Source of the DNA: a virus
Virus genome (UHGV): UHGV-1544975
DNA: 31,654 nt
Strand: one strand, 5' to 3'
Shown: one piece after another, positions 1 through 31,654 of the stretch
How positions within the stretch are numbered: the stretch's first letter is position 1
Layout: the number at the start of each line of letters is the position of its first letter
The notes under the pieces: generated by a model
What the model was told of the DNA's origin: nothing
The model's database searches: none
What the model saw: the letters and a program-made list of their open reading frames with translations, nothing else
Translations under genes and position numbers: made by a program

Positions 1-2
1 TT

Positions 3-119
3 CATTATGCAAAAAATGATAATGAAATTGTCATTGTTGGATTTTCAAGAGAACACATACCTTTCCTTTCATCAGATGGAAACAACAATCCGCTTTTTAA
101 TGATGAAGAAGAAGAATAA
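3..119 (+). CDS. C-terminal fragment of an unidentified protein entering from the left edge (ends ...NDEEEE)
   Basis: Open frame from window start to TAA at 117..119, followed directly by a hairpin plus T-tract. Confidence 0.2.
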   Translation, partial: HYAKNDNEIVIVGFSREHIPFLSSDGNNNPLFNDEEEE

Positions 120-140
120 GCCCGCGCTGCGGGCTTTTTT
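120..140 (+). terminator. Rho-independent terminator (GCCCGC-gct-GCGGGC then TTTTTT)
   Basis: GC stem followed by a 6-T run immediately after the stop at 119. Confidence 0.5.
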
Positions 141-171
141 GTGGACGAAACAAAAGTCAGTGCTACACTCA

Positions 172-199
172 TTGACGCCACATTGAGGTGGCTTATAGA
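172..199 (+). promoter_or_regulatory. Possible sigma70-like promoter (TTGACG, 16-nt spacer, TATAGA)
   Basis: Hexamers read directly; the leader to the ATG at 213 would be very short, which weakens the call. Confidence 0.3.
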
Positions 200-212
200 T
201 GGAAATTTCACA

Positions 213-374
213 ATGAAAAAAGCATTTGCTGCACTGTTCGTTTTGTTGTCTCTGGTAGCTTCAACTCAGGCCTTTGCCGGTCGTTGTCAGCACGACAGCG
301 ATACTGCCGCTGACGGCTCCCGCTGCGGTGGGCGTTCTGCGGATTCCCGCCCGGGCGGCGGTGGCATTCGTTAA
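213..374 (+). CDS. Small secreted protein (53 aa) with N-terminal signal peptide
   Basis: Internal ATG of track ORF 141..374; MKKAFAALFVLLSLVASTQAFA is a signal-peptide-like N-terminus with an AxA site; Gly/Cys-rich mature part. Confidence 0.4.
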   Translation: MKKAFAALFVLLSLVASTQAFAGRCQHDSDTAADGSRCGGRSADSRPGGGGIR

Positions 375-396
375 AAACAAGGCCGCGAAAGCGGCC
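369..396 (-). terminator. Terminator at the end of the late operon (GGCCGC-GAAA-GCGGCC; U-tract on the minus strand)
   Basis: 6-bp GC stem with tetraloop; reverse complement is followed by TTGTTTTT; lies between convergent genes. Confidence 0.5.
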
Positions 397-397
397 T

Positions 398-409
398 GTG
401 ACATGTCAC
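398..409. repeat. 12-bp perfect palindrome GTGACATGTCAC, copy 1 of 3
   Basis: Exact match to copies at 17880..17891 and 20145..20156; overlaps the stop codon of 406..702. Confidence 0.8.
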
Positions 410-702
410 GCTCTTTTTCTGAATGATAGCCATTCGAAAAATGATGACATTCCACCGCAGACAATAGCAAAGATGATCCCACCAAAGAAGAGAAGGCCAG
501 CCTGCCACCACTCCCACCGCCATACATCCACAGCGCCAACCATACCAACAATAGCTCCAACAAATGGAATATAGCTCACGATGAAAGCAATGGGGGCTGC
601 AATTATCCAGTGCAATCCCCACCATGATTCAAGCCCAGCCATAATTGCTGCCAACTGAAAAAGACCAACGACGATATAAACAATGAATCCTATAGCTTGC
701 AT
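406..702 (-). CDS. Small membrane protein, about 3 predicted TM helices (holin-like or exclusion/conversion protein; function unknown)
   Basis: 98 aa, three long hydrophobic segments, AGGTGA RBS; last gene of the late operon. Confidence 0.55.
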   Translation of the reverse strand: MQAIGFIVYIVVGLFQLAAIMAGLESWWGLHWIIAAPIAFIVSYIPFVGAIVGMVGAVDVWRWEWWQAGLLFFGGIIFAIVCGGMSSFFEWLSFRKRA

Positions 703-714
703 GTAGTCACCTAT

Positions 715-888
715 TTACCCAGTAAAAATCAGAGGCCTCCCCTCAATAAGGCTTGCAACAAGAACTATTCCCTGCACAACAAAGATGAACCAGCAAATAG
801 CTTGAGTCTGAGGGTTAAGAAAATATTTGTAGCGGTCAATAAATAACAACCCACCAAAAATTATCACACTCAAAATAATTAAAAACAC
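715..888 (-). CDS. Small hydrophobic protein (57 aa, GTG start), two predicted TM segments
   Basis: Hand-translated; below the ORF-track size cutoff; AAGGAAG RBS overlapping the upstream stop; fills the gap between 898..3372 and 406..702. Confidence 0.35.
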   Translation of the reverse strand: MFLIILSVIIFGGLLFIDRYKYFLNPQTQAICWFIFVVQGIVLVASLIEGRPLIFTG

Positions 889-897
889 AACACTTCC

Positions 898-3372
898 TTA
901 TTGCGGAGTGACATCCTGAGGTCGCCACCAGTATGTCTGGTTAAACTCTTTCTTCGAACGTTGCTCCATTTTACGCAAATAGCCTGGTGAAAAATACTCC
1001 TGCATCTGGTTAAAAATCATGTGATCGAGAGCCGCCTTCAAGTACCAGAGATTCGCACCTGGCATCAAACCTTTCCCCAGCTTCACCAGATCACCACCAG
1101 TCTGCTCACTCTTCCCTTCCACAGCATTTAACGGTATGCCCTGAGCAATCTTCACTACGTCATCAACCAGACCAGCTACCGGGCCAAGCATCGACGCCAG
1201 CGCGCCGCTTCCGTACCTAGTGTGATCTGACAATAAAAAGTCACCGTAAAGGCCAAGACCACCACCTTTCAGTAGAGCACCAAGCCAAAATTTAGCAGCA
1301 TCTTCTCCTGTCATCTCGCGAGGATTACGACCAGACGCAAGGTCGTTAAGTTGCTGCGACAAAGCGCCAAGAATGGTCGTACTGGCAATAAACGTCGCAA
1401 TATATGCCGCACGCCCACCAGCAGACGGCATACCCATAGCGCGTGACCAGTGACGCATAACCACCGAGATAGGGAACGATTTAAACAGGAAAACACTTCT
1501 CGTTAATTCACCTTTCCATGTTCCACGCTGAATACCAGAACCGGTTATCAGTTGCTCACGTGCTCCTGGTGTAATAACAGCCATATCAACTTCTTCAGTT
1601 ACGGCACCGAGCAGTTTACGCATTGCCTCAAATTTCACGCGTTCAGGCTCACCAAGATGTTTAACTGCTGAATCAGGGATACGCATAATGCTTTCCGGTG
1701 TCAGCATCGTATTATTACCGTTCCCCCAGTCCTCCTGTTGCGCCAGCTTCCATACGCTCCAGTCTGTGTCAGTAATCCCTTTGCTTTTCAGGATACGAAA
1801 ATCAGAGTCATCGAGGCTACGAAGGTCTGGTGTCCGTGACACTACTTCTCCCAGGCTTCCCATCATGGTTACGCCATAGGCGCGCTTGTGCGCATCTGAC
1901 CATGCTGTAAGCCCACTGGCACGCATTACCGCCGTTGCCGCCCAACGAGACACTGACGGCCCCATATTATCCATCGCCCAGCGGTTAACGCTGCCAAGTA
2001 GAGATTCCATCGCCAGACCAGCGCGGCGCGCCCGCGCAAGTTCTGTACGGTTCGTTGGGTCCATAGCTTCAAGCTGGTTGCGGAATAACTGGTTCATTGG
2101 AAGGTTGGTCACCTTCGCAGACAGATACATGGTTCCAAGATCAGAGAACGATGATAGCAACGCAGATCCGAGTCTGCTGGCAACCAGCCAGTTGCGGATA
2201 TTGTCAGACCATCGCGCGATGTGCGGATTCGCTACAGGCTGTGTCTTTCCGGAAATAAAGTTGTACAGATTCTCTGTGTTGTTCGCCAGCCGCTCGACTT
2301 TACCGGTTTTACTCGGGTTAGCTGTTGCCGTTTCTGCCTTCACCTGATCAAGAAGAGAGCGGAAAACATGATCGGGGTTTGGGCCATATGTTTCCACCAG
2401 TGCAATATCTTTACTGATACCTTCCAGGTGACCGACCATGATTTCCCATAGAGAGCGATCGCCATAAAGTTGCTGATATTGCAGATAGGAATCTGCATCT
2501 TTGAAATGTATCTGTCGTGATGCATTACCACGGTTAGCACGTGCGCCGGAAATTCGCATTCCGGTATCAGTAAGCTTATTCAGCCCACCAGTAGCGATCG
2601 TGTTATAAGCCTCTCCAAGAAATGCAGACAACTCGGCATCGTTCATCAGTTGTCCATCGGCTCGGATATAATATTTGCGATCCAGCTTACCTATAACATC
2701 GCTAACCCACTTATCCTTTGATACCGCCCCAACCTTTTCCATAGAATGATGTTGAGGGAACCCCCAGTTTTCGAGATAGCCAATGTCCCCACCAGCATCA
2801 TTAAACCGGCGGCGCAGTAGATCTGTCACTTCTCTCCACGCCTTAGCACCTTTTCTTGCTTTAGCATTGCCAGTATTTTGCCCTCGCATTTCATATACCA
2901 GGTCACGTACGCCCGCTTCATCTTCAAACAGACCAAAAAAGCGAGGATCAACTGCTTCGAATGCCTCCTGCAATTGACTCAATGCATAATCACGAGTGGC
3001 TTTTGTTCTGGACTCAACAGAGAGGAAATTCGATTTACCGTCTGCATTAAAAGCAATAGTACGGTTAAGAGCGCCAAGTTTCCCATCAGCCCCTTGATAG
3101 CTATTGATAAATTTATCCAATCTCTGACGTGCGGCTATAGTGAGGGCCACACGACGTTTCTTTAATGCCGCTTCTCGCTGTAATTCTTCAGATGCCAATT
3201 GTGCTGCACGATATAGCCGCTCTGATTCGGAAAGTTGTCTCCACGACATCGGGTCATCACGAGCAATGGAGCGCATATTTCGATAAATGCGGTCTTCAAT
3301 GCTCTGTATTTCTCGCGCCGTTAACGTGCGCTGCGCCGCCTGCTGGACCGCTTGTATACATTCCTGTCTCAT
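898..3372 (-). CDS. Large internal virion / ejection protein (824 aa)
   Basis: Size and position at the distal end of the virion module; hydrophobic segments typical of ejection proteins; no specific family recognised. Confidence 0.45.
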   Translation of the reverse strand: MRQECIQAVQQAAQRTLTAREIQSIEDRIYRNMRSIARDDPMSWRQLSESERLYRAAQLASEELQREAALKKRRVALTIAARQRLDKFINSYQGADGKLGALNRTIAFNADGKSNFLSVESRTKATRDYALSQLQEAFEAVDPRFFGLFEDEAGVRDLVYEMRGQNTGNAKARKGAKAWREVTDLLRRRFNDAGGDIGYLENWGFPQHHSMEKVGAVSKDKWVSDVIGKLDRKYYIRADGQLMNDAELSAFLGEAYNTIATGGLNKLTDTGMRISGARANRGNASRQIHFKDADSYLQYQQLYGDRSLWEIMVGHLEGISKDIALVETYGPNPDHVFRSLLDQVKAETATANPSKTGKVERLANNTENLYNFISGKTQPVANPHIARWSDNIRNWLVASRLGSALLSSFSDLGTMYLSAKVTNLPMNQLFRNQLEAMDPTNRTELARARRAGLAMESLLGSVNRWAMDNMGPSVSRWAATAVMRASGLTAWSDAHKRAYGVTMMGSLGEVVSRTPDLRSLDDSDFRILKSKGITDTDWSVWKLAQQEDWGNGNNTMLTPESIMRIPDSAVKHLGEPERVKFEAMRKLLGAVTEEVDMAVITPGAREQLITGSGIQRGTWKGELTRSVFLFKSFPISVVMRHWSRAMGMPSAGGRAAYIATFIASTTILGALSQQLNDLASGRNPREMTGEDAAKFWLGALLKGGGLGLYGDFLLSDHTRYGSGALASMLGPVAGLVDDVVKIAQGIPLNAVEGKSEQTGGDLVKLGKGLMPGANLWYLKAALDHMIFNQMQEYFSPGYLRKMEQRSKKEFNQTYWWRPQDVTPQ

Positions 3373-3377
3373 TTAAT

Positions 3378-5180
3378 TTAACCTCTCAAGAAACACGCCA
3401 CAGCGACATCAAACAGGCTGGAATCCTGTATTGCCTGCTCACTTTCCCTGTTCGCTTCATCCAGTACTTCACGCGCACTGCGCGATTGTGGATTACCATC
3501 ATCATCCAGCACGGTGATTATCATGTCCGGAGATTCAAGCAGCGAGTCTTCAGCTATACGCAGATCAATATCTCCTGCCGGATCTGCCATCATTTTTTGT
3601 TCTGTCTGTTGCAATATCTTACCGGGCTCAAAAGGAGCTACTTCGTCTGGCGTCCTGACCTCTGCTGTTTTATAGAATGAAACAGCCTGAGCATTAAGTT
3701 CACTTTCTGCCTGCTGTCGTCGTGCCAGTTCTGCTCGAGCTTCAAAAAACTGACCTCCAGGCTCGTGCGGCGCCAACGCGTTACGAGAAAATTCCAGGCG
3801 TTCTTGTGCCTGCCGGATTCGTTGGTCAATATCGCGAAGTCTGGCCTGTTTATCTGATCGAGCACGAGATAAAGCCTTACCGCTACCGGTTGGCTCTTCT
3901 GCAAGAATTTGTGCGCGCTGTTCAGTGAGATTTTCAATAATTCGTTGGCTATTAGCGATTTCAGACTGGTAAACCTGTCTATCGCCACGCGACAAAAGCT
4001 GCGCGGCCTGTTCTTCAAGCAACCGATTTTCTATAGCGCGCGCCGTTACTCCATCATCTACAGATGACAGAGCCTCATTAACTGCCTGAGACAGCAGACT
4101 CTTGCGCCCAGGAATTTCACTGAAAGATGCAGACTCAACAATGCTGGCAACGTCTACAGGTCTCCCCTGGCTAACATCAGACATGGCTTTTCGCAGAGCC
4201 TGAATGTGCGAATTACGCGAAAGCACGTTGATCGGAACGCCGGGAGCAATATCAATTTCAGCATGATGAGCGGCATTCGCCGCCAGTGCAGCATCAATAT
4301 CAACTGGTGAAAAATTTGGTGTGCTTGTAGACTCGCCGCGAGAGTTAATAAATCTGCCGACACCACCAAACGCCACCCCAAGAACAGCATCAATAGCAAT
4401 TGCCTGTCGATCCAACACATCATACTGGTTAGCCATTTCGCTATAGCCACCATCACGAAGCGTTTTTGCAGTAAGCCCACGCTGTGCCATACCGAACGCA
4501 ATATTTGTACCTGCGGCATAGGCAATATCTGGCGTTGCACGTACTGCTGTTGCTGCGGCGCGTCGCACTGAACTTTCACCCGTCCGCGCAAGCTGAGCCG
4601 CCACACCTTCCGCCAGCGCACCACCAGCACGTAACCCGAGGCTCATAGGGATCAGTGTTCCGGCACCAGCAGTAATACCCTGCACTAATCCCGCTTCCTG
4701 CGCCGTCCTGAAATCAACACCCTGTGCTGTCAACCGTTCAAACTCAGAAAAACCCTGTAGAGAAGTTACCGCCGCAGCACCTCCGACCGGACCACCGAGC
4801 GTTGTACCGACAACAGCCTGCCCGCCCATATCGAACAACCCATAAAGGACCTGCCCGGCGGTTCCGGTTGTCGCGGCATCAGGCGTCAGCCGCTTAACCT
4901 GCTGCTCTGCTAGTTTTCTCTGCTCAGCAATGTATGAAACTGAAGTGTCATTGAGCGAGGTGTTTTCGTTAACAAGCTGAGCAATCGGTGATACGATTTT
5001 ATCCATCCCTGCCCATAGCAACTGATCTGGCTTTGCCACCAGCCCGGAGTACAAACCAGACAATGCCGCTCCTACAGCATTGTCGAAAAAACCAACATCG
5101 CTGTTAAAGCCAACTGGATTTGATGCTGCTTCGTCAAGCTGCTGATTCTGGTTTACTGGATTAAGGCCAAAGTAACTCAT
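3378..5180 (-). CDS. Internal virion protein (600 aa), Ala/Gly-rich with a coiled-coil C-terminal part
   Basis: Position between two other large virion proteins; 4-nt overlap with the upstream gene. Confidence 0.45.
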   Translation of the reverse strand: MSYFGLNPVNQNQQLDEAASNPVGFNSDVGFFDNAVGAALSGLYSGLVAKPDQLLWAGMDKIVSPIAQLVNENTSLNDTSVSYIAEQRKLAEQQVKRLTPDAATTGTAGQVLYGLFDMGGQAVVGTTLGGPVGGAAAVTSLQGFSEFERLTAQGVDFRTAQEAGLVQGITAGAGTLIPMSLGLRAGGALAEGVAAQLARTGESSVRRAAATAVRATPDIAYAAGTNIAFGMAQRGLTAKTLRDGGYSEMANQYDVLDRQAIAIDAVLGVAFGGVGRFINSRGESTSTPNFSPVDIDAALAANAAHHAEIDIAPGVPINVLSRNSHIQALRKAMSDVSQGRPVDVASIVESASFSEIPGRKSLLSQAVNEALSSVDDGVTARAIENRLLEEQAAQLLSRGDRQVYQSEIANSQRIIENLTEQRAQILAEEPTGSGKALSRARSDKQARLRDIDQRIRQAQERLEFSRNALAPHEPGGQFFEARAELARRQQAESELNAQAVSFYKTAEVRTPDEVAPFEPGKILQQTEQKMMADPAGDIDLRIAEDSLLESPDMIITVLDDDGNPQSRSAREVLDEANRESEQAIQDSSLFDVAVACFLRG

Positions 5181-7690
5181 TGCGGAATATCTCCGGAGAA
5201 TCTCTGACGCTTCTGTGTCAGATCAAGAACAACGGGAGAACCATCATCTTTTAGCAGATAACCAGTACCAAGTTTCACCAGGTACTGACTATCGCCGTAA
5301 CTTTGCAAACCATACTGACCAGGCGGTGTTTTTATCCCTGTGCCAACAACTTGTTCATTCCAAGCCTGATTAACCTGCTTATCGAATTGCTCTGCAGACA
5401 TTCCCCACGGCAAAAGAACATTCCCCATTCCGTTATAGTCATGCACGCCACCTGTAGCTACGTTAACAGCCTGTTTCCAGATATCATTGTCAATTTCGCC
5501 TGATACCACGCCTTTTTTCGCCATCACACCAGCGTAATAGTCCTTTGCGATCTCGTATGCCATTGATGCCCCCTGAGCATCACCAGCAAATGCATCCTTC
5601 ACCATGTCAGAAAACTCAAGGCGAAGATCAGCATCTTTAGGCATCGGAATACCTTTCGCGTCATCAGTACCTTTACGAGCCGCCGCGCCAGCAAGAATTG
5701 TCTGCGCAGCGGTTTCTGGAGACACGGAAACATCCGGATTAAACCAGTTTTTTTCTGCCAAAATACCACCTGGCTTATCCATCAGTATCCCGGCAACGGC
5801 AGCAGATGGAGCGTTGGCACTGATCTGCTGTAGTGCTGACATATACACCTGCCCACCACCAGTGCTCTGCCTGATGGTATCGAGATATGCTGCCTGTTGG
5901 GAAACGGGCGCATCACGAAAGAAAACACCGATCTGATTGGCCTCGTCTTTGGAAAAGAACGTCAGTGGAGTGCCATATGACTTAGCAAGGTCACTGACCT
6001 GAGCAGCACGCAAGGCAACGCTCTGTCCAAAGTTATCCTTATTGCTCATGTCGATAGGCTTTGCCTGTCCGGCGGCAAGAGAGAACTGTACAGGATCAGC
6101 CTGTCGCTGCTTTATCACCTGACTTGCAGCCGACACAACGTTGTCATAAAGAGCGGCTCGTGCCGCATAACCCTCCCCTGTCTCACCAGTATCCGGGCGT
6201 AATTGCTCAACATATGCTGTAATGCTGCTTGTCGGCATGTTGCGGAAAGAGCCTATATACTGTCCGGCGATTTGCGTATTTCTGAACTCGGTATATCGCA
6301 GGTTTCCTTCTCTTACTCCATAAGCTGCAATAAAATCAGCCTCACCAGGTGGGTTAGGAAATTCAACGCCACGCATATACGCAGCTGTCGCATCGCGAAC
6401 CTGGCTGTCAATCATCGTTTTATATTCAGCCTGCTGCTGCCGACGCAGTTGATCCGCCTGTCGCATAAAACTTGCCTGCGCCTCAGGAGATGCCGCATCG
6501 AATGCTGCATTACCGGTATAGCGTTTGGTGTTGGTTGGAATTGTTGATAAACCAAGTGCTGCACTGACACCAGCAGTTAACTGCTGATCACTGTATGGCT
6601 GGCTACCGTTCTCATGATGGATAATGGCTGCACAAAGCGCCTTCAGGGTATCAGGATTAGATGCATCGAGAGGCTCATCAGCAGAAACGCCAAGTTGTTC
6701 GCACACTGCTTTGATATACGACATAGTGTCATTTTTATCAGCAGGCGGTGCCCAGCGATTAATTATCTCGCTGACGGTATCAATACCCTGCCTCTGATAC
6801 GACATCAGGTTCCGCCCTAATGCACGAATCCCGTGTTCAGGTGTTTCGAATTTAGCAAATCGACCATCATCACCGGTCTGGCCTACCCACGGATTAGTTT
6901 TGCTGTATTCGAGATTTCCTGGGTTATTGTTGCGTATGCCACGGGCACGCTCGGAAGAGTCACTATCTGCTACAGCACGGCGAGCTCCAGCAGCAGTATC
7001 ACTTAACTCGCCATTACTTTGGATGAATGCGGTCGCATTGTTTGCCGACCACTGGGACAATGCAGCATCAGCAACCTTCTCTTTAAACTCGATTTTCTTG
7101 GCCTGGATTTGCTCGTTGCTCCAGCCATGTGCAACACCGTACTCCTCAATTTGCTGGAAAGTTTGCTTGTTAGCCAATACGTATGCGGCGTTGTCGCCAT
7201 ACAATGCTGCGGCATTTTTACCATTGTTCAGCAGTGTCGCCTGAAACTGGCCTTCTTCGTAGGCATTAATTTGCCCTATCTCGTGTCGCCCGGCCTGCGT
7301 AGTGAACTGAATGCGCTGCTGCTGCGCCTGCTGCATGAAAGCATTACGAGCCTGTTCATCCGGCAGCGACATAGCCAGTTGTTCGACCTGAGCATCAAAC
7401 TGCTGCGTATACTCATGGCCTTTTCCAATAGCATTTTTCCCTTTCAGGTTAAGCAATCCTGTTTCAGGATTATTCAGCAGATCGCTGCTTATCTGACTGA
7501 GGTTAAGAGATGCCTCCTGAGCCAGAGCGATATTGGCACGCTGTTTTGCCTGCCCCAAAACATCAATTGCCTCTGTCCCTGCCCGAACAAAAGCATCACC
7601 AATACCTTGCTGAGAAAACGTCTGCAAGCCTGCTGACTGAACTCCACGACTCTCAACCTGACGTCCGGATACTGTTGGTACGACTGGCAT
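5177..7690 (-). CDS. Internal virion protein (about 837 aa) with a possible cell-wall hydrolase segment
   Basis: Likely start at the internal ATG 7688..7690 (GGAGG RBS, overlaps the upstream stop) rather than track start 7765; conserved-looking segment GIRNNNPGNLEY... Confidence 0.45.
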   Translation of the reverse strand: MPVVPTVSGRQVESRGVQSAGLQTFSQQGIGDAFVRAGTEAIDVLGQAKQRANIALAQEASLNLSQISSDLLNNPETGLLNLKGKNAIGKGHEYTQQFDAQVEQLAMSLPDEQARNAFMQQAQQQRIQFTTQAGRHEIGQINAYEEGQFQATLLNNGKNAAALYGDNAAYVLANKQTFQQIEEYGVAHGWSNEQIQAKKIEFKEKVADAALSQWSANNATAFIQSNGELSDTAAGARRAVADSDSSERARGIRNNNPGNLEYSKTNPWVGQTGDDGRFAKFETPEHGIRALGRNLMSYQRQGIDTVSEIINRWAPPADKNDTMSYIKAVCEQLGVSADEPLDASNPDTLKALCAAIIHHENGSQPYSDQQLTAGVSAALGLSTIPTNTKRYTGNAAFDAASPEAQASFMRQADQLRRQQQAEYKTMIDSQVRDATAAYMRGVEFPNPPGEADFIAAYGVREGNLRYTEFRNTQIAGQYIGSFRNMPTSSITAYVEQLRPDTGETGEGYAARAALYDNVVSAASQVIKQRQADPVQFSLAAGQAKPIDMSNKDNFGQSVALRAAQVSDLAKSYGTPLTFFSKDEANQIGVFFRDAPVSQQAAYLDTIRQSTGGGQVYMSALQQISANAPSAAVAGILMDKPGGILAEKNWFNPDVSVSPETAAQTILAGAAARKGTDDAKGIPMPKDADLRLEFSDMVKDAFAGDAQGASMAYEIAKDYYAGVMAKKGVVSGEIDNDIWKQAVNVATGGVHDYNGMGNVLLPWGMSAEQFDKQVNQAWNEQVVGTGIKTPPGQYGLQSYGDSQYLVKLGTGYLLKDDGSPVVLDLTQKRQRFSGDIPQ

Positions 7691-8235
7691 TATAATCCTC
7701 CGGGTAATCTGGTTCCTGCTGCTGCCCCGATTGGCGCAGGAGTTCTTTGAGTAAACGGACTCCACGTCCCACCAAACATCTGGTATGCACCGTATGCCTT
7801 CAGAGGCGCAGTGAGCAATGTTGTTGCTGCTCCCACATTCCCCTGTTTACGGGCTGAACTGGCTTCTGCTTTATAGTTGGCAGCCTGAACCTGATAACCG
7901 TAAGCCTCGCGTTGCGCGTTATTCACCGTCGTCAGCGAATCAAGAGCGCCAAACTGGGCAGTGTCGCCAAATATATCCAGCGCGTTACCGGTAGATAAAT
8001 CGGCGCCGGTCGCCCCCATTGTCGCCGCCTGTGTACCAAGCCGCTGTCGTGTCTCTCTGCGCCGTTGCTCAGCTTCAGCGTTACCTCTGTTTATTGCATC
8101 ATTTGCCTGAGCTGTGGCTATATCTGCGTTCGCTTCTGCAACCTTCGAGGCATACTTTCCCTGTTGGTACTGGGTGTATGCCTGAATGCCACTCATGGCG
8201 AGCATTGCGCCACCAGCAATAACCGGATCGCACAT
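7690..8235 (-). CDS. T7 gp14-like internal virion protein B (181 aa)
   Basis: N-terminus MCDPVIAGGAMLAMSGIQA resembles T7 gp14 N-terminus MCWAAAIPIAISGAQA from memory; size and position fit. Confidence 0.4.
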   Translation of the reverse strand: MCDPVIAGGAMLAMSGIQAYTQYQQGKYASKVAEANADIATAQANDAINRGNAEAEQRRRETRQRLGTQAATMGATGADLSTGNALDIFGDTAQFGALDSLTTVNNAQREAYGYQVQAANYKAEASSARKQGNVGAATTLLTAPLKAYGAYQMFGGTWSPFTQRTPAPIGAAAGTRLPGGL

Positions 8236-8699
8236 TATTTTCTCTCCATGTGAAATCTGTGGAAATTAAGACCAAGAGCACCATAAGGCGCGGCTTCTTC
8301 AAGCCTGAATCCAAGCCAGTGCAGCCATGCTTTGGCAACATGGTTTCGCTCGTCGACGTAGTTTTCCAGGCGCGGATAAACTGCCAGCATCTGCTGCAAT
8401 ACAGGGCGGCAGTGGCGCAGAAATGTCTTCTGATATTTTTCAATACGGCTGGTTCCTACCAGCCAGGGCGTACCATTGCCACCGATCATTGACGCCGGAG
8501 ATACACCAAACATGGTCACCAGTTCTCCGTTCGCGAACCCTGACCAGGCCATAGTCGCAGTGCGAAGACCAACGCGCAGCGCATCTTCGGTAGTCATCAG
8601 CGATACCGCATACAGTTCGTCAATATCAGCCTGACGAACATCCGGCAAAATCATCTGAAGATGCTCTTCGGTAGCGGGAATAATTTGAACATCGATCAT
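8235..8699 (-). CDS. Virion-module protein (154 aa), possible GNAT-like fold; internal virion protein A position
   Basis: Segment NYVDERNHVAKAWLHWLGF resembles GNAT motif B; positional analogy to T7 gp13; translationally coupled to neighbours. Confidence 0.3.
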   Translation of the reverse strand: MIDVQIIPATEEHLQMILPDVRQADIDELYAVSLMTTEDALRVGLRTATMAWSGFANGELVTMFGVSPASMIGGNGTPWLVGTSRIEKYQKTFLRHCRPVLQQMLAVYPRLENYVDERNHVAKAWLHWLGFRLEEAAPYGALGLNFHRFHMERK

Positions 8700-11170
8700 C
8701 AGAATCCCCCAACAGTAAGGCGAGGAATAACGGCAAGAACAGACAGCGGCAACGGGTCAAGCTGACGGATTCTTACACGTCCGTTTTTGCCCCAGTTACT
8801 GTCAAGTTTCACTTCTACTTTTCCGGTAGCGTCATCAACAGGATCATCGTAGAACTCGAATTCACGCTGTTGATATTCGTACCATTTACCGCCGGGCGTA
8901 GTCGCCCAGATGCCGCGGCTGGCATTCACAACCAGAGTAACGGATGGGATCACCTGTTTTTTGTCCAGCAGCGTTTCCTGTCCGTTAATGTTGATATCCA
9001 GTGTTTCGAATTCAGCAGTTATTGGCAGGCCGATGTGCACTACAGCCCCCGGTGATTCCAGCGTGACGGCACCTCCGGAAACTACTTTCTGTGGTTCCAC
9101 GTTCGCATCAGAGAGGATGTTTACGGTCTGACCTTCAAGATGAGACAAGCCGCCAAATGCCCGGCGCGCCATCTGCCAGTTCGTGGTGGCCACATTCCTG
9201 ATGGATGGCGGGACGTTCCTGTTAGCACGAACCACTACAGCGGTGTTGCTGGTTACAGAAATAATGTCGCAACGTAATTCTTTTGACACTTCATCGCCAG
9301 TATCAGGATCAGTTCCGGTATAAGGGAACTGTAGTTGCGCACCGACATCACTACTGGTGAAGTACGCACCACCAGAAACACTGATTGTATATTCCGCGCG
9401 GTAATCCCATTCACCAGAACCACCAGTGATGGTCATCGTTCTGTCAGACGTATTTCTTCCATCATAGCTAAGGCCAGAATCAACAAAGAAAGCATCTTCA
9501 TCGCTGGTAAATAAACGGCTGGACAGTCGCTCGATGTATCTCACTGTTTGCCCGTTAACGGTTCGGTTAACGACGAAATACACCGCATCTTCATTGCCTT
9601 CGCTGATACTGCATGTGCTTTCATATTTTCCGGTACTGGACTGTGGTGCCCATGCAAAAACCTGTTGATCACGCAGATAGGTCATCACCAGTAATTTACC
9701 GTCATCACGAATGCAGAAGGCGCTGGAGTAAGGGACAATAGAGAAGCACCAGTCAACAATGCTGTGCTTCTGAAAAAGATGATTGGCAAGGATGGTCAGG
9801 TCGTTCCCCTGATAGCCGTCAACATCGAATGAGTAGGCCAGATCACGGACAACACTGCCTTTCTCCTGGACGAACAGAGCAATATTCGCCACGGCAATTG
9901 GTGGGACATTGCTCGAGCCATTTGATCCCTGAGAGCTGAATGCAAATGATGATGGGGTTAACACTTTGTTCTGGTCGCCGGTGATGACGTACTCACCTCC
10001 GGAAGTCAGTGCCACCAGCGAACCGACATCAATCAGGTGGCGGATCTCATTAACCTGACGCCCGGCATAGGTGTAGATAATTCTGTCGTCATCCTGCGTA
10101 GGATTGCTTTTGCCAAAATCCTTATAATCCCCGGTACGGCTGGCCCAGATAGTCTGAGGGAACGCAGTCGATGCGGCGAAGTAAAGGCGTTGTTGATAAT
10201 AAACAACAGTGCCAGGATAACCGTTAATACTGTTCCAGGCATATTTAGCCCATTTATAGCTGGCATTATCCTCGCCAACTACCTGCGAAGGGATATAGGA
10301 AATCACCTCGGCAGTTGCAGTAGTTCCATTTGCAGCAGAGATACGGGCAATGCCAAAACCACTGTGCAGATACTCCCACTCAATGCCGGTATCATCATCA
10401 CCGGATCCGCCCCAGCCATCCCATGATGTGCCTTCTGTATGCGAAGGGCGCAAAGTGCCTGTTTTGCCTGCTGTAACGGCGCGATAGTAGTTACTGTCTG
10501 CACGGCGAATATCGCCAATCGACGTACTCTTACTGGTTTCCCATACCGGCACAGAATCCACTGCAGGCTGTTCCAGATAGAACAATTTGCCTACCTGCTC
10601 CGCGCCAAAAATTGAGGCGCTTGCCGTTAACGTAATTGTCCCGGTGCTGGCGCTGGCATAAACCGTCACTGACTCGTCAATATTGATATCTTCAAATGGC
10701 CCGTTCTTCGTTACCACATCAACCAGTTGCCAGTTGTCATGCGCATAGCGGCGCAACTCTTTCGGCGGGTATGCCGGATGAACCAGCGTAAGCACGTCTG
10801 CGCTTTGCGTGAATTTAATTCGGAACAGATCGGCTTCAGTATATGGCGTGGCAATTTCATAAATAACATTGCTGCTGTTCAGCACCAACGCACCATCTTT
10901 GATAACGCGCATGTACTGGTGTCCGAACTCCAGAGCATAAGTCTGAACCGTCGAGAACTGGAACGGGATCAGGCGGCATTTCCGATTTGGGTATTTGGCG
11001 GCACCGACAAAACGCGTACCAGGTCGATTCTCAACGCCGCCATACTGCCGCACGATAAAGTTATCGCACTTGCGCAATGCCACCTGGTACTTCGCCATGT
11101 CGATACGACCGTACAACGACGGTCCAATCTCACCACCGGCAAAGCTGGGCTGGATCCAACTGATAGCCAT
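8699..11170 (-). CDS. Tail tubular protein B-like (nozzle), T7 gp12-like (823 aa)
   Basis: Follows the adaptor-like gene; N-terminus pattern GGEIG...NRPG resembles T7 gp12 from memory; size matches. Confidence 0.5.
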   Translation of the reverse strand: MAISWIQPSFAGGEIGPSLYGRIDMAKYQVALRKCDNFIVRQYGGVENRPGTRFVGAAKYPNRKCRLIPFQFSTVQTYALEFGHQYMRVIKDGALVLNSSNVIYEIATPYTEADLFRIKFTQSADVLTLVHPAYPPKELRRYAHDNWQLVDVVTKNGPFEDINIDESVTVYASASTGTITLTASASIFGAEQVGKLFYLEQPAVDSVPVWETSKSTSIGDIRRADSNYYRAVTAGKTGTLRPSHTEGTSWDGWGGSGDDDTGIEWEYLHSGFGIARISAANGTTATAEVISYIPSQVVGEDNASYKWAKYAWNSINGYPGTVVYYQQRLYFAASTAFPQTIWASRTGDYKDFGKSNPTQDDDRIIYTYAGRQVNEIRHLIDVGSLVALTSGGEYVITGDQNKVLTPSSFAFSSQGSNGSSNVPPIAVANIALFVQEKGSVVRDLAYSFDVDGYQGNDLTILANHLFQKHSIVDWCFSIVPYSSAFCIRDDGKLLVMTYLRDQQVFAWAPQSSTGKYESTCSISEGNEDAVYFVVNRTVNGQTVRYIERLSSRLFTSDEDAFFVDSGLSYDGRNTSDRTMTITGGSGEWDYRAEYTISVSGGAYFTSSDVGAQLQFPYTGTDPDTGDEVSKELRCDIISVTSNTAVVVRANRNVPPSIRNVATTNWQMARRAFGGLSHLEGQTVNILSDANVEPQKVVSGGAVTLESPGAVVHIGLPITAEFETLDININGQETLLDKKQVIPSVTLVVNASRGIWATTPGGKWYEYQQREFEFYDDPVDDATGKVEVKLDSNWGKNGRVRIRQLDPLPLSVLAVIPRLTVGGF

Positions 11171-11778
11171 CAGGACAACCTCGCAATGGTAAACTCGTCA
11201 ACCGGTGGCTGTGGTTCCTGTGATTCATTCTGGCTATGCGAGCCAGCACTAAGAATCACGCGATTGTACATATTGAGGGCAAACGTACCGAGGTCTGCAT
11301 TCCCAGTCAGCGCCATGTTAATAGCTGCCGCAAGACGCCAGGCCAACGCCTCCATAAAAATGGCATCAAACATGTTCACATCTGAAACGCGAGAGACATA
11401 CTTGAGCCATGCCTGCGGCTGGTCTGTGTAGATCAACTTTCCTGTTCCGTTGGTGTCTGCACCAACTTCGTACTGAACGCGCATTGCTGCTGTTGGATTG
11501 CGTACACCAGGAAGCATAATTTCAGTAATGCGCAGACAATCGGACGGGTACTGGTACGCATATTCCCAGTCAGGCGGTGGATTGCTCGTATCTGCAAGCG
11601 CCACGCGTTTGGTAGCAAAGTTCCAGTCAAAATCAGAAAGAACAGCATCACGGCAGGCCTCAAAGTGCAGCGAACATTCACCCGCTTCCTTGCTGGCTTC
11701 CGTCAGGCTGTTAATACTGCGGCTGTTGCCAATATTGGACAGCGCACGATTACAGATCTCTACTACAGAGGCCATCAC
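11170..11778 (-). CDS. Tail tubular protein A-like (adaptor), T7 gp11-like (202 aa)
   Basis: N-terminal CNRALSNIGNSRSINSLTE resembles T7 gp11 VNDILASIGEPPVSTLEG from memory; size and position fit. Confidence 0.5.
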   Translation of the reverse strand: MMASVVEICNRALSNIGNSRSINSLTEASKEAGECSLHFEACRDAVLSDFDWNFATKRVALADTSNPPPDWEYAYQYPSDCLRITEIMLPGVRNPTAAMRVQYEVGADTNGTGKLIYTDQPQAWLKYVSRVSDVNMFDAIFMEALAWRLAAAINMALTGNADLGTFALNMYNRVILSAGSHSQNESQEPQPPVDEFTIARLS

Positions 11779-12098
11779 TCACCTCCGTTACCGTACAGAG
11801 TTTCAGCCGCTGATTTTTCTACATCCCTGGAAACAGGAGCGATCGCCATATCAGTGATCTGCAGATCGGCGCTGCGATTAACACCATCGTCAGTTTCTCT
11901 GGCAGACAGGCCTCGAATAACAGCCTTTGCAGTTATCATCACTTCTGTTCCGACGCCCTGAGGTTGCGCCTTCAGCTTATTCAATGTGTCGTTATTAAGA
12001 GTGATGCACAGCCCCCACGGGTATTCATCGCGAGTTCTGGTTTCTCCGCTCTCATCCTGGTAGCTGTCAGTGCCGGTTTTGAGGTTTACGAGTTCCAT
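11775..12098 (-). CDS. Hypothetical virion morphogenesis protein (about 107 aa)
   Basis: Track ORF 11775..12104 begins with GTG; ATG at 12096..12098 has a GGAG RBS. Confidence 0.45.
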   Translation of the reverse strand: MELVNLKTGTDSYQDESGETRTRDEYPWGLCITLNNDTLNKLKAQPQGVGTEVMITAKAVIRGLSARETDDGVNRSADLQITDMAIAPVSRDVEKSAAETLYGNGGE

Positions 12099-12110
12099 AT
12101 ACACTCCTGC

Positions 12111-12130
12111 AATAAAGGGGCCGAAGCCCC
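12111..12130 (-). terminator. Intra-operon terminator/attenuator between head and tail genes (GGGGC-UUCG-GCCCC then UUUAUU)
   Basis: On the minus strand: 5-bp GC stem, UUCG tetraloop, then TTTATT, immediately before the next RBS. Confidence 0.45.
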
Positions 12131-12148
12131 TTGTCGGATTCGCGAGGC

Positions 12149-12493
12149 TTACACGCCCAGTTCTTTACGCTTATCTGCGATCTTCTCGCGGAGCGTTTCG
12201 GCTTTAGCGTTATGGTGTGGCTTCTCGTTAAAGAGCAATTCGTACTCTTCACGGAGCTTATCCAGTTCACCATCATCTGACACATCGTTGATGATTTTGG
12301 TGCTGGTTGCTGCCATAGACACCTTTCCTGCTACCTTTGCTTTTGCCTGTCTGGCTGCATCGTTAACAGGTTCCAGTGCGCTACCAGGCTCACCTTCGTA
12401 TTCGATTTCTTCCCCCTCCGGCCACAGTGTGTTATGGATATGAGAGAGGCGCAGAACGCGGTATCTTGGTTTCTCACCTGACATCGATATCAC
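12149..12493 (-). CDS. Hypothetical head-proximal protein (114 aa)
   Basis: ORF in the late operon, charged C-terminal helix; no family recognised. Confidence 0.4.
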   Translation of the reverse strand: MISMSGEKPRYRVLRLSHIHNTLWPEGEEIEYEGEPGSALEPVNDAARQAKAKVAGKVSMAATSTKIINDVSDDGELDKLREEYELLFNEKPHHNAKAETLREKIADKRKELGV

Positions 12494-12494
12494 C

Positions 12495-12932
12495 TTAACC
12501 AGTTACTTTTGAGCGGATCGGGTACGGCGTATTGGCATCAACATCCAGACTGATACCCGCAGTGAATTTGCCGGCCGTTAGTGGGCCAGTTGCGACGGAG
12601 TAGTTAACACGCAGATATCGCTGAACACCGGCAGGCACCTTTGCAGAAACAACTCGTTTACCTGCTGTCAGGGTAGCCTTTGCCAGTGCGCCACTATCAT
12701 AAATAGTGGACCATGAGCTGTTATTCTCACTCGTCTGCAACTGGATGTTTACAGTTGCCTCACCACTTGCCGTGGCGGCTTCGTTAACCAGCACCCAAAA
12801 CTCAAGCGGATAACCCACGCCGATATCGCGACGGTTTCCATCAATTGGACCGAGATCGATTACGTCAGTAGAAGCCGCGGTATTCGTAACCGCCTGAGCT
12901 TCGGAGAACATCAACAGTTTGTCGGTGATCAT
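12495..12932 (-). CDS. Hypothetical protein (145 aa), possible capsid decoration or accessory protein
   Basis: Immediately downstream of the capsid gene, GGAG RBS; composition suggests beta-rich protein. Confidence 0.4.
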   Translation of the reverse strand: MITDKLLMFSEAQAVTNTAASTDVIDLGPIDGNRRDIGVGYPLEFWVLVNEAATASGEATVNIQLQTSENNSSWSTIYDSGALAKATLTAGKRVVSAKVPAGVQRYLRVNYSVATGPLTAGKFTAGISLDVDANTPYPIRSKVTG

Positions 12933-12947
12933 CTTCTTTCTCCATTA

Positions 12948-12967
12948 GTGGGTCTGTTACGACCCAC
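12948..12967 (-). other. Stable stem-loop just after the capsid gene (GTGGGTC-N6-GACCCAC), no U-tract
   Basis: 7-bp perfect stem read directly; between the capsid stop (12984) and the next start (12932). Confidence 0.4.
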
Positions 12968-12983
12968 AGGTTAATAACAGGCG

Positions 12984-13976
12984 TTACACCACGCGGGCTT
13001 CTGTTTCCAGAAGCGCATCAGTTTCACGGATTGGTACACCACGGAATGAAGTCCACCACTCGCCTTCAGTCTCTTTTACGCTGATCGCCAGAGATGTTTT
13101 CTCCAGAGATTGCAGATCAAGAGCCTGGCCTACAGTGCGGTTCATGTAGAACACCGGGCGACCCATTCCACGGTTTGGAATGCGATGCAGTGCTTTAACC
13201 ATCAACTTCGCAATATTTGCGGCAGAGGAAGGTTCTGAAAGATTGCTGACATCGATGTTTGCAATGCGAACAACATAACGCCAGTCACGCAGAGCAAGTC
13301 CGTTGTCCCATTTGTAATGGGTGCGATAGCCTTCGTACTTGCCGCCATTAGCATCTTCCAGTGTCACCTGGCCTTTATCTTCCATCTGGATGCCAGCCTT
13401 CTGCCCTTTCGGGAAGATGCCATGCACGGTGTTTTCGCCCCACACCACTAACCAGATTGAGGTGTTATCTGTACCCGTGCCACCAGCATCAATGATGTTC
13501 TGAGCATTACCCGCAGACAGGCTGGAATAGCGGGAGGACAGTCCCATAAACTGCTGAGGGTTAACGCTGGAATCACCATAAAACAGCGTCTGCGCCATCT
13601 GCTGATTCATCGCTTCAATAAATGCGCGGTCTTCAGACAGGCGGAATTCAGCGGTATTGCCGTTCAGATCAGCCAGTGATTTATCGACTTCAGCATAGGT
13701 TTCCAGCATGCCAACGTAATCGGTTACCTGCACTGTGGTTGATTTGCTTGGCTGTACGCCATAGTTCAGCAAACGCCAGGTAGCTGAAGGTAAACCAGAA
13801 CGAATGGTGGTTCGGTGTCCGGTAGGAAGGTTCCCTTCGACAAAAGGCATATCCTGAAGGATCGGGTTAGTTTGACCGAGAAGCTCGATAATCTTATCGA
13901 CTTTCCCGTTTGGATCGACGCGCTTACCCCAGTCAGCCAGCGTTAGCGCAGTTAAGCCTTTAACAGCCATTGTCAT
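12984..13976 (-). CDS. Major capsid protein (330 aa)
   Basis: Position after portal and scaffold; size typical of podovirus capsid proteins; followed by a stem-loop. Confidence 0.7.
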   Translation of the reverse strand: MTMAVKGLTALTLADWGKRVDPNGKVDKIIELLGQTNPILQDMPFVEGNLPTGHRTTIRSGLPSATWRLLNYGVQPSKSTTVQVTDYVGMLETYAEVDKSLADLNGNTAEFRLSEDRAFIEAMNQQMAQTLFYGDSSVNPQQFMGLSSRYSSLSAGNAQNIIDAGGTGTDNTSIWLVVWGENTVHGIFPKGQKAGIQMEDKGQVTLEDANGGKYEGYRTHYKWDNGLALRDWRYVVRIANIDVSNLSEPSSAANIAKLMVKALHRIPNRGMGRPVFYMNRTVGQALDLQSLEKTSLAISVKETEGEWWTSFRGVPIRETDALLETEARVV

Positions 13977-13984
13977 TTCCTCTC

Positions 13985-14686
13985 TTATTTGCCATAGAGC
14001 ACTTCGGCCGCACTACGCTGGCCTTCATTACCACCGGTGACCATGCCATCTTCAGACATCGCCTTTCCGATTTTCACGAACGTTTTGACCAGATCAGGGT
14101 GATTACCCAGCCCGGTGGTGTTCAGATATTCTTTGAGTTCAGGTGTCCCGAACTGGTCAAGCGCACGCTGTGCGGCGCTAAGGTTAGAAATCAACTTGTC
14201 GCCACCGATTTCTTTGTCAGCTTTTACATCCGCAGCCCACTGCTCGGTTGTTTTCTGCCAGGCTTCTGCCTGGCGCTGCTGAACACCTGCCAGAATCTTC
14301 GGATAAGCATCAACCAGCTTTTGCGCTTGCTCGTTGGTCAGGTTAAGTTCTCGCGCCACCGGCTCGAATTCCTTCAACGCTTCTGTATCCAGCTCTACGC
14401 CTTCGGCAGCCTGAAACTCGTACTTCTCAGGCGCACCCTCTGGTTTATCGCCGTCCTTTTTTTCATCCTGCTTATCGTTTTCAGGCTTTTTGTCATCAGC
14501 AGGTTTATCGCCATCAGCAACAGGTTGTGGCTTATCACCTTCCTGTTGTGATGGATCACCAACTGGAGCAGGGTTATCACCTGCAGGCGCTGACGGTTCT
14601 GACGCAGCCGGAGCTGCTCCACCATCGACTGGTTGCTCATTGCAAAGACGGCGATACAGCAAACGCTCAAATAAACTCATGATCAC
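13985..14686 (-). CDS. Scaffolding protein (233 aa)
   Basis: Acidic, Pro/Asp/Lys-rich low-complexity N-terminal half and helical C-terminal half; lies between portal and capsid. Confidence 0.6.
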   Translation of the reverse strand: MIMSLFERLLYRRLCNEQPVDGGAAPAASEPSAPAGDNPAPVGDPSQQEGDKPQPVADGDKPADDKKPENDKQDEKKDGDKPEGAPEKYEFQAAEGVELDTEALKEFEPVARELNLTNEQAQKLVDAYPKILAGVQQRQAEAWQKTTEQWAADVKADKEIGGDKLISNLSAAQRALDQFGTPELKEYLNTTGLGNHPDLVKTFVKIGKAMSEDGMVTGGNEGQRSAAEVLYGK

Positions 14687-14979
14687 TCCTGTTCACTGGC
14701 CTCTTTGGCCATCTTCAAATACTGTTCAGGGCAATGCGCCATAACGCGCTGAAACAGTTCCAGCGCCAGATTGCGTTGCCCCTCATTAAATGCCATTGCC
14801 ATAGCGTCCATCGGTGAGATAGCGGAAAACACACGGCCTTTCTCCAGCACCGACCAGACAACGCGACGCCCCTGTTCACTGCTCATGACAAAGCGAATGT
14901 CATCAATTTCACGCTGCGCCATGTCACGTTGCTTACGGGCGTTTTCTTCTTTCAGTTGATCGTCTTCGTAATCTGTCAT
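14683..14979 (-). CDS. Hypothetical head-assembly-region protein (98 aa)
   Basis: 4-nt overlaps with both portal and scaffold genes. Confidence 0.45.
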   Translation of the reverse strand: MTDYEDDQLKEENARKQRDMAQREIDDIRFVMSSEQGRRVVWSVLEKGRVFSAISPMDAMAMAFNEGQRNLALELFQRVMAHCPEQYLKMAKEASEQE

Positions 14980-16655
14980 TGTGATTGCCCACCCTGACCA
15001 CTAACTGCATTCGCCATAGCTGACAAAACACTCGGATCCGAAGTTTTAGCTTCGCTTAGCGTCTTGGCCCCCTGTGCCGCCGCCATCCCCATCGCCATCA
15101 TTTGTTGCTGCTGTTGTTGCTGTGCCCGTTGCTGGCGAGCCTGCTCAACCTGTTCCTGCGGAACAATGACGGTTGGAGACACTCCGGACATATCAGCGAA
15201 TGCATCGATCGCCTGATCAACGTTGAGTTTGTCGAGAGCTTCTGGTTTCGCTTGCGCAAGTTGACCAATGAAGTTGACCGTAGACGCCAGACTGGACAGG
15301 CCGATAGACTTCTGCGCCTGAGCCATGACGGAAATGTATTCGACCTTCAGGGGCATACCTTCCATCGCGTCAGGCGGTGGCGGCAGCATGTTTTTACGCA
15401 CCATCATCGAGAAAGCGCGGTCAATGAGAGGATTAAGACATTCGTCGTTCAGACGCTCCAGAACCGGCCCCAACATCAGAAGTTTTTCTTCTTTCATTTC
15501 GATCACTGCTTCAACAGGCATCGAGCGGGTATTGATGTTCTGCAACATCATGAACAGATCGACAAAGTAGGCGCTGTTAATGATTTGACGAGTGTCCTGA
15601 ATGTCTGCTACCAGATCTGCTGTACTGGGGTTAACCAGATAAGCAGGCCTGAAGCCATCCTGACCAGTAATCTGATCGATATACGTGATGTCACCAGGAA
15701 GAAGGGAGGCGCGCTGATTCTTGAGGGAAGTCGGAGCAACCATCGGCGGATTGGTGGCTTTATCAATCAACTGCGACTTGCGCTCCTGGAGAAGTTGCAA
15801 TGCCTTAACAGGTCCAAGCGCCAGCATACCCGGGCATGATGATCCATAAACATCTTCGCCATTAACTTCCCAGCGCGGAGCCATAATTGGAAACTCATCA
15901 AATCCGGACTCACGCAACAACTTGTCGTTATCGCCACCAACCTCGTAATAAACCGATTTGAATGGCTTGTTCTTGCTATCCAGCTTCGATGTATCGCGGT
16001 CAATGTTCGGGTAAACCGAATGCATCACTTCAATCCACTTCTCGTAGGTGCCGCTTTCCCACATGCTTTTTACGGATTCGCTGACGTTATTTAGTCCGAA
16101 CTCCTGAACAAGCTGACGAACAGTCATAGAGAACTTGCGAAAACAGGTGTCCACACTGCCACGAGGTGAGTTAGCCAGGTAGTAACTTCCTATCGGGAAT
16201 GGCATTGTACGAATGATGTCCTCGTCATCCTCCAGCACCGCCATTGCGCCAGTGCTGTATGTGCCGAGGCTTCCGTATAACTGCGGCAGCGACTGATAGA
16301 GATTCGACTTATTGAACATATCGTTCATGCGGTTCTGCACCGCCTCAAGCCACAACTTAACAGGGCCATAATCCATCATTTCAGGATCTGGCGTAGCCAG
16401 GCGAAACCACGGACGCGCGGGGCTTGTGATGCATGACATCATGCCGCTGGCGAGAGTGCGCGCCGCCATAGTCCCGGTCGAATCAATAATGCGTGTATTG
16501 CGTCGATCGTTACGGTTGACCTCAGAAGTCAGAAAGCGGGAACCACGCGGGTTGATGTAATCACTCAACTCGCGCCAGTGCGGCTCGAACGACTGACGCT
16601 CGCTTTCAAGTTGTGCGAACTGTTTGTTCCATCGCTCTTTAGTTGTTTCCGCCAT
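14976..16655 (-). CDS. Portal protein (559 aa)
   Basis: Size, position after terminase and before scaffold, Gln/Ala-rich flexible C-terminus. Confidence 0.7.
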   Translation of the reverse strand: MAETTKERWNKQFAQLESERQSFEPHWRELSDYINPRGSRFLTSEVNRNDRRNTRIIDSTGTMAARTLASGMMSCITSPARPWFRLATPDPEMMDYGPVKLWLEAVQNRMNDMFNKSNLYQSLPQLYGSLGTYSTGAMAVLEDDEDIIRTMPFPIGSYYLANSPRGSVDTCFRKFSMTVRQLVQEFGLNNVSESVKSMWESGTYEKWIEVMHSVYPNIDRDTSKLDSKNKPFKSVYYEVGGDNDKLLRESGFDEFPIMAPRWEVNGEDVYGSSCPGMLALGPVKALQLLQERKSQLIDKATNPPMVAPTSLKNQRASLLPGDITYIDQITGQDGFRPAYLVNPSTADLVADIQDTRQIINSAYFVDLFMMLQNINTRSMPVEAVIEMKEEKLLMLGPVLERLNDECLNPLIDRAFSMMVRKNMLPPPPDAMEGMPLKVEYISVMAQAQKSIGLSSLASTVNFIGQLAQAKPEALDKLNVDQAIDAFADMSGVSPTVIVPQEQVEQARQQRAQQQQQQQMMAMGMAAAQGAKTLSEAKTSDPSVLSAMANAVSGQGGQSQ

Positions 16656-16669
16656 TTCAATGACTCCGG

Positions 16670-16876
16670 TTACTGACCAAGCAGCGTTTTACCGCTGGTA
16701 TTAGCGGTTGATGTGTCGCCCTGAGAACCGGTAAGCAGCGTAGAACTACGACCAGCAGCAGCGCGACGGCGACGAGTTTCTTCGTCGCGGGCATCAACAA
16801 CGGCGGCATCCTGCTCCTGTGGTGCTGCCTGAACTTCTGGTGTTGCAGGCACTGACGGTGAGCTACCCATGCACAT
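16670..16876 (-). CDS. Small Ala/Ser/Thr-rich protein (68 aa) preceding portal
   Basis: RBS context CGGAGTCATTGA before the ATG is repeated before the portal start; alternative frame 16657..16896 lacks this. Confidence 0.4.
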   Translation of the reverse strand: MCMGSSPSVPATPEVQAAPQEQDAAVVDARDEETRRRRAAAGRSSTLLTGSQGDTSTANTSGKTLLGQ

Positions 16877-16965
16877 ATCAATGACTCCGTACGCAATTAA
16901 ATTATTACCAATTTAACCACATATGATTTATTTATCGTAGACAGTTGACATTTAATGCACGAATT

Positions 16966-16982
16966 ATTACCTTTCAGGTAAG
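16966..16982. promoter_or_regulatory. Operator-like palindrome ATTACC-TTTCA-GGTAAG upstream of the portal operon
   Basis: One of about nine copies of the ATTACC-N5-GGTAA motif. Confidence 0.45.
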
Positions 16983-17303
16983 TAAATGGTTCATTCCGGT
17001 TATTAACCTGACTGGCTTGTCGTTAAATTGAACAGGTGGAGTGAGCTTTTATTTTGAGCAGTACGGCGTATGGCACATGCGCCGATAGCGGTCTGGATAC
17101 GTTTAAGGGGCACCCTCCCTTGCTCGGGCAAACGAACCAGGTAGCCGGAATGTGCAAGTCGAGCGGTTTTATTCCGCGCACGGGGATTCACCATCCCGGC
17201 GATTCGGTGTGACGCCTCGGAAGAGACGAGGGTACAACGATGAGAGCATTTATGGAGCCGCGACAAAGTGTGGCGCCTTAACAGGCTAAGTGCTCTCAGC
17301 GTT

Positions 17304-17380
17304 GTGGCATTAGCTCAGTTGGACAGAGCAACCGCCTTCTAAGCGGTTGGTCGCAGGTTCGAATCCTGCATGCCACGCCA
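17304..17380 (+). tRNA. tRNA-Arg (anticodon UCU), 77 nt including 3' CCA
   Basis: Folded by hand: perfect 7-bp acceptor stem GTGGCAT/ATGCCAC, D-stem GCTC/GAGC, anticodon stem ACCGC/GCGGT, loop CTTCTAA, T-arm GCAGG-TTCGAAT-CCTGC, discriminator G, CCA. Confidence 0.9.
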
Positions 17381-17423
17381 GAATCACGCCTAAGGACCGT
17401 GATGCCAGAAGTTCCAGGTGCTT

Positions 17424-17465
17424 GGCGGTGATGGTTTCCCTTGAAGGACTATCACCGCCCTTTTT
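17424..17465 (+). terminator. Rho-independent terminator after the tRNA (GGCGGTGAT...ATCACCGCC then CTTTTT)
   Basis: 9-bp stem plus T-run. Confidence 0.6.
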
Positions 17466-17543
17466 ACAGCAGGACGCCATTGCGATGACTTCATGCTGTA
17501 AACCAGTACAGCCACGGAAGGCATAACTCATTGCTTCCAGTTC

Positions 17544-17567
17544 GCCCGGTTCGCCGGGCATTTTTTT
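17544..17567 (+). terminator. Second terminator-like hairpin (GCCCGG-UUCG-CCGGGC then 7 T) directly upstream of the DUF2829-like gene RBS
   Basis: 6-bp GC stem, UUCG tetraloop, 7-T tract; RBS AAGGTGAG follows immediately. Confidence 0.6.
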
Positions 17568-17578
17568 AAGGTGAGATT

Positions 17579-17875
17579 ATGAGCGAAACATCAACAGTAT
17601 CTTTCTCCACTGCTTTGTCATCACTCAAAGATGGTAAGCGCATTGCACGTGCCGGATGGAATGGCAAAGGCATGTATCTGCAACTGGTTAAGCCACCGCA
17701 ATCGGCCACTCCGAACGAGTGGCGATTTGACGTTACATGCGGTGACGAGTATACATTTGTACCTGGCGTTAAACTTCTACCGTGGATTGGGATGAAAACT
17801 GCTGACGGTTGCTTTGTACCGTGGCTGGCATCTCAAACCGATCTGCTATCTGATGACTGGATTGTAATTCAATAA
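17579..17875 (+). CDS. DUF2829-like small protein (98 aa), candidate Tad2-like anti-Thoeris protein
   Basis: Strong RBS; motifs ARAGWNGKGMYL and PWLASQTDLLSDDW match my recollection of DUF2829; opposite strand to flanking late genes. Confidence 0.5.
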   Translation: MSETSTVSFSTALSSLKDGKRIARAGWNGKGMYLQLVKPPQSATPNEWRFDVTCGDEYTFVPGVKLLPWIGMKTADGCFVPWLASQTDLLSDDWIVIQ

Positions 17876-17879
17876 CACC

Positions 17880-17891
17880 GTGACATGTCAC
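17880..17891. repeat. 12-bp perfect palindrome GTGACATGTCAC, copy 2 of 3
   Basis: Exact match; between the DUF2829-like gene and the large terminase 3' end. Confidence 0.8.
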
Positions 17892-17895
17892 AAAC

Positions 17896-17922
17896 AGCCA
17901 GCCTATGAGCTGGCTTTGTTTT
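17896..17922. terminator. Terminator hairpin (AGCCAGC-N6-GCTGGCT then TTTGTTTT) at a convergent gene junction
   Basis: 7-bp stem with T-rich tail on the plus strand. Confidence 0.5.
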
Positions 17923-17965
17923 ATCCTCACCAGAGGATATCAACGACATTATCCCCACCAGCGGA

Positions 17966-19441
17966 TTAAGCATAGGGATCGTAATCTGTAATGGCCTTGC
18001 CTTGCTGGTTCTGCTGACCTGGAATTCGCAGACGCTTCGACACAGGGAAAGCAAACGTCAGCAATAGCGCATCGCCTTTACCAGGAGAACGCCCAAGCCG
18101 CTCCTTGATATCTTCCTTCGGTTCGATAACGATTTTACCGTCCACTCGAACTTTGTACTCTGCCGCCGACAGGTCGTCCGCTGTTTCCTGGTCATCAAGC
18201 ATGCCGCCCAGCCTCAGCCATGTCTTGCATGAGTTGAACATCTCCCCGCGCTTATTGAGCATCTGCGGGTCAGTAGACGCGCCACCGAACGGAACAAGTT
18301 GCCATGTACGACCCCAGCCATCACCGATTGACTTCAGACCAGTTCCGTAACCGAAGTCGATGAACACTGCGTCAGCCTGGTACTGGTCTTCAAAGTCAGC
18401 GATACGCTTCGCCATAATCAGATCGTCAGTGGTCTTGTTGCCGGTCCACAGCACCTTACTGTGCAGCCCCTGCCGCAGATATATCACCGCGTCATCAACA
18501 CCGGAGTATGCCGGGTCAACGCCGATTATCACCGGAGCATGTGCAACCTGCGCAGCGGTGACCACCCGTTTCATTGCCTCGTCAGTAAGTCCGGTAGGGA
18601 TAAACTGCAATTCAGATGCATCCGGGAATATGCCGCGCACACGGATTTTAACGAAGTCGCTATCTTCCCCGTAGTCATCAACCCATTTCTGCAACTGCTG
18701 TTTGTTAGTGCCTTCCACCGTCCGGCTGTCAATCTGCGCAGTTTTCCAGCGGTGTTTGTATTTGCGGAAACATTCGCGAAAACGCCCGGTATTACGTGTA
18801 GGGTTTCCGAACGCCACCCAGATAATCTCAGTGTCTTCGTCCGTAAGCGCACCCTCAGCAACTTCCCACACCAGATCCGCAATGTTCGACGCTTCATCGA
18901 ATACCACGATGATGCGTTTGCGCTCGTTGTGTAGTCCGGCGAATGCCTCAGTGTTGTGCTCAGACCAGGGGATTGCGTCAGCTCGCCACCGCTTGTCGTG
19001 CCCAGGATCATTGCTGTACATCGCAGTAGCGGTACAGGTAAACCAGTCTTTCGTGATAGCAAGGTTCGACCACTTGATAATTTCCGGCCAGGTCTTCGTT
19101 CGTAGCTGGTTGTCGGTGTTGGCGGTCACCACGACCTTACAATCCTCGCAAGTGGACATGCCCCAGTTGATCAGCATTGAGATGAATGCGGATTTACCAA
19201 TACCGTGACCCGAAGCACGTGCCAGCATAAGCGGCTGATAGCGCGTCTCTGGATTCTGCAGGTGATCACGTATCTCTCGGAACGCATCAGCCTGCCACTG
19301 ACGTGGGCCGGTAGCATGTGCCAGTTCAGTCCCCTCTTCCCCCCACGGGAACGCATAGAGGGCATAGCCAAGCGGATCGTGAGTGAACCCTGCAATATCC
19401 TCGATCAACTGCTCTTCAGGAGATAACGCTGTATCTGTCAC
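17966..19441 (-). CDS. Terminase large subunit (491 aa)
   Basis: Walker A-like GHGIGKS, Walker B-like IIVVFDEAS, acidic C-terminal nuclease-like region; overlaps the small-subunit stop. Confidence 0.9.
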   Translation of the reverse strand: MTDTALSPEEQLIEDIAGFTHDPLGYALYAFPWGEEGTELAHATGPRQWQADAFREIRDHLQNPETRYQPLMLARASGHGIGKSAFISMLINWGMSTCEDCKVVVTANTDNQLRTKTWPEIIKWSNLAITKDWFTCTATAMYSNDPGHDKRWRADAIPWSEHNTEAFAGLHNERKRIIVVFDEASNIADLVWEVAEGALTDEDTEIIWVAFGNPTRNTGRFRECFRKYKHRWKTAQIDSRTVEGTNKQQLQKWVDDYGEDSDFVKIRVRGIFPDASELQFIPTGLTDEAMKRVVTAAQVAHAPVIIGVDPAYSGVDDAVIYLRQGLHSKVLWTGNKTTDDLIMAKRIADFEDQYQADAVFIDFGYGTGLKSIGDGWGRTWQLVPFGGASTDPQMLNKRGEMFNSCKTWLRLGGMLDDQETADDLSAAEYKVRVDGKIVIEPKEDIKERLGRSPGKGDALLLTFAFPVSKRLRIPGQQNQQGKAITDYDPYA

Positions 19442-20034
19442 TGATTACCATCCTGACGTTCTTTGAGTCGCTTCCTGGCTGCTGCTATGCGATCAGCAAT
19501 TGTCACATTCACATTAACATCCAGACGTTCTTTGAACGCGTTGACATCAACATGCTTACCAATCAGCTCAAGGTTCTTCACCTTGTCAGGCCATTTAATT
19601 TTTTTGAGGATTGTCTCTATCGAATCCTCGTTCATGTTCATGATGGTCGATGACAGATCAAAGCCACTAAGCGTAGTGCGCCAGATTTTCGGCCACTCAC
19701 GGATTGGTTTAAGGCTCCCATCGTCGTTGAGGATGTCGATCACGTCCATCTGGTCGATCTGCACCAGGCGCATGAGAACGTAATCAGCACTGACGCGCAT
19801 TCGTTTGTTGCGCTCCTCCATCAACTCGGCAATCCGTTTTTGAATGCGTTCATCGCGCATCATGACACTGGCTTTAACTGCCGCTGTATTTGGGGAGAAT
19901 CCTGCGTTAATCGCTGCCTGAGTCTGGTTTTCAGGCGTTTTGATGTATGACTGGCAATAAGCCTCCTGCATTGCTGTTAGTGGCTTAAATTGCGTTGATT
20001 TGCGTTTATAGGTTTTAGGTTCAGCAGGCATCAT
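19438..20034 (-). CDS. Terminase small subunit (about 198 aa)
   Basis: Small-terminase-like DNA-binding N-terminus (TAMQEAYCQSYIKTPENQTQAAINAGFS); track start 20112 is probably over-extended; tandem ATGs at 20034 and 20031 follow GGTGG. Confidence 0.65.
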   Translation of the reverse strand: MMPAEPKTYKRKSTQFKPLTAMQEAYCQSYIKTPENQTQAAINAGFSPNTAAVKASVMMRDERIQKRIAELMEERNKRMRVSADYVLMRLVQIDQMDVIDILNDDGSLKPIREWPKIWRTTLSGFDLSSTIMNMNEDSIETILKKIKWPDKVKNLELIGKHVDVNAFKERLDVNVNVTIADRIAAARKRLKERQDGNQ

Positions 20035-20050
20035 AACCACCGTGGTAATA

Positions 20051-20067
20051 GTTACCGTTGTGGTAAT
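20051..20067. promoter_or_regulatory. Operator-like palindrome (minus-strand reading ATTACC-ACAAC-GGTAAC) with an extra GGTAAT half-site, just upstream of the terminase gene
   Basis: Motif copy read directly; lies inside the spurious N-terminal extension of the track ORF. Confidence 0.45.
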
Positions 20068-20069
20068 AG

Positions 20070-20103
20070 TACCATACAAAATAAAGCCGCCATAGTTGGC
20101 GGC
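20070..20103 (-). terminator. Rho-independent terminator (GCCGCCA-N4-TGGCGGC then UUUAUUUUGUAU on the minus strand) separating accessory genes from the terminase operon
   Basis: 7-bp perfect stem, T-rich tail on the minus strand. Confidence 0.55.
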
Positions 20104-20144
20104 AGTATTCAAAACCCATCAAATTCATCATGCATAATCTACTC

Positions 20145-20156
20145 GTGACATGTCAC
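20145..20156. repeat. 12-bp perfect palindrome GTGACATGTCAC, copy 3 of 3
   Basis: Exact match; overlaps the stop codon of 20153..20494 in the same register as copy 1. Confidence 0.8.
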
Positions 20157-20494
20157 ACTATTAATTTCGTTTCATGCCAGCCTTTAGTCACCCAGCATTG
20201 CGAGTCACCATTACACGGGCATGAATTAACTGGAACTCTCTCGCCGCACTTACCGCAACATTTTCTGCTGATCGATTTTATACGCCCGCGCACGCGTGCA
20301 TCATCCTGGCGGATCAGTAACGCTATATACTCACCAAATTCGTAAGGCGCACGCCCGGGGCGACGCGTGGCACAGTTACGCTCCAGCATTTCAATTTCCT
20401 GAGCATCCAGCACAATCTCCAGCTTACGTACACCGGATGCAGCTTGTCTGGCTCTCTGAGCGGCTTTGCGCTCTGCTGCTGATTTAGCCATCAA
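20153..20494 (-). CDS. Cys-rich small protein (113 aa), possible zinc-binding regulator
   Basis: Basic N-terminus; C-terminal cysteine cluster CCGKCGERVPVNSCPCNGDSQCW; sits where lambdoid phages carry Q. Confidence 0.4.
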   Translation of the reverse strand: MMAKSAAERKAAQRARQAASGVRKLEIVLDAQEIEMLERNCATRRPGRAPYEFGEYIALLIRQDDARVRGRIKSISRKCCGKCGERVPVNSCPCNGDSQCWVTKGWHETKLIV

Positions 20495-20765
20495 TATTTA
20501 CCTTTATCGCGAACACCTTTACCGGTTTATCGCCGAAGTGCGGATGTGTGATTGTCTTGATTTCATATCCGTCATACGGAATATCAATTCTGCGGCTGGA
20601 ATCGTCGCGCTTCGGATATCCCTTTGTGATAATCAGACGGTCATACTTACGGTTAACGAGTCGCTTTTTCCAGTAGTCATTACACAAGCGATACTCTTCC
20701 GTTTTCTCTCCGCGAATCATGGCATTGAAGTATTCACCTTTTACGGCAAGTTGCAGGTTAGCCAT
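20484..20765 (-). CDS. Small protein with possible ASCH/PUA-like fold
   Basis: Likely start at the internal ATG overlapping the upstream stop; LQLAVKGEYFNAMIRGEKTEEYR resembles ASCH-domain N-termini. Confidence 0.35.
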   Translation of the reverse strand: MANLQLAVKGEYFNAMIRGEKTEEYRLCNDYWKKRLVNRKYDRLIITKGYPKRDDSSRRIDIPYDGYEIKTITHPHFGDKPVKVFAIKVNIDG

Positions 20766-21025
20766 TACCGCACCTCCAGTCTCCATACCGCCTGACCAAT
20801 CCGGCTGGCATGGTTATCTTTAGATACTGTTCCGTCTTTAGCAATCTCCATAAGAATTTTGCGCAAATCTGCCGAGCGCCATTCTTCATCAGGAAATTCC
20901 TTCTCCATTGCCAACCGCAGATTCCAGGTTGCTATCGTGAATGGATATTCCCCGCCGAGAGCTTTCTCTTGCAAGGCAGCACGGGAACGCATCACCTGCA
21001 AAACCTTCTCTTTTACATCCATCAT
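20765..21025 (-). CDS. Hypothetical protein (86 aa)
   Basis: ORF translationally coupled to neighbours. Confidence 0.4.
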   Translation of the reverse strand: MMDVKEKVLQVMRSRAALQEKALGGEYPFTIATWNLRLAMEKEFPDEEWRSADLRKILMEIAKDGTVSKDNHASRIGQAVWRLEVR

Positions 21026-21840
21026 TTTGCCTCCTGCGGCGGTTCTGGTAGCTGCATCCAGTGGGTTACCTCTTTGAGATACAGGTCTTCGCCATCACCG
21101 TCATCCCAAGTGGGATTGCCATCATTAAACCAGTCGCCATATACGCCGACCTGAGTGTTGGGGATGTTTGGTGGGTAGTTGTTTTTAAAGTCAGCTGCTA
21201 ACACATAGCATTGTCGCTCTCCCATTTCTGGCATCTGCTCACTACAGCTTATCCAACCATCCGGAGTTACCGGAGAATTGCCACCCTGAACAGTAGGCAT
21301 ATCCGGACCTTTGCGAATCGCCCTGGCAAGATCGATTGGGTCGTCGTACAACCAGTCACCTGTTTGCGGATGATTGGCTTCTGCCAATTGTGCAGCCCAC
21401 TCCAGGCCGTCTTTGTGTCCTTGCAGATAGTCCAGCGGTAACTCATCACTATTACTTACAGGTTCGGCCTGAAGCATGGCGGCGCGGCAGGCGTTCCAGC
21501 CGACAGCTTTTCCGTGTTCAAACGCGCTGTCAAAGTCATCATCAATTTCCATCGCAGCGGGCACAGATACCGGCGCTGGCGGGGCGGTGTAAAGCGGCGT
21601 TACTTCTCGCAGCGGGTCGGCATAAGCATTGCCACTATCGAAGCTGACGTTGTTTTTTGCCCCGCCTCCTGACAGCAACCACGCCACCGGCTCCTGCTCC
21701 ATGCCAGCCGTCAGCGCTTCCAGTGCGATTTTGAAGATTTGCGCATCGAGTTGCGCTTCTTCAAAATCAGGGTAATGGGTTGTTACCGCAAGACGGCGCT
21801 CAAGCTCCTCAATCAACTGCTCTTTCGTAAATTCAGCCAT
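21022..21840 (-). CDS. DUF551-like C-terminal domain protein (272 aa)
   Basis: C-terminal ...GWISCSEQMPE...VTHWMQLPEPP matches my recollection of the DUF551 signature common in enterobacterial prophages. Confidence 0.5.
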   Translation of the reverse strand: MAEFTKEQLIEELERRLAVTTHYPDFEEAQLDAQIFKIALEALTAGMEQEPVAWLLSGGGAKNNVSFDSGNAYADPLREVTPLYTAPPAPVSVPAAMEIDDDFDSAFEHGKAVGWNACRAAMLQAEPVSNSDELPLDYLQGHKDGLEWAAQLAEANHPQTGDWLYDDPIDLARAIRKGPDMPTVQGGNSPVTPDGWISCSEQMPEMGERQCYVLAADFKNNYPPNIPNTQVGVYGDWFNDGNPTWDDGDGEDLYLKEVTHWMQLPEPPQEAK

Positions 21841-21844
21841 ATCC

Positions 21845-22216
21845 CTACTCCCCCTTGATGCCAGCGGCGCTAAGCTTGGTATTCACATCACCTTCAAAAA
21901 TAGGCAGTACACCAATTGCAGCGGCCCAGTTTTTAGCTAACTCAGGGTCAGATGTCTCGTCGGTGTAGTCTGATGCCCGCCACCCAATCAGTCGTTTCTG
22001 ACCAGGAATGTCAGAGTTTCGCTTCTCCGTTGCTTGCTCTAGAGCATTAAGAAGTGTACGTATTTCATGCTGCTGAGTAGAGATGCTTGAGTCTTTGGCT
22101 TCCAGCTCATCAAGCAGCGCCAGCACATCCCGAGTGGGGACCATAAAGTTCGGCATGAAGTTATCTTTTGCCTTTTCTGCTGTTAGGCGCAGCGCCTGTT
22201 TGTCGATGTTGCTCAT
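21845..22216 (-). CDS. Hypothetical coiled-coil protein (123 aa), possibly Ead/Ea22-like
   Basis: Position and composition only. Confidence 0.35.
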   Translation of the reverse strand: MSNIDKQALRLTAEKAKDNFMPNFMVPTRDVLALLDELEAKDSSISTQQHEIRTLLNALEQATEKRNSDIPGQKRLIGWRASDYTDETSDPELAKNWAAAIGVLPIFEGDVNTKLSAAGIKGE

Positions 22217-22866
22217 TGCGCGTCCCCCTTGCGAATCTGGGCGGCGATGTCTTCGAGTACACCATCAGCGAACGAGCGATCGAAATCGCCTTCCGGCGCA
22301 TCATCCATAAACTCTGTGGAGGTCAGTATCATTCGTGCGATGTCCGCAGCGTTCTTCGCTGTGTCTTCGATAAACCCAGCCTCCCATGCAGCCAGCATTC
22401 GGTTGGCAACAAAGTGAGCGCCTTCCTTGTGGGCTTGCGCCCGCACTTCAGCCAGGAAAGCATCGGTGGCTGGAATGGGCTTTTGTGGTGATATAGCAAT
22501 GCGAATTGTCTCAAGGTCTGGATCTGTTTCCGCTGCTGGCACCTTGATATAACCCACCTGCACCCCATTCATGATGAACCTGCGACGGTCATCACATATC
22601 GCCTTTAGCCCCGCATTCTCCGCCGCCAGCGCCGAAAACTTCTCGTGTGCCAACTTAACAGCTGCATCAGCCTGCTTAATTGACTCAATCGCTTTCTGTT
22701 GGTCTTCGGCCAGCGCATTAGCACGCACCAGTTGCACTTCCAGTTGCGTTGCCAAATCGCTGATCAGCTTTGCCACACTGCGCATATCAACGGCACCACA
22801 TTCTGCTTTCAGTTCCGAAGCCATCTCATGCCCGGCGGAAACTAACCATTTGATATTACCGTCCAT
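22213..22866 (-). CDS. Hypothetical protein (217 aa), Ala-rich coiled-coil N-terminal half
   Basis: ORF with 4-nt overlap to the next gene. Confidence 0.4.
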   Translation of the reverse strand: MDGNIKWLVSAGHEMASELKAECGAVDMRSVAKLISDLATQLEVQLVRANALAEDQQKAIESIKQADAAVKLAHEKFSALAAENAGLKAICDDRRRFIMNGVQVGYIKVPAAETDPDLETIRIAISPQKPIPATDAFLAEVRAQAHKEGAHFVANRMLAAWEAGFIEDTAKNAADIARMILTSTEFMDDAPEGDFDRSFADGVLEDIAAQIRKGDAQ

Positions 22867-22927
22867 CTTTACCCTCGCTTATCCACATAACTTATTGATT
22901 ACATTGATAACTAAAAAGATCGTCGAT

Positions 22928-23272
22928 TCAGAACTCTTCGATGTTCCAGCCACCACCTGCTTTCTTTGGCTTAACCGTTACCCCGATGATTCGGAACGGA
23001 TACTGATCTGCGGCGACTTTGGTTTTCACTCTGGCGTCATCGGTCCAGAAACCTTTCACTTCGTGTAGTTCCATCTCGCCGGTGGCGAGCATCACAGCAA
23101 AATCGGGCGTATAGAACGTGTTGTCAGCTAACCGCAGCTTGATACCCTCGAATCGATACCAGGCGATTTCCCCTGCACGTTTACGCAGCTCAAGGTGCTG
23201 GCAATACGCAGATTCTGTTTTGTTCATCTGGCCTGTTTTGAGTCGACCAAGAGCCTGTATCTGTTTTCTCAT
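22928..23272 (-). CDS. Small protein with PD-(D/E)xK nuclease-like motif (DUF1064-like?)
   Basis: Motif ...YTPDFAV...ELHEVKG consistent with a D...(D/E)xK core. Confidence 0.35.
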   Translation of the reverse strand: MRKQIQALGRLKTGQMNKTESAYCQHLELRKRAGEIAWYRFEGIKLRLADNTFYTPDFAVMLATGEMELHEVKGFWTDDARVKTKVAADQYPFRIIGVTVKPKKAGGGWNIEEF

Positions 23273-23274
23273 GA

Positions 23275-23353
23275 TTTACCTCTAAGGTAATTAAAAACCA
23301 CATAAGACACGAAATCAATAGAGTTTAGAATATTTTATTACCCAACAGGTAAT
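23275..23353. promoter_or_regulatory. Two operator-like palindromes (TTTACC-TCTAA-GGTAAT at 23275..23291; ATTACC-CAACA-GGTAAT at 23337..23353)
   Basis: Read directly; the first abuts the start codon of 22928..23272. Confidence 0.5.
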
Positions 23354-23389
23354 TATCAAGGCGTAAAAAAATGCGCTATCGCGCTGGTA

Positions 23390-24190
23390 TTACTTGATAA
23401 ATCCTGCCGCCTTTCCCCGCCTGTATTCCTCCATCAGCCACTGCGCCGGTGTTATTCCCCCAAGGGTGGCGGCGTTAGGCATGCACCCGAAACTTCGCCC
23501 TGGTGGATGGTAAACGTCTCTCCCTGTGTCCGGAGGCGTACTCATGGGTTCTGGCTTTGCCTGTATGCTGATCACCGGATCGGGTATCTGCTGTCCGGAA
23601 GCCACCTTTTTCGCCCAATCATCGAGCAGCCTGCGCGCGTGTTTCTCAACCTCTATCTCGCTAAGCTGGCGCTGATACATTGCACGGCGGGTATCACATA
23701 CGACCCAGTACATAACCGGATGCCGCCACGGGAATCTTTCGGGACCACCAGGATATAAACTTTTTTCCTTGCTGTACCGGTGAAACTCCGTCATCACATC
23801 GTCAATGGTGACGCCAAGAACCATCTTGCTGTCTTTGCACCACTTGATGAATTGCCCTGGCGACGGCCAGAACGGAGATTCACTGGCGCGGGCGTGGCGC
23901 ATACCAGCAGAAACCTGTTCACGGGTTCGGATCCCCCCTTCGGCAAACGCAGCAATCCACTGCTGTTTTGCAGCAACTTCCTGCTCTGGCGTCTTCAGGT
24001 TGGTTACCACTGCCGCCGGAAACAGTTGTTTCAGCTGTTTGAAAAGGGCATCAACAAGCCTCTCTGCTGACATGTTCACCACGTTGTCATTGTTGGTGTA
24101 CTGATGCTCATAACCTGACATGCGAGAAAGGGCTTCTCCGTCACGGTTTTGTATCGCGGTAAAAACGTTGTTCACAAGAAATCCTCCCAT
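23390..24190 (-). CDS. Replication protein P-like (helicase loader), lambda P family
   Basis: Segments FPAAVVTNLK...QQWIAAFAEGGIRTREQVSAGMRHARA...PFWPSPGQFIKWCKD align with remembered lambda P FPASLANRD...RRQWVLAFRENGITTMEQVNAGMRVARR...PFLPSPGQFVAWCRE. Confidence 0.75.
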   Translation of the reverse strand: MGGFLVNNVFTAIQNRDGEALSRMSGYEHQYTNNDNVVNMSAERLVDALFKQLKQLFPAAVVTNLKTPEQEVAAKQQWIAAFAEGGIRTREQVSAGMRHARASESPFWPSPGQFIKWCKDSKMVLGVTIDDVMTEFHRYSKEKSLYPGGPERFPWRHPVMYWVVCDTRRAMYQRQLSEIEVEKHARRLLDDWAKKVASGQQIPDPVISIQAKPEPMSTPPDTGRDVYHPPGRSFGCMPNAATLGGITPAQWLMEEYRRGKAAGFIK

Positions 24191-24987
24191 GCTTCAGGGC
24201 TGTTCCAGTGCGGAACGTTGTTATCAGGTAATGTTGATTGCTTCTGTCTGCTAATCTGCAGCCGCCTTGCCAGCTTCTGCTCCCACTGTGCCTGATGGTA
24301 TGCCTTACCCTCAGCCATCCAGTAAATTCTGAACTCTGCAAGTTCCTGTGCCGTTGGCAGACTGTCCAGGTAGATCCCCTGCAAGGAGCTTTTCCGAAGA
24401 AAGTCATCTGATGGCTGCCATTGTTCATGCATGACAAATTTGCCTAATTGCCCTGGCCCACCAGGAGGAACAAAGTTATTCATCACGGCGTTGTTTGCGC
24501 CGGGGTCATGAGGCACAGAATCCCCGTTTTTTGTCCTGCTCTCCCTCTCTTGGTTAAATGACTGGTTATATGACTGGTTCTGGATCCCGTTTTTGGGATC
24601 ATTCAACATCCCGTTTTTGGGATCATTCAACATCCCGTTTTTGGGTATATTCCCGTTTTCGGTAACATTACCGTTTTCGGGTTCATTGCCCCCCTCCCGG
24701 TTGCCTTTAATGTTCCCGTTTTTGGTTATATTAAGAGAGAAAACCCGCACTCTTTTCGTCGCTCCCTTTCTCTCTCCGGTATCTGAAATAAGCCCCATTT
24801 TCATGAGCGATATAAGCCCGGCCTGCACGGTTTTTTTATTCAGGCAAGTGTCTTTAACGAGGCGTTCTATGCTGGGGTAGCAGAGGTTATATTCATCGGC
24901 TCTGTCAGCCATCGAGAGCAGTATGAGCTTTAATGACGAGCTACCTGGATCTGTCTCCCAGGCCCAATCTGTTGCATGTCTGCTCAT
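24172..24987 (-). CDS. Replication initiator, lambda O-like (271 aa), with embedded iterons
   Basis: N-terminal HTH-like region; central Asn/Gly/Pro-rich repeats encoded by tandem DNA repeats; immediately upstream of the P-like gene. Confidence 0.65.
   Translation of the reverse strand: MSRHATDWAWETDPGSSSLKLILLSMADRADEYNLCYPSIERLVKDTCLNKKTVQAGLISLMKMGLISDTGERKGATKRVRVFSLNITKNGNIKGNREGGNEPENGNVTENGNIPKNGMLNDPKNGMLNDPKNGIQNQSYNQSFNQERESRTKNGDSVPHDPGANNAVMNNFVPPGGPGQLGKFVMHEQWQPSDDFLRKSSLQGIYLDSLPTAQELAEFRIYWMAEGKAYHQAQWEQKLARRLQISRQKQSTLPDNNVPHWNSPEAWEDFL
24585..24732. repeat. Iteron array (putative replication origin) inside the O-like gene
   Basis: TCCCGTTTTTGGGATCATTCAACA occurs twice in tandem, followed by degenerate copies (TCCCGTTTTTGGGTATAT, TCCCGTTTTCGGTAACATTA, CCGTTTTCGGGTTCATTGCC, TTCCCGTTTTTGGTTATATT). 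Confidence 0.65.
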
Positions 24988-25002
24988 GATTAATCTCCGC
25001 TA

Positions 25003-25203
25003 TCAGCTTGAATATTGTGGGGAGGAATTAATCATGATCTGCTTAATCTCTGCCCTGATGCGACGGTTTGATTCCATGGTGCACTCAACACAGTGTCCGT
25101 TGTAAACCCAGCGTTCACTGTCATGTCCGTGCTTACATGGTTTTCCGGTGTAGTAGCGTTTAAGTCCGCGCTTTGCGGCATCAATACGTGTAATGATTTC
25201 CAT
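25003..25203 (-). CDS. Small zinc-finger-like protein (about 66 aa) in the cII position
   Basis: Cys/His cluster YTGKPCKHGHDSERWVYNGHCVEC; start assumed at the internal ATG; track start 25266 possible. Confidence 0.35.
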   Translation of the reverse strand: MEIITRIDAAKRGLKRYYTGKPCKHGHDSERWVYNGHCVECTMESNRRIRAEIKQIMINSSPQYSS

Positions 25204-25282
25204 GGTAAGCCCTGTTATTAGTATTTGGATTACGGTTATTTTGTGCTGACACAAAAAAAAGATCAACCAGATTTGGTTTTTT

Positions 25283-25298
25283 ATTACCTTTGAGGTAC
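25283..25298. promoter_or_regulatory. Imperfect operator-like palindrome ATTACC-TTTGA-GGTAC
   Basis: Read directly. Confidence 0.35.
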
Positions 25299-25353
25299 GG
25301 ATAGATATGAAAAGACCGCCGGGTGGCGGTCTACAGAGGGTTGTAGCTGGATA

Positions 25354-25584
25354 TCATGAGTAGAAGAAGTATGCCAGTTCTGCTTTTGAGCGCAGCCATT
25401 GTCTTGTTTTACAGGCTTTAAAAAGCCCATTCATCAATACTTTACCTGGCATTTTGCGCTTACCTGTTAAGTGAGTCTGGATATAGTGACTCGTCGTTCC
25501 GGCTTCCTGTGCGAAGGCTTCACGCTCATCCGGAGTAAGTGCAAGCCAGTGCTTTTTGAAATCGAAATGTCCGTTATCGCTCAT
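25354..25584 (-). CDS. Cro-like small HTH regulator (76 aa)
   Basis: First gene of the minus-strand replication operon, divergent from the repressor-like gene; helix-turn-helix-like segment. Confidence 0.45.
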   Translation of the reverse strand: MSDNGHFDFKKHWLALTPDEREAFAQEAGTTSHYIQTHLTGKRKMPGKVLMNGLFKACKTRQWLRSKAELAYFFYS

Positions 25585-25738
25585 AGCTATTGCCTGATAT
25601 TTATTTCAGATAATAAATATTCACCCATAAGGTAACAAAAATCAAGGATAGTTACCTATGGGGTGCATTTACCTGTTGGGTAATATTGCTTTAAATTGAA
25701 TCATCTACTGATTCATATATGAGGCGATTTTCCAGAAA
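25585..25738. promoter_or_regulatory. Immunity switch intergenic region with divergent promoters and operators
   Basis: AT-rich inverted repeat ATATTTATT-N6-AATAAATAT (25597..25620); half-sites GGTAAC (25631..25636) and GTTACC (25651..25656); palindrome TTTACC-TGTTG-GGTAAT (25668..25684); possible minus-strand promoter TTGTTA-17-TATTAT. Confidence 0.55.
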
Positions 25739-26323
25739 ATGAAAAGTATCCAGGACGTCCGCAGGCAAAATCTCAACGACTTGATCGACCGTGAATTCAA
25801 TGGTGTTCAGACGCGGATGGCAGAAAAACTTGGAACTCAGGCAAATCTGGTAAACCGCTGGGCTCTTGGCAAGAAGGTTATCGGCGACCAGGTTGCACGA
25901 AAAATTGAAGCTGCCGCCAATAAACCCCGTAACTGGCTTGATATTGATCGTTCGCTTTCTCAGGAGGGTTTTCAGCCTGTCGGACCAAGCGACATTGGTC
26001 AACTGGCGGCTCACAACCTGGAACGCTGGATGAGCGAAAGCCGCGACCTTTCAACACAGGGAAAACTTCACCGCGCATCCGGCGTAGCCCAGGTGACAAT
26101 CAGCCGCCTGTTAAACAATGAGGTCAGCGTTTCCATTTCCACCCTGGAGAATGTTGCATCCGCATTCGGGCGTCATGGCTATGAATTACTGATTCACCCG
26201 CACGACCCTGCGACCATCAACTATGATCGCTCGCGCTACGCATTGTTACCCGAAACCGAGAAAGCAAAGATCGAAAGTTACATTGAATTTGTCATCAACC
26301 AGAACGAAAAAAGCAAACAATAA
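25739..26323 (+). CDS. Repressor-like protein with two HTH domains (194 aa), no S24 peptidase domain
   Basis: N-terminal and central segments both look HTH-like; divergent from the Cro-like gene; followed by a terminator. Confidence 0.5.
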   Translation: MKSIQDVRRQNLNDLIDREFNGVQTRMAEKLGTQANLVNRWALGKKVIGDQVARKIEAAANKPRNWLDIDRSLSQEGFQPVGPSDIGQLAAHNLERWMSESRDLSTQGKLHRASGVAQVTISRLLNNEVSVSISTLENVASAFGRHGYELLIHPHDPATINYDRSRYALLPETEKAKIESYIEFVINQNEKSKQ

Positions 26324-26345
26324 AACCATAGTTTTCAGTAAGTAA

Positions 26346-26370
26346 GCCGCCTCATGGCGGCTTTTTTATT
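26346..26370 (+). terminator. Rho-independent terminator after the repressor-like gene (GCCGCC-TCAT-GGCGGC then TTTTTT)
   Basis: 6-bp GC stem plus 6-T run. Confidence 0.65.
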
Positions 26371-26379
26371 GCCAGATAG

Positions 26380-26458
26380 ATTACCTTACGGGTAATTTTT
26401 TTAACTCATATCTATTGACACCAAACCAAATAAGCATAATTATTACCCCAACGGTAAC
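26380..26458 (+). promoter_or_regulatory. Early-operon promoter flanked by two operator palindromes
   Basis: ATTACC-TTACG-GGTAAT (26380..26396); -35 TTGACA (26415..26420), 17-nt spacer, -10 AATTAT; ATTACC-CCAAC-GGTAAC (26442..26458) over the -10/+1. Confidence 0.5.
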
Positions 26459-26476
26459 AGACCGAGGTAACAAGTT

Positions 26477-26629
26477 ATGCAGTGGAAAATCATCAACGGT
26501 TGGTACTGCGTTACTGCATGCGGATTCATGAGCTGGAAGTTCCGCACCTTACAGGAAGGCATTAAGTGGGCTTTCGTCAGCAAAGAAGCTCGCGATGTGG
26601 CCAACGATAACGAGATATGGGAGGGCTGA
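26477..26629 (+). CDS. Small protein (50 aa), first gene of the early operon
   Basis: Hand-translated ATG..TGA with GAGG RBS; below track cutoff; stop 2 nt before the next start. Confidence 0.35.
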   Translation: MQWKIINGWYCVTACGFMSWKFRTLQEGIKWAFVSKEARDVANDNEIWEG

Positions 26630-26631
26630 TA

Positions 26632-26931
26632 ATGAACGTTAATCAGCAGAAAAATCTTCAAAAAATCATGCTGGCATTCGACAAGGACTACCGCCTGTCA
26701 GAACAGCTATATGACCGACAAGTTGAACTGATTGAGAGCATCCGACTTCATCAACTGTCCTCAACTTTCGACGTTGTAACAGGCAAAGGCGTTCGTCAGG
26801 AAGTACTGGAGGCTGCTAAAGACAGCCCTGAGTTCGAAGAACTGATGGATGCCTATCGGCGAGAGGCAATGGCAATTATCGCCCGCTGGGATCTGGCGGA
26901 TCAGCTTGATGGGCAGAGGGACGCGGCATGA
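26632..26931 (+). CDS. Hypothetical early protein (99 aa)
   Basis: Internal ATG of track ORF 26617..26931 with GGGAGGG RBS; overlaps the exonuclease start. Confidence 0.45.
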   Translation: MNVNQQKNLQKIMLAFDKDYRLSEQLYDRQVELIESIRLHQLSSTFDVVTGKGVRQEVLEAAKDSPEFEELMDAYRREAMAIIARWDLADQLDGQRDAA

Positions 26932-27827
26932 TGCGGAACGCTGGAATCATGGATAGAACAAAATACATCGGAGGAAGCGATGTTGCAGGGATTCTTGGAA
27001 TTAGCCCATGGCGCACCCCGCTTGAGGTTTATCTGGATAAGGTCCAGCCACGTGTCAAACCAGTAGACCCAAGCAAGCAGAAAGTTTTCACGCGTGGCCA
27101 GCGTATGGAGCCATACGTAATAGACCTGCTTTCTGAGGAAACAGGGATGGAAATCGTTCATCGCGGAAACCGCTATATCCACCGTGATTACGATTTTATT
27201 GCAGCTGAGATCGATGCAGAAGCAGCGTCAGGCGAGAACATTGAGATCAAAACAGTTAGTCCGTTCAAAGCCAAAGAATGGGGAGAAATCCAGACAGATG
27301 CAATTCCTGTGCATTACACGGCCCAGGCCATGCACGGGTTGATGGTTACAAACAAACAGGTATGCGTTTTCGGTGTGCTTATCGGTGGCGACGACTTCCG
27401 AATCTATCGGGTTGAGCGTGATGAAGAAACTATCCAGGCGATCTTAGAAAAAGAAATCGCTTTCTGGGACCGAGTGAAAAATCTTAACCCGCCGGAAGCT
27501 ACCAGCGTAAGCGATGTATCGCTGATGTTTGAGAAAGATGCCGGGACAAGTATCGAGGCTGACGGAAAGGCACTCGCACTATTCAACAATCTACGAGACA
27601 TGAAATCACGCAGAAAATCACTGGAAGAAGAAATAGCTATATCAGAAGAGAAGCTGAAGATGTACATGCAAGAGCACTCAGTCCTGACCCTGGACGGAAA
27701 GCCGCTCTGCACATGGAAATCTCAGATCAGCAACAGATTCGACCAGAAGCTATTCCAGTCAGTACACCCTGAGTTATTCGAAAAATTCAAAACAACAACG
27801 ACACAACGCGTCTTCAGAATGAAGTAA
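26928..27827 (+). CDS. YqaJ-like recombination exonuclease (lambda Exo fold) with C-terminal extension
   Basis: N-terminal GGSDVAGILGISPW and D...E.K-type motif (AEIDAEAASGENIEIK); directly upstream of recT. Confidence 0.75.
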   Translation: MMRNAGIMDRTKYIGGSDVAGILGISPWRTPLEVYLDKVQPRVKPVDPSKQKVFTRGQRMEPYVIDLLSEETGMEIVHRGNRYIHRDYDFIAAEIDAEAASGENIEIKTVSPFKAKEWGEIQTDAIPVHYTAQAMHGLMVTNKQVCVFGVLIGGDDFRIYRVERDEETIQAILEKEIAFWDRVKNLNPPEATSVSDVSLMFEKDAGTSIEADGKALALFNNLRDMKSRRKSLEEEIAISEEKLKMYMQEHSVLTLDGKPLCTWKSQISNRFDQKLFQSVHPELFEKFKTTTTQRVFRMK

Positions 27828-27836
27828 GGAGAAAAA

Positions 27837-28859
27837 ATGTCTATCAATGCACTTAAGGCAGCGGCTACCGGTAACCAAGTTGCACATCATAATGAGAAAC
27901 CAACAACTCTGGCCGGACTTCTGGCAGACCCAAAAATTAAAGCTCAGATGGCTTTGGCACTTCCAAAGCACATGACAGCAGACCGTCTGGCGCGCATAGC
28001 AACCACAGAGATCAGAAAGGTTCCAAAACTTGCATCATGCGACCAAGCCAGCTTCCTGGGGGCAATTATGCAATGTGCCCAATTGGGTCTTGAACCAGGC
28101 GGAGCTCTTGGACACGCTTACCTGATACCGTTCGACAAACGCCAGAAAGTAAATGGAAGATGGGAAACCGTATCTACAGAAGCACAGCTGATTATCGGCT
28201 ATCGCGGAATGATTGACCTTGCCCGCCGCTCTGGGCAGATCCTGAGTATCTCGGCTCGTACCGTACATACAAACGACAAATTCAGCTACTCATACGGCCT
28301 GGAAGAAACGCTCGAGCATTTACCTTGCGAAACAGGTGACAGCGGAGAATTAACGCACGTTTACGCCGTTGCACGACTGAAAGATGGCGGAGTCCAATTT
28401 GAAGTTATGAGCCGGGCAGACGTTGAGAAAGTTCGTGCACTGAGCAAAGCCGGTAGCAGTGGCCCATGGGTTGATCACTTCGATGAGATGGCTAAAAAAA
28501 CAGTAATTCGCCGACTGTTCAAATATCTTCCTGTTTCTATTGAAATGCAGAAGGCTGTTGTTATGGATGAGCGCGCTGAAGCTGGACTTAGCCAAGATAA
28601 CGCAGCTGTTATCACTGGTGAATATTCCGTAGTTGACGATGAGCGTCAACACCTGTCGCCAATTTCAGATTCAGAACGAGAAGAAGCTCGAGAATATATC
28701 ATCGCGATACTTAATAGCCTGGATCCATCTGCTGAAGATGCAAAAACGATGTTCAAGCGCGCTGAAAATGAAATTAACACCATGGCTGAAAAGCTCGGTG
28801 ATGAATATCACCAAAAATTCATGATGACGCTTAACGATATGCGTCCAGAATTCGAGTAA
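27837..28859 (+). CDS. recT: RecT-family single-strand annealing protein
   Basis: Characteristic segments LGLEPGGALGHAYLIPF and KKTVIRRLFKYLP; paired with the exonuclease. Confidence 0.85.
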   Translation: MSINALKAAATGNQVAHHNEKPTTLAGLLADPKIKAQMALALPKHMTADRLARIATTEIRKVPKLASCDQASFLGAIMQCAQLGLEPGGALGHAYLIPFDKRQKVNGRWETVSTEAQLIIGYRGMIDLARRSGQILSISARTVHTNDKFSYSYGLEETLEHLPCETGDSGELTHVYAVARLKDGGVQFEVMSRADVEKVRALSKAGSSGPWVDHFDEMAKKTVIRRLFKYLPVSIEMQKAVVMDERAEAGLSQDNAAVITGEYSVVDDERQHLSPISDSEREEAREYIIAILNSLDPSAEDAKTMFKRAENEINTMAEKLGDEYHQKFMMTLNDMRPEFE

Positions 28860-28908
28860 CCACCACCGCGGCGCCACGTGCGCCGCACTGCAACCAAGAG
28901 AGGTATTC

Positions 28909-29157
28909 ATGAAAGGTGCATTAGGTAAGAAAGAACTCCTGGCGGTGGTGCCACTGTCATGGAGCACTATCGACCGTATGGAGCGCGCAGGGGAATTTCC
29001 TAAACGCTGGTATATCACCGATAAACGCTGCGCATGGAACCGTGATGAAGTTGAGCGTTGGCTTGATGAACGTCAGGCAGCAAGCCCGGCAGAGTTCCAG
29101 GGTAAAAAGCCTCCTGTTCAGCAACGTGTATATCGTCCCGTGAGCAACGCTGCATGA
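28909..29157 (+). CDS. AlpA-like small DNA-binding protein (excisionase/regulator-like)
   Basis: Segment LLAVVPLSWSTIDRMERAGEFPKRWYITDKRCAWNRDEVERWLD fits the AlpA/Xis-type HTH pattern. Confidence 0.55.
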   Translation: MKGALGKKELLAVVPLSWSTIDRMERAGEFPKRWYITDKRCAWNRDEVERWLDERQAASPAEFQGKKPPVQQRVYRPVSNAA

Positions 29158-29266
29158 GTGCGCTGCTAAGGCACTGGAGCAAATGGTCAGGATGGTACTT
29201 ATTCCTGGCCTCTGTTTCAGCATGGCTTTATCTGCTGGCATTAATTTTCAGAGAGGGTTGGATTAA

Positions 29267-29566
29267 GTGAGAAAGTTAAGCCGACTTGAAAAATATCACA
29301 TGAATAAGGTTTCAATGCGCAGTCCGTCAAAGATTGTCGCCGTTACTCCTGCGGCGATAGAGATCGAAAAACGCGCGATTGAAAGAGAGAAAAAAGGGCA
29401 ATTCCGCATTGCCGCTCACCTTTGGCTTCAGTGTATGGATGTTGCTTCTGGTGATGTTGAACGTGCAAGGATCGCGGTTCGCAGGGACCAATGTATCACA
29501 AAAGGTAACGGCCTTCGCCGTGGCGACTATAGCGGTATAGGATGTTGCGGGGTGGTTTATGACTAA
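29267..29566 (+). CDS. Possible PerC/Pch-like (ANR family) transcriptional regulator
   Basis: Segment FRIAAHLWLQCMDVASGDVERARIAVRRDQC resembles my recollection of the PerC core pattern; GTG start per track. Confidence 0.3.
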   Translation: MRKLSRLEKYHMNKVSMRSPSKIVAVTPAAIEIEKRAIEREKKGQFRIAAHLWLQCMDVASGDVERARIAVRRDQCITKGNGLRRGDYSGIGCCGVVYD

Positions 29567-30209
29567 GAAATACACACTAATCTATGCAGATCCACCCTGG
29601 GTATACCGGGACAAAGCCGCAGATGGTAATCGCGGTGCCGGTTTTAAATATCCGGTTATGAGTGTGATGGATATCTGCCGCCTTCCTGTGTGGGATTTGG
29701 CCGATGAAAACTGTCTGTTGGCCATGTGGTGGGTGCCAACACAACCACTCGAAGCACTAAAAGTTGTTGAAGCCTGGGGATTCCGTCTGATGACCATGAA
29801 GGGATTCACGTGGATAAAATGTGGTAGTCGACAACCAGATAAACTGGTTATGGGTATGGGTCACATGACTCGCGCCAATAGTGAAGATTGCCTGTTTGCA
29901 GTAAAGGGAAAACTACCTCCGCGCATTAATGCAGGGATCGTTCAGTCATTTACCGCACCGCGGCTTGAGCATTCAAGAAAACCAGATGTCGTTCGTGAAA
30001 AACTTGTGCAATTGTTAGGCGATGTTTCTCGCATTGAACTGTTCGCCCGCCAGTCGTCTCATGGCTTCGATGTTTGGGGTAATCAGTGCGAAGACCCGGC
30101 AGTGCAACTACACCCTGGATACGCGTTGGATATTGCCAGATTAACAAATGCATTCAGCAATGCTCCGCTGTCACCAACAGACAACCAGGGGCGGGAGCGT
30201 GCAGCATGA
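29559..30209 (+). CDS. MT-A70 family DNA N6-adenine methyltransferase (orphan)
   Basis: Catalytic DPPW motif in IYADPPWVY; no adjacent restriction endonuclease candidate. Confidence 0.8.
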   Translation: MTKKYTLIYADPPWVYRDKAADGNRGAGFKYPVMSVMDICRLPVWDLADENCLLAMWWVPTQPLEALKVVEAWGFRLMTMKGFTWIKCGSRQPDKLVMGMGHMTRANSEDCLFAVKGKLPPRINAGIVQSFTAPRLEHSRKPDVVREKLVQLLGDVSRIELFARQSSHGFDVWGNQCEDPAVQLHPGYALDIARLTNAFSNAPLSPTDNQGRERAA

Positions 30210-30400
30210 ACCGGGCATCACCAGCAGATTTAAGGAAATGCCTTGAAACTGCAAACATGCTTGCACACAGCGGGATCAGGTTTGTTCCAATTCCCGCTGT
30301 CACCGATGCTGAATTTGCAACGCTGTCAGCAATATTCGAAGACAAAATTGAATCACTGGCAGCAGAAGCCGAGATGGAAGAAAATCAGCAGAATAATTAA
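30206..30400 (+). CDS. Hypothetical small protein (64 aa) coupled to the methyltransferase
   Basis: ATG overlaps the methyltransferase TGA (ATGA); track ORF 30086..30400 is the same frame over-extended. Confidence 0.4.
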   Translation: MNRASPADLRKCLETANMLAHSGIRFVPIPAVTDAEFATLSAIFEDKIESLAAEAEMEENQQNN

Positions 30401-30403
30401 ACG

Positions 30404-31654
30404 TTATTCCCCCGCCATCCACTTCTCAAACTTCGACGGGGAGAACGGAATCAGATCCGTATGCTCCCCGTCAATCCAAGAATCAATCATATCGGCCCAC
30501 TGCTGCAACATGTAGGCGCGCTGTCTGGCGTATTCCGCTTTGTTATATACGGCGCGCACACCTTTCTGCTCATGTGCCAGAGCCTTTTCAATCCAGTCTG
30601 AAGGATAACCAGCCTCATGCAACAACGTACTGGCTGTACGGCGCATATCGTGTACGGTGAAGTCCTGAATATGCTCACCATCTTCATTTATTATTTTCAC
30701 CGTTCTGTCGATCAGAGAGTTCAGTGCGGCATTAGATAATGGCTTCCGGAAATTGTAACGACCAGGAACCAGGTATTCACTTCCACCAGCGCACATCTGC
30801 AACCCGACCAATATATCCTGTGCCTGTTTAGGCAGGTAAATAACGTGCGCCCGGCTTCCTTTCATGCGGTCTGAAGGAATTGTCCATGTCCATTTTTTAA
30901 AATCTATTTCATCCCACGTTGCATTGGTGAATTCGCCCTTACGAACCATAGTGATAAGCACCAGTTTTAAAGCCATTTTCATAGTGCCCATAGCACCAAT
31001 GGCATCCAGCGTGCGGAAGAACAGGCCAATTTCTTCTGGTGTCAGTGTTCGCTCTCGTGGTTTAAATATGGCGATAGACGAAGGTTTAATGTCAGCCGCA
31101 GGATTAAACAAACCATGACCACGGTCATTGGCGTGACGGTATACGCTGCTGATGATCTCCCTGGCCTGCACTGCTGTTGCCCGGCCACCGCGTTCGACAA
31201 TCCGGTCACACAAATCACGAACCATCGATGTGGTAATTTCAGCCATCATTTTATTGCCAAGAACCGGAAGTATGTCACGGTCGATCACCGCCTGTTTCAT
31301 TGCGCGGGTACTGTCAGCCAGGATGACGTGTTTCATATAACTGTCGGTATGTACCGCAAACGTCTCGGCACCACGAATCTTTTTGATACCGTCACGTTTA
31401 GCCGCAGCCGGTGACTGGCCTGCTTTAAGCAGCTTCTTTGCAGCAATCAGTTCTTCTCGCGCTTCTGCCAGGCTGATACCGTCACGCCCATACTGCCCGA
31501 TTACCAGCGTTTCGCGGCGACCGTTGATACGGTAGTCGTAGCGAAACGAGACCGTGCCTGACGTAAGCACAGCCACATACAGCCCGTCACGATCGGAAAC
31601 TTTGTACAGTTTGTCCTGTGGCTTGAGGTTTTTTAATTTTGTATCGGTAAGCAC
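30404..31654 (-). CDS. int: Tyrosine integrase, P4-type; start at or just beyond the window edge
   Basis: N-terminal LTDTKLKNLKP...DGLYV arm-binding-type domain; C-terminal catalytic region with HDMRRT and terminal Y; first codon in window is GTG at 31652..31654. Confidence 0.9.
   Translation of the reverse strand: MLTDTKLKNLKPQDKLYKVSDRDGLYVAVLTSGTVSFRYDYRINGRRETLVIGQYGRDGISLAEAREELIAAKKLLKAGQSPAAAKRDGIKKIRGAETFAVHTDSYMKHVILADSTRAMKQAVIDRDILPVLGNKMMAEITTSMVRDLCDRIVERGGRATAVQAREIISSVYRHANDRGHGLFNPAADIKPSSIAIFKPRERTLTPEEIGLFFRTLDAIGAMGTMKMALKLVLITMVRKGEFTNATWDEIDFKKWTWTIPSDRMKGSRAHVIYLPKQAQDILVGLQMCAGGSEYLVPGRYNFRKPLSNAALNSLIDRTVKIINEDGEHIQDFTVHDMRRTASTLLHEAGYPSDWIEKALAHEQKGVRAVYNKAEYARQRAYMLQQWADMIDSWIDGEHTDLIPFSPSKFEKWMAGE

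Follow-up and report, generated by a model that had tools for sequence, protein, structure and literature searches.

The window, i.e., the whole stretch of 31,654 nucleotides analysed here, carries at positions 17304 to 17380 a genuine and intact argU-like tRNA-Arg(UCU) gene, in which all the structural hallmarks of a working tRNA can be read, and this tRNA is an accessory, optional passenger of a conserved non-coding module, to which it is not essential. Directly upstream of the tRNA lies a structured RNA of about 245 nt, which is very probably real and absent from Rfam 15. The window belongs to the phiV10/epsilon15-like type (Uetakevirus) of temperate phage or prophage, and the region around the tRNA is 98 to 99% identical to phiV10, TL-2011b, the O157 typing phages 9 and 10, phiv142-3, and other Uetakevirus podoviruses. 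The tRNA gene is defined as follows.

17304 to 17380, plus strand: tRNA-Arg(UCU) gene, supported by ARAGORN, the Rfam tRNA model, alignment with argU, and identical copies in E. coli Uetakevirus prophages.

ARAGORN returned one tRNA for the whole 31.6-kb window, i.e., this tRNA-Arg with the anticodon tct. The Rfam tRNA model (RF00005) matches 17304-17377 over the full model with 73.3 bits (gathering score of 29; E = 1.9e-14); no non-canonical pair is flagged in the match, and the cloverleaf has the required stems of 7, 4, 5, and 5 bp. The coordinates, the anticodon, and the acceptor-stem letters given in a preceding sequence-only reading were exact according to ARAGORN, Rfam, and direct reading, and the check that it had proposed (tRNAscan-SE or ARAGORN), carried out with ARAGORN, yielded a single intact tRNA-Arg and not a pseudogene. 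When the sequence is read directly, all four stems are entirely Watson-Crick, including the 7 pairs of the acceptor stem GUGGCAU/AUGCCAC, and the acceptor stem is followed by the discriminator base G73 and an encoded CCA at 17378-17380. The nucleotides responsible for tertiary contacts (U8, A14, G18G19, U33, G53-U54-U55-C56, and A58) are present. The identity set of E. coli tRNA-Arg consists of A20, C35, U36 or G36, and position 73 (G73 or A73). The alignment shows A20, C35, U36, and G73 in the phage tRNA, as in argU, and the phage tRNA is accordingly a predicted substrate that should be charged by the host ArgRS.

Direct alignment with E. coli argU, for which the reference was taken from its fimZ/intD locus, gave 64 identical bases out of 77 (83%). 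Ten of the 13 differences form five compensated stem pairs that are Watson-Crick in both tRNAs, i.e., pairs 2-71, 4-69, and 6-67 of the acceptor stem and pairs 30-40 and 31-39 of the anticodon stem, and the remaining three are located in the D loop and the variable loop, so that the differences are spread across both halves of the molecule. The 7-nt anticodon loop CUUCUAA is the same in both, and the anticodon, D arm, T arm, G73, and CCA are otherwise as in argU, the minor AGA decoder. The acceptor stem of argU is GCGCCCU/AGGGCGC, compared with GUGGCAU/AUGCCAC in the phage tRNA; the sequence-only reading, which had given the argU stem and described the phage stem as unlike it, was right on both counts. 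The compensated differences and the preserved identity elements together indicate that the tRNA is neither a pseudogene nor a copied attachment site.

That the gene might instead be a host-derived copy of argU, a remnant of an att site, or a decaying pseudogene without function had to be considered, since many temperate phages use tRNA genes as integration sites and contain pieces of them, and argU itself is an integration site that adjoins the intD gene of DLP12. Neither near identity to a host tRNA nor adjacency to an integrase, the two features that were looked for in the phage tRNA, was found. About 500 E. coli records contain this tRNA at 95% identity or more; in complete E. coli genomes otherwise, the best match is 85.9% identical over positions 7-77, and in both loci that were fetched this match is argU beside fimZ and intD. 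In contrast to argU, which adjoins fimZ, the phage tRNA is encoded in a phage accessory island. The integrase of the window is the ORF at 30404-31654, 13 kb from the tRNA, and in the prophage of E. coli E2865, which is located next to guaA and has an identical tRNA, the integrase is 14.6 kb from the tRNA. In the related phage vB_EcoP_ZX5, for which one tRNA was reported, attP and attB were mapped to the 3' end of guaA (PMC9782041). The gene is full length, each of its stem differences from argU is compensated, the prophage integrates at guaA 13 to 15 kb away (PMC9782041), and the gene is conserved at 99% identity or more in 339 E. coli records and kept in Salmonella and Klebsiella phages as well; the alignment and the site of integration already refute an origin as an argU copy or att remnant, and we regard this whole group of explanations as exceedingly improbable. 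The earlier proposals that the tRNA is not a copied host attachment site and that it lies far from the integrase were borne out by the 83% identity, the insertion at guaA, and the distance to the integrase in both the window and the homologous prophage.

The finding is correct but ordinary, in that the tRNA is already known and annotated in related phages: a tRNA-Arg is annotated in phiv142-3, the O157 typing phages 9 and 10, SPC32H/SPN9TCW, the Klebsiella phage ST512-KPC3phi13.3, and RefSeq E. coli prophages. In these it occupies the same slot, between a small ORF on the portal side and the terminase, with 100% identity to some of the prophage copies; the gene itself is essentially the same, whereas the downstream cargo differs (Tad2-like in the window, Gp49-family and other proteins elsewhere). 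Phage-borne tRNAs for codons that are rare in the host, AGA included, are also carried by lambdoid Stx phages (ileZ-argN-argO) and by T4. The contexts of those tRNAs are unlike that of the window, because the Stx-phage tRNAs are located in the late region upstream of stx and the T4 tRNAs form a cluster of their own. Taken alone, the tRNA adds little, being another rare-codon tRNA of a temperate phage that is annotated in its relatives.

The codon usage of the window indicates a demand for such a tRNA. In 38 ORFs of the window (9,688 codons), AGA and AGG occur 6.5 and 3.1 times per 1000 codons, respectively (sum of 9.6; 15.6% of Arg codons), compared with 1.26 and 0.59 per 1000 (sum of 1.85; 3.5% of Arg codons) in a sample of 37 K-12 genes taken from one 50-kb stretch only. 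The two codons are thus about 5-fold commoner in the phage than in this sample (odds ratio of 5.2; Fisher p = 3e-15). The count of AGA and AGG in phage and host genes had been proposed with the sequence-only reading, and its result agrees with the premise that both codons are rare in the host. Within the window, the early genes are richest in AGA and AGG (12.4 per 1000 codons), with a peak of 40 per 1000 codons in the ORF at 29267-29566; the codons are frequent in the tail/ejection and early genes (898-12493 and 20153-30209) and nearly absent from the capsid, portal, protease, and terminase genes (12495-16876 and 17966-20112), which means that the most abundant proteins are not in need of the tRNA.

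On the other hand, usage does not track carriage within the genus. When one uniform ORF heuristic was applied to four phages, the sum of AGA and AGG per 1000 codons was 10.1 in the window and 10.1 in SPC32H, both of which have the tRNA, and 11.2 in PAT1 and 12.0 in Tyrion, both of which lack it. Since the tRNA-less phages use these codons at least as often, codon usage does not explain why the tRNA is carried, and the comparison is a caution that high AGA/AGG usage alone is not an explanation of phage tRNA carriage. The suggestion that the tRNA may support translation of phage genes is therefore backed by the 5-fold excess of its codons, but not by the similar usage in tRNA-less relatives or by the virion genes, which have almost none. 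Demand for tRNA-Arg(UCU) exists, and codon supplementation is plausible and is the best-supported role, although it is unproven and is not discriminated by the comparison within the genus.

The genes on either side of the tRNA, i.e., portal (14976-16655) and large terminase (17966-19441), are all on the minus strand, and the tRNA lies between them in a short island on the plus strand. At the start of the island, the promoter scan and the palindrome count gave two fused elements.

16938 to 16967, plus strand: sigma-70-like promoter with TAGACA, an 18-nt spacer, and AATTAT (promoter scan).
16967 to 16981, no strand assigned: operator-like palindrome TTACCTTTCAGGTAA (TTACC-N5-GGTAA), fused to the -10 element AATTAT (palindrome count).

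The first of these is a candidate promoter of the non-coding and accessory unit on the plus strand, and its transcripts are predicted to start near 16975. The palindrome TTACC-N5-GGTAA occurs at 10 sites in the window, where 0.48 are expected, and none of 100 shuffles reached 10. The sites start at 16967, 20034, 20052, 23276, 23338, 25284, 25621, 25669, 26381, and 26443. Those at 25621 and 25669 are in the cI/cro intergenic region, those at 26381 and 26443 are located just downstream of an HTH repressor gene (repressor-like ORF 25739-26323, with an HTH_3 domain), and the others are in intergenic or promoter positions. A PL-like promoter beside the repressor gene, at 26416-26457, has the same AATTAT-TTACC-N5-GGTAA layout as the island promoter. 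The fused motif AATTATTACC-N5-GGTAA is common to the two promoters. The ten palindromes are likely to be operators of the phage repressor, and the island would then be under repressor control and be switched on early after induction or infection.

The downstream half of the island contains two terminators, one protein-coding gene, and a final hairpin.

17413 to 17464, plus strand: terminator T1, with a stem at 17424-17459 followed by CUUUUUACA (terminator scan and conservation).
17544 to 17567, plus strand: terminator T2, GCCCGGTTCGCCGGGC followed by ATTTTTTT, with its hairpin at 17544-17559 (terminator scan and conservation).
17579 to 17875, plus strand: cargo ORF for a 98-residue Tad2-like (Thoeris anti-defense 2-like) protein (Pfam PF11195; 85.7 bits; E = 3.1e-24).
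17896 to 17915, plus strand: terminator-like hairpin that ends the island ahead of the convergent large-terminase gene (terminator scan).

A hairpin of the T1 type, GGCGGU...ACCGCCC-UUUUUACA with a covarying stem, is found 3' of the structured RNA in most of 41 lineage representatives, and many lineages have a T2-like hairpin, GCCC...GGGCA-UUUUUUU, some 100 nt 3' of T1. The homology to close relatives stops near 17567-17587 of the window, and the cargo slot is filled by other genes in relatives, e.g., those for Gp49-family or DUF2829 proteins. Like T1, the DicF sRNA (RF00039) has a terminator hairpin in an early operon, UUGGCGGU...ACCGCCC-UUUUU. When the T1 regions were compared with the Rfam DicF model (gathering score of 48), the matches were full length but below threshold; BUCT554 scored 22.3 bits (E = 0.02), whereas the window reached 13 bits and SPC32H 12.6 bits, and no DicF was annotated in RefSeq among the T1 homologs listed. 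Membership of T1 in the DicF family was rejected because each copy tested was below the gathering score, and the likeness is kept as a resemblance. A region of P1 annotated as dicF-like (269-370 of the P1 stretch examined) resembles T2 of the window by eye. A riboswitch-like attenuator, in which a hairpin after the tRNA would pair with T1, was also noticed by eye and rejected, as the pairing is not conserved in mEp460.

The explanation of the whole that we favor, and which we consider probable, is that an intact tRNA-Arg(UCU) in an early island serves as an accessory supplement to the decoding capacity of the host. Upon prophage induction or infection, the island promoter would be freed from the phage repressor, RNase P and the 3' processing enzymes would cut the tRNA from the primary transcript, and the host ArgRS would charge it. 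The charged tRNA would then add decoding capacity for AGA, and for AGG by wobble, chiefly to the benefit of the early and tail/ejection genes. The location in an early accessory island with an anti-defence protein as cargo (Tad2-like) also fits a role as a spare, in which the phage tRNA replaces or outlasts a host tRNA-Arg(UCU) that is cleaved by an anticodon nuclease or toxin triggered by infection, e.g., a colicin D-like one. Stems that have diverged from argU with function preserved would be in keeping with such a role, as would the presence of the tRNA within the genus, which does not track codon usage, and there are documented cases of phage tRNAs escaping from defences directed at tRNAs (PMC10264068). 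The documented escape, however, is by mutation of the anticodon loop (PMC10264068), and the anticodon loop of the phage tRNA is that of argU; moreover, no defence system against tRNA-Arg(UCU) was identified in the present analysis. We therefore consider a role as a spare unlikely.

The space between the island promoter and the tRNA is occupied by the structured RNA, which consists of two parts.

17061 to 17235, plus strand: structured RNA core with P1, P2, a junction helix, P4, and P5 (covariance model R1 and covariation).
17235 to 17304, plus strand: helix P6, formed by 17235-17248 with 17291-17304 around a variable insert (compensatory variants and alignment).

The core of about 175 nt and P6 together make up about 245 nt (17061-17304) and comprise no fewer than six helices plus a pseudoknot. 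P1 and P5 are hairpins, P2 is a helix, and the P4 hairpin has a CACC/GGUG pseudoknot between its loop and the sequence downstream. An invariant 19-mer, GGTAGCCGGAATGTGCAAG, is located at 17140-17158 in the core, and in the alignment of copies invariant blocks alternate with variable hairpins. P6 was seen in 94 of 134 copies, and its variants GAGAGCA/TGCTCTC, AAGAGCA/TGCTCTT, and GAGCGCA/TGCGCTC are compensatory.

A manually derived structure was tested for covariation on 26 diverse copies. In this test, 98.8% of the cells are paired, compared with 27 to 44% in slid controls, and in 10 pairs both partners change (55 cells). Covariation was scored at 0.234, compared with 0.110 for shuffles, and none of 500 shuffles reached the observed value. 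The alignment was turned into a covariance model, R1, which gives 141.8 bits on 17061-17235 of the window. Single-sequence folding of 17040-17303 gave weak z-scores of -2.25 and -2.61 on the two strands; the folding energy alone is thus uninformative, and covariation is needed to recognize the RNA. The many G-U pairs in the helices assign it to the plus strand. The automatic RNAalifold consensus, in which invariant segments were paired and the local hairpin P1 was lost, was rejected and replaced by the manual structure.

In a search of the whole window with Rfam 15 at the gathering threshold, the tRNA alone matched, and no match to the upstream RNA was obtained at E of 10 or less in 16850-17600. 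A literature search with invariant sequence strings of the RNA found no relevant paper. Kinship with the Pas sRNAs of a 2026 preprint was rejected, because these belong to the late Q/holin region and have no relation to the RNA. A coding reading of the region was rejected as well: the distances from one conserved anchor to the next fall in every class modulo 3, the many G-U pairs are valid on the plus strand only, and the minus-strand ORFs 17003-17266 and 17310-17561 have no Pfam match and are probably spurious. The minus-strand ORFs over the RNA and the tRNA are recorded as hypothetical proteins in phiV10, TL-2011b, and BUCT554, and as mEp460_037 in the lambdoid phage.

In the RNA copy of the E2865 prophage (19758-19932 of the stretch examined), A is replaced by G in the 19-mer and U is replaced by C in the GGUG strand of the pseudoknot; these substitutions at two otherwise invariant positions may represent decay in a resident prophage. 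T-arm-like sequences of the form GGTTCRAWTCC were observed in the P6 inserts of SPC32H (about 2180-2285), Stx2a_WGPS2 (about 2690-2750), and BUCT554 (about 1690-1745; positions are those of the stretches examined). RF00005 did not match these inserts, the nearest hit being a 15.5-bit tRNA-Sec in BUCT554; in SPC32H, tRNA-Sec also matches the antisense strand of the real tRNA with 18 bits. The inserts may be tRNA fragments or tRNA-like modules.

The distribution of the RNA is much wider than the phiV10 group. The region of about 17063-17303 has matches in lambdoid phages unrelated to phiV10 (cdtI, mEp460, 2H10, Ayreon, and Stx2c and Stx2a phages), in P1, P7, D6, SJ46, and RCS47, and in Klebsiella and Enterobacter phages as well as one phage recorded as infecting Stenotrophomonas. 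The matches outside the phiV10 group are always on the local transcription strand and almost never annotated. The 19-mer was found in at least 120 stretches of IMG/VR, which, pooled with the fetched copies, gave 109 unique sequences in 41 clusters, and in 24 stretches of GTDB species representatives, all of which are Enterobacterales except two metagenome bins. According to BLAST, the core is present in 1,839 of 5,426 complete E. coli genomes (34%), at 1,916 chromosomal and 554 plasmid places, and none of the 40 E. coli matches listed had an annotated feature under the core.

Among the phages, each genome has a single copy of the RNA, i.e., there is no left/right pair. In mEp460, a terminator follows the cI stop, and next come two operator-like TTGC-N7-GCAA sites that accompany a PL-like promoter. 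The RNA lies about 40 nt downstream of these and is succeeded by a strong U-run hairpin and the first early-left ORF. In the lambdoid relatives, the RNA thus occupies the nutL/putL position. The commonest context in E. coli chromosomes is a repressor gene, of differing immunity types, followed by the RNA and yfdP-yfdQ-yfdR. In P1, the core (NC_005856, 71023-71191) is flanked by trnI and ban within the ban operon, which is under C1 control, and is unannotated in the record; this operon also has tRNA-Asn, tRNA-Thr, and the dicF-like region.

A tRNA follows the RNA in 29 of the 134 copies, where it is always tRNA-Arg(UCU) and always directly 3' of P6. The other 105 have no tRNA in that slot, and those of the P1 type have a tRNA-Ile2 about 170 nt upstream. 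The accessory status of the tRNA follows from this minority of carriers and from the codon usage shared with tRNA-less relatives. The outermost pairing of P6, CAAC/GUUG, takes in G1 of the tRNA, i.e., 17304 is the last paired G. The tRNA-less copies read ...GTTG-TGG-TGAAT or ...GTTG-TGG-TAATC at this point, and GUGG is therefore kept. Among eight natural variants of the tRNA, the acceptor stem is paired in all; its 5' strand GUGGCAU is invariant, and its 3' strand varies (CCAC, CCGC, and CUGC), which gives rise to G-U pairs. Because GUGG is kept in tRNA-less copies and the 5' strand is invariant, the conserved tail of the RNA falls on the first four acceptor-stem nucleotides. The sequence-only reading was right that the acceptor stem is not host-like, in that it differs from argU, but missed this overlap with the upstream RNA. 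The overlap is compatible with two histories, namely grafting of the tRNA onto the tail of the RNA or, in the tRNA-less copies, a deletion by which four bases were spared.

The constant slot abutting P6, with G1 of the tRNA as the last paired base, raises the question of whether the tRNA acts chiefly as a signal for RNase P and 3'-end processing, which would free the upstream RNA and fix its 3' end, as well as the 5' end of the hairpin RNA that follows, with decoding being secondary. The GUGG tail shared with tRNA-less copies and the invariance of GUGGCAU in the eight variants next to a variable 3' strand with G-U pairs are consistent with such a role. Nevertheless, a canonical tRNA with ArgRS elements and CCA far exceeds the needs of a processing signal, and 105 of the 134 RNA copies do without it, so that we hold a role mainly in processing to be quite unlikely and retain codon supplementation as the preferred role of the tRNA.

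As to the RNA itself, our tentative proposal, reached by analogy, is that it represents an undescribed phage RNA family and may be a cis-acting, protein-independent antiterminator, like the put RNA of HK022 yet unrelated to it. Antitermination in cis is the single likeliest function among those considered, though still a doubtful one with a speculative mechanism; a trans-acting early RNA, involved in host takeover or counter-defence, is slightly behind it and nearly as likely. As an antiterminator, the RNA would let polymerase that starts from repressor-controlled early promoters pass T1 and T2 into the early and accessory genes, and its transcript would carry the tRNA-Arg and the DicF-like hairpin along as passengers. 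For the lambdoid LLS, with CI and Cro closest to their mEp460_4F5 counterparts, an N homolog is reported to be missing, and a put-like RNA mechanism was guessed (PMC12315714). The arrangement of the RNA is of the put type, i.e., promoter-proximal in an early operon, ahead of terminators, and presumably without N, given the reported absence of N from the relative LLS (PMC12315714). In the lambdoid relatives, its position (PL-like promoter, RNA, terminator, and early-left genes) matches that of the annotated putL-like RNA of HK639 and resembles that of HK022 putL. The put RNA of HK022, on the other hand, is about 73 nt long with two stem-loops (PMC9378689), and the RNA described here, with a core of about 175 nt and a total of about 245 nt, is about three times larger and has another architecture. 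Homology to the put RNAs was rejected, as the covariance model R1 gave no match to HK022 or HK639 at E of 10 or less; a faint resemblance to the putL-like sequence of HK639 is seen by eye.

The RNA is of interest because it stands at the start of repressor-controlled early transcripts on three unrelated phage backbones and in about one-third of complete E. coli genomes. If it is an antiterminator, it could supply the mechanism guessed for the N-less LLS (PMC12315714) and would become only the second type of RNA with a known action of this sort on RNA polymerase. Should it instead act in trans as an early RNA, its place beside an anti-defence gene would make it a candidate RNA-based factor of host takeover or counter-defence. 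The record of HK639 also has an annotated M3-like RNA, located downstream of cII at 37910-37969 of the stretch examined.

Follow-up and report, generated by a model that had tools for sequence, protein, structure and literature searches.

A Tad2-family gene as exchangeable cargo of a conserved tRNA-Arg/terL slot in a phiV10-like Escherichia coli prophage

Introduction

The Tad2 family (Pfam PF11195, 'Tad2-like', formerly DUF2829) is well characterised. In the founding anti-Thoeris sponge, SPO1 Tad2 (gp34.65; PDB 8SME/8SMF/8SMG, 8WJE), gcADPR is contacted by W25, N26, W73, and D79 (Yirmiya et al.). In HgmTad2 (AcrIIA7; PDB 8KBI-8KBM, 8WJC), from a human-gut metagenome Bacteroides-phage, the contacts are W21, N22, G23, M76, V84, W87, L88, S90, T92, and D93, and binding is lost in the mutants W21A/N22A and S90A/T92A/D93A (Li et al.). 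Binding of gcADPR has been demonstrated for SPO1 Tad2 and HgmTad2; the structure of SptTad2 was solved with cGG. ModTad2, from a prophage of Myoroides odoratus (PDB 8V3E, 9EIB), is a sponge for His-ADPR and cUMP. Among 18 assayed Tad2 homologues, different ones inhibit Thoeris I, II or IV, CBASS, or Pycsar; because the family is functionally plastic, the ligand cannot be read from family membership alone.

PF13876, annotated as 'N4 Gp49 / Sf6 gene 66', is the family of Acb4, a tetrameric anti-CBASS sponge (Chang et al.). Tad2-Acb4 fusion proteins have been published, and a hot spot in N4-like phages carries Tad2, Tad3, Acb4, and Sequestin as alternatives (bioRxiv 10.64898/2026.06.04.730250). 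Our literature search found no paper on the phiV10-type slot described here.

In this study, we analysed a stretch of 31,654 nucleotides, hereafter the window. It matches, at 100% identity, a prophage integrated next to guaA in the genome of E. coli ECSC054, and outside the ORF of interest it shares 96-98% identity with phiV10 and other Uetakevirus phages; the window is a phiV10/epsilon15-like E. coli prophage. A preliminary description, made from the sequence alone, had singled out a short plus-strand ORF as a candidate Tad2-like gene.

Results

A 98-aa gene lies between the portal and terminase genes

The features of the region, as read from the sequence, the profile searches, and a consensus scan, are as follows.

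14976..16655, minus strand: portal gene, 559 aa (PF12236, E=3e-186); left slot boundary
16670..16876, minus strand: 68-aa ORF; part of the left slot boundary with the portal gene
16945..16973, plus strand: promoter-like site of putative function, with TTGACA at 16945-16950, a 17-nt spacer, and TACCTT at 16968-16973
17304..17380, plus strand: tRNA-Arg(UCU) (ARAGORN; Rfam RF00005, 73.3 bits); left neighbour of the cargo gene
17424..17468, plus strand: terminator-like hairpin of 14 pairs, then CTTTTT, downstream of the tRNA (consensus scan)
17544..17567, plus strand: GC hairpin GCCCGGTTCGCCGGGC and a run of seven T, abutting the ribosome-binding site; left cassette edge (consensus scan)
17568..17575, plus strand: ribosome-binding site AAGGTGAG, 3 nt before the ATG (read from the sequence)
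17579..17875, plus strand: Tad2-family (PF11195) gene, 98 aa, ATG start (profile, homologue, and model evidence)
17880..17891, no strand: perfect 12-bp palindrome GTGACATGTCAC, 4 nt after the Tad2 stop; conserved right cassette edge
17896..17922, plus strand: intrinsic-terminator-like hairpin AGCCAGC-CTATGA-GCTGGCT, then TTGTTTT (consensus scan)
17966..19441, minus strand: terminase large subunit gene (terL), 491 aa; right slot boundary, convergent with the cargo gene

The preliminary description placed the ORF, with a strong ribosome-binding site, between minus-strand terminase and portal genes, and this arrangement was recovered in full. The AGGTGA core of AAGGTGAG is complementary to the 3' end of 16S rRNA, and one common ribosome-binding site serves all cargo variants of the slot in the alignment. 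The translation includes both motifs that had been quoted, ARAGWNGKGMYL and PWLASQTDLLSDDW. At the right boundary, the 491-aa gene is annotated as terminase in RefSeq relatives and as putative terminase large subunit in phiV10; its product gave no Pfam match, and the adjacent 224-aa gene is a PF03592 small terminase.

Compared with its 91%-identical orthologue in L015, an enterobacterial phiV10-like prophage, the ORF has 61 identical codons, 29 synonymous differences, and 7 non-synonymous differences, an excess of synonymous changes that indicates purifying selection. Moreover, the product matches more than 4,500 database proteins at E<=1e-5. Based on this synonymous bias and these matches, the ORF is a real gene, and its product a small prophage-encoded protein. 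In RefSeq it is already labelled 'DUF2829 domain-containing protein' (WP_113419321.1). PADLOC, a library of defence systems, gave no match for the ORF, as expected.

The allele is present in 3 of 5,426 complete E. coli genomes, with human, pig, and bovine isolation sources. Its GC3 is 0.41, compared with 0.58-0.60 in the neighbouring terL and portal genes, which points to a foreign origin of the ORF.

The protein belongs to the Tad2 family in sequence and predicted fold

The DUF2829 assignment, made from motifs in the preliminary description, was borne out by the profile search: the protein matches PF11195 at positions 2-73 of 73, with E=3.1e-24 and 85.7 bits against a gathering cutoff of 25 bits. 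Further family matches are phrog_1048 and phrog_872. Additionally, phmmer matched all solved Tad2 proteins, namely HgmTad2/AcrIIA7 (3e-15), ModTad2 (2e-14), SptTad2 (4e-13), and SPO1 Tad2 (1e-11).

The AF2 model built from the single sequence was unusable (pLDDT 41.3), and the prediction was repeated with an alignment of 114 homologues, giving a pLDDT of 83.5 and a pTM of 0.73. The predicted elements (H9-17, E21-24, E33-37, E69-73, E79-81, H86-90, E94-97) follow the Tad2 order of a helix, a beta-sheet, and a short helix before the last strand. In a Foldseek search of the PDB, the best 24 matches were all Tad2 chains (E 4e-7 to 1e-5, probability 1.00, TM 0.60-0.83), and the first non-Tad2 match appeared only at E=1.8. 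Collectively, profile and model evidence assigns the 98-aa protein to the Tad2 family. The comparison with known Tad2 structures, proposed in the preliminary description as a check, thus returned Tad2 only; each of its computational routes to refutation was followed, and none led to one.

The predicted gcADPR-pocket residues are retained, and an insertion is clade-specific

To compare the ligand pocket, we mapped the published gcADPR contacts onto the window protein. The four SPO1 Tad2 contacts W25/N26/W73/D79 correspond to W27/N28/W82/D88, all identical. Similarly, W21/N22/G23/M76/V84 of HgmTad2 correspond to identical residues W27/N28/G29/M72/V80, and W87/L88/S90/T92/D93 to identical W82/L83/S85/T87/D88. 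The window protein therefore carries both elements of the pocket, the W-N(-G) loop between beta1 and beta2 and the W...S-Q-T-D loop and helix, and the Tad2-like identity holds at the family level with the contact residues defined by crystallography and mutagenesis kept. Two adenine-side contacts of HgmTad2 are changed, A78 to T74 and T82 to C78. The S-Q-T-D motif is common to the window protein, SPO1 Tad2, HgmTad2, and SptTad2, and the pocket helix reads W-L-A-S-Q-T-D, as in HgmTad2 and SptTad2, and not W-T-P-S-V-S-D, as in ModTad2. Among the 114 closest homologues, the pocket positions are 97-100% conserved, whereas residues 38-66 are variable.

These variable residues form a clade-specific insertion of 29-31 residues (approximately 38-66) between the second and third strands. 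It is strongly conserved within an enterobacterial subclade of 70-97% overall identity, and it is the lowest-confidence part of the AF2 model (pLDDT 61-66). The insertion may form a second ligand pocket. However, the HgmTad2 contacts for cGG/cGAMP are not retained: R31, D34, and L36 correspond to K38, Q41, and a gap, while S47, F70, and N85 correspond to a gap/A43, L66, and P81. The dual-pocket type of HgmTad2 and SptTad2, with its cyclic-dinucleotide contacts and long insertion, is thus not what we found. Dual Thoeris and CBASS activity is not predicted, because the cyclic-dinucleotide residues of HgmTad2 are missing and the insertion is shorter.

The gene occupies a slot in which single ORFs replace one another

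In the alignment of the window with phiV10 and the prophage of E. coli NR379, the left flank is identical through the ribosome-binding site and the ATG, and identity returns at the last sense codon and stop (CAATAA). Between these identical flanks, phiV10 has an unrelated 123-aa ORF matching PF13876 (E=6e-35). Aligned in this way, the window Tad2 gene is a codon-exact, start-to-stop replacement of the usual Acb4-family gene.

For a survey of the slot, 60 of 515 matching E. coli records were sampled at even steps, and representatives were fetched. An Acb4-family gene occupies the slot in roughly 40% of the sampled E. coli prophages, and Tad2 in less than 1%. The survey further found these cargos:

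phrog_4846 cargo: 139-140 aa, or a truncated 61-aa form
phrog_3163 cargo: 115 aa, beta-helix-like repeats
phrog_4780 cargo: 272 aa, hydrophobic N-terminus/TM and coiled coil
233-aa cargo: no family match

In total, the slot holds at least seven cargo types, at least four of them uncharacterised families, or is empty, as in the prophage L010. The uncharacterised cargos received no assignment from Pfam, PADLOC, or PDB sequence searches; PADLOC gave only non-specific coiled-coil matches for the 272-aa cargo, and the PDB sequence search returned nothing significant for the other slot cargos, including none at E<=0.01 for the phiV10 Acb4-family protein.

Related Tad2 genes occur both in this slot and elsewhere. 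In L015, the Tad2 orthologue lies in the tRNA-Arg/terL slot and is followed by an extra 87-aa ORF, and the Klebsiella prophage ST512-KPC3phi13.3 carries a 173-aa long-form Tad2 in the same slot. In the P22-like phages IME10, Huey, and Kapi1, the Tad2 gene follows the lysis cassette, and in Huey a PF13876 gene lies within ~240 bp after the long Tad2 gene. At 74% identity, relatives occur within the structural operon in an SU10-like Lelliottia phage and, on a P22-like contig, behind the lysis genes. The N-terminal extension of approximately 70 aa in the long-form relatives contains no Pfam domain.

The surroundings of the cargo are constant. All related prophages have the tRNA-Arg annotated; in most slot variants, the distance from the tRNA start to the cargo ATG is exactly 275 nt, and a 91-nt right flank is common to them. 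The hairpin GCCCGGTTCGCCGGGC with its run of seven T is identical in phiV10, NR379, and two further prophages (L009, L012), and nearly identical in the divergent L015. Collectively, the plus-strand slot, made up of the tRNA-Arg and a single cargo ORF, goes back to the ancestor of the whole phiV10/epsilon15 lineage, and only the cargo ORF is exchanged. The Tad2 gene shows two traits of an exchangeable cassette, replacement polymorphism and deviant composition. The preliminary description had spoken of an acquired moron inside the late operon; acquisition applies to the cargo ORF, while the plus-strand slot itself is an old possession of the lineage.

Conserved signals surround the cargo gene

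The promoter-like site lies in an AT-rich region (16900-16975) and is directed at the tRNA-Arg and the cargo. Its hexamers, TTGAC(A) and TACCTT, are kept with a variable spacer in relatives from E. coli and Salmonella, in those from Klebsiella, and in L015 (alignment A6); the consensus scan gave a weaker overlapping promoter match at 16938-16967. From these patterns we read 16945..16973 as a putative promoter that would drive the tRNA-Arg and the cargo on the plus strand. It probably belongs to a divergent promoter region shared with the portal operon, and the unit would therefore stand between two minus-strand transcription units and not inside one operon. In this respect, the earlier placement 'inside the late operon' is probably only partly right. 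The 326-nt stretch from the promoter-like site to the tRNA folds marginally better than its shuffles (z=-2.2).

The gap between terL and the portal gene contains three terminator-like hairpins in the scan, all on the plus strand. Two of these hairpin/T-run elements lie between the ORF and the nearest conserved promoter-like site, which is 630 nt upstream of the ORF and precedes the tRNA. The RNA fold of 17381-17600 has z=-3.3. Manual inspection of the stretch from the tRNA to the ORF (17381-17578) gave no convincing sigma-70 promoter, and Rfam searches over 16860-17960, at gathering and E<=1 thresholds, returned the tRNA only. Because hairpins precede the ORF and no promoter adjoins it, cargo expression would depend on read-through, antitermination, or an unrecognised promoter. 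Downstream of the ORF, the element at 17896..17922 is annotated in phiV10 as a putative rho-independent terminator. Based on these observations, we view the Tad2 gene as the swappable cargo of a conserved unit on the plus strand, set between the portal gene and terL and running in the order promoter-like site, tRNA-Arg(UCU), two hairpin/T-run elements, ribosome-binding site, cargo ORF, palindrome, and terminator.

The window contains the palindrome GTGACATGTCAC three times without mismatch (398, 17880, and 20145), compared with a chance expectation estimated at ~0.002 exact copies of a given 12-mer in 31.6 kb. In phiV10, copies lie at 2262 and 19493, at equivalent transcription-unit ends. Salmonella phage SPN1S likewise has it at such ends, at positions 2174, 19662, and 38653, and a further copy with one mismatch lies where Rz ends. 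Furthermore, the palindrome is retained even in the empty slot of L010. It is probably a protein-binding site tied to termination control or module boundaries, and the Cys-rich, regulator-like 113-aa ORF at 20153..20494 is a candidate for the protein that would bind it.

In two of the window copies of GTGACATGTCAC, the palindrome includes, at an equal register, the TGA that ends the minus-strand ORF upstream. A terminator hairpin directly follows two copies in the window.

Discussion

Based on pocket conservation and the predicted fold, we consider it likely, with a probability of about 0.7, that the window protein is a homotetrameric Tad2 sponge for TIR-made gcADPR that would block type I Thoeris. 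By analogy with solved homologues, four copies would form a candidate tetramer that has two pockets where protomers meet. To each pocket, one protomer would contribute its beta1-beta2 loop (G-W27-N28-G29) and another its loop-helix, W82-L-A-S85-Q-T87-D88. Once ThsB, the TIR protein of the host, has sensed the phage and produced 1''-3' gcADPR (3'cADPR), the candidate ligand, the sponge would bind it tightly and the ThsA NADase would stay inactive. Without ThsA activation, abortive infection would fail, which would constitute the candidate anti-Thoeris effect against type I systems.

A Tad2-fold sponge could also have a ligand other than, or besides, gcADPR, such as His-ADPR (type II Thoeris), N7-cADPR (type IV Thoeris), a CBASS cyclic dinucleotide, or a Pycsar cNMP. 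Tad2 homologues with such specificities are known, some of them two-pocketed, and in HgmTad2 and ModTad2 the second pocket is formed by the insertion region or an interface. In the window protein, an extra ligand could sit in a second pocket made by residues 38-66, an insertion longer than the 24 residues of SPO1 Tad2 and kept within the enterobacterial subclade. However, this same insertion is the part of the model with the lowest confidence and is variable across the wider family, none of the six HgmTad2 contacts for cGG/cGAMP is kept, the ModTad2-type helix motif is missing, and the gcADPR pocket is intact. We therefore regard a different ligand set as unlikely, and since the gcADPR pocket is intact, an added specificity would be likelier than a replaced one. 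An anti-CRISPR function, as an AcrIIA7-type inhibitor of Cas9, is suggested by database labels: the PDB entry closest in sequence bears the name 'Inhibitor of Type II CRISPR-Cas system'/AcrIIA7 (8kbi, E=3e-15), and homologues are called 'anti-CRISPR protein' in some phage records. E. coli normally carries type I CRISPR-Cas, not type II. Moreover, when HgmTad2 was re-tested, it did not inhibit Cas9 in vitro or in vivo and instead bound gcADPR and cyclic dinucleotides (Li et al.), and DUF2829 proteins were judged to be anti-Thoeris and not anti-CRISPR (Yirmiya et al.). Given the published re-test of AcrIIA7, we rejected this explanation, whose probability is minimal.

The gene could instead be intact and effectively silent, a passenger recombined into the slot without useful expression. 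This would fit the two terminator-like hairpins ahead of it (17424-17468 and 17544-17567), the lack of a recognisable promoter within 200 nt upstream, and the rarity of the allele. On the other hand, the ORF is under purifying selection and has the strong ribosome-binding site common to slot cargos, and retention of the same leader before every cargo variant across genera argues for a unit in use. Furthermore, in lysogens of Kapi1 no prophage gene is expressed more highly than Kapi1_043, which encodes a long-form Tad2-like protein (PMC12922286), although its context is different. A silent passenger is accordingly improbable, and a gcADPR sponge remains our preferred reading of the gene.

By itself, the gene adds one more predicted Thoeris-signal sponge to the thousands of family members, and RefSeq already labels it DUF2829. 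It is a reasonable candidate for examining what Tad2 does in a temperate phage of E. coli. What is new is the slot for a single ORF, in which sponge genes and unknown genes replace one another. This conserved cassette, found in a common group of E. coli, Salmonella, and Klebsiella prophages, offers a simple position-based route to new counter-defence candidates, and with Acb4 (anti-CBASS) and Tad2 (anti-Thoeris) among its cargos it provides a natural system for how prophages trade immune-evasion genes. We put forward only tentatively, as a doubtful but possible extension, that the tRNA-Arg/terL slot is an undescribed Enterobacteriaceae hot spot of anti-immune-signalling genes and that, in addition, the Tad2 insertion forms a second pocket. 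If the hot spot is real, some of the uncharacterised cargos would be new counter-defence or defence proteins.

Comparison with known systems

Among solved Tad2 proteins, HgmTad2 is the best sequence match of the window protein, at 41% identity (alignment A5). The motifs G-W-N-G-K-G-M and W-L-A-S-Q-T-D are identical in both, and both have an N-terminal helix, an antiparallel sheet, and a short C-terminal helix, in the window protein as modelled. In contrast, the HgmTad2 insertion comprises 41 residues and builds the cGG/cGAMP pocket, whereas that of the window protein is approximately 10 residues shorter and unrelated in sequence. SPO1 Tad2 is the best structural match, with a target-normalised TM of up to 0.83 and an rmsd of 3.2-3.5 Å to gcADPR-bound chains, and it is likewise a small stand-alone protein of approximately 90 aa. 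However, the two share 37% identity, SPO1 is a lytic myovirus of Bacillus, and SPO1 Tad2 has a 24-residue insertion and the motif W-V-P-S-Q-T-D in place of W-L-A-S-Q-T-D. ModTad2 shares family and fold with the window protein (E=2e-14) and is also prophage-encoded; it does not inhibit type I Thoeris, and its pocket helix is the divergent W-T-P-S-V-S-D.

The closest phage homologue is the C-terminal Tad2 domain of the long-form DUF2829 proteins of IME10 and Huey, at 75% identity and with an identical insertion sequence. The long forms (IME10, Huey, Kapi1_043, and ST512-KPC3phi13.3) comprise 166-173 aa with an N-terminal domain of approximately 70 aa, whereas the window protein is a bare Tad2 domain. 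In the P22-like phages, moreover, the Tad2 gene is on the late-gene strand, after the lysis cassette.

The Acb4 family (PF13876, e.g. phiV10 p03) shares with the window gene an identical slot, leader, ribosome-binding site, stop context, and terminator, and its members occupy the slot in the largest share of the sampled related E. coli prophages. It is likewise a family of small tetrameric nucleotide-signal sponges. In contrast, its fold is unrelated (dsRNA-binding-like), and it binds the cyclic dinucleotides of CBASS and not the ADPR-derived signals of Thoeris. Finally, the N4-like hot spot resembles the phiV10-type slot in that one fixed position is filled, depending on the phage, by Tad2, by Acb4, by other inhibitors, or by unknown genes. 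The N4-like site, however, belongs to lytic phages and accommodates several genes, flanked by those for the primase-polymerase and vRNAP, whereas the phiV10-type slot is that of a temperate podovirus, is bounded by tRNA-Arg and terL, and holds a single ORF exchanged exactly from start to stop codon.

A polymorphic cargo slot between tRNA-Arg(UCU) and terL

Across ~500 E. coli prophages, the single-ORF slot between tRNA-Arg(UCU) and terL, occupied in the window by the Tad2-family gene, is highly polymorphic. The commonest cargo among the sampled prophages is an Acb4-family anti-CBASS sponge; other prophages carry members of at least four protein families that are uncharacterised. Their position makes these uncharacterised cargos candidate novel genes in counter-defence or defence.

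Slot contents of relatives at the equivalent of window 17579-17875
L002, L003: Acb4-family cargo
L008, L012: phrog_4846 cargo
L009: truncated cargo
L010: empty slot
L011: phrog_3163 cargo
L013, L019: phrog_4780 cargo
L020: 233-aa cargo

Moreover, the slot can carry two genes: in the divergent phiV10-like prophage L015, an additional plus-strand cargo ORF (87 aa; L015 4434-4697) with no more than weak TPR-like similarity lies downstream of the Tad2 gene.

Sequences flanking the slot

The AT-rich intergenic block at 16877-16975 is conserved in relatives from E. coli, Salmonella, and Klebsiella. It contains an invariant TTGAC(A)-N17-TACCTT and two copies of the direct repeat AATTATTACC, ~58 bp apart, and is probably a region of divergent promoters or operators from which both the tRNA/cargo unit and the portal operon are controlled. 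An unannotated stretch of ~325 nt (16978-17303), for which no Rfam match was found, separates the promoter-like site from the tRNA. Its fold is at most marginally more stable than that of shuffled sequences (z=-2.2), and megablast matches of ~81% identity in Salmonella phages span an interval that includes it.

The phage tRNA-Arg(UCU) decodes AGA, a codon that does not occur in portal, terL, or terS (codon count, 14976-20112, minus strand), whereas the 824-aa gene at 898..3372 (minus strand) contains eight. Therefore, the tRNA may serve only a subset of the phage genes.

A palindrome at transcription-unit ends

The perfect 12-bp palindrome GTGACATGTCAC has three exact copies in the whole window, against an estimated chance expectation of ~0.002.

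Copies of the palindrome
Window: 398-409; 17880-17891; 20145-20156
phiV10: 2262-2273; 19493-19504
Salmonella phage SPN1S: 2174-2185; 19662-19673; 38653-38664

In the window, the copies mark three transcription-unit ends, namely 5' of terS, past terL beside the cargo gene, and past the last late gene, and those in phiV10 and SPN1S occupy the same ends. In two of the window copies, the TGA stop of the upstream ORF falls within the palindrome, in identical register, and two are directly followed by a terminator hairpin. The palindrome likely serves to bind a regulator or to mark a module boundary.

Just upstream of terS lies the following ORF:
20153-20494, minus strand, 113-aa ORF

Its C-terminus is Cys-rich (CCGKCGERVPVNSCPCNGDSQC); no Pfam match was found for the ORF, and its counterparts in phiV10 and SPN1S are annotated as transcriptional regulators. 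Because its own stop codon sits inside one palindrome copy, this ORF is a candidate regulator of the palindrome sites.

Long-form Tad2 homologues

The closest phage homologues of the window Tad2 are 'long' Tad2 proteins of 166-173 aa (P0005, P0007, P0009), carried by IME10, Huey, Kapi1, and a Klebsiella prophage (L005, L006, L004, and L007, respectively). They possess a conserved N-terminal domain of ~70 aa (…YLVEYLDGG…YVSWSPKEVFEKAY) without a Pfam match. This domain may represent an additional functional module fused to Tad2, comparable to the Tad2-Acb4 and Tad2-Sequestin fusions already published.

Follow-up and report, generated by a model that had tools for sequence, protein, structure and literature searches.

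In the window (the whole stretch of 31,654 nucleotides of virus genome UHGV-1544975 that was analysed), the early-right operon ends with a gene for a Cys-rich protein that is a real, uncharacterised regulator. Structure modelling presents it as a ribbon-helix-helix (RHH) DNA-binding protein that also has a putative four-cysteine zinc module. A 12-bp element of the form GTGAC-N2-GTCAC at the end of its gene is probably its operator, judging from co-inheritance and copy number. As the best explanation of the whole we tentatively propose that this protein, bound to its 12-bp operator, acts as a roadblock or insulator at operon boundaries. A late-gene activator, as a preliminary description of the gene had proposed, it probably is not. 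Coordinates of the features are collected in Table 1.

The mechanical open reading frame (ORF; 20153..20494 on the minus strand, 113 aa) begins with TTG. The codon right after it is an ATG at 20491, which overlaps the stop codon of the upstream ORF by 8 nt (ATGGCTAA) and is the annotated start in TL-2011b (339 nt CDS); a 339-nt CDS is likewise found in epsilon15 and phiV10. Because of the overlap with the upstream stop and the start annotated in relatives, the product is most likely 112 aa long and begins with ATG (MAKSAAERKAAQRARQAASGVRKLEIVLDAQEIEMLERNCATRRPGRAPYEFGEYIALLIRQDDARVRGRIKSISRKCCGKCGERVPVNSCPCNGDSQCWVTKGWHETKLIV). The length of 113 aa given earlier is thus right for the ORF with its TTG start and not for the most likely protein. 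The protein matches PHROG 536 with an E value of 1.7e-54 (residues 1–111 on profile positions 2–114 of 115), and a set of 5.8 billion proteins contains 726 homologues, nearly all unnamed, with 152 cluster representatives at 50% identity. An end-to-end match and such homologue numbers mean that the ORF is no chance frame; PHROG 536 is a real family of modest size, whose name "transcriptional regulator" appears to go back to weak similarity only. Its members include the last gene of phiV10 and, found by tblastn, epsilon15 gp49, ZF40 gp22 and N15 gp46, which are 76%, 67% and 35% identical to the window protein, respectively, all over the full length. Others occur in phiKO2-type, Yersinia P2-like, Pantoea, Aeromonas and many Vibrio phages. 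A literature search for experimental work on any member of the gp49/gp46 family found none. Two candidate sources turned out to concern other proteins: the "gp46" among nine telomere-phage proteins detected in lysogens in one paper is, according to the supplement, a cB-like repressor of another family, and the paper on a ZX5 "regulatory protein" covers the repressor, antirepressor and integrase.

The window belongs to the epsilon15/phiV10-type (Uetakevirus) prophages, and in epsilon15-like phages the Cys-rich gene is the final gene of the early-right operon. In the window this operon runs from ~25.3 kb down to the Cys-rich ORF and encodes a replication initiator, a helicase loader, a Holliday-junction resolvase, a DUF551 protein and others. 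Inside the replication-initiator gene (24172..24987) there are six iteron-like direct repeats (24584–24736, unit ATCCCGTTTTTGGGATCATTCAAC), the first five spaced 18–24 nt and the sixth 45 nt further on; they are probably the phage origin. Pfam and PHROGs revealed no Q-, N- or Ogr-type protein encoded in the early-right operon, in agreement with the earlier statement that a Q homologue is missing. Equally accurate was the placement of the gene as the last one before a terminator and the terminase region: hairpin, motif and the start of the small terminase gene at 20031 are all present.

The AlphaFold2 model, built from an alignment of 74 sequences reaching down to 26% identity, has a mean pLDDT of 91. 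It consists of helix 5–19, an extended segment 20–29, helices 30–42 and 52–74, a Cys knuckle and helix 100–108. The strand segment 20–29 is coil in this monomer model, and the strand-helix-helix core of ~45 residues superposes at 1.4–2.4 Å on RHH structures, the closest being the PutA RHH domain 2rbf, CopG-family StnY 9kkd, NikR, TacA and AmrZ. The structure prediction that had been suggested as a check was thereby carried out and gave a DNA-binding RHH fold together with a Cys knuckle. Such an RHH domain should dimerise, which agrees with the palindromic target and its conserved half-sites. No curated RHH sequence model was reached with significance. Pfam gave neither a family match for the window protein nor a significant RHH model; among the 74 members there were sub-threshold hits only, to RepB-RCR_reg in 3 of 74 (best E 0.028) and to RHH_5 in two (0.013), and in NCBIfam the window protein had a sub-threshold match to the RHH protein YbfE (0.052).

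The basic N-terminus (K3, R8, K9, R13, R15) and the C-terminal cysteine cluster (CCGKCGERVPVNSCPCNGDSQCW, residues 78–100) had both been described exactly. Across the 74 sequences C79 and C82 are invariant, C99 is nearly invariant and C91 is position-equivalent, while C78, C93 and C40 are lineage-specific or less conserved. Residues conserved in at least 90% of the sequences are R8, R13, Y50, E54, L59, P87 and C99, and the window protein carries the whole family signature: basic N-terminus (R8, R13), PY...E (Y50, E54) and C-x2-C...C...C. The putative Cys4 site, with three cysteines invariant or nearly so and a position-equivalent fourth, lies within a confidently modelled knuckle and is predicted to bind zinc. 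Foldseek gave no significant match, so the C-terminal Cys4 module is unclassified. The idea of a zinc-containing DNA-binding regulator is therefore supported by the predicted fold and the conserved Cys4 site as far as DNA binding and zinc are concerned, and not as regards late-promoter activation. A zinc finger of the Ogr/Delta or Q type does not agree with the model, which combines RHH with a zinc knuckle. As an RHH regulator the protein stands out by its predicted zinc module and by where its presumed operator lies, both of which are unusual; the fold class itself is ordinary.

Table 1. Features of the Cys-rich gene, its predicted operator and the terS region in the window
Feature	Position	Strand	Basis or remark
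Cys-rich protein CDS (112 aa + stop)	20153..20491	-	ORF list, PHROG 536, relatives' annotation
N-terminal basic helix, aa 5–19 (R8 and R13 nearly invariant), predicted	20435..20479	-	AlphaFold2, alignment
RHH core, aa 20–74, predicted: strand-forming segment RKLEIVL, helix 30–42, helix 52–74	20270..20434	-	
C-terminal putative zinc module, aa 75–112: C79-x2-C82-x8-C91-x7-C99 knuckle and helix 100–108	20156..20269	-	
Site 1, GTGACATGTCAC over the TGA stop of the CDS; proposed operator	20145..20156	.	exact copy
Site 2, exact GTGACATGTCAC downstream of terL, after the stop of the Tad2-like moron (17875, +)	17880..17891	.	
Site 3, exact GTGACATGTCAC over the TGA stop of the final gene of the structural operon (406..702, -)	398..409	.	
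Intrinsic terminator between CDS and terS (stem 20103–20086, GCCGCCAACTATGGCGGC and TTTATTTTGT)	20076..20105	-	terminator scan
Extended -10-like element TGGTACTAT, inferred late promoter of the terS module	20066..20074	-	read from sequence
Two 17-bp ATTACC-N5-GGTAAT-type operators over the -10/start region and the terS ribosome-binding site	20034..20066	.	
Small terminase gene, start at the second ATG as in TL-2011b and epsilon15	19438..20031	-	Pfam Terminase_2, PHROG 51
TTACC-N5-GGTAA motif copies	16967–16981, 20034–20048, 20052–20066, 23276–23290, 23338–23352, 25284–25298, 25621–25635, 25669–25683, 26381–26395, 26443–26457		

The exact window form of the element is a perfect 12-bp palindrome. 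It occurs exactly three times in the window and is the sole repeated 12-bp palindrome there. All three copies lie between the stop codon and the intrinsic terminator of one transcription unit, 0–42 nt before the terminator. Specifically, the hairpin follows site 1 after 42 nt (24 nt in epsilon15), site 2 starts 4 nt past the moron stop and ends 4 nt before the hairpin 17896–17915, and the hairpin 397–380 follows site 3 immediately. The moron in question is a 98-aa ORF (17579–17875, +) between terL and the portal operon that encodes a Tad2-like anti-Thoeris protein (PF11195, E 3.1e-24); it has its own terminator, with the palindrome between stop and terminator. The same inter-operon region contains a tRNA-Arg gene (anticodon tct; 17304–17380, +). 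In epsilon15, whose DNA has diverged, three exact copies are found at the equivalent places, the equivalent of site 2 at 2142 and that of site 3 at 19517 ahead of an annotated terminator, and there is a near-copy at the end of the lysis genes. Site 2 is kept in 47 of 80 close relatives.

Outside the epsilon15-like phages the element stays with the gene. It is found on or just past the stop codon across phages of 32–100% protein identity in any downstream context. At the end of ZF40 gp22 it lies 2 nt past the stop (taaTTGTGACATGTCAC), and it overlaps the TGA in N15 gp46 (gcGTGACTGGTCACgg; the N15 variant of the element is GTGACTGGTCAC), in Pantoea AH07 (cGTGACCTGTCACg) and in a member that is 35% identical to the window protein (L120; TTGTGACAGGTCACAA). 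A scan with a single protein gave near-identical loci only; diversity came from exact-protein look-ups and a species-level genome scan. The species-level loci number 27, in prophages of different bacterial species with 50–80% identity. GTGAC-N2-GTCAC is present within −30 to +60 nt of the stop in 21 of the 27 prophages, and in 2 more when one mismatch is allowed. The DNA behind the gene differs among the loci: it can be terS with operators, a LexA-box promoter, xis-int, NinB, DUF1367, an HNH gene or a bare terminator. In the Xenorhabdus loci the site lies 5–10 nt past the stop, which means that coding constraint does not explain the element. In Citrobacter werkmanii and Pseudocitrobacter (loci L092 and L093, 3339–3420) an inserted small gene separates terS from the family gene; the insert brings a TTGAC-type −35 together with a LexA-box-like TACTGT-N8-ACAGTA, and in both the 12-mer ends 6–7 nt before the −35. 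This is possibly an SOS-controlled insertion of antirepressor type.

The number of copies per genome points in the same direction. There are three exact sites in the window, epsilon15, N15, ZF40 and Vibrio phage K233, two in Pantoea AH07, and one plus a near-copy in the Yersinia P2-like phage. From composition 0.03–0.05 sites per genome are expected, an excess of ~100-fold in the gene-carrying genomes. The flanks are Y...R at every instance in these genome counts, which makes the element effectively 14 bp long. The central dinucleotide varies (AT, AC, CG, CC, AG and TG were seen) while the half-sites are conserved, and this looks like the trace of a dimeric DNA-binding protein. We also considered the palindrome as an RNA hairpin; the variable centre and the conserved positions 5 and 8 favour a dimeric DNA-binder over a 4-bp stem. 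Based on these comparisons it is likely that a zinc-stabilised RHH dimer binds Y-GTGAC-N2-GTCAC-R.

Alternatively, the 12-mer could be bound by another factor, a host factor such as MatP or another phage protein, its adjacency to the gene reflecting module boundaries. The half-sites are indeed equal to those of matS, and some family members have no site. Moreover, in an IMG/VR sample at least 120 stretches contain TGTGACATGTCACG (T...G / C...A flank variant only), and among the matches listed 47 show no family gene within the stretch, 27 come from elsewhere in epsilon15-like genomes, and 46 have a family ORF, with the site at the ORF's stop in 43. Some of the 14-mers belong to GTGAC-rich, iteron-like arrays. 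Against another factor speaks the attachment of the site to the 3' end of the gene across at least five unrelated architectures, down to 32–35% identity and with changing downstream DNA, as does a copy number raised specifically in genomes that carry the gene. In addition, prophages of Escherichia and Salmonella reportedly have no 13-bp matS-type sites (PMC3603311). We therefore regard binding by another factor as very unlikely. The arrays of GTGAC/GTCAC units were seen in five IMG/VR stretches without a family gene (L149, L168, L178, L197 and L235) and may be iterons of an unrelated protein.

The preliminary description had connected the Cys-rich protein to the terminase genes through the motif ATTACC-N5-GGTAA, taken as a mark of the terminase promoter. 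The small terminase gene (Pfam Terminase_2, E 1.4e-29), followed on the same strand by the large terminase gene, is preceded by ATTACC-ACAAC-GGTAA at 20052–20067 (exact core 20052–20066) and by a copy with one mismatch (20034–20048). However, when up to one mismatch is allowed, the window contains 10 copies of TTACC-N5-GGTAA as compared to 0.48 expected. Four of the copies (25621, 25669, 26381 and 26443) flank a cI-like HTH repressor gene (25739..26323) and overlap outward-pointing PR/PL-like promoter sequences on both sides of it; further copies lie ahead of the resolvase gene (23276, 23338), of the portal operon (16967) and of terS (20034, 20052). The GenBank record of epsilon15 annotates the equivalent motif sites as repressor-binding. 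From these positions and the annotation, ATTACC-N5-GGTAAT seems to be the operator of the immunity repressor, and this repressor appears to keep nearly all transcription units, the late ones included, under its direct control. On this reading of the motif it no longer ties the Cys-rich protein to the terminase promoter.

A candidate for that promoter lies next to the first terS operator. Upstream of terS, TGnTA(C/G)TAT is present in 8 of 9 sequences, and two of these (L093 and L096) have another upstream gene and no terminator. The -10-like element thus stays with terS after the upstream gene and the terminator have been replaced, which makes it a candidate repressor-controlled late promoter. 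In the window and in loci L092–L096 and L099 it is directly upstream of the first terS operator, and the block TGnTA(C/G)TAT-TACC-N5-GGTAAT-TATTAC-...-GGTGG-ATG upstream of terS is kept in relatives of other genera. In this arrangement two repressor operators would lie over the -10/start region of an extended -10 terS promoter and over the ribosome-binding site. The terminator between CDS and terS is conserved in epsilon15 and in L094, L095 and L099. A sigma-70 promoter between site 1 and this terminator was considered as well and rejected: the stretch is unlike in sequence and length between epsilon15 and the window, so that there is no conserved promoter, and a single GTGACA-18-CATGAT match there is within chance expectation.

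In the activator model that follows from the preliminary description, a zinc-finger protein would attach to the region of the terminase promoter and switch the late promoter on. The gene is immediately upstream of the late operon, the protein has a predicted DNA-binding fold and a Cys4 site, Vibrio phages have a site just upstream of terS, and by position the gene is analogous to the RinA/ArpU-type regulators that lie upstream of terS in phages of Gram-positive bacteria (PMC3152322). Yet in the window a terminator separates the 12-mer from the -10-like element. From the centre of site 1 to the inferred terS start/-10 there are ~92 bp in the window and ~75 bp in epsilon15, and this difference of 17 bp breaks helical phasing, unlike what a phased activator site would show. 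In the Vibrio phages only 11–18 nt lie between the site and the ATG of terS, too short a distance for the site of an upstream activator. Pfam matches to Ogr_Delta, Q or other activator families are missing.

Moreover, the family gene is usually last or late in an early operon and is not tied to the terminase, and it coexists with known late regulators. In N15 the gene is found half-way along the right arm, a long distance away from the late promoter that depends on Q; in ZF40 the genes after it are NinB, an HNH gene and Q; in L125 it lies directly before a Q gene, and L121 is an N15-like arm with Q, the neighbours in both being genuine Q-family genes. In AH07, a phage that has its own antiterminator, the gene ends a leftward operon beside xis. 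The P2-like Yersinia phage has the family member gp15 after gpA and a separate small regulator, gp53, at the Ogr position after gpD, by this position a candidate Ogr homologue. In all these Q- and Ogr-position phages the family gene is away from the terminase. This coexistence makes it unlikely that the common function of the family is that of a master late activator, and for the window protein we consider activation of the late promoter very unlikely, the least probable of the explanations discussed here.

The further sites of other phages lie in transcribed DNA, and none is placed as a typical promoter-activator site. They are found 11–19 nt upstream of start codons, that of terS included, in two Vibrio phages, inside the Q-like gene of AH07, inside the cII-like gene and gp08 of ZF40 and inside repA of N15. 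Another N15 site lies between gene 33 and an annotated terminator that precedes gene 32 (antirepressor gene 30 cluster). In Vibrio phage K233 (L128; 21300–21342 and 35890–35942) the motif TTATACGCG is found 39 and 49 nt upstream of the two start-proximal sites; the difference in spacing equals one helical turn, and the motif may be part of a shared promoter.

According to the roadblock mechanism, the basic helix and the dimerising RHH, followed by the C-terminal Cys4 knuckle, would form a sequence-specific binder for Y-GTGAC-N2-GTCAC-R. With one operator copy on or beside the gene's own stop, gene and site are inherited as a cassette, and about two further operator copies per genome would be available elsewhere. 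In the window the protein would bind at three boundaries: where the early-right operon ends before terS, where the Tad2-like moron ends downstream of terL, and where the structural operon ends. There it would act on transcribing RNA polymerase at 3' boundaries, not at a promoter, and as a roadblock or insulator it would limit read-through from the early operon into the terminase operon. Most RHH proteins are repressors, and because the operator in addition covers the gene's own stop codon, a roadblock is the most economical reading. Such a placement would let the protein limit its own synthesis as well. The late (terminase) operon would be fired from its own extended -10 promoter, held by the prophage repressor through the ATTACC-N5-GGTAAT operators. 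The data themselves show that the protein belongs to its family, which fold is predicted for it, that its cysteines are conserved, and that the 12-mer is in excess and linked to the gene; we infer protein–12-mer binding, zinc binding and the sign and mechanism of regulation.

The same placement would also suit a site-specific antiterminator that is loaded from DNA onto RNA polymerase, functionally comparable to lambda Q at its binding element, so that early transcripts read through into terS-terL and, at sites 2 and 3, onward across the late region that the moron interrupts. The Cys-rich gene is the last early gene, site 1 directly precedes the sole terminator between the early operon and terS, sites 2 and 3 precede terminators too, and Q, N and Ogr homologues are not detectable in the window. 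In locus L101 the order is gene, site, terminator, NinB. The family profile is weakly similar (E 0.03–0.05) to the helix and zinc finger of the RNA-polymerase-binding TraR and YbiI. Computations alone cannot separate repression from antitermination; we think antitermination unlikely. With a slightly smaller probability yet, the protein would be the first representative of a novel class of antiterminators, loaded from DNA and of RHH-zinc type, and the early-to-late switch of epsilon15-like phages, which lack Q, N and Ogr.

Finally, the protein could have an architectural or bridging role in which MatP-like dimers on about three sites pair through the C-terminal module and aid looping, packaging or replication instead of controlling transcription directly. 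However, hhalign of the family profile against MatP was not significant (probability ~1%, E 0.056), and homology to MatP was given up while the analogy was kept. The four-helix bundle and coiled coil of MatP are missing from the phage protein, there is no evidence of oligomerisation, and the positions of the sites relative to genes differ between phage types. Bridging accordingly receives a low probability.

Prophages of the epsilon15/phiV10 type are common in Escherichia coli O157, Salmonella, Citrobacter and Klebsiella, and the pair described here bears on late-gene control in this group. An anonymous "hypothetical protein / transcriptional regulator" has become a defined, testable pair of a 112-aa predicted RHH-zinc protein and a predicted operator of 12–14 bp, which travels with the gene across podo-, sipho-, myo- and telomere-phage genomes. 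An operator on the gene's own stop codon and beside terminators is unusual for RHH proteins and points to control of transcript ends or of read-through. In addition, ATTACC-N5-GGTAAT is now assigned to the immunity repressor instead of the terminase promoter. If antitermination were true, the epsilon15-like phages would gain an early-to-late switch despite having no Q, N or Ogr.

Among known systems, the closest are the relatives themselves. Epsilon15 gp49, N15 gp46 and ZF40 gp22 share length, basic N-terminus, RRPGxxPY loop, Cys4 pattern and the 12-bp element at the stop codon with the window protein, and no substantive difference was seen. Like the window 12-mer, the targets of RHH repressors (Arc/MetJ/CopG) are palindromes of one-dimer size. 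In contrast to RHH proteins, the window protein has an additional basic N-terminal helix with nearly invariant arginines, and its putative zinc knuckle is shared with no solved RHH protein in the search. Its predicted operators are single and isolated, one of them on its own stop codon, whereas RHH repressors use tandem promoter operators.

The zinc regulators lambda Q and Ogr/Delta are likewise small, are encoded at the end of the early genes and are co-inherited with an adjacent target, as is the window pair. However, they have no sequence or fold similarity to the window protein, and their target is within a promoter, while the window site is before a terminator at the gene end. The Pfam models of lambda-type Q (Phage_antitermQ, Phage_antiter_Q, Antiterm) and of the P2, 186 and P4 activators (Ogr_Delta) match neither the window protein nor any of the 74 members, and the DksA/TraR C4 zinc-finger family gave no significant sequence or fold match. 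In having many putative repressor operators the window resembles mycobacteriophage L5 with its multi-site "stoperator" control. LacI offers a positional likeness only: Abo and colleagues reportedly found in 2000 that LacI bound at O3, at the 3' end of lacI, is a roadblock that truncates its own mRNA, with subsequent SsrA tagging. As with site 1, the operator lies over the end of the regulator's own coding sequence; the LacI fold is unrelated.

MatP, the Ter organiser of Enterobacterales and Vibrionales, is an RHH protein whose site, matS, is the 13-bp GTGAC[AG]N[TC]GTCAC (PMC3603311, PMC8669397). Removing one central base from the E. coli matS consensus GTGACATTGTCAC gives the phage GTGACATGTCAC: the 5-bp half-sites are the same, and the spacer is 2 bp in the phage element and 3 bp in matS. 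Like the phage sites, matS sites are few and isolated, and they act in bridging or at boundaries rather than at promoters. MatP has a four-helix bundle and a coiled coil where the phage protein has its predicted zinc module, and the overlap in fold is limited to RHH. The half-site identity is striking and at present only a resemblance, and it raises the question of cross-talk between the phage element and host MatP.

Follow-up and report, generated by a model that had tools for sequence, protein, structure and literature searches.

A variable ea-type accessory gene array between the replication and terminase genes of a phiV10-like E. coli prophage

The block at 20484-23272 of the DNA analyzed here (UHGV virus genome UHGV-1544975, 31,654 nucleotides, hereinafter the window) is a variable hotspot of an already known kind, namely, a known mobile ea array, and we read it, with a probability of roughly 0.6, as an early accessory operon of the "ea/nin type" in a phiV10-like temperate phage. 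In E. coli ECSC054, the window is a prophage of the phiV10/epsilon15-like (Uetakevirus-type) kind that adjoins guaA; it matches this strain at 100% and phiV10, TL-2011b, and phiv142-3 in part. Among the 5,426 complete E. coli genomes compared, at least 80% of the stretch is present in the source genome only, and segments of the block are matched in 3,096. As the initial annotation proposed, the block lies between replication and terminase genes, that is, between the gene for replication protein P (23390-24190) and that for the small terminase subunit (terS). Genes for RecT and YqaJ are carried by the same prophage.

Seven small genes had been counted in this interval. Six are located within 20484-23272, all on the minus strand, and encode DUF1064, Eae-like, Ead/Ea22-like, DUF551, Eaa, and ASCH-fold proteins; the seventh, g113 (20153-20491, minus strand), crosses the lower edge, into which it reaches by 8 nt. 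The coordinates assigned to the DUF1064 (22928-23272), DUF551 (21022-21840), and ASCH (20484-20765) genes are correct, and the proposed translational coupling of several genes is borne out by overlaps and short junctions read from the sequence. ATGA overlaps connect the Eae-like gene to the Ead-like gene (22216/22213) and the DUF551 gene to the Eaa gene (21025/21022), and a TAATG overlap at 20765 connects Eaa to ASCH; the ASCH and g113 genes overlap by 8 nt (20491/20484), and a 4-nt gap separates the Ead-like and DUF551 genes (21845/21840). Five of the six junctions from DUF1064 to g113 are overlapping or 4 nt apart, the sole separated one being the 61 nt between the DUF1064 and Eae-like genes.

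The variability of the block was assessed in 57 related loci with TerS at least 98% identical. The interval from P to terS ranged from 1737 to 5790 bp in these loci, among which 55 gene orders were distinguished and the proteins fell into 122 strict clusters. The constant frame consists of DUF1064 (55-56 of the 57 loci), the 5' end of the Eae-like gene (52), and g113 (56), and the DNA conservation profile agrees, with fixed flanks and a variable interior. Gene-neighborhood comparison, suggested earlier as a means of finding variable slots, thus revealed fixed flanks around variable genes, and the 57 relatives did not display uniform synteny of housekeeping genes across all ORFs. The block is indeed a variable hotspot, but a narrower one than originally claimed, spanning ~20500-22650 rather than all of 20484-23272. 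Homology breakpoints cluster at gene junctions and domain edges. With its conserved flanks and variable content, the block is a phage accessory region.

The first gene of the frame (22928..23272) encodes a 114-aa protein previously described as PD-(D/E)xK-like, a call that the profile searches uphold. The protein passes the cut-off of Pfam DUF1064 (PF06356; 31 bits vs 24.7, E = 3.7e-7) and matches phrog_190, "Holliday junction resolvase" (E = 7e-43); DUF1064 has been classed within PD-(D/E)XK (PMC1189080). The catalytic D...(D/E)-x-K motif is present (D57 in YTPDF, E71 and K73 in HEVKG), and in an alignment with T7 endonuclease I (z = 7.7), D57/E71/K73 fall on D55/E65/K67. The likeness to this enzyme (gene 3, Holliday junction resolvase) extends to the D, E-x-K triad and the core motif YTPDF...E-x-KG-x-W, although T7 endonuclease I is longer (149 aa vs 114 aa). 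Membership in the T7 endonuclease I family was rejected because DUF1064 scores 14.9 bits against the cut-off of 29.1 for Pfam Phage_endo_I (PF05367); at best, it works like that family. On this short motif alignment, the protein is a candidate nuclease that would most likely cut branched replication or recombination intermediates, by analogy with Rap or RusA in lambdoid nin regions.

The next gene (22213..22866) encodes a 217-aa protein, named "eae-like domain protein" by the sources, with a conserved N-terminus, a long helix or coiled coil, and a mosaic body. The structural model contains one long helix (residues 26-104, pLDDT 74-84) and is unreliable in the C-terminal half. Among the coiled-coil proteins that the initial annotation listed, this one is supported, by its predicted helix. 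The alignment shows swapped internal segments, and the DNA is kept only above ~22650-22700. The 123-aa Ead/Ea22-like protein (21845..22216), a variable cassette, owes its name to phrog_19867 (E = 1e-49) and PGAP (ead/Ea22-like); it scores 24.1 bits against the Pfam Ead_Ea22 (PF13935) cut-off of 27, over residues 30-51 only, and matched no solved structure, including the C-terminal domain of lambda Ea22. The version in the window was seen in 1 of the 57 relatives. Ea22-type proteins of lambda, which are expressed early, have a tripartite build in which a short N-terminus is followed by a coiled coil and then by a C-terminal domain that can be swapped, and one Ea22 variant from an Stx phage bears DUF551 (PMC10834534). 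The 123-aa protein differs from lambda Ea22 in that it is shorter, falls below the Pfam cut-off, has a different C-terminus, and is encoded elsewhere in the genome; the predicted long helix and swapped segments of the Eae-like protein would fit a tripartite build.

The 272-aa DUF551 protein (21022..21840), also a variable cassette, consists of an N-terminal module, a linker, and a C-terminal DUF551 domain. This earlier domain call is secure: residues 195-269 cover positions 1-68 of the 68-position Pfam profile (PF04448; 69.9 bits vs a cut-off of 22, E = 3.5e-19). Residues 1-125 are spanned by phrog_5117 and phrog_660, homology breakpoints coincide with domain edges, and the window version occurs in 2 of the 57 relatives. 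PGAP starts this gene at 21702; position 21840 is better supported, because it has GGGGAG as a ribosome site, the upstream stop is only 4 nt away, and the PHROG matches then begin at residue 1. The 86-aa Eaa protein (20765..21025), a cassette present in 4 of the 57 relatives, belongs to a small family; it matches phrog_2814 (E = 3e-51) and is named "eaa protein" by PGAP, and searches of Pfam, NCBIfam, and PDB gave no match.

The penultimate, semi-constant gene (20484..20765) encodes the 93-aa protein that had been called ASCH/PUA-like. Its predicted beta-barrel PUA-like fold, nearest to solved ASCH proteins, favors this assignment; the Pfam ASCH profile (PF04266) does not, with 13.6 bits against a cut-off of 21.2 (E = 0.11) over the first 24 profile positions only, and none of 120 homologues carries a precomputed Pfam domain. 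Thus, of the three earlier domain calls, DUF1064 and DUF551 pass Pfam, whereas ASCH is assigned by fold. The family is well conserved, with 36 invariant positions over 30 sequences from several genera that are 74-92% identical to the query. The last gene, g113 (20153..20491), encodes a 112-aa protein with a basic N-terminus, which may be ribbon-helix-helix-like, and a C-terminal Cys cluster. It matches phrog_536, "transcriptional regulator" (E = 8.5e-55), and weakly an NCBIfam LexA-regulated protein (E = 0.052), has homologues in many Enterobacterales, and is probably a DNA-binding protein.

The same frame occupies the same position in phiV10 (gp45-gp55) and epsilon15-like phages of the genus Uetakevirus. 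In phiV10, the order is as in the window: P, terminator, DUF1064, eae-like gene, variable small genes, ASCH, a "transcriptional regulator" (the g113 homologue), terminator, and terS; the phiV10 annotation numbers this frame gp44 to gp55 and places one terminator behind P and another behind gp55. Between phiV10 and the prophage, P, DUF1064, and TerS share 96-99% identity (DNA or protein), but the interior from DUF1064 to g113 contains nine genes in phiV10 and five in the prophage, with only ASCH and the 5' part of the eae-like gene in common. The order Eae-like, Ead/Ea22-like, Eaa, ASCH, terminator also recurs in the ea region of P22 (eaA, eaD, eaE, and others); in the P22-like phage MG40, an ea array is annotated in that order beside abc2, erf, and xis. 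A collinear array is found in the P1-like phage RCS47, and the same block in Stx phages. P22-like ea genes and the genes of the block are alike small, coupled, and dispensable. The P22-like array belongs to the leftward early operon, between recombination/abc genes and xis; the prophage array, in contrast, runs rightward (in the cro direction) between P and terS, unlike the xis/int-side location in P22.

The nin region of lambda likewise comes just after P, is preceded by a terminator, and contains dispensable small genes, including those for the junction-cutting Rap or RusA. The block resembles it in its location just after P and a terminator, its dispensable small genes, and its putative junction nuclease, DUF1064. 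No nin gene families were found in the window, NinX occurring in relatives, and where the lambda region lies between P and Q, the block lacks a Q antiterminator and ends at terS instead of Q and lysis genes. Accessory regions of phages, as described by Silas and co-workers, combine conserved flanks with variable, exchanged small genes, some of which counter defenses or trigger cell death (bioRxiv 10.1101/2023.04.06.535777). The block shares with them its conserved flanks and small genes that are highly variable and horizontally exchanged among relatives; the text of that study mentions none of its families.

What is new here is that the accessory block appears to form an operon of its own, bounded by a weak terminator and a promoter upstream and by a strong terminator downstream, all of which are sequence matches. 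Just after P, a weak terminator-like hairpin (GCGC-GAUA-GCGC followed by U7; 23365..23384, minus strand) folds with -7.4 kcal/mol (z = -1.0), under the threshold of the terminator scan; it is invariant in the 57 relatives and is annotated in phiV10 as a putative rho-independent terminator. A putative sigma-70-like promoter, TTGATA-16-TAAAAT (23332..23359, minus strand), agrees with the consensus at 10 of 12 positions, and its -35 hexamer is poorly conserved among relatives. Downstream, an intrinsic terminator (20077..20103, minus strand) with a 7-bp stem containing six G-C pairs and a T run folds with -16.2 kcal/mol (z = -3.6). The annotated terS gene has this terminator within its 5' end, a stretch that a 1-nt indel in six relatives shows to be noncoding; the real start of terS is the ATG at ~20034. 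A perfect 12-bp palindrome, GTGACATGTCAC (20145..20156), read from the sequence, overlaps the g113 stop codon and sits within a weak promoter-like match.

The spacer of the promoter is filled by a 15-bp palindrome, TTACC-N5-GGTAA (23338..23352), whose half-sites are invariant in 56 relatives and whose N5 has 24 variants. A second copy (23276..23290; six N5 variants in 58 sequences) overlaps the DUF1064 ribosome site, and two TTACC-N5-GGT(A/T)A copies (20034..20066) directly 5' of the real terS start are invariant in 81 sequences, with a syntenic site in other genera. The window contains 10 matches to the palindrome against 0.48 expected, in the cro/repressor region (including three sites clustered between the cro-like and repressor genes) and at a PL-like promoter, DUF1064, and terS. 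It ranks first among palindromes at the corresponding places in prophages from other genera, where the pair near DUF1064 is also syntenic. Because the palindrome recurs at the cro/repressor region and terS, it is probably the operator of the prophage repressor; the copies on ribosome sites could instead act on RNA or be bound by Cro or another factor.

If these elements function as predicted, the weak terminator after P would partly stop transcription of the replication genes, the promoter that directly follows would take over, and loss of the repressor would yield one mRNA from DUF1064 to g113 that halts at the strong terminator before terS. We infer these operon boundaries and the repressor control from sequence. 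The cassettes (the Eae-like body, Ead/Ea22-like, DUF551, Eaa, and ASCH) are collinear with, and homologous to, the P22 ea region and would be exchanged with P22-like, lambdoid/Stx, and P1-like phages by recombination at gene and domain junctions, probably with the help of the RecT/YqaJ pair of the phage. Their products would be dispensable. In the early phase of lytic growth, they most likely bind host proteins or nucleic acids and so adjust host replication, stress pathways, and the balance between lysis and lysogeny, by analogy with lambda Ea22/exo-xis. In lambda, the homologous exo-xis/Ea22 region acts on host replication, on the cell cycle, and on the choice between lysis and lysogeny, Ea22 being pro-lysogenic (PMC10834534), and chromosomal initiation is inhibited when the yfdQRST set, to which the DUF551 protein YfdS belongs, is overexpressed (PMC4776307). 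The DnaA binder of that set is YfdR, not YfdS. Published Ea22 phenotypes may not be transferable to the Ead/Ea22-like gene of the window, since its product falls below the Pfam cut-off and has a C-terminus unlike that of lambda Ea22.

Two roles were originally suggested for the block, host takeover and counter-defense, and by these analogies, the former fits the published record better. A counter-defense island, in which the cassettes inhibit host restriction or abortive infection and the slot varies as host defenses vary, is unlikely, and its support is indirect. The extreme variability against a constant frame fits the published definition of accessory regions (bioRxiv 10.1101/2023.04.06.535777); the slot of relatives sometimes holds genes for Lar (PF14354, E = 7.8e-9), a Mom-like protein (below cut-off), a PAPS-reductase domain, or HNH; and the P22-like array adjoins the RecBCD inhibitor gene abc2. 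Furthermore, a 168-aa viral protein called "restriction alleviation protein" resembles the ASCH model over part of its length (E = 1.9e-5), PUA-type folds in restriction enzymes read modified bases (PMC7897488), and early, repressor-controlled expression, as inferred above, would suit such a role. However, the slot of the window itself contains no Lar, Mom-like, or PAPS-reductase gene, none of the seven proteins matched an anti-restriction or anti-defense family (Lar, Mom, Ocr, Ard, and others) in Pfam, NCBIfam, or PHROG, our literature search found no anti-defense link for DUF551, Eaa, Ead/Ea22, or stand-alone phage ASCH proteins, and the published Ea22 phenotype is developmental (PMC10834534).

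A mostly neutral reading, in which conserved junction sequences act as a recombination hotspot that maintains and shuffles the array and most cassettes bring little or no benefit, seems improbable. Breakpoints located exactly at gene and domain junctions, rare cassette versions (many in 1-4 of the 57 relatives), common truncated and fused forms, and the recurrence of the same cassettes in unrelated phage types and positions would all be expected of such debris, but the genes have intact reading frames and are tightly coupled, identical proteins occur on 70 to over 1000 contigs, gene order is held across three phage lineages, and the ASCH family retains its 36 invariant positions. Expression in the lysogen for the benefit of the host, by warding off other phages or conferring stress tolerance, is very improbable. 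The related prophage phiv142-3 is reported to raise host stress survival (cited in PMC9782041), yfdS mutants are reported to be peroxide sensitive (PMC4776307), and the promoter is sigma-70-like; against this, PADLOC gave no significant match (best E = 0.032, 10.5 bits), the putative operator covers the promoter spacer and first ribosome site, predicting silence in the lysogen, and the cassettes are coupled, without promoters or terminators of their own.

The ea-type genes rank among the commonest unexplained genes of E. coli and Salmonella prophages, and current understanding of them would change only if a cassette function were found. The fixed frame, defined variable slot, and junction-precise swaps offer a clean design for deletions and cassette swaps, and repressor control, if real, makes a testable prediction on the timing of gene expression. 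If the palindrome is the repressor operator, this phage group would silence every operon directly, not via a lambda-style cascade. A bolder proposal, which we regard as decidedly doubtful, is that Ead/Ea22- and DUF551-type proteins are polymorphic effectors of temperate enterobacterial phages. On a short conserved scaffold, N-terminal or coiled-coil, they would carry interchangeable C-terminal domains, each neutralizing a different host protein (defense proteins included). Uetakevirus, P22-like, lambdoid, and P1-like phages would exchange the array cassette by cassette, and a rapidly evolving promoter gated by the repressor would control its dosage; upstream of DUF1064, the -35 hexamer and operator spacer differ in almost every relative.

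The genes of the segment 20484-23272 all lie on the minus strand, downstream of the replication gene P and upstream of terS, the gene for the small terminase subunit. In order from P, they encode a DUF1064 protein (22928-23272, 114 aa), an Eae-like protein (22213-22866, 217 aa), an Ead/Ea22-like protein (21845-22216, 123 aa), a DUF551 protein (21022-21840, 272 aa), Eaa (20765-21025, 86 aa), and an ASCH protein (20484-20765, 93 aa). The initial annotation had placed seven small genes here; six are contained in the segment, and the seventh, g113 (20153-20491, minus strand), only overlaps its lower edge. The domain calls made at that time hold, with DUF1064 and DUF551 clearing the Pfam thresholds. 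The genes are joined by ATGA or TAATG overlaps, one 8-nt overlap, and one 4-nt gap, and the sole wide junction, of 61 nt, separates DUF1064 from the next gene. PGAP/RefSeq starts the DUF551 gene at 21702, yielding a shortened 226-aa product, but the start codon at 21840 is preceded by a good ribosome site, better than that of 21702, and PHROG families match the 272-aa form from residue 1. The exact sequences of all seven proteins are already public under the same names, on 70 to more than 1,000 contigs.

The region 20100-23400 is 100% identical to the chromosome of E. coli ECSC054 and shows piecewise matches to phiV10 (genus Uetakevirus), TL-2011b, and phiv142-3. According to the RefSeq annotation, the prophage is about 31.6 kb long, adjoins guaA, and encodes an integrase, RecT/YqaJ, a repressor, replication genes, terminase, and podovirus-type structural genes.

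Comparison with other phages identifies the block as a known mobile ea array. The P22-like phage MG40 carries the genes for the Eae-like, Ead/Ea22-like, Eaa, and ASCH proteins in identical order, followed by a terminator, next to abc2, erf, and xis within its leftward early operon. In the P1-like phage RCS47, the order is Ead/Ea22-like, DUF551, eaa, ASCH; Stx phages share the DUF551-eaa-ASCH block at about 93% identity; and phiV10 shares the frame of the array (DUF1064, the head of the Eae-like gene, and g113) but carries different cargo between these elements. The array occupies the place of the nin region in lambda. Among relatives of the array, host modulation is the best-documented role. 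Work on the lambda exo-xis region links it to synchronization of the cell cycle, inhibition of DNA replication in the host, and the choice between lysis and lysogeny, and Ea22 is a pro-lysogenic, tetrameric, mosaic protein, of which one Stx variant carries DUF551 (PMC10834534). YfdS, a DUF551 protein, is encoded in a cryptic-prophage gene set whose overexpression inhibits chromosomal initiation, the DnaA binder in this set being YfdR (PMC4776307).

To assess variability, we considered as relatives 80 viral contigs with TerS at least 98% identical and compared 57 loci (56 contigs and this window) that each contained both P and TerS. The P-TerS interval spans 1,737 to 5,790 bp in these loci, which display 55 gene orders and 122 strict protein clusters. 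The variable hotspot proposed in the initial annotation is real, but it is smaller than claimed. DUF1064 comes first in 55-56 of the 57 loci, the Eae-like gene second in 52, and g113 last in 56. The core of the frame consists of DUF1064 and g113 together with the head of the Eae-like gene. ASCH is present in 24 loci, adjoining g113 every time, and the window's own versions of Eaa, DUF551, and the Ead-like protein recur in 4, 2, and 1 of the 57 loci, respectively. DNA conservation (at least 85% identity) is at least 0.93 outside 20500-22700, falls to about 0.5 across ASCH, and is 0-0.36 between ASCH and about 22700, which places the left boundary of the variable slot inside the Eae-like gene. 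Homology breakpoints cluster at three gene junctions (20490-20504, 20760-20774, and 21015-21029), where the DUF551 domain begins and ends, and at three sites within the Eae-like gene, where the protein alignment shows swapped segments.

A possible function of the cargo cassettes is counter-defense. The slot agrees with the published concept of accessory regions (bioRxiv 10.1101/2023.04.06.535777), and in relatives it sometimes carries Lar (above the Pfam cut-off), a Mom-like protein (below the cut-off), a PAPS-reductase-domain protein, HNH genes, NinX, DUF4752, or DUF7739. However, none of the genes in the window matches a known anti-restriction family, PADLOC found no defense protein in the block, and a literature search returned no anti-defense role for DUF551, ASCH, eaa, or Ead. 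The ASCH structural model matches roughly 100 of the 168 residues in a viral “restriction alleviation protein” (BFVD A0A8S5UN54), a partial match that we treat as a lead only. In one relative (locus L015), a Lar gene lies directly upstream of ASCH; Lar and this ASCH family may be functionally linked.

DUF1064, a member of the PD-(D/E)XK superfamily (PMC1189080), also matches a PHROG family labeled Holliday junction resolvase, and its motif YTPDF...HEVKGFW aligns with T7 endonuclease I (z = 7.7 versus shuffles), with D57, E71, and K73 falling on the catalytic D55, E65, and K67. The structure model of the Eae-like protein is poor (pLDDT 60, pTM 0.29), featuring a single long predicted helix (residues 26-104), with the remainder unreliable. 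Eaa, the Ead-like protein, and g113 had no notable match in Pfam, NCBIfam, or PDB, and a PDB sequence search with these three and DUF551 gave nothing meaningful. In a full-library search, Eaa belonged to a small family of phage proteins, each 60-140 aa long, along with a few fusion proteins; its many multi-stretch matches to large proteins look like chance similarity between helical repeats.

The position of g113, after the array and ahead of a promoter-like site and terminator that precede terS, suggested that it might be a Q-like late-gene regulator. This idea was rejected: g113 showed no match to antiterminator families, and its homologs in lambdoid prophages of other genera precede a terminator and nin-type genes, not late genes. 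These homologs come from lambdoid-type prophages of Pantoea, Citrobacter, Enterobacter, Providencia, and Rouxiella (loci L090, L091, L093, L094, L096, L098, L099, and L104, around 8000-10500), with a terminator downstream in several and nin-type genes rather than terminase in most. Thus, g113 is a portable module untied to late genes, and its product is probably DNA-binding. A perfect 12-bp palindrome, GTGACATGTCAC (20145-20156), overlaps the g113 stop codon; it precedes the terminator and shows almost no variation among relatives.

What is new here is the regulatory layout of the accessory block, comprising a promoter, a palindrome, and terminators, all of which we infer from sequence. P is followed by a small hairpin with U7, annotated as a terminator by the authors of the phiV10 genome, and then by a candidate promoter, TTGATA-16-TAAAAT, that matches the consensus at 10 of 12 positions. 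Across 57 near-identical relatives, the 132-nt spacer between P and DUF1064 is invariant save for a few positions that accommodate three or four bases, with entropy up to about 1.7 bits (23325-23360). These positions, which evolve far faster than the synonymous sites of the neighboring gene, are the -35 hexamer, the 5-nt center (N5) of a 15-bp palindrome, TTACC-N5-GGTAA (24 variants in 56), and a few bases near the -10 element and the start site. One idea is that expression is tuned to the changing cargo. An RNA hairpin or covariation behind these bases was rejected, as mutual information among the variable columns indicated no complementary pairing. In relatives, the TTACC and GGTAA half-sites are unchanged while N5 varies, a pattern more in keeping with a site for protein binding than with a stem.

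Allowing no more than one mismatch, we counted 10 copies of this palindrome in the window versus 0.48 expected; they stand at the start of almost all operons (16967-16981, 20034-20066, 23276-23352, 25284-25298, 25621-25683, and 26381-26457). One copy, TTACCTGTTGGGTAA, exactly fills the promoter spacer upstream of DUF1064, and a second overlies the DUF1064 ribosome site. Two copies, and a third with two mismatches, can be read between the genes for the 76-aa Cro-like protein (25354-25584) and the 194-aa repressor (25739-26323). Of the remainder, two flank a PL-like promoter, a single copy follows the cro terminator, a pair immediately precedes terS, and one lies ahead of the head genes. The sites that lie together between the cro-like gene and the repressor gene point to the prophage repressor as the most likely binder, for which the palindrome would be the putative operator. 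The set looks like a dispersed repressor regulon, nearer to that of P1 C1 than to lambda. Nine related prophages, drawn from seven other genera, also have TTACC-N5-GGTAA as their most frequent palindrome and carry it at the same positions; their repressors are only 42-73% identical to the one in the window. A literature search, with the epsilon15 genome paper outside its range, found neither an operator described for phiV10- or epsilon15-type phages nor this palindrome.

A strong terminator (20086-20103, followed by a T run) closes the block and falls within the annotated 5' part of terS. RefSeq starts terS at a TTG at 20112, so that the first 26 codons hold this terminator and two palindromes. 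Six relatives carry a 1-nt indel in this region, which shows that the stretch is non-coding, so that terS would start near 20034; in the TL-2011b annotation, terS begins at the equivalent ATG. The RefSeq start is therefore probably wrong, and the ATG at about 20034 real.

Elsewhere in the prophage, a tRNA-Arg gene, the sole Rfam match in the whole window (17304-17377), and a DUF2829 gene occupy the opposite strand (17304-17875, plus strand) in the interval that separates terL from the portal operon and look like a small inserted module; the palindrome copy at 16967-16981 follows this module and precedes the head genes. Within the O-like replication gene, six iteron-like direct repeats (24584-24736, about 18-24 nt, core TCCCGTTTTTGG) code for a repeated NGN...PKNG peptide and probably constitute the phage origin.

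Follow-up and report, generated by a model that had tools for sequence, protein, structure and literature searches.

A predicted iteron-type replication origin within the initiator gene of a phiV10-like phage of Escherichia coli

Do the direct repeats in the middle of a phage replication initiator gene act as DNA, or do they only encode a repeated peptide, and if they act as DNA, do they belong to the origin of the phage? The question is raised by a stretch of 31,654 nucleotides (UHGV virus genome UHGV-1544975; the whole stretch is called the window here), for which a first-pass annotation had proposed an iteron-type origin embedded in an O-like initiator gene. Most of the window shares 98% identity with phiV10-like podoviruses (genus Uetakevirus). 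Of 5426 complete E. coli genomes, 424 contain sequence that matches the initiator gene, which nearly always lies in the chromosome. The inspected records annotate this gene as a 'DnaT-like' or 'primosomal' protein only, and neither the phiV10 record nor the inspected RefSeq E. coli annotations carry an origin feature at the gene. No published description of this origin or of its iteron sequence was found in the literature searched.

The initiator gene and its repeats

The gene encodes a protein that matches phrog_1032, replication initiation protein (E 1.2e-108), and contains two Pfam domains, HTH_36 (PF13730, residues 18-67, E 1.8e-10) and the DnaT DNA-binding domain (PF17948, residues 184-252, E 1.1e-15), with the repeat array encoding the linker between them (Table 1). 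An AlphaFold2 model of the N-domain (mean pLDDT 86) has the topology H-H-H-H-β-β, and Foldseek analysis of this model identified generic winged-helix DNA binders only, all with E values above 1e-3. At the other end, the C-terminal domain matches, by sequence, the solved C-terminal structures of E. coli DnaT (4ou6, 4ou7, 6aep, 2ru8, and 9zbt) with E values of 1e-19 to 1e-21. The gene that follows encodes a helicase loader with 31% identity to lambda P (E 7e-36). On the upstream side are a cro-like gene (25354..25584) and a divergent repressor with two HTH motifs, in the gene order of the phiV10 record. The number of promoter-like matches in the window, one of which lies upstream of the cro-like gene, equals the shuffle expectation.

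The description of the protein as an O-like initiator holds in part: it is a phrog_1032 initiator with a lambda P homolog after it, but it does not belong to the lambda O family. Lambda O and P22 gp18 are members of Phage_rep_O (PF04492), whereas the window protein matches PF13730 and PF17948 only, and membership was rejected on BLASTP E values of 0.07 (lambda O) and 0.29 (P22 gp18) and an hhalign probability of 7% (N-domain against lambda O). That the N-domain shows no demonstrable homology to lambda O counts against an origin of this type. The likeness to E. coli DnaT (primosomal protein I) is confined to the C-terminal 70 to 85 residues, which match the three-helix domain that binds ssDNA; the aligned segment is residues 180-265 only, placed onto chain residues 85-170 of 9zbt. 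'Primosomal protein I', under which most database records list this gene, is thus a partial-domain annotation, because only the C-terminal domain matches DnaT. An assignment as a DnaT ortholog was rejected, the N-terminal half being an unrelated winged helix and the gene lying in a phage replication module beside a P-type loader.

The first-pass annotation had reported two exact tandem 24-bp repeats followed by at least four degenerate copies, and both statements were borne out. The 24-bp repeat TCCCGTTTTTGGGATCATTCAACA occurs twice without mismatch on the plus strand at 24585-24632, and a repeat search found six in-register copies in all, with spacings of 24, 24, 18, 18, and 45 bp, the last reaching 24736. 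Tandem Repeats Finder (TRF) divides the region into a period of 24 (2.6 copies, 100% match, 24584-24645) and a period of 18 (3.1 copies, 78% match, 24633-24687). In the orientation of the gene (minus strand), the repeat unit reads ATCCC-AAAAAC-GGGAT, a dyad of 16 bp that is present in six copies between 24584 and 24728, with arm pairing that is perfect in two units, extends to four of five positions in a third and is partial in the other three.

The 12-nt core TCCCGTTTTTGG, counted over the whole 31.6 kb at up to two mismatches, occurs 10 times against 2.6 ± 1.6 expected from the shuffled window (none of 100 shuffles reached 10), and seven of these matches fall within about 200 nt (24522-24725), all on one strand. 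Outside the families of the array region, no direct repeat in the 31.6-kb window reaches three copies. A search of Rfam returned nothing in this region and only a tRNA elsewhere in the window, so a known (Rfam-curated) structured RNA is unsupported. Terminators predicted on the plus strand at 24594-24637 were rejected: they are hairpins between the arms of neighboring iterons followed by the T5 of the core, on the antisense strand and with three G-C pairs, and terminator-like matches number four in total against a shuffle expectation of 3.1.

Table 1. Features of the initiator gene, its repeat array, and neighboring elements (window coordinates)
Feature	Position	Strand	Basis
Lambda-P-like helicase loader gene, overlapping the end of the initiator gene	23390..24190	-	PF06992, E 1.5e-56; phrog_109
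Initiator gene, 271 aa: N-terminal winged helix, repeat-encoded linker, DnaT-type C-domain	24172..24987	-	ORF, Pfam, PHROG
DnaT-type C-terminal domain, three-helix ssDNA-binding module, aa 184-252	24232..24438	-	Pfam PF17948
Degenerate seventh iteron or half-site, AGGAC AAAAAAC GGGGAT	24520-24537	-	core match, 2 mismatches, 24522-24533
Purine-rich tract AACCAAGAGAGGGAGAGCAGGACAAAAAACGGGGA, overlapping the degenerate seventh iteron	24521..24555	- (coding strand)	purine fraction
Three tandem 12-mers, AGAACCAGTCAT / ATAACCAGTCAT / TTAACCAAGAGA, candidate unwinding-element repeats	24546..24581	-	TRF, period 12
Iteron 6, perfect dyad arms, ATCCC AAAAAC GGGAT	24584..24599	-	TRF, repeat search, dyad analysis
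Iteron 5, perfect dyad arms, ATCCC AAAAAC GGGAT	24608..24623	-	TRF, repeat search, dyad analysis
Iteron 4, TACCC AAAAAC GGGAT	24632..24647	-	repeat search, dyad analysis
Iteron 3, degenerate, TTACC GAAAAC GGGAA	24650..24665	-	repeat search, dyad analysis
Iteron 2, degenerate, AACCC GAAAAC GGTAA	24668..24683	-	repeat search, dyad analysis
Iteron 1, degenerate, TAACC AAAAAC GGGAA	24713..24728	-	repeat search, dyad analysis
N-domain, aa 1-85, presumed iteron-binding winged helix-turn-helix	24733..24987	-	AlphaFold2 model
Promoter-like site upstream of the cro-like gene, would transcribe towards the initiator	25610..25638	-	consensus match only, 9/12 hexamer positions

DNA-level constraint among relatives

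The minus-strand ORF reads ...ITKNGNIKGNREGGNEPENGNVTENGNIPKNGMLNDPKNGMLNDPKNGIQNQSYNQSFNQ... through the repeats, just as the first-pass annotation wrote it, giving a linker rich in Asn, Gly, Pro, and Lys in which CCC AAA AAC GGG is translated as P-K-N-G. The repeats could, therefore, be a slippage-prone coding minisatellite for a flexible, low-complexity linker (NDPKNGML repeats) that has no function as DNA. Such a minisatellite would fit the window, where all seven copies lie in one reading frame at spacings that are multiples of three. It is at odds with the codons, since the rare CCC and GGG are used throughout the array: all four Pro codons are CCC (background 9%) and six of the nine Gly codons are GGG (background 16%), counts that are partly non-independent because the array holds a recent duplication. 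With every copy of the window in a single frame, the choice between DNA and peptide, and the argument from reading frame, rest on homologs.

We, therefore, turned to a family set of 80 N-domain-encoding loci, each taken from a different species, together with four phage loci, which yielded 77 usable genes. At least four copies of a related 11-mer (..CCCAAAAACGG..), starting about 285 to 300 nt into the gene, are present in 70 of the 77, and these 70 span the Gamma-, Alpha-, and Betaproteobacteria and the Desulfovibrionaceae. The 11-mer averages 5.4 copies, whereas linkers with shuffled codons average 2.7; in control segments from these genes, the count is mostly one to three and at most six. 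In 61 of the 70 genes, the motif occurs in more than one reading frame, at spacings of 17-18, 22, and 24 bp, so that a single DNA word is read as PKNG, (T/S)QKR, or PKT(E/D/G) inside one protein. One DNA word giving several peptides means that the constraint acts on the DNA, which a minisatellite kept for its peptide does not explain.

The dyad arms point the same way. Across the family, the arm pairs include ATCCC/GGGAT, GTCCC/GGGAC, CACCC/GGGTG, GTACC/GGTAC, and CCCCC/GGGGG, so that the arms differ between lineages and yet co-vary, again contrary to a minisatellite. The three outer arm positions, taken from the per-gene consensus of 73 genes, were complementary in fractions of 0.81/0.73/0.48 of the genes against 0.48/0.60/0.29 after permutation, a comparison that ignores phylogeny in a set where many genes are from Acinetobacter. 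The observed values were reached by none of 5000 permutations at the outermost of these three positions, none of 5000 at the innermost and four of 5000 at the middle one, with a statistic that likewise ignores kinship.

An alignment of the window gene (E. coli) with its closest relatives in Superficieibacter, Phaseolibacter, and Providencia provides a third line of evidence. Nucleotides 340-442 of the gene, which comprise the last three iterons and the 12-mers, are its best-conserved DNA across the four genera: invariance extends to 71% of the columns and, at third codon positions, to 56%, rising to 67% of third positions in the last three iterons with their spacers. The corresponding values for the folded N-domain are 48% of columns and only 13% of third positions, a difference that speaks against a minisatellite, and in the 120 nt after nucleotide 442 invariant columns fall to 12%. 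Two of the four aligned genes have unrelated C-terminal halves, yet the conservation of nucleotides 340-442 persists.

Close relatives allow a comparison of low power. Among 45 distinct genes of 816 nt, polymorphism in the iteron cores is not reduced relative to the remainder of the gene (7/96 sites versus 76/816; third positions 5/30 versus 37/212). At this power, the absence of extra constraint on the cores within the clade would fit a minisatellite and counts against an origin.

Repeat number was compared in 80 near-identical relatives from IMG/VR, 77 of which have a complete gene. The first-pass annotation had regarded a lack of the repeats in otherwise identical relatives as evidence against an origin; the array was never absent, and the core is present in five to nine copies in all 77 complete genes. 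The genes differ by complete units of 18 or 24 bp that have been gained or lost, a behavior that would also suit a minisatellite. BP9 has one 24-bp unit fewer, and database proteins of 279, 287, 291, and 311 residues are the same gene with extra units. A search with the full-length protein returned near-identical length variants only, and one with the N-domain alone returned short fragments only, many of them ending or frameshifted inside the array. Slippage by unit lengths would change the iteron number between strains, and variation in the array explains both the varying length of the gene and its frequent truncation or frameshift in assemblies.

A final point against the minisatellite is that initiator linkers joined to other N-domains have no repeats. 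Taken together, these data make it very improbable that the repeats serve the peptide with no role for the DNA. The array is almost certainly a functional element at the level of DNA, and the linker peptide is for the most part a consequence of the motif in the DNA.

The adjoining 12-mers and the likely binder

In the direction of the gene, the array is followed by three tandem 12-mers and a purine-rich tract (Table 1). TRF reports the former as a 12-bp tandem repeat at 24551-24579 (2.4 copies, 94% match). The first-pass annotation had noted ACTGGTT twice just upstream of the iterons; the duplication is real and lies upstream on the plus strand, which is downstream in gene direction, but it is not a stray repeat, being part of the 12-mers. 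The phiV10 gene has one 12-mer unit more than the window, and among the 45 close relatives one of the 36 sites in the 12-mers is polymorphic. The tract has a purine fraction on the coding strand of 0.80 in 30-nt windows (gene mean 0.58). The DNA 3′ of the array has an AT content of 0.57-0.63 (gene mean 0.51) and a duplex stability of -35.6 kcal/mol per 30-mer (mean -40.5), and the least stable 30-mer of the gene is found at the opposite end, at the 5′ edge of the array, where it overlaps iteron 1. We looked for a strong AT-rich unwinding element after the window array and found only this weak tract; that the DNA past the iterons is only mildly AT-rich in the window is an observation that counts against an origin.

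Across the family, a sequence RGAAYCnnYCA occurs in two to four copies directly after the last iteron, spaced by 12 nt in 42 cases and by 13 nt in 34. Among the 46 genes with at least two RAAYC matches in the 70 nt past the array, 40 have these matches in more than one reading frame. Next after the 12/13-mers comes an A-rich run, for example AAAAATAAAAAA, and the tract as a whole has an AT content of 0.63-0.67 (0.55 gene-wide) and an A content of 0.40-0.46 (0.33 gene-wide). The 12-mers of the window are the local version of this conserved 12/13-mer element, which is similar to the 13-mer repeats in the unwinding elements of oriC and RK2 (PMC5043065).

The units could be bound by the initiator and yet be regulatory, acting in autoregulation, in copy control or handcuffing, or in the exclusion of related phages, with opening and helicase loading taking place at a separate origin elsewhere in the genome. 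The weakness of the AT-rich tract beside the window array would suit this alternative, as would precedents in which iterons control plasmids and in which cloned lambda iterons together with oop silence the replication of incoming lambda (PMC3349717). It fits poorly with the conserved 12/13-mers and A-rich element that directly follow the array family-wide, an arrangement usual for origins and their unwinding elements, and no other repeat cluster was found within the 31.6-kb window, which is part of the phage genome. We consider a purely regulatory role improbable.

Which protein would bind the array? The repeats might be sites for a host factor or another phage protein rather than for the encoded initiator, and the shared inheritance of the repeats and the N-domain could partly reflect the physical linkage of neighbors. 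However, there is no DnaA box near the array, the sole match in the window being at 22879 and at chance level. The arms also differ between hosts and co-vary as dyads, as would be expected of a fast-evolving cognate pair, in contrast to what sites for another protein would lead one to expect.

Exchanges of domains between phages bear directly on this point. The initiators of PPompW, GF-2, H20, and AP22 all match HTH_36, and all have arrays. Edwardsiella phage GF-2 combines the same N-domain and array with a C-terminal region that looks lambda-O-like in an alignment, followed by a P gene, and Vibrio phage H20 and Acinetobacter phage AP22 carry their arrays with other C-terminal parts, a DnaB-like helicase gene coming next after the initiator in AP22. 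No array was found in SPN1S or ZX5, which keep the DnaT C-domain with a different N-domain; apart from this, ZX5 and the window share about 98% identity as far as position 23920. The repeats thus persist with the N-domain through several independent exchanges of C-domain and loader, and are gone where only the N-domain was exchanged in near-identical phages such as ZX5, both of which argue against another binder and leave that alternative with a very small probability. Because the repeats go with the N-domain and not with the C-domain or loader, the encoded winged helix is the simplest reading of the binder. These comparisons show that the array and the winged-helix N-domain of the initiator are inherited as a pair, and we infer that the iterons are bound by this domain. 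We propose a grouping of HTH_36 initiators with in-gene iterons, in which HTH_36 is followed within about 100 codons by at least four dyads of the form CCC-A-rich-GGG; the window gene fits this description, as do 70 of the 77 family genes.

Comparison with known systems and a model of the probable origin

The arrangement claimed by the first-pass annotation, that of lambda, is upheld by repeats in the initiator linker, a P homolog next to the gene, dyad units and DNA-level constraint in relatives. Ori-lambda consists of four 18-bp dyad iterons and a 38-bp AT-rich tract within O at 39034-39160 (PMC3349717; annotated record), the iterons being annotated inside O at 39034-39118 in the lambda record. 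As in lambda, the array lies in the middle of the initiator gene, where it encodes the linker that joins an N-domain for origin binding, presumed in the window protein, to a C-domain. It likewise has at least four direct repeats with an internal dyad and an A-rich center (lambda ATCCCTCAAAACGAGGGA, here ATCCCAAAAACGGGAT; arms ATCCCTC-N5-GAGGGA in lambda and ATCCC-N6-GGGAT here), a strand-asymmetric purine/A-rich tract with short direct repeats after it and a P-type helicase loader as the next gene. The lambda tract shows purine/pyrimidine strand asymmetry (PMC5043065); the window tract, 80% purine on the coding strand, shares this asymmetry but is only mildly AT-rich. The lambda iterons are also spread over several frames (gene offsets 348, 368, 392, and 415). 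The P22 record has the same layout, with a rep_origin annotated inside gene 18, and the A-rich tracts of lambda and P22 contain visible short repeats that resemble the 12-mers of the window. In Stx phages, the iterons number six and O is longer to match (PMC7466680), and in these phages (933W/P27), as here, the iteron number varies between relatives and lengthens the protein. Unlike lambda, where the units measure 18-19 bp, the array has units of 16 bp spaced by 18 and 24 bp; their number is six to seven here and five to nine among the fetched relatives; and the AT-rich tract is much weaker than the 38-bp tract of lambda, while three distinct 12-mers follow the array.

Iteron plasmids (RK2, P1, F, R6K, and pPS10) similarly have sites specific to the initiator of each replicon beside an unwinding element, and in them, too, replication control should shift when the copy number changes. 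Their iterons are usually located outside the rep gene. Unlike these, the units here are dyad-symmetric, out of phase, and inside the gene. In plasmids, the iterons are sites for initiator monomers and as a rule keep helical phase, and the unwinding elements of RK2 and oriC contain three or four 13-mer repeats (PMC5043065); IncX1 plasmid iterons are the subject of PMC6118388. Assignment to the Rep_3 class of iteron plasmids, with iterons in helical phase (about 22 bp) outside the rep gene, was rejected: there is no Rep_3 match, and the units are found within the gene at spacings of 18, 24, and 45 bp.

The RepA_N structures 4pql and 4pt7 are among the fold matches of the N-domain (E 1e-2, TM about 0.5-0.57). 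Initiators of RepA_N staphylococcal plasmids (pSK41 and pTZ2162) have a winged-helix N-domain and an iteron origin inside repA. The fold match is, however, no better than that to unrelated winged-helix regulators, hosts and partner proteins differ, and the window initiator has no match to Pfam RepA_N.

On balance, we conclude that the array is probably the initiator-bound iteron array of the replication origin of this phiV10-like (Uetakevirus) temperate phage or prophage of E. coli, placed inside its own initiator gene. An in-gene origin of this layout is of an ordinary, already known kind; the origin of this initiator family is without annotation in the inspected public records. Lambda iterons bind O dimers (PMC5043065), and dimer binding is suggested here because the units are dyad-symmetric. 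In the mechanism that we propose, dimers of the initiator would bind the iterons through the N-terminal winged helix and assemble into a higher-order complex, strain from which would open the adjacent 12-mer and purine-rich segment. The C-terminal DnaT-type domain may then bind the exposed single strand, the P-DnaB complex, or both, and the P-like protein would deliver the host DnaB helicase. Neither iteron spacing, 18 or 24 bp, corresponds to a whole number of helical turns, an observation that counts against an origin.

A broader hypothesis is that HTH_36-type initiators across the Proteobacteria share a three-part in-gene origin composed of dyad iterons, two to four sequence-specific 12/13-mers (RGAAYCnnYCA), and an A-run, in which the 12/13-mers would not merely be DNA that is easy to melt but would be recognized specifically when a strand is captured or opened, as a counterpart of the 13-mers of oriC and RK2. 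The 12/13-mers are conserved as DNA in more than one frame and stay with the N-domain whatever the C-domain or loader. We advance this idea only tentatively, as the less likely side of the question; no published description of such a three-part HTH_36 origin was found in the literature searched. If it is true, the iteron number (five to nine or more in E. coli prophages) would be a natural means of tuning replication or the incompatibility of co-resident prophages.

These results provide a concrete, testable predicted origin for prophages of the phiV10/Uetakevirus type, of use in annotating these genes, in building phiV10-based vectors or reporter phages and in interpreting differences in iteron number between strains. 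The lambda rule, by which the origin lies in the initiator gene and DNA dictates the linker, would thereby extend to a second initiator family that is found in many genera and has no detectable similarity to lambda O.

Variation and sequence features in and around the iteron array

Comparison of 45 close relatives identifies two polymorphism hot spots, one in the G-rich spacer that separates iterons 1 and 2 (gene nt 289-299) and a second just past the degenerate seventh unit (gene nt 460-477); iterons 4-6 and the 12-mers are near-invariant in the same set. GATC (Dam) sites are clustered at the array, with three in 42 bp against a window mean of one per 251 bp. Iterons 5 and 6 contribute sites through their TGATCCC arms, as does a GGATCC that follows iteron 6, and this clustering may be a mere consequence of the iteron arm sequence. 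Weak terminator-like hairpins were scored on the antisense strand, where adjacent iteron arms (GGGAT...ATCCC) are followed by TTTTT, and are probably incidental. The sole perfect match to the DnaA-box consensus in the window lies 1.7 kb away from the array, between ORFs 22213-22866 and 22928-23272, and a single such match per window is at chance level. A tRNA-Arg gene is also present within phage sequence, flanked by the structural and early regions.

Coordinates of features in and around the replication module and elsewhere in the window
Feature	Window position	Strand	Basis or context
tRNA-Arg gene, anticodon TCT	17304-17380	+	Rfam 73 bits; ARAGORN
DnaA-box consensus TTATCCACA	22879-22887	+	Sole perfect match in window
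Divergence point	about 23920		Inside P-like gene 23390-24190; ZX5/HEMP4 comparison, locus L170
Second polymorphism hot spot	24510-24527		45 close relatives
GATC (Dam) cluster	24583-24624		Three sites
Terminator-like hairpins	24594-24637	+	Weak
First polymorphism hot spot	24688-24698		45 close relatives

Database naming of the initiator gene

The gene at 24172-24987 is variously named 'primosomal protein I', 'DnaT', 'pyocin large subunit' and 'DnaT-like ssDNA-binding domain-containing protein' in RefSeq and GenBank, and the DnaT resemblance of its product is confined to the last 85 residues. No origin feature was found at this gene in the annotations inspected, namely one record and the feature names under the RefSeq/GenBank matches. 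Among the database proteins retrieved with the N-domain (P0001-P0037; alignment A4), many are either cut off at 57-158 aa or continue into frameshifted iteron translations, for example ...MNPKTVMLPKTGIYPKTG; the array seems frequently to disrupt assemblies or gene calls.

Apparent module exchange and a chimeric initiator

ZX5 and HEMP4 share 97.5-98.4% identity with the window as far as 23920 and diverge beyond it. Their initiator differs from that of the window, the DnaT C-domain being kept and the N-domain being different, the iteron array is not present in it, and their P gene is their own. The comparison looks like a replication-module exchange with its junction within P.

A phiV10-type repressor/initiator/P module also occurs near the end (133.4-137.2 kb) of PP488543.1 ('Escherichia phage BP9', 138 kb, classed as Vequintavirus; L002 among the relatives' loci), and in PP350014.1 ('phage PH444', 114.9 kb, unannotated; record H3). 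Both records may be chimeric assemblies or contaminated with prophage sequence.

In Edwardsiella phage GF-2 (locus L005, 1501-2343), the HTH_36 N-domain is accompanied by three exact 24-bp iterons, ATCCCAAAATTGGGAT, the C-terminal region resembles that of lambda O (GTKWGTSEDL..., DLTNTDWIYGV), and a P gene comes after the initiator. The GF-2 initiator is a natural chimera that joins an HTH_36 N-domain and iterons to a lambda-O-resembling C-terminal region.

Follow-up and report, generated by a model that had tools for sequence, protein, structure and literature searches.

Probable Rep/Ant-type immunity switch, built like that of phage SPC32H, in a phiV10-type Uetakevirus prophage of Escherichia coli

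The region described here is very probably the switch that controls immunity in a Uetakevirus prophage of the phiV10 type, and it follows the plan of the Rep/Ant switch known from SPC32H. It was investigated in a window of 31,654 nucleotides, the whole stretch of DNA analysed (UHGV virus genome UHGV-1544975). Judging from sequence comparison, it is the immunity region of a phiV10/epsilon15-type E. coli prophage, a Uetakevirus and therefore an epsilon15-like podovirus. The repressor gene is already known from the annotation of phiV10, as a two-HTH repressor, and from overexpression experiments in ZX5, and the mechanism has been solved structurally for SPC32H Rep, the homologue 43% identical to the present repressor. 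The SPC32H lytic switch itself was reportedly described by Kim & Ryu (2013, J Virol) and by Kim et al. (2016, PNAS).

The assignment of the element is based on several observations. About 1.3 kb around the switch display 97-98% DNA identity with phiV10, vB_EcoP_ZX5, phiv142-3 and other E. coli Uetakevirus genomes, and the window is collinear with phiV10 in the reverse orientation. Its gene order leads from the tail genes to the terminase, the early genes, the immunity region, the recombination genes and the start of the integrase. Differences from phiV10 and ZX5 are found in the accessory genes, namely the 98-aa ORF at 17579, the exonuclease/RecT region and the left-end genes. The initial 10.2 kb of the window match, without a single difference, a prophage located beside yfgI in E. 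coli ECSC054 (NZ_AP024112.1), and its first 1200 bp are matched in 561 of 5426 complete genomes, a count that concerns this segment and not the rep gene. A tRNA-Arg is the sole Rfam match in the whole window, and the 270-nt leader that precedes it is not notable in its folding (z = -1.7).

The core of the region is formed by two divergent genes separated by a spacer of 154 bp (32% GC). The initial annotation had described a 194-aa protein divergent from a Cro-like gene, and both ORFs were recovered with the same limits:

25739..26323, plus strand: rep, encoding the predicted 194-aa maintenance repressor (from the ORF list, Pfam and homology)
26344..26363, plus strand: intrinsic terminator after rep
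26415..26443, plus strand: predicted PL-like promoter, TTGACA-17-AATTAT (consensus match 10/12)
25354..25584, minus strand: 76-aa HTH gene (phiV10 p41/epsilon15 gp39), first gene of the opposite early operon
25610..25638, minus strand: predicted sigma-70 promoter of the 76-aa gene, TTGTTA-17-TATTAT (9/12 consensus)
25313..25332, minus strand: intrinsic terminator downstream of the 76-aa gene, with a terminator annotated at the corresponding position in phiV10

The genes behind the PL-like promoter encode a 50-aa protein, a 104-aa protein, an exonuclease and RecT. No promoter of rep passed the consensus scan.

The 194-aa protein, Rep, can be identified from its relatives as the maintenance repressor of this prophage. 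It is 99.5% identical, with one amino-acid difference, to phiV10 p40, annotated as a 'putative transcriptional repressor' with two helix-turn-helix motifs, and to ORF21 of phage ZX5, the overexpression of which abolishes free phage and lowers the transcripts of endolysin and holin by about 99.9% (PMC9782041). Residues 1-190 of Rep are aligned by phmmer with residues 2-197 of 5D50_A, the SPC32H 'Repressor' (E 3.5e-42), residues 89-190 also match PDB 5D4Z, and BLASTP against SPC32H Rep yields 43% identity over 199 residues (E 1e-53). In SPC32H Rep, DNA is bound by an N-terminal domain, a middle domain mediates dimerisation and a C-terminal domain serves both for tetramerisation and for the binding of Ant (DBD + MDD + CAD; PMC9986798), and the same architecture can be proposed for the present protein:

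residues about 1-72: predicted N-terminal HTH DNA-binding domain, followed by a linker
residues about 89-152: predicted middle XRE-like dimerisation domain
residues about 153-194: predicted C-terminal tetramerisation/Ant-binding segment

Identity with SPC32H Rep reaches 53% in the N-terminal domain, 34% in the middle domain and 51% in the C-terminal segment, a distribution that agrees with the roles assigned to these domains; the HTH helices are 50% identical in the N-terminal HTH and 26% in the middle domain. In Pfam, which was run on five ORFs (25006-26928), Rep matches HTH_3 in two stretches, the best one at residues 106-147 (E 1.2e-9), and a YdaS-type HTH at residues 21-61. The two HTH-like segments noticed from the sequence alone were thus both retrieved, and the description of a double-HTH protein stands as far as the presence of two such domains is concerned. 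It has to be corrected for the second segment, which matches the Rep dimerisation domain and not a second DNA reader (PMC9986798). By analogy this segment is the middle dimerisation domain, because the homologous domain of SPC32H Rep is so described (PMC9986798). The AlphaFold (AF2) model of Rep (pLDDT 77) comprises two helical domains and a C-terminal helix, and the top 12 matches obtained with Foldseek against the PDB are all 5D50/5D4Z, with a TM of 0.70-0.74 for the C-terminal half. No beta-strand is present in this model at about residues 157-162, where the pLDDT is low; the monomer model therefore lacks the strand of the tetramerisation motif.

The absence of an S24 peptidase domain and of an Ala-Gly signature, also claimed initially, is fully corroborated. 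Besides the HTH domains, the profile search produced no Peptidase_S24 match in Rep even at E<=1, and the protein is devoid of any AG or CG dipeptide and of cysteine. Its 86 homologues in a large protein database are all about 190-200 aa long, with HTH as their only Pfam domains, and none of them carries an S24 domain either. Since Rep lacks this domain, RecA would not be able to drive its self-cleavage.

The operators of the region are, as sequence matches, palindromes of the form TTACC-N5-GGTAA (17-bp form ATTACC-N5-GGTAAT), which are predicted Rep sites. Seven perfect copies of TTACC-N5-GGTAA are present in the window, as compared with 0.01 expected, and the GenBank record of epsilon15 marks the 17-bp ATTACC-N5-GGTAAT sites as repressor-binding. 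Three predicted operators are located in the spacer between rep and the 76-aa gene, at 25621, 25652 and 25669, and further sites are distributed over the window:

25621..25635: operator OR-a, TCACCCATAAGGTAA, 1 mismatch, overlapping the -35/spacer of the leftward promoter
25652..25666: operator OR-b, TTACCTATGGGGTGC, 2 mismatches, position kept in 6/6 aligned phages
25669..25683: operator OR-c, TTACCTGTTGGGTAA, perfect; its centre is 17 bp from that of OR-b
25284..25298: operator-like site, TTACCTTTGAGGTAC, 1 mismatch, between the terminator 25313..25332 and the next early gene
26381..26395: operator OL-1, TTACCTTACGGGTAA, perfect, located before the -35 of the promoter of the recombination genes
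26443..26457: operator OL-2, TTACCCCAACGGTAA, perfect, at -10/+1 of PL, 62 bp from OL-1
23276..23290 and 23338..23352, minus strand: second operator pair, both sites perfect and separated by 62 bp, in front of the DUF1064/resolvase-like gene
20034..20066: two adjacent operators (sites 20034, 1 mismatch, and 20052, perfect) at the small terminase gene
16967..16981: perfect operator overlapping the -10 position of a TTGACA promoter (16945)

The pair at 23276/23338 brackets the promoter TTGATT-17-TTTAAT of the DUF1064 gene, where the same pair with the same spacing can be observed in phiV10 and SPC32H. More generally, the motif occupies the same relative places in these two phages, including the 62-bp pairs. 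In epsilon15, the equivalents of the OL sites are annotated 'protein_bind: repressor', and the record also contains an annotated repressor site (12-27) before TerS; in the window, the operators 20034/20052 abut an in-frame ATG at 20034, which is likely the TerS start codon. The promoter at 16945 reads toward the tRNA-Arg and the 98-aa ORF, and equivalents of its operator exist in phiV10, SPC32H and epsilon15. When the spacers of six Uetakeviruses are aligned, the positions of the three operators and of the -35 element TTGATTTTT are invariant. In the window both early promoters carry operators, as does the ant promoter of the source genome. The conservation of the same half-site despite only 43% identity between the Rep proteins, combined with the invariance of residues N36, R40 and W41 of the N-terminal HTH across the family, points to the N-terminal domain as the operator reader. 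The map of these sites provides the likely Rep regulon.

The 76-aa gene is the first of the replication-side operon and is followed by the terminator. Its product is 76% identical to the SPC32H homologue and matches phrog_35 (E 5.6e-13); no family was assigned to it in Pfam or NCBIfam. The AF2 model (pLDDT 86.6) contains five helices with an XRE-like HTH, for which the best folds in Foldseek are the YdaS NTD and the 434/P22 c2 DNA-binding domains, at a non-significant E of about 1; a profile match to PDB 8BNY, 'immunity repressor' (E 0.015), is the sole sequence link. The motif AGTTSHYIQTH is nearly invariant among the 76-aa proteins, S32 and Q36 varying in a few rows of the alignment. This protein is Cro-like by position, and a function equivalent to that of Cro may be proposed on this ground.

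The ant gene and its LexA box are situated outside the window and are known from the identical source genome and from relatives. In the ECSC054 prophage, the Ant module (L008, 7067-7363) is found 1.6-1.9 kb to the left of the window start. It is composed, in this order, of a Rep operator ATTACCTTTCAGGTAAT, a near-consensus LexA box TACTGTATAAATATACAGTT, the 85-aa ant gene directly behind this box, a second operator and a BRO-N gene. The 85-aa Ant is 88% identical to that of SPC32H, in which a LexA box is present at the equivalent place; the Ant of phiv142-3 matches 5D50_E, 'Anti-repressor protein', with an E of 1.4e-46, and 35 of 36 phage records contain both Rep and Ant. Inside the window, tblastn searches with Ant and with the BRO-N protein returned only noise (E>0.2), and no antirepressor emerged from PHROG scans of ten early ORFs (20156-24987, 17579-17872). 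Perfect CTGT-N8-ACAG ends occur in the window only at 12954 and 17496, a number not above chance; the LexA-like site at 17496, upstream of the 98-aa ORF, was considered as an induction input and rejected, having no counterpart in SPC32H.

The initial annotation had anticipated that a repressor unable to undergo autocleavage may need an antirepressor, to be looked for in the rest of the prophage, or another signal. None is encoded inside the window, and the LexA-box/ant module was found just to its left in the identical prophage. This suggestion is now well supported, by homology and context, because of the relationship of Rep to SPC32H Rep and the presence of the LexA-box/ant module in the same prophage, to which the ZX5 overexpression phenotype can be added. 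In Salmonella phages, once LexA has cleaved itself an antirepressor can be made, and this protein inhibits the repressor through direct contact between the two (PMC7380047, citing Kim & Ryu 2013), and prophages of the phiV10 species are induced 21-47-fold by a DNA-damaging microcin (bioRxiv 10.64898/2026.05.26.727859). The second gene of the module deserves attention as well. Residues 155-232 of the BRO-N protein (78 residues) are 41% identical to Ant (E 1e-16), and the BRO-N 'anti-repressor' of phiV10-type phages, the gene of which lies outside the window, can be read from this similarity as a BRO-N::Ant fusion, which would explain the ZX5 result. Given this C-terminal Ant-like domain, the operon controlled by LexA and Rep would encode two Ant-domain proteins.

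These elements can be assembled into a mechanism in which the N-terminal HTH of Rep would bind the ATTACC-N5-GGTAAT operators. Rep would hold the three spacer operators, the two at PL (62 bp apart) and the sites of the DUF1064 gene, the terminase, the tRNA and ant. Its middle domain would dimerise and its C-terminal strand-helix segment would produce tetramers; with this combination, one tetramer could hold two operators. In the published system, DNA is bound by the Rep tetramer, and an Ant tetramer binds two Rep dimers, splitting the Rep tetramer (PMC9638917). Upon DNA damage, the host LexA would be cleaved and the operon to the left of the window derepressed, leading to the synthesis of the small Ant (85 aa) and of the BRO-N::Ant-like fusion. 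Ant would then bind the C-terminal part of Rep, the tetramer would be broken and the operators released. For the present prophage, the binding of Ant to Rep, the non-cleavage of Rep and tetramer-dependent DNA binding can be inferred from the SPC32H homologue, and the Ant contacts and the oligomeric state of Rep are extrapolated from a crystallised protein 43% identical to Rep.

A further element of the spacer had been interpreted initially as a hint of two operator classes:

25597..25620: AT-rich perfect inverted repeat, ATATTTATT-N6-AATAAATAT (arms 9+9, loop 6)

The repeat itself is exactly as first described. It overlaps the predicted -10 (TATTAT, 25615-25610)/+1 of the leftward promoter, a place from which a bound protein would cause repression. 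No other perfect inverted repeat of the window has arms >=9 and a loop of 3-12, and only about 1% of spacer shuffles reach such an arm. It could accordingly be imagined that the second HTH-like domain of Rep, which still scores as HTH_3, or the 76-aa protein binds it as a second class of operator. This is quite improbable, as the palindrome is not conserved. Among the six aligned spacers, only those of the phiV10 lineage have it intact; in Tyrion and BUCT554 it is degenerate, with 7/9 pairs kept and changes that do not compensate, and nothing similar is present in the spacers of epsilon15, SPC32H and the Klebsiella phages, even though the phages devoid of it possess 76-aa proteins that still show 76% identity and a nearly invariant recognition helix. 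It is also absent from the other Rep-controlled promoters, its sole other match being at 823-846 with 3 mismatches. The middle domain of Rep, for its part, has poorly conserved HTH helices (26%) and is described as a dimerisation domain in the homologue, and AT-rich symmetry near -10 hexamers is common in general. The proposal of two operator classes consequently finds no support, and the palindrome is regarded, from its position and its distribution, as a feature that one lineage has acquired or kept in its core promoter region.

Two other alternatives bear on the identity of the actors. It has been proposed in the ZX5 paper that in phiV10-type phages the antirepressor at work is the BRO-N protein rather than the small Ant. 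Overexpression of ZX5 ORF4 (BRO-N) indeed lowers lysogen counts about 1000-fold (PMC9782041), and the BRO-N gene lies downstream of ant in the same operon and encodes the Ant-like residues mentioned above. However, SPC32H has no BRO-N gene, and there it is the small Ant that is annotated, and has been crystallised, as the antirepressor; ZX5 also possesses the small Ant, 97.6% conserved, and it is the small Ant gene that directly follows the LexA box. An exclusive role of the BRO-N protein is therefore rather unlikely, but both proteins may act together, and this idea refines the Rep/Ant explanation more than it competes with it. It is hardly credible, on the other hand, that the 194-aa protein is only an accessory XRE regulator or antitoxin (HigA/VapI-like), the true and possibly autocleavable repressor being encoded elsewhere. 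The label 'plasmid maintenance system antidote protein VapI' appears in one phage record, and NCBIfam yields HigA/HipB-type matches, but these are sub-threshold and far below the cut-off (18.7 vs 47.7 bits). The gene occupies the classic cI position between divergent early operons with operators on its flanks, an overexpression phenotype has been published for the 99.5% identical ZX5 ORF21, and the homologue is the crystallised Rep. The PHROG scans of the 10 early-region ORFs, in which an S24 domain would not be flagged, produced nothing annotated as a repressor.

The Rep/Ant reading can be placed among known systems. With the switch of SPC32H, a Salmonella Uetakevirus (PDB 5D4Z, 5D50), the region shares a repressor homologous over its full length with the three-part architecture, ATTACC-N5-GGTAAT operators at the same relative positions, the gene order and a small Ant (88% identical) behind a LexA box and a Rep operator. 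It differs by the divergence of Rep, only 43% identical overall and 34% in the middle domain, and by the operators at PL, two in the window versus three in SPC32H. The phiV10 lineage also adds the BRO-N::Ant-like gene downstream of ant and the AT-rich palindrome over the leftward promoter, which SPC32H lacks. The SPC32H Ant has reportedly been described by its authors as structurally distinct from the antirepressors of Gifsy and Fels-2 and from Tum of 186. In the Gifsy/Fels-2 and coliphage 186 systems, a LexA-repressed small protein likewise inactivates a non-cleavable repressor (PMC7380047, PMC3121763), whereas the repressors belong to other families. Repressors of the lambda CI/P22 C2/LexA type resemble Rep in genome position, divergent promoters, multiple palindromic operators and an XRE-type N-terminal HTH, but Rep is devoid of the S24 peptidase domain with its Ala-Gly site and Ser/Lys dyad, and would oligomerise instead by an XRE-like dimer domain and a p53-like tetramerisation segment. 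Finally, Rco of the Rco/Rap system of Bacillus plasmid pLS20, a TetDloop repressor, combines an N-terminal HTH with a C-terminal p53-like tetramerisation domain, and its repression is also relieved by a protein partner (PMC9986798). Unlike Rep, it has no middle dimerisation domain; its targets are conjugation genes, and the signal to which its anti-repressor responds is a peptide and not the SOS response.

The value of these results beyond annotation is small, but the label of a Rep/Ant-type immunity switch, with an antirepressor controlled by LexA, can be given to the region with confidence. The BRO-N::Ant fusion, a point seemingly unstated before, reconciles the ZX5 experiments with the SPC32H mechanism. 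Two more speculative and related ideas are together improbable: that the palindrome of the phiV10 clade is a true second operator, recognised either by the HTH-like middle part of Rep or by the product of the 76-aa gene, or that the two Ant-domain proteins cross-induce heterologous Uetakevirus prophages. Were the former true, a lineage-specific layer would be added to the Rep/Ant switch; were the latter true, one prophage, through free Ant and BRO-N::Ant, would switch on heterologous Uetakevirus prophages with conserved Rep C-termini. For the Rep/Ant switch as proposed here, it can be predicted that a common E. coli prophage type is SOS-inducible without cleavage of its repressor, and that it may possibly be induced in trans by the Ant proteins of related prophages.

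Two promoters each carry a pair of predicted operators (TTACC-N5-GGTAA) for Rep, the 194-aa maintenance repressor. These pairs, at 26381/26443 and 23276/23338, are separated by exactly 62 bp from centre to centre, and operator pairs with the identical spacing are found in phiV10 and in the Salmonella phage SPC32H. This arrangement fits a single Rep tetramer gripping two operators across a promoter.

Predicted Rep operators also extend to a tRNA gene and to the gene of the small terminase subunit (TerS), in the following regions:

17030-17300, + strand, GC-rich leader (about 270 nt) separating tRNA-Arg from the promoter at 16945
17304-17380, + strand, tRNA-Arg (anticodon TCT)
20029-20112, - strand, TerS 5' region

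The tRNA-Arg is annotated likewise in the SPC32H record, whereas the phiV10 record has a protein ORF, p04, over its position and no tRNA. Upstream lies a TTGACA promoter (16945), and a perfect Rep operator (16967) covers its -10 element, so that tRNA expression would be repressed in a lysogen. The intervening leader gave no Rfam match and a fold z-score of only -1.7; an RNase III site is marked in the equivalent region of the epsilon15 record.

For TerS, the longest ORF begins with the TTG at 20112, the start also annotated in phiV10, and its first 26 codons contain two Rep operators (20034-20066). An in-frame ATG at 20034, adjoining these operators, would give a TerS of 198 aa, close to the 197 aa of the SPC32H protein. 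The start of phiV10-type TerS has thus probably been placed too far upstream in the annotation. At these predicted operators, Rep may act directly to block late-gene entry.

Other regions depart from phiV10 or from SPC32H:

7684-8394 in a stretch of E. coli ECSC054 DNA carrying the source prophage (some 0.6-1.3 kb to the left of where the window begins), BRO-N "anti-repressor" gene
17579-17875, + strand, 98-aa ORF of unknown function (phrog_1048/872)
26931-28856, + strand, genes for an exonuclease (299 aa) and for RecT (340 aa)

The C-terminal domain of the BRO-N protein (residues 155-232) is homologous to the small SPC32H-type antirepressor Ant (41% identity, E 1e-16). In the ECSC054 prophage, the operon under LexA/Rep control thus encodes two Ant-domain proteins, whereas SPC32H has the small Ant only. 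The recombination module contains a mosaic replacement relative to phiV10: its exonuclease and RecT genes lack a DNA match to that phage, in which a "recET fusion" is annotated. The 98-aa ORF replaces phiV10 p03, and 17577-17870 likewise lacks a DNA match to phiV10. The LexA-like CTGTAAACCAGTACAG 68 bp upstream of this ORF is probably due to chance, since SPC32H has no counterpart.

The only other sequence in the window resembling the AT-rich palindrome of the predicted leftward promoter is ATATTTGTAGCGGTCAATAAATAA (823-846), with three mismatches and poor internal symmetry; this likeness is probably fortuitous. It is situated immediately after the large tail gene.

When the phiV10 lineage is compared with that of SPC32H, Rep is only 43% identical, as against 88% for Ant and 76% for the divergently encoded 76-aa protein, Cro-like by position, and the operator half-site is unchanged. 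Cross-immunity or cross-induction between these lineages is thus conceivable.

Follow-up and report, generated by a model that had tools for sequence, protein, structure and literature searches.

A predicted early protein of phiV10/epsilon15-type phages that shares its core with PerC/Pch and ANR proteins

Does a small PerC-like open reading frame in the early operon of a prophage encode a Pch-like activator of ler, and could the prophage thereby affect virulence gene expression in its host? Such was the original prediction for one open reading frame (ORF) of the window, by which we mean the whole 31,654-nucleotide stretch of the UHGV virus genome UHGV-1544975. The element is a phiV10/epsilon15-type prophage integrated next to guaA. 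Our analysis indicates that the ORF encodes a conserved 99-residue protein, predicted to be made early by this type of temperate phage, with a core common to PerC/Pch and ANR proteins. The finding itself is ordinary, since prophages of the phiV10/epsilon15 type are common and this one merely holds a gene of the PerC family. The lead that it offers is that genes with a PerC core and ANR genes recur just ahead of phage methyltransferase genes, a slot that belongs to a proven specificity subunit in the case of a near-identical enzyme.

The PerC-core gene and its operon

The ORF runs on the plus strand from a GTG codon at 29267 to a TAA at 29564-29566. Its predicted position was confirmed, and the peptide that had been singled out, FRIAAHLWLQCMDVASGDVERARIAVRRDQC, corresponds to residues 46-76 of the 99-residue product. 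The gene is the orthologue of epsilon15 gp31 and phiV10p34, and its product matches phrog_868, the orthologue group of these two proteins, over its full length (E 5.7e-62), with residues 1-99 aligned to profile positions 1-99. Among 1.84 billion representatives only 3 clusters reached E 1e-30 (the PHROG 868 group), while a search with the subfamily alignment returned 80 near-identical loci, a set that is uninformative on conservation over distance. Orthologues with 59-84% identity occur in Salmonella, Citrobacter, Klebsiella, Enterobacter, Kosakonia and others, and dN/dS is 0.18-0.20, with synonymous sites saturated. Its orthologues across genera and this ratio mark the ORF as a real gene. It is present in about 10% of complete E. 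coli genomes, which come from many sources, and an identical sequence occurs in strain ECSC054. PADLOC returned no defence-system match for the protein. The PerC-family label is not new; RefSeq and the phiV10 record already use it for this gene, and the annotation dates back to the phiV10 genome description.

Public gene models differ in their start codon. RefSeq WP_001335975.1 is annotated 16 residues shorter (83 aa, ATG 29315) and phiV10p34 is modelled as 88 aa (ATG 29300), while the curated epsilon15 record gives gp31 as 99 aa. Of 30 homologues, at least 90% retain Y10 and H11, which is not the case for M12 and M17, and divergent homologues have an ATG start at or upstream of the Y10-H11 motif. 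Ahead of this motif the frame offers no start codon other than GTG 29267, which shares the sequence GTGA with the stop codon of the ORF before it. With the conserved motif, the sole in-frame start and the length of gp31 in agreement, the predicted start coordinate holds. The 99-residue GTG start looks correct and the RefSeq 83-residue model is therefore probably truncated; the 88-residue phiV10p34 model looks truncated as well.

Features of the locus are collected in Table 1. The hairpin separates the repressor gene (25739-26323) from the early-left operon, and the promoter-like site downstream of it is a candidate repressor-controlled early-left promoter of the operon holding the PerC-like gene. 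In epsilon15, the curated record has three repressor operators where the equivalent operon begins, and no other plus-strand signal was found between the promoter-like site and the PerC-like ORF. These observations bear out the placement of the gene in the early operon, which contains recombination genes, AlpA, the 38-aa ORF, the PerC-like gene, an MT-A70 methylase and DUF1382; epsilon15 carries the whole module. The 38-aa ORF overlaps the AlpA stop with its ATG (ATGA) and the PerC-like GTG with its own stop. The PerC-like gene is thus overlapped by ORFs on both sides, its GC content equals that of its neighbours, and sequence signals revealed no promoter or terminator of its own. It does not form a separate accessory unit, such as a moron or plasmid regulon, expressible in the carrier state. 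The gene would be transcribed with the early-left operon and, with that operon under repressor control, we infer that the protein is therefore made on infection or induction and not in a stable lysogen.

In all Uetakevirus-type loci that we examined, AlpA precedes the PerC-like gene, with only the 38-aa ORF between them where that ORF is called. This invariant order is compatible with an accessory factor for excision or integration that would work with the AlpA-type excisionase and the P4-type integrase, and both AlpA and PerC-family genes have been called characteristic of P4-integrase islands and PICIs (PMC11773190). The closest relatives from outside this type of phage, of the long-form and ANR types, however, reside in lambdoid replication and nin regions with no AlpA or integrase gene nearby, and they keep a methylase neighbour. 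Moreover, we know of no recombination directionality factor that has this fold, and we consider a role in excision improbable.

Table 1 Features of the early-left region and of the PerC-like protein (window coordinates)
Feature	Position	Strand	Basis or remark
Terminator-like hairpin	26344..26363	+	After the repressor gene; terminator annotated at the same place in phiV10
Promoter-like site, TTGACA-17-AATTAT, 10/12	26415..26443	+	Equivalent epsilon15 interval: three curated repressor operators
AlpA-family excisionase/regulator	28909..29157	+	Pfam Phage_AlpA 24.2 bits vs 21; synteny
38-aa predicted membrane peptide	29154..29270	+	phrog_17484 E 2.6e-27; phiV10p35, epsilon15 gp32
PerC-core small protein gene	29267..29566	+	ORF, Pfam PerC, phrog_868, dN/dS, public annotations
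N-terminal extension, subfamily-specific, residues 1-33	29267..29365	+	Subfamily alignment, AF2 model
PerC/ANR core, residues 34-78	29366..29500	+	Profile matches, alignment, AF2
C-terminal tail, residues 79-99, GNGLRRG-Y-SGI..C.GVVYD	29501..29563	+	Alignment, HHalign, AF2
MT-A70 family methyltransferase	29559..30209	+	Pfam MT-A70 E 3.8e-22; ATG overlaps the PerC-like ORF by 8 nt
DUF1382 gene	30206..30400	+	Pfam DUF1382 E 1.5e-30; overlaps the methylase stop by 4 nt
P4-type tyrosine integrase	30404..31654	-	Convergent with the early-left operon

Family membership, predicted fold and the question of ler activation

By sequence comparison, the likeness of the ORF to PerC is far beyond chance. 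The 99-aa form scores 30.1 bits (E 6e-7) against Pfam PF06069, passing the gathering threshold of 22.6 bits, and the RefSeq 83-aa form scores 30.5 bits. BLASTP aligned it to authentic EPEC PerC from pMAR2 over 60 aa at 40% identity (pairwise E 2e-10), and when profiles of the subfamily and of PerC/Pch were compared by HHalign the probability was 97.8% (E 1.2e-12). The profile search and the alignment that had been suggested as checks thus both upheld the assignment to the family. The "PerC/Pch-like" label stands for the family core, fails for the full domain and is unsupported for Pch-like function. Only positions 5-50, the N-terminal half, of the 90-position PerC domain are matched, while the controls PerC, Pch, PchD and PchE match positions 1-90 with 124-153 bits (PerC and Pch 143-149 bits over the full profile), and the conserved C-terminal half of PerC/Pch (..AV....MG.....FR.Y) is absent from the aligned window protein.

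The N-terminal extension carries the motif (L/I)EKYH...VAVTPAA, with a helix predicted by AF2 at residues 6-16 and Y10, H11, R18, A25, V26, P28 and A30 each kept by 90% or more of the aligned sequences; it is absent from PerC/Pch. In the model the core supplies the bulk of a three-helix bundle (helices 28-42, 46-59 and 63-80) with block-mean pLDDT values of 81-90 over residues 31-80, and A37, E41, G44, R47, A49, W53, R66, R73 and C76 are invariant in it. The C-terminal tail, whose last codons overlap the methylase start, has invariant Y88, G90, V96 and Y98 and a pLDDT below 50 for residues 83-99; it is common to long-form relatives fused to a winged helix-turn-helix and absent from PerC/Pch. 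A direct search of solved structures with the protein gave nothing significant (best E 0.99), nor did a Foldseek comparison of the AF2 model with the PDB (best E 0.58), in which the nearest, non-significant shapes to the core were generic MIT and TPR peptide-binding modules and not DNA-binding folds. The protein is without a recognisable DNA-binding fold. It may be a small adaptor whose target is a second protein and not a particular DNA sequence, in the manner of ANR proteins, which work through direct protein-protein binding (PMC4983702).

Analysis with the NCBIfam ANR model (NF033650) gave 23.6 bits (E 3.4e-5) on the PerC-core region, under the curated cut-off of 32, while real PerC/Pch proteins score lower still (13.6-18.2 bits) and the controls Aar and the phage ANR proteins of loci L212 and L214 score 65.8, 44.2 and 48.0 bits. 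The signature A-x3-E-x7-A-x3-W is present, A37, E41, A49 and W53 being spaced as ANR A10, E14, A22 and W26 (PMC4983702). BLASTP of Aar produced no alignment with the window protein or with PerC, and the HHalign comparison of the subfamily with Aar on its own fell short of significance. Two things only point to an ANR link, the match to the NCBIfam profile and the residue signature. Among 35 distant relatives, every one matches Pfam PerC and 27 match ANR too.

Were the protein a Pch-like activator of ler (the LEE1 promoter), attaching-effacing E. coli lysogens would gain virulence gene expression. Membership in the PerC family by Pfam, BLASTP and HHalign agrees with such a role, as does the origin of related phages; O157:H7 is a host of phiV10 and of the O157 typing phages, and the source of TL-2011b is an O103:H25 strain, serotypes which we take to be LEE-positive. 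However, the protein lacks the C-terminal half found in all tested PerC/Pch proteins, and its gene is not a moron and lies inside an early operon whose repression is expected in lysogens. In addition, the orthologue and its synteny are kept in prophages of genera that are not known to carry the LEE, and the gene is as widespread in E. coli as described above. Even full-domain members of the family range over activation, little effect (PchD and PchE) and repression (EcCIMP1_025) of LEE1 (PMC6265319, PMC11773190). As the core is common to LEE1 activators, inactive members and a repressor, family membership does not predict ler activation. Lysogeny by phage ZX5, which is 98.6% identical here, changed neither adherence nor virulence (PMC9782041), a result that concerns the whole-phage lysogen rather than the gene alone, in a strain of unchecked LEE status. 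Together these points leave Pch-like activation and the suggested effect on host virulence unsupported. A dedicated ler/LEE activator role is unlikely, Pch-like activation of ler in particular being highly improbable, and the name "PerC family" should not be taken to mean "activates ler".

Association with phage methyltransferases

The PerC-like gene lies immediately upstream of the MT-A70 methylase gene, in the same operon and with an 8-nt overlap. The methylase is 82% identical (BLASTP 153/186, E 1e-122) to M.EcoPA8orf6770P, the catalytic subunit of a two-subunit 16S rRNA methyltransferase of phage phiPA8 (PMC10810198). MT-A70 enzymes typically need a partner, and in phiPA8 this is PNB-2, which co-purifies 1:1 with the methylase and confers substrate specificity (PMC10810198). 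The PNB-2 gene lies immediately upstream of the phiPA8 methylase gene with a 4-nt overlap, and DUF1382 (gp4, E 9.5e-28) follows the methylase as it does in the window.

Methylase-anchored counts were made on 117 of 160 loci, those in which a pattern match placed the methylase (the other 43 were left out), and clustering at 97% methylase identity gave 40 assessable clusters. A PerC-core gene precedes MT-A70 in 17 of these, an ANR gene at the curated threshold in 5 and PNB-2 in 4, with neither type in 14; PerC-core and ANR genes together thus account for 22/40. The corresponding numbers at 80% clustering are 4, 2, 4 and 4. PNB-2 and a PerC/ANR gene are mutually exclusive, with both present in 0/117 loci. 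All 72 PerC/ANR matches are upstream on the same strand, with 0 downstream or antisense, and the commonest gaps to the methylase are -7 and -3 nt. Eight of 11 PerC-core lineages (<50% mutual identity) have a methyltransferase within 3 genes downstream, and these enzymes belong to four unrelated families (MT-A70, Dam PF05869, D12 and C5) in two operon types. One identical protein (P0094) lies beside MT-A70 in one phage and beside DUF1317, a C5 methylase and Dam in another, and a DUF1317, DUF1382, gp30 or DGQHR-domain gene can intervene between the PerC-like gene and the methylase. The C-terminal tails of the methylases show no clean covariation with partner type, and PerC-associated tails vary among themselves. 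We searched for proteins in which a PerC core is fused with a methylase and obtained none; the only long match, P0156, was repetitive and spurious. We found no paper on a PerC-methylase linkage, "PerC" text searches being swamped by "percent".

The best-supported partner or functional target of the protein would be the MT-A70 enzyme translated immediately after it. As an auxiliary subunit or modulator in the slot of PNB-2, it may set or change what its MT-A70 methylates, the phiPA8 enzyme alone being weak and non-specific. Taken as a whole, the best explanation of the gene may be an early small adaptor working with the adjoining methylase, which we put forward tentatively and at somewhat less than an even chance. 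The broader proposal, that phage PerC/ANR-core proteins are interchangeable auxiliary subunits or modulators of orphan methyltransferases in the role of the unrelated PNB-2, is one that we regard as rather doubtful. Counting against such coupling, PNB-2 and the window protein are not homologous and 14/40 MT-A70 clusters have neither partner type; overlapping phage ORFs often encode proteins without physical interaction, and the position may be one that phages conserve for accessory genes. No need for a partner is known for Dam, D12 and C5 enzymes. The characterised homologues PerC, Pch and ANR, furthermore, act on transcription and have no methylase neighbour.

This last point leads to the alternative in which the protein is a PerC/Pch/ANR-type modulator of transcription or the nucleoid and its adjacency to the methylase is coincidental. 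Produced soon after induction, it would alter phage or host gene expression by binding to H-NS-type silencers, to an AraC-type regulator or to silenced, AT-rich DNA. Homology, through the core common to PerC/Pch and ANR, is the most direct evidence here; PchA lowers H-NS occupancy at LEE1 and activates only with H-NS or StpA (PMC4764244), and Aar binds AggR and H-NS (PMC4983702, PMC5570504). The occurrence of the same protein with different methylases, and the 14 of 40 MT-A70 clusters without a PerC/ANR gene or PNB-2, also fit a modulator of this type. Yet only half of the PerC domain is present, the ANR score is under the NCBI cut-off, and there is no identifiable target. A transcriptional role also leaves unexplained the 72:0 upstream polarity, the translational overlap, the exclusivity with PNB-2 and the repeated pairing with four families of methylase across two types of operon. 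We judge it rather unlikely.

If the physical partnership with the methylase is true, it would explain the targeting of widespread non-Stx versions of the enzyme and give a new view of how PerC/ANR proteins act. The PerC/ANR superfamily would gain a second, non-transcriptional function, and one could then ask whether the virulence regulators PerC, Pch and Aar descended from phage methylase partners.

Comparison with known systems

PerC, from the EPEC pEAF plasmid, and the group 1 Pch proteins PchA/B/C, from EHEC prophages, share with the window protein a homologous N-terminal helical core with the same invariant residues (A37, E41, G44, R47, A49, W53, R66, R73 and C76), and all are small, encoded on mobile elements and without a recognisable DNA-binding motif. 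The window protein differs in having its own N-terminal extension and C-terminal tail and in lacking the C-terminal half. The genetic settings differ as well; group 1 pch genes form their own unit between lysis and terminase genes and perC comes after perA and perB, whereas the window gene is inside an early operon and overlaps a methylase gene. PchD, PchE and the PICI protein EcCIMP1_025 have the same core (27%, 27% and 36% identity to the window protein) and are found on P4-integrase-type elements, the integrase type of the window prophage. Unlike the window protein, they retain the full 90-position PerC domain (124-153 bits), and their genes have no directly downstream methylase; pchD comes after ibrA (PAPS-reductase-like) and ybdM (ParB-like).

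The ANR proteins Aar, Rnr and Cnr have the same A/E/A/W signature and the same predicted three-helix architecture (PMC4983702). They are about 60-70 aa long, compared with 99 aa for the window protein with its extra extension and tail, and no AraC-type regulator is encoded near the window gene. Phage ANR genes immediately precede MT-A70 methylase genes and overlap them by 4 nt, and the window gene is likewise upstream and overlapping. The closest relatives outside the subfamily are long-form phage proteins that combine a winged helix with the PerC core (SfV orf40 type, phrog_1324). HHalign of the subfamily against this group, aligned from a diverse set of sequences, gave 98.9% (E 1.8e-17), including the Y-S/A-G-[IV] tail. 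The long form has an N-terminal PapI/MarR-like winged helix of about 65 aa (PDB 2htj, E 4e-5) where the window protein has a 33-aa extension, and this separate domain probably supplies its DNA or RNA targeting. Long-form genes are in the lambdoid replication/nin region rather than the early-left operon, and in most lineages they are, like the window gene, upstream of a methyltransferase.

PNB-2, for which alone physical interaction with the methylase has been shown (PMC10810198), is a protein of 143 aa with a weak HTH match and without a PerC core, whereas the window protein has 99 aa and a PerC core. The two gave no BLASTP alignment, PNB-2 has no PerC match, and HHalign of PNB-2 against the long-form winged-helix and PerC-core profile gave a probability of 0.3%. 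Both genes nevertheless reside in an integrase-proximal early operon and occupy the same slot with the same polarity, each a small ORF that overlaps an MT-A70 gene followed by DUF1382.

Family membership and gene model

The window protein had been predicted to contain a PerC/Pch-like core, and profile comparisons bear this out for the peptide singled out (residues 46-76) and its surroundings. The Pfam PerC model (PF06069) matches the protein at 30.1 bits (E 6e-7), above the gathering threshold of 22.6 bits. BLASTP aligns 60 residues with EPEC PerC (pMAR2) at 40% identity (pairwise E 2e-10), and HHalign relates a 30-orthologue profile to a PerC/Pch profile with 97.8% probability (E 1.2e-12); the further reference proteins were group 1 Pch (O157:H7 genome) and PchD and PchE (strain Sakai). 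At the level of sequence, the PerC-family resemblance is real. Because RefSeq WP_001335975.1 is already labelled "PerC family transcriptional regulator" and the phiV10 record gives PhiV10p34 as "identified by similarity: Pfam PF06069", the family call is correct and not new, and a PerC-family gene here is a known, ordinary finding. The gene is under purifying selection, with dN/dS of 0.18-0.20 and saturation of synonymous sites.

The RefSeq and phiV10 models both start 3' of a conserved N-terminal motif. This stretch is kept across 30 homologues (59-84% identity), Y10 and H11 occurring in at least 90% of them, while positions 12 and 17 are non-methionine in most. Several points make the originally predicted coordinates the better gene model: this conservation; the ATG of divergent orthologues, which lies at or 5' of the motif; the 99-aa length of gp31 in the curated epsilon15 record; and the absence of any in-frame start 5' of the motif other than GTG 29267, which GAGAGGG precedes by 9 nt. 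The same start agrees with coupling to the 5' ORF. One natural variant (P0087, 96 aa) has lost the N-extension and carries the 38-aa membrane peptide joined in frame to its PerC core.

Coordinates of features in the window and in fetched loci of relatives (L-numbers)
Feature	Locus	Position	Strand	Remarks
Window-protein ORF	window	GTG 29267 to stop 29564-29566	+	99 aa
RefSeq model	window	ATG 29315		83 aa
phiV10 model	window	ATG 29300		88 aa
Alternative start-codon models	window; L001; L002	29267-29315; 6516-6767; 5445-5711
38-aa membrane-peptide ORF	window	directly 5' of window-protein gene		stop overlaps GTG start (GTGA)
MT-A70 methyltransferase	window	29559-30209		216 aa; ATG overlapped 8 nt by last window-protein codons
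DUF1382 gene	window	3' of MT-A70		4-nt overlap with MT-A70 gene
AlpA-type excisionase, RecT, YqaJ-type exonuclease	window	5' of window-protein gene
P4-type integrase	window		opposite	convergent with window-protein operon
Promoter-like site	window	26415-26443	+	10/12 consensus positions
SfV p41	L009	2710-3851		Dam family; abuts orf40
C5 methylase, Kosakonia prophage	L090	4469-5818		no called gene (1.35 kb)
DGQHR-domain gene, E. coli strain 2/0	L270	1096-2163		355 aa
80-82-aa ORF	L131, L145, L146, L151	about 2254-2502		immediately 5' of methylase start
ANR-type ORFs	L212; L214	2244-2501; 2217-2501		5' of MT-A70
pchD neighbourhood, Sakai SpLE1	L006; L007	47943-49798; 877-1146		directly 3' of ibrA and ybdM
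pchE, Sakai Sp7	L008	16772-17044		small P4-integrase element

The NCBIfam ANR model falls on the same residues as the PerC match and scores the window protein at 23.6 bits, under its cut-off of 32 but above the 13.6-18.2 bits of genuine PerC/Pch proteins. The ANR consensus A10, E14, A22, W26 (PMC4983702) has the exact spacing of A37, E41, A49 and W53. When 1.84 billion representatives were searched exhaustively with a profile, only 67 clusters reached E <=0.001 (three at 1e-30), and the distant relatives examined matched Pfam PerC in 35 of 35 cases and ANR in 27 of 35. PerC and ANR thus describe the same helical core under two curated models, and the window protein is a narrow, separate branch of the superfamily.

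AlphaFold2 on the orthologue alignment (mean pLDDT 71.8) predicts a confident three-helix core (28-42, 46-59 and 63-80; block means 81-90) and a weaker N-terminal helix (6-16), with residues 83-99 below 50. A Foldseek search of this model against the PDB gave no significant match and no DNA-binding fold; the nearest, non-significant shapes were MIT and TPR peptide-binding modules. Beyond the subfamily, the nearest kin are 140-160-aa phage proteins in which core and tail come after an N-terminal winged helix (HHalign 98.9%, E 1.8e-17); the best match of their N-domain is 2htj, a PapI-type regulator (E 4e-5), followed by MarR and Z-alpha domains. This fusion of the core to a winged helix suggests that the core serves as a module for interaction and that any nucleic-acid targeting that is required is supplied by a different domain.

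Early operon and the proposed effect on ler

The element is a phiV10/epsilon15-type (Uetakevirus) prophage integrated beside guaA. A 1.65-kb region matches E. coli ECSC054 with 100% identity, occurs in 560 of 5,426 complete E. coli genomes (at >=95% identity in most carriers) and is also found in phages phiV10, ZX5, TL-2011b and others. The strongest plus-strand promoter-like site of the region, and the sole strong one, lies just 3' of the repressor-gene terminator, and no promoter-like or terminator-like site was found on that strand between it and the window-protein ORF. The gene also shares the GC content of its neighbours, and in the curated record of epsilon15 the corresponding operon carries three repressor operators at its head. 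It is therefore a member of an early, repressor-controlled operon, in agreement with the original prediction.

That prediction further held that a Pch-like protein could activate ler and so alter host virulence. The family is right; the role is not borne out. Group 1 pch stands alone between lysis and terminase genes, whereas the window-protein gene lies inside the early operon. The orthologue is retained, together with the gene order around it (exonuclease, RecT, AlpA, 38-aa ORF, PerC-like gene, variable small genes, methylase, integrase), in unassigned read assemblies and in guaA prophages of Kosakonia and Klebsiella, two genera that are not known to carry LEE. Lysogens of ZX5, a phage 98.6% identical to the window here, were unaltered in adherence and virulence, as tested with the whole phage rather than the gene alone and in a host not established as LEE-positive (PMC9782041). 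Together, operon setting, orthologues and lysogens make a dedicated ler-activating, lysogenic-conversion role unlikely, and any ler-activating virulence role, though possible, is improbable.

Methyltransferase genes beside PerC-core genes

Among 11 PerC-core lineages with mutual identity below 50%, only partly independent because phage modules are co-inherited, a methyltransferase gene lies at most three genes 3' in eight. The window type is followed by MT-A70, or by a C5 methylase and Dam, and SfV orf40 by an abutting Dam. The remaining six show a D12 methylase two genes on (L097), MT-A70 then Lar (L099), an overlapping Dam then C5 (L100, L108), an overlapping D12 (L103), and a 38-aa ORF then MT-A70 (L104). 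L107 has type I HsdM/HsdS 5' and no methylase 3', L105 a ParB-like protein next and no methylase called, and L106 no methylase. Two annotations deserve mention. SfV p41, which its authors named dam, bears the RefSeq label 'phosphoadenosine phosphosulfate reductase' but clearly belongs to the Dam methylases (PF05869, E 1e-45); it abuts orf40, a winged-helix and PerC-core protein. The Kosakonia stretch codes for a cytosine methylase of the C5 type (PF00145, E 4e-37) 3' of a PerC-like gene, between DUF1317 and Dam.

From the methylase side, 160 viral loci were anchored on two MT-A70 clades, the methylase was located in 117, and upstream was defined as same strand within 1.5 kb. With methylases clustered at 97%, the 41 clusters comprised 17 with a PerC-core gene, five with an ANR-type gene, four with PNB-2 (the specificity subunit in phage phiPA8), 14 with neither and one not assessable; at 80%, the 14 clusters divided 4, 2, 4, 4 and 0. 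About one third of clusters thus have neither partner type, and PNB-2 occurred together with a PerC/ANR gene in none of the 117 loci. All 72 PerC/ANR matches were upstream on the same strand, with none downstream or antisense, from comparable amounts of sequence (279 kb upstream, 233 kb downstream); the gap to the methylase was most often -7 nt (29 loci) or -3 nt (14 loci). The C-terminal tails of the methylases do not follow partner type cleanly.

Two phages share the identical protein P0094, which neighbours MT-A70 in the first but DUF1317, a C5 methylase and Dam in the second. Small genes (DUF1317, DUF1382, epsilon15 gp30) often intervene, and in some phiV10-like prophages (that of E. coli strain 2/0; L187 cluster) the DGQHR-domain gene, of a domain associated with DNA-modification systems, is inserted precisely between PerC-like gene and methylase, whose start it now overlaps. 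This junction apparently tolerates inserted cargo. The 80-82-aa ORF (M.GQSDYLPPGLP..., weak DNA polymerase III theta-like match), which overlaps the methylase by 8 nt in three of four loci, occurs in clusters without PNB-2 or a PerC/ANR gene and may be a further partner type. Bona fide ANR proteins are phage-encoded 5' of MT-A70 in L212 and L214 (44.2 and 48.0 bits; Aar 65.8, cut-off 32) and also in L239 and L249, with a 4-nt overlap; the ANR literature covered links these proteins to AraC-type virulence regulators and H-NS, with which they partner, and does not discuss them as phage genes.

Drawn from gene context, the methylase association is the best lead on function and the sole part worth taking further. 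The account we tentatively favour is that the window protein would be a small PerC/ANR-type helical adaptor that is produced early upon induction and is coupled in function to the methyltransferase next to it. Its main rival, a transcription or nucleoid modulator after the manner of PerC, Pch or ANR, we consider somewhat less likely.

Comparison with PerC/Pch and the phiPA8 methyltransferase

Alignment with PerC and Pch shows a common core, in which A37, E41, G44, R47, A49, W53, R66, R73 and C76 are invariant, but not likeness throughout. PerC, Pch, PchD and PchE cover the entire Pfam profile (124-153 bits), whereas the window protein covers positions 5-50 of 90, lacks their C-terminal half and instead carries an N-extension of 33 residues and a tail that is conserved, GNGLRRG-Y-SGI..C.GVVYD. 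Of the Sakai genes, pchD neighbours ibrA (PAPS-reductase/DUF3440) and ybdM (weak ParB_N match), whose domain families occur also in DNA-modification systems, and so echoes the neighbourhood of other PerC-core genes. pchE, between an SSB gene and a capsid/packaging module, is the PerC-like gene of PICI EcCIEDL933, an element mentioned in PMC11773190. PerC and group 1 Pch activate LEE1, PchD and PchE have little LEE effect, and EcCIMP1_025 represses LEE1-lux in C. rodentium (PMC6265319; PMC11773190); the nine residues are invariant in all of these alike, so that possession of the core is no guide to an effect on ler.

The window MT-A70 is 82% identical to phiPA8 gp5 (M.EcoPA8orf6770P; 153/186 residues, E 1e-122), the catalytic subunit of the 16S rRNA methyltransferase of an Stx phage. 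Gong and co-workers reported that this enzyme by itself is weakly active and non-specific, that PNB-2 co-purifies with it 1:1 from a co-transcribed gene immediately 5' with a 4-nt overlap, that the holoenzyme prefers 16S rRNA, that MT-A70 enzymes typically depend on a partner, and that PNB-2 is likewise absent alongside non-STEC variants "lacking the last 27 aa" (PMC10810198; bioRxiv 10.1101/2023.09.20.558713). The methylase gene was described as restricted to Stx-prophage carriers, with a 'truncated' non-STEC isoform without PNB-2 (PMC10810198). That isoform may be the phiV10-type enzyme, whose window copy is not truncated relative to M.EcoPA8orf6770P but differs from it in the C-terminus beyond residue 187. 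PNB-2 and the PerC-like window protein are not homologous, and the two modules compare as PNB-2, MT-A70 and DUF1382 in phiPA8 and PerC-like gene, MT-A70 and DUF1382 in the window.

Follow-up and report, generated by a model that had tools for sequence, protein, structure and literature searches.

Sequence analysis of an orphan MT-A70 methyltransferase gene and its Orf63-like neighbour at the integrase end of a phiV10-type prophage

Background

What does an adenine methyltransferase do when it is encoded beside the integrase of a prophage with no restriction endonuclease to accompany it, and is the small gene whose start codon overlaps its stop codon a functional partner or a mere neighbour? 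This question is posed by one end of the viral genome UHGV-1544975, a stretch of 31,654 nucleotides that is referred to below as the window. A preliminary description, made from the letters alone, had regarded the methyltransferase as translationally coupled to a 64-aa ORF, had placed both genes in an integrase-proximal slot for cargo, and had suggested a role in the evasion of host restriction or in epigenetic regulation. The explanation that we favor, at a probability of roughly 0.6 and by analogy with characterized relatives, is that the two genes would close the early-left operon of the phage and encode a GATC-specific methyltransferase and an independent Orf63-type protein, the overlap between them being of the ordinary kind.

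Identity of the element and layout of its early-left operon

Every base of the window (31654/31654, 100% identity) is matched by a prophage of E. coli ECSC054, which is about 38 kb long and lies between guaA and yfgI. The segment 28900-30420 is 98.3% identical to phage phiV10, and these alignments identify the window as a Uetakevirus prophage of the phiV10/epsilon15 type, inserted beside guaA. There is essentially no difference between the locus and its phiV10 counterpart, in which the genes, their order, the operon, the convergent integrase and the location on the guaA side are all the same. The phiV10 protein p33, annotated as a DNA methyltransferase, is 97% identical to the product of 29559-30209, and p32, annotated as a DUF1382 protein, is 98% identical to the 64-aa protein over the aligned part. 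The 1.5-kb region is carried by 559 of 5426 complete E. coli genomes (~10%). Neither gene is new: hundreds of E. coli genomes, as well as phiV10, carry annotations for both, and both families have been the subject of published experiments. The pair consists of ordinary genes of a well-known phage type.

The absence of an endonuclease partner from the window, as initially described, also holds on a wider basis: no restriction endonuclease is present among the PGAP annotations of the whole ~38-kb prophage of ECSC054, and Pfam scans of ten further ORFs of the window, mostly from the early region, recovered no endonuclease. The methyltransferase can therefore be called an orphan. An Rfam scan of the window detected a tRNA (17304-17377) as the sole structured RNA. 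The features relevant to the locus are as follows.

26344-26363: terminator-like site of the repressor gene, directly before the promoter-like site at 26415
26415-26443, plus strand: sigma-70-like promoter (TTGACA-17-AATTAT), likely early-left (pL-like); located by consensus scan, function putative
28909-29157, plus strand: AlpA-family excisionase/regulator (Pfam Phage_AlpA, E=3.1e-05; PHROG 66, excisionase and transcriptional regulator; phiV10 p36)
29154-29270, plus strand: 38-aa predicted membrane protein (PHROG 17484, E=2.6e-27; homologue of phiV10 p35)
29300-29566, plus strand: PerC-like small protein (Pfam PerC, E=6e-07, 30.1 bits against a cut-off of 22.6; PHROG 868, E=5.7e-62)
29559-30209, plus strand: MT-A70 (beta-class) N6-adenine methyltransferase, 216 aa (PF05063, PADLOC MTase_II, AF2 model)
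29589-29600, plus strand: codons of the catalytic DPPW motif (residues 11-14), read from the translation
30193-30209, plus strand: junction, with an SD-like GGGAG at 30193-30197, 8 nt ahead of the ATGA at 30206-30209 (sequence reading)
30206-30400, plus strand: homologue of lambda Orf63 (DUF1382), 64 aa (PF07131, PDB 8DSB, phiV10 p32)
30404-31654, minus strand: P4-type tyrosine integrase, convergent (Pfam Arm-DNA-bind_3, Phage_int_M and Phage_integrase; PGAP)

A consensus scan of the plus strand found only one strong promoter-like site ahead of the region, that at 26415-26443, and between 26443 and 30400 it found neither promoter-like nor terminator-like sites, so that both genes apparently lack a promoter or terminator of their own. 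The genes are further chained to each other by overlaps: the stop of the AlpA gene overlaps by 4 nt the start of the 38-aa ORF (which lacks a PGAP annotation in ECSC054), the stop of the PerC-like ORF overlaps the methyltransferase start by 8 nt, and the methyltransferase TGA shares the tetranucleotide ATGA with the start of the 64-aa ORF, just as the preliminary description had it. For the PerC-like ORF itself there are alternative starts at GTG 29267 and at ATG 29315, the latter being the choice of PGAP. The single promoter-like site, the lack of terminator-like sites and the chained overlaps together point to an operon, in which the pL-like promoter would be followed by two small ORFs, an exonuclease, RecT, AlpA, the 38-aa membrane protein, the PerC-like protein, the methyltransferase and the Orf63-like protein. 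RecT and the exonuclease, which is of the YqaJ type, were identified by Pfam upstream of the AlpA gene, and the gene order agrees with the phiV10 annotation. The methyltransferase and 64-aa genes look like the last two genes of this early-left operon.

Beyond them, only 3 nt (30401-30403) separate the stop of the 64-aa ORF from the stop of the convergent integrase gene, a spacing that had been noted correctly at the outset. The annotated CDS of the integrase starts at the last base of the window, with guaA lying further out in the host chromosome, and the early-left transcript would continue antisense into the integrase gene. Going by the consensus scans and the gene order, the operon is probably under repressor control and silent in the lysogen, and would be switched on at infection or induction.

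The MT-A70 domain

The ATG at 29559 opens a 216-aa ORF that closes with a TGA at 30207-30209. Sequence profile analysis aligned its residues 5-176 to positions 1-172 of the 172 positions of the Pfam MT-A70 profile (PF05063; 79.5 bits against a cut-off of 23.9, E=3.8e-22), covering the whole domain, and the PADLOC MTase_II model was recovered at E=4.7e-77; the original assignment to the DPPW-bearing MT-A70 enzymes is thereby confirmed. The DPPW motif (motif IV) lies close to the N-terminus and precedes the SAM-binding part, which is the permuted order expected for the beta class. Across 20 diverse members of the family P12 and W14 never vary and D11 and P13 hardly do, while in an alignment of 51 members W14 is the only residue of the motif to be strictly invariant. 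The conserved core extends to a WGNQC signature, beyond which the last ~30 aa form a C-terminal tail that varies. There are thousands of homologues. Among close variants the methyltransferase has a pN/pS ratio of 0.17 and the 64-aa ORF one of 0.28, indicating purifying selection on both; taken with the Pfam scores, these ratios mark both as real genes rather than chance ORFs. The four antisense ORFs beneath the two genes had no match to any phage family.

An AF2 model of the protein (pLDDT 69.5) superposes on the METTL3 catalytic domain at a TM score of ~0.62, with Tetrahymena MTA1 also among the best structural matches, and the closest solved chains by sequence are Tetrahymena MT-A70 proteins, the entries including the MTA1c DNA methyltransferase complex. 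The catalytic fold and the DPPW motif are thus common to the phage protein and to both METTL3-METTL14 and MTA1c, at an identity of only 17-22%. However, those complexes require partner subunits and extra domains for substrate binding, whereas the phage methyltransferase, as far as the model can be followed, is a bare MT-A70 catalytic domain without a separate DNA-recognition domain.

An orphan enzyme encoded in a phage early operon and devoid of a recognizable target-recognition domain could conceivably methylate adenines broadly or without specificity, blanketing the phage DNA against many restriction systems at once, in the manner of M.EcoGII or Hia5, and prophage enzymes with such a lifestyle do exist (PMC5778455, PMC3299994). 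Nevertheless, this appears improbable, given that the tested MT-A70 relatives are specific for GATC and leave HinfI and Hin1II sites unprotected (PMC7556043). Kinship with the two model enzymes was rejected on their architecture, M.EcoGII being an unrelated DPPY enzyme of 349 aa in which a recognition domain sits centrally, and Hia5 being of the Dam-like type.

The 64-aa ORF and its junction with the methyltransferase gene

The homology search that had been proposed for the 64-aa ORF gave a clear result. The ORF runs from the ATG at 30206-30208 to the TAA at 30398-30400, and its product matches the Pfam DUF1382 profile (PF07131) at 105.5 bits (cut-off 27, E=1.5e-30) and the structure of lambda Orf63 (PDB 8DSB) by sequence at E=8.5e-13 over 61 residues (2-62), with 51% identity to lambda orf63. 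In a longer reading that begins at GTG 30086 the family match starts only at residue 41; this reading was set aside, and the position of the match supports the start at ATG 30206. These matches make the 64-aa protein a homologue of lambda Orf63, which is encoded in the exo-xis region, forms a small dimer with a two-helix, one-strand fold, and is pro-lytic in both lambda and Phi24B (PMC10869804, PMC5575149); the latter phage is also reported to encode a second Orf63-like paralogue, gp06 (PMC8614690). By analogy, the product of 30206-30400 would be an independent small dimeric protein of the Orf63 type, whose relatives in lambda and the Stx phages push development toward lysis. The family and length of the lambda protein are the same as here, as is the position of its gene within the early-left operon, with the recombination genes on one side and the integrase on the other. 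However, the neighbour of lambda orf63 is orf60a (DUF1317), with no methyltransferase gene adjacent to it.

Could the two proteins nonetheless form a functional pair, either as subunits of a holoenzyme or as a toxin-antidote-like module? The ATGA overlap, the frequent need of MT-A70 enzymes for partners, and the adjacency of both families in Stx phages, with a gene overlap of 41 nt there, would all be compatible with such a pair, and in Stx phage TL-2011c a DUF1382 gene directly follows the methyltransferase. Contextual analysis nevertheless makes this a very remote prospect. In a survey of 42 loci from 42 different species, each encoding this methyltransferase, a DUF1382 gene was found downstream of it in none (0/42), and DUF1382 was therefore rejected as a conserved partner. 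In the 7 Uetakevirus-like prophages among these loci, the interval from the methyltransferase to the convergent integrase is either empty or filled by small unrelated ORFs. A second survey covered 80 viral contigs with a methyltransferase 97-100% identical to that of the window. At the GCATGAA junction an Orf63-like gene starts in 53 of these, a NinI-like gene of the Ser/Thr phosphatase type in 20, and an 82-aa gene in 7. Both the SD-like GGGAG and the ATGA are furnished by the 3' end of the methyltransferase gene itself, and the junction is, as read from these alignments, a recombination site at which alternative cargo genes are spliced in after the methyltransferase. Overlaps are in any case common throughout the prophage, being present at 16 of its 35 same-strand junctions, 8 of them of 4 nt. 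Considering this frequency, the three alternative genes, the absence of DUF1382 from the 42 loci, and the presence of orf63 beside orf60a without a methyltransferase neighbour in lambda (and likewise in 933W), the ATGA overlap is ordinary operon packing and no evidence of partnership. The translational coupling that had been read into it thus loses its significance as a functional link.

The proposal that both genes are integrase-proximal cargo fares differently for each of them. With respect to variable presence as a criterion for morons, the methyltransferase is a constant part of the early-left operon in epsilon15, phiV10 and seven related prophages from other species, whereas the 64-aa gene is replaced by the NinI-like or 82-aa gene in 27 of the 80 close relatives and is absent in other genera. 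In epsilon15, the methyltransferase (gp29-type) is kept at 76% identity, a small extra ORF precedes it, and the DUF1382 gene is absent after it. The methyltransferase is therefore backbone, and the notion of cargo can be upheld for the Orf63-like gene, which is swappable.

Candidate targets of the methyltransferase

The target can be approached through characterized relatives. Residues 1-187 are 82.9% identical to an MT-A70 enzyme of Stx (Stx2a) phages, and the sequence type of the Stx-phage enzymes is shared even across residues 86-98 and 124-131, two stretches that are variable, while the C-terminal tail, diverging after WGNQC, is unlike the tails of the tested enzymes. Among the Stx-phage enzymes, M.EcoGV appears in Table 3 of PMC6602927 as GATC-specific and, when overexpressed by itself, methylates GATC in vivo according to a statement in PMC10810198. 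Similarly, expression of p32, the MT-A70 protein of Serratia phage BZS1, in a Dam-minus host rendered the DNA MboI-resistant and DpnI-sensitive (PMC7556043). This protein is 75% identical to the enzyme of phage HK639 (PMC7556043), which in turn shares 44% identity with the product of 29559-30209. The MT-A70 enzyme of Tn1549 (M.EfaBMDam) is likewise cited as GATC-specific (PMC7556043). BZS1 p32 and the HK639 and Tn1549 enzymes are of the same Pfam family and size as the protein studied here, and are also encoded in early recombination operons near an integrase. Since the tested relatives (M.EcoGV, BZS1 p32 and the Tn1549 enzyme) methylate GATC, GATC methylation of DNA is ranked first and, by analogy, is the most likely activity: the enzyme would add an N6-methyl group to the GATC adenine in replicating phage DNA, copying the specificity of the host Dam.

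In keeping with a DNA target, the methyltransferase is found elsewhere in neighborhoods of a DNA type, including nin/replication regions with RusA-like, NinB-like and O-like genes (identified by eye from their sequences), and in other relatives its neighbours are ParB_N genes or an annotated DNA cytosine methyltransferase. Avoidance of GATC was considered as a clue to specificity and discarded, the observed/expected ratio of 0.74 in the window being within the range of other 4-base palindromes and uninformative either way.

The main rival to GATC methylation of DNA is methylation of rRNA. The purified Stx-phage orthologue M.EcoPA8orf6770P was nearly inactive on DNA in vitro; it forms a 1:1 complex with PNB-2, which is encoded by the gene immediately before its own, and this complex prefers 16S rRNA in 30S subunits. 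The enzyme also raised spontaneous induction (PMC10810198). In the locus under study the PerC-like ORF occupies the same position as PNB-2, and its stop overlaps the methyltransferase start as that of PNB-2 does in Stx phages. It might hence be supposed that the PerC-like protein replaces PNB-2 and that the enzyme acts mainly on RNA, methylating 16S rRNA, tuning translation and raising the frequency of induction as in the Stx phage phiPA8. The 82-83% identity of the core to an enzyme family reported as rRNA-preferring (PMC10810198) is in line with this, as is the fact that all solved relatives are hetero-oligomers (METTL3-METTL14; MTA1-MTA9-p1-p2).

Against this stands the absence of PNB-2 itself, for which tblastn recovered no homologue in the window at E values up to 10. 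A remote homology between PNB-2 and the PerC-like family was also rejected (hhalign probability 0.6%), the two having only gene position in common. Moreover, the C-terminal tail that has been proposed to bind PNB-2 in the Stx-phage enzyme (PMC10810198) differs here, the sequences parting after WGNQC. The rRNA claim itself derives from a SAM-consumption assay in which the modified base was left unmapped (PMC10810198). Finally, HK639 and a related Klebsiella phage have upstream of their methyltransferases a PNB-2 homologue (a 'regulator' 53-55% identical to Stx-phage PNB-2), and yet BZS1 p32, the reported relative of the HK639 methyltransferase, methylates GATC alone (PMC7556043). On balance a primarily RNA-directed activity seems unlikely. 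As a separate observation, the published activities of the same kind of gene pair, a methyltransferase with PNB-2, have been reported as GATC methylation on the one hand and 16S rRNA methylation on the other, and are unreconciled.

The comparison with the Stx phages carrying M.EcoGV and M.EcoPA8orf6770P can be summarized in terms of context. The DPPW motif, the DUF1382 gene immediately downstream and the location in the early-left region near the integrase are shared. In contrast, PNB-2 lies upstream in the Stx phages and the PerC-like gene here, and the tails differ; the Stx phages are lambdoid Sepvirinae with a co-directional integrase, whereas the present element is a podovirus-type Uetakevirus with a convergent one.

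Upstream neighbours of the methyltransferase gene

The PerC-like gene raises the prospect of a partner on the other side of the methyltransferase. In the survey of 42 species a PerC-domain ORF was found upstream on the same strand in 13 loci, and nowhere else within those loci. Six of the 13 are prophages other than Uetakevirus, in which the methyltransferase is set amid other phage genes, in some cases beside RusA-like genes, and five of these six show an overlap of 4-8 nt between the PerC stop and the methyltransferase start. PerC identity is only ~30% in these cases, three of which are fusions of a winged helix with PerC; a word-index search with the PerC-like protein returned only close relatives (124 proteins, at least 51% identity among the near-full-length matches). 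This recurrent adjacency, which could also be cited for an rRNA-directed enzyme, suggests that the upstream ORF, rather than the 64-aa ORF, might be the true coupling partner, with this subtype of PerC acting as a small adaptor subunit that, much like the unrelated PNB-2 of Stx phages, binds the MT-A70 core and gates or redirects its activity, for example between GATC in DNA and rRNA. Such a role is speculative and rather improbable. Nothing beyond this adjacency hints at a real partner, and it would be explained equally well by common ancestry of a two-gene module. In addition, other genes intervene between PerC and the methyltransferase in seven related prophages, which speaks against the PerC-like protein as a stand-in for PNB-2.

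The intervening genes are of several sorts. A DGQHR/DndB-like gene lies between the PerC-like and methyltransferase genes in E. coli 2/0 and Citrobacter werkmanii (PADLOC DndB, 4.4e-40). The insert of a Scandinavium prophage has a weak match to PD-(D/E)XK_5 (E=4.5e-05, below the cut-off), and Klebsiella has a related gene in the corresponding place. Elsewhere among the relatives, the slot is taken up by an HNH homing endonuclease. For the relatives that carry them, these nuclease-type inserts bear on the label of orphan. They could also be taken as traces of a phage-borne restriction-modification or defence module from which the nuclease was lost, leaving the methyltransferase as the surviving half. 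However, these inserts fall into three types without relation to each other, epsilon15, phiV10 and the majority of E. coli copies have none of them, and the methyltransferase is widespread without any nuclease, making such an origin highly doubtful. Rather, the inserts resemble cargo acquired independently at a hot spot. Together with the downstream junction, the aligned loci indicate that variable slots flank the methyltransferase on either side.

Possible roles of GATC methylation

If the enzyme methylates GATC, several pay-offs can be envisaged. It might keep the fast-replicating phage DNA fully methylated, shield it against enzymes that cut unmethylated GATC, or protect recombination intermediates from MutH; an effect on induction is a further possibility. 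The anti-restriction role suggested in the preliminary description is accordingly among the reasonable ones. The comparison of m6A motifs between lysogen and cured strain proposed alongside it is a different matter: as repression of the operon in the lysogen is likely and the host Dam already methylates GATC, such a comparison would probably be negative even with a fully active enzyme.

Implications

The value of these observations is modest and consists mainly in correction. The 64-aa ORF can be named as Orf63-like, its apparent coupling to the methyltransferase is recast as a recombination junction that takes alternative cargo, and the comparison of lysogen methylomes can be recognized as one that would yield a false negative. 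The locus also touches on a wider question, namely whether bare MT-A70 enzymes of phages act on DNA at GATC or on 16S rRNA, and what part the small protein encoded upstream has in this. Being naturally without PNB-2 and endowed with a PerC-like gene in its place, a phiV10-type phage would offer a clean system in which to address the choice between DNA and rRNA.

Gene neighborhood 5' of the methyltransferase

In six loci from non-Uetakevirus prophages an ORF with a PerC domain lies directly 5' of the MT-A70 methyltransferase gene:
L101, 2067-2510, PerC-domain ORF
L102, 2046-2504, PerC-domain ORF
L105, 1992-2504, PerC-domain ORF
L106, 2137-2502, PerC-domain ORF
L110, 2256-2501, PerC-domain ORF
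L123, 2020-2310, PerC-domain ORF

The stop of the PerC ORF overlaps the methyltransferase start by 4-8 nt in five of these loci, and three of the six ORFs are fusions of an N-terminal winged-helix domain with PerC. In P0221 (102 aa), a DUF1382 domain occurs together with 100% identity to the N-terminal half of the PerC-like protein, implying that the methyltransferase was lost through a natural deletion. P0003 (297 aa) combines the PerC and MT-A70 domains in a single protein; it could be a fusion caused by a frameshift or else the result of misassembly.

In related prophages, nuclease-type genes fill the PerC-methyltransferase slot, and their ends overlap the start of the methyltransferase:
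L127 (E. coli 2/0), 2196-3263, nuclease-type slot gene
L092, 1437-2504, nuclease-type slot gene
L088, 1917-2495, nuclease-type slot gene
L091, 1992-2498, nuclease-type slot gene
L090, 2013-2504, nuclease-type slot gene

One kind of slot gene is DGQHR/DndB-like (PADLOC DndB, E=4.4e-40), while another encodes an HNH homing endonuclease. The slot gene of L088, to which that of L091 is related, gave a weak, below cut-off match to PD-(D/E)XK_5 (E=4.5e-05).

Gene neighborhood 3' of the methyltransferase

Among relatives with near-identical methyltransferases, genes other than the 64-aa Orf63-like gene of the window begin at the same ATGA junction:
L010, 3648-4307, alternative junction gene
L024, 3648-3896, alternative junction gene
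L128, 3807-4466, alternative junction gene

They are of two kinds: a Ser/Thr phosphatase resembling NinI (PHROG 246, E=8.5e-108) and an 82-aa protein of unassigned function (PHROG 9805). In two further relatives a second methyltransferase gene follows directly 3' of the MT-A70 gene with a 4-nt overlap:
L136, 2651-3799, annotated DNA cytosine methyltransferase
L123, 3298-5541, 747-aa ORF with, as judged by eye, a cytosine-5 methyltransferase-like FAGGGG motif at its start

In the window, the early-left operon converges with the integrase gene, with a stop-to-stop gap of just 3 nt (30401-30403). No terminator-like site was found at this junction, and the first T-rich terminator-like hairpin 3' of the integrase (minus strand, 29413-29397) falls within the PerC-like gene; hence, the operon and integrase transcripts may overlap in antisense by ~1 kb. 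In epsilon15, RNase III sites are annotated close to the integrase gene in its record.

Other genes of the window

Three further features lie elsewhere in the window:
17304-17377, +, tRNA gene (Rfam, 73.3 bits), labelled tRNA-Arg by PGAP in the identical E. coli record
17579-17875, +, 98-aa Tad2-like ORF
20484-20765, -, ASCH domain-containing protein, by PGAP label (identical record)

The Tad2-like ORF, which adjoins the tRNA gene and is flanked by terminase and portal genes, strongly matches the Pfam Tad2-like family (Thoeris anti-defence 2, DUF2829; E=3.1e-24), making it a candidate anti-defence gene. ASCH domains have been predicted to read modified nucleic acids (PMC4738411); Pfam returned no matches to the ASCH-labelled ORF at E up to 0.01.

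Two sequence types of the methyltransferase

The methyltransferase family comprises two sequence types, which are distinguished in two variable stretches:
residues 86-98, window about 29814-29852, first variable stretch, extending into a loop modelled at low confidence
residues 124-131, window about 29928-29951, second variable stretch

Type 1 reads KCGSRQPDKLVMG...AGIVQSF and type 2 HKTNKHKGNSAIG...ASICQH. The enzymes of Stx phages share the type of the window methyltransferase, whereas that of epsilon15 is of the other type. This division could stem from differences in substrate.
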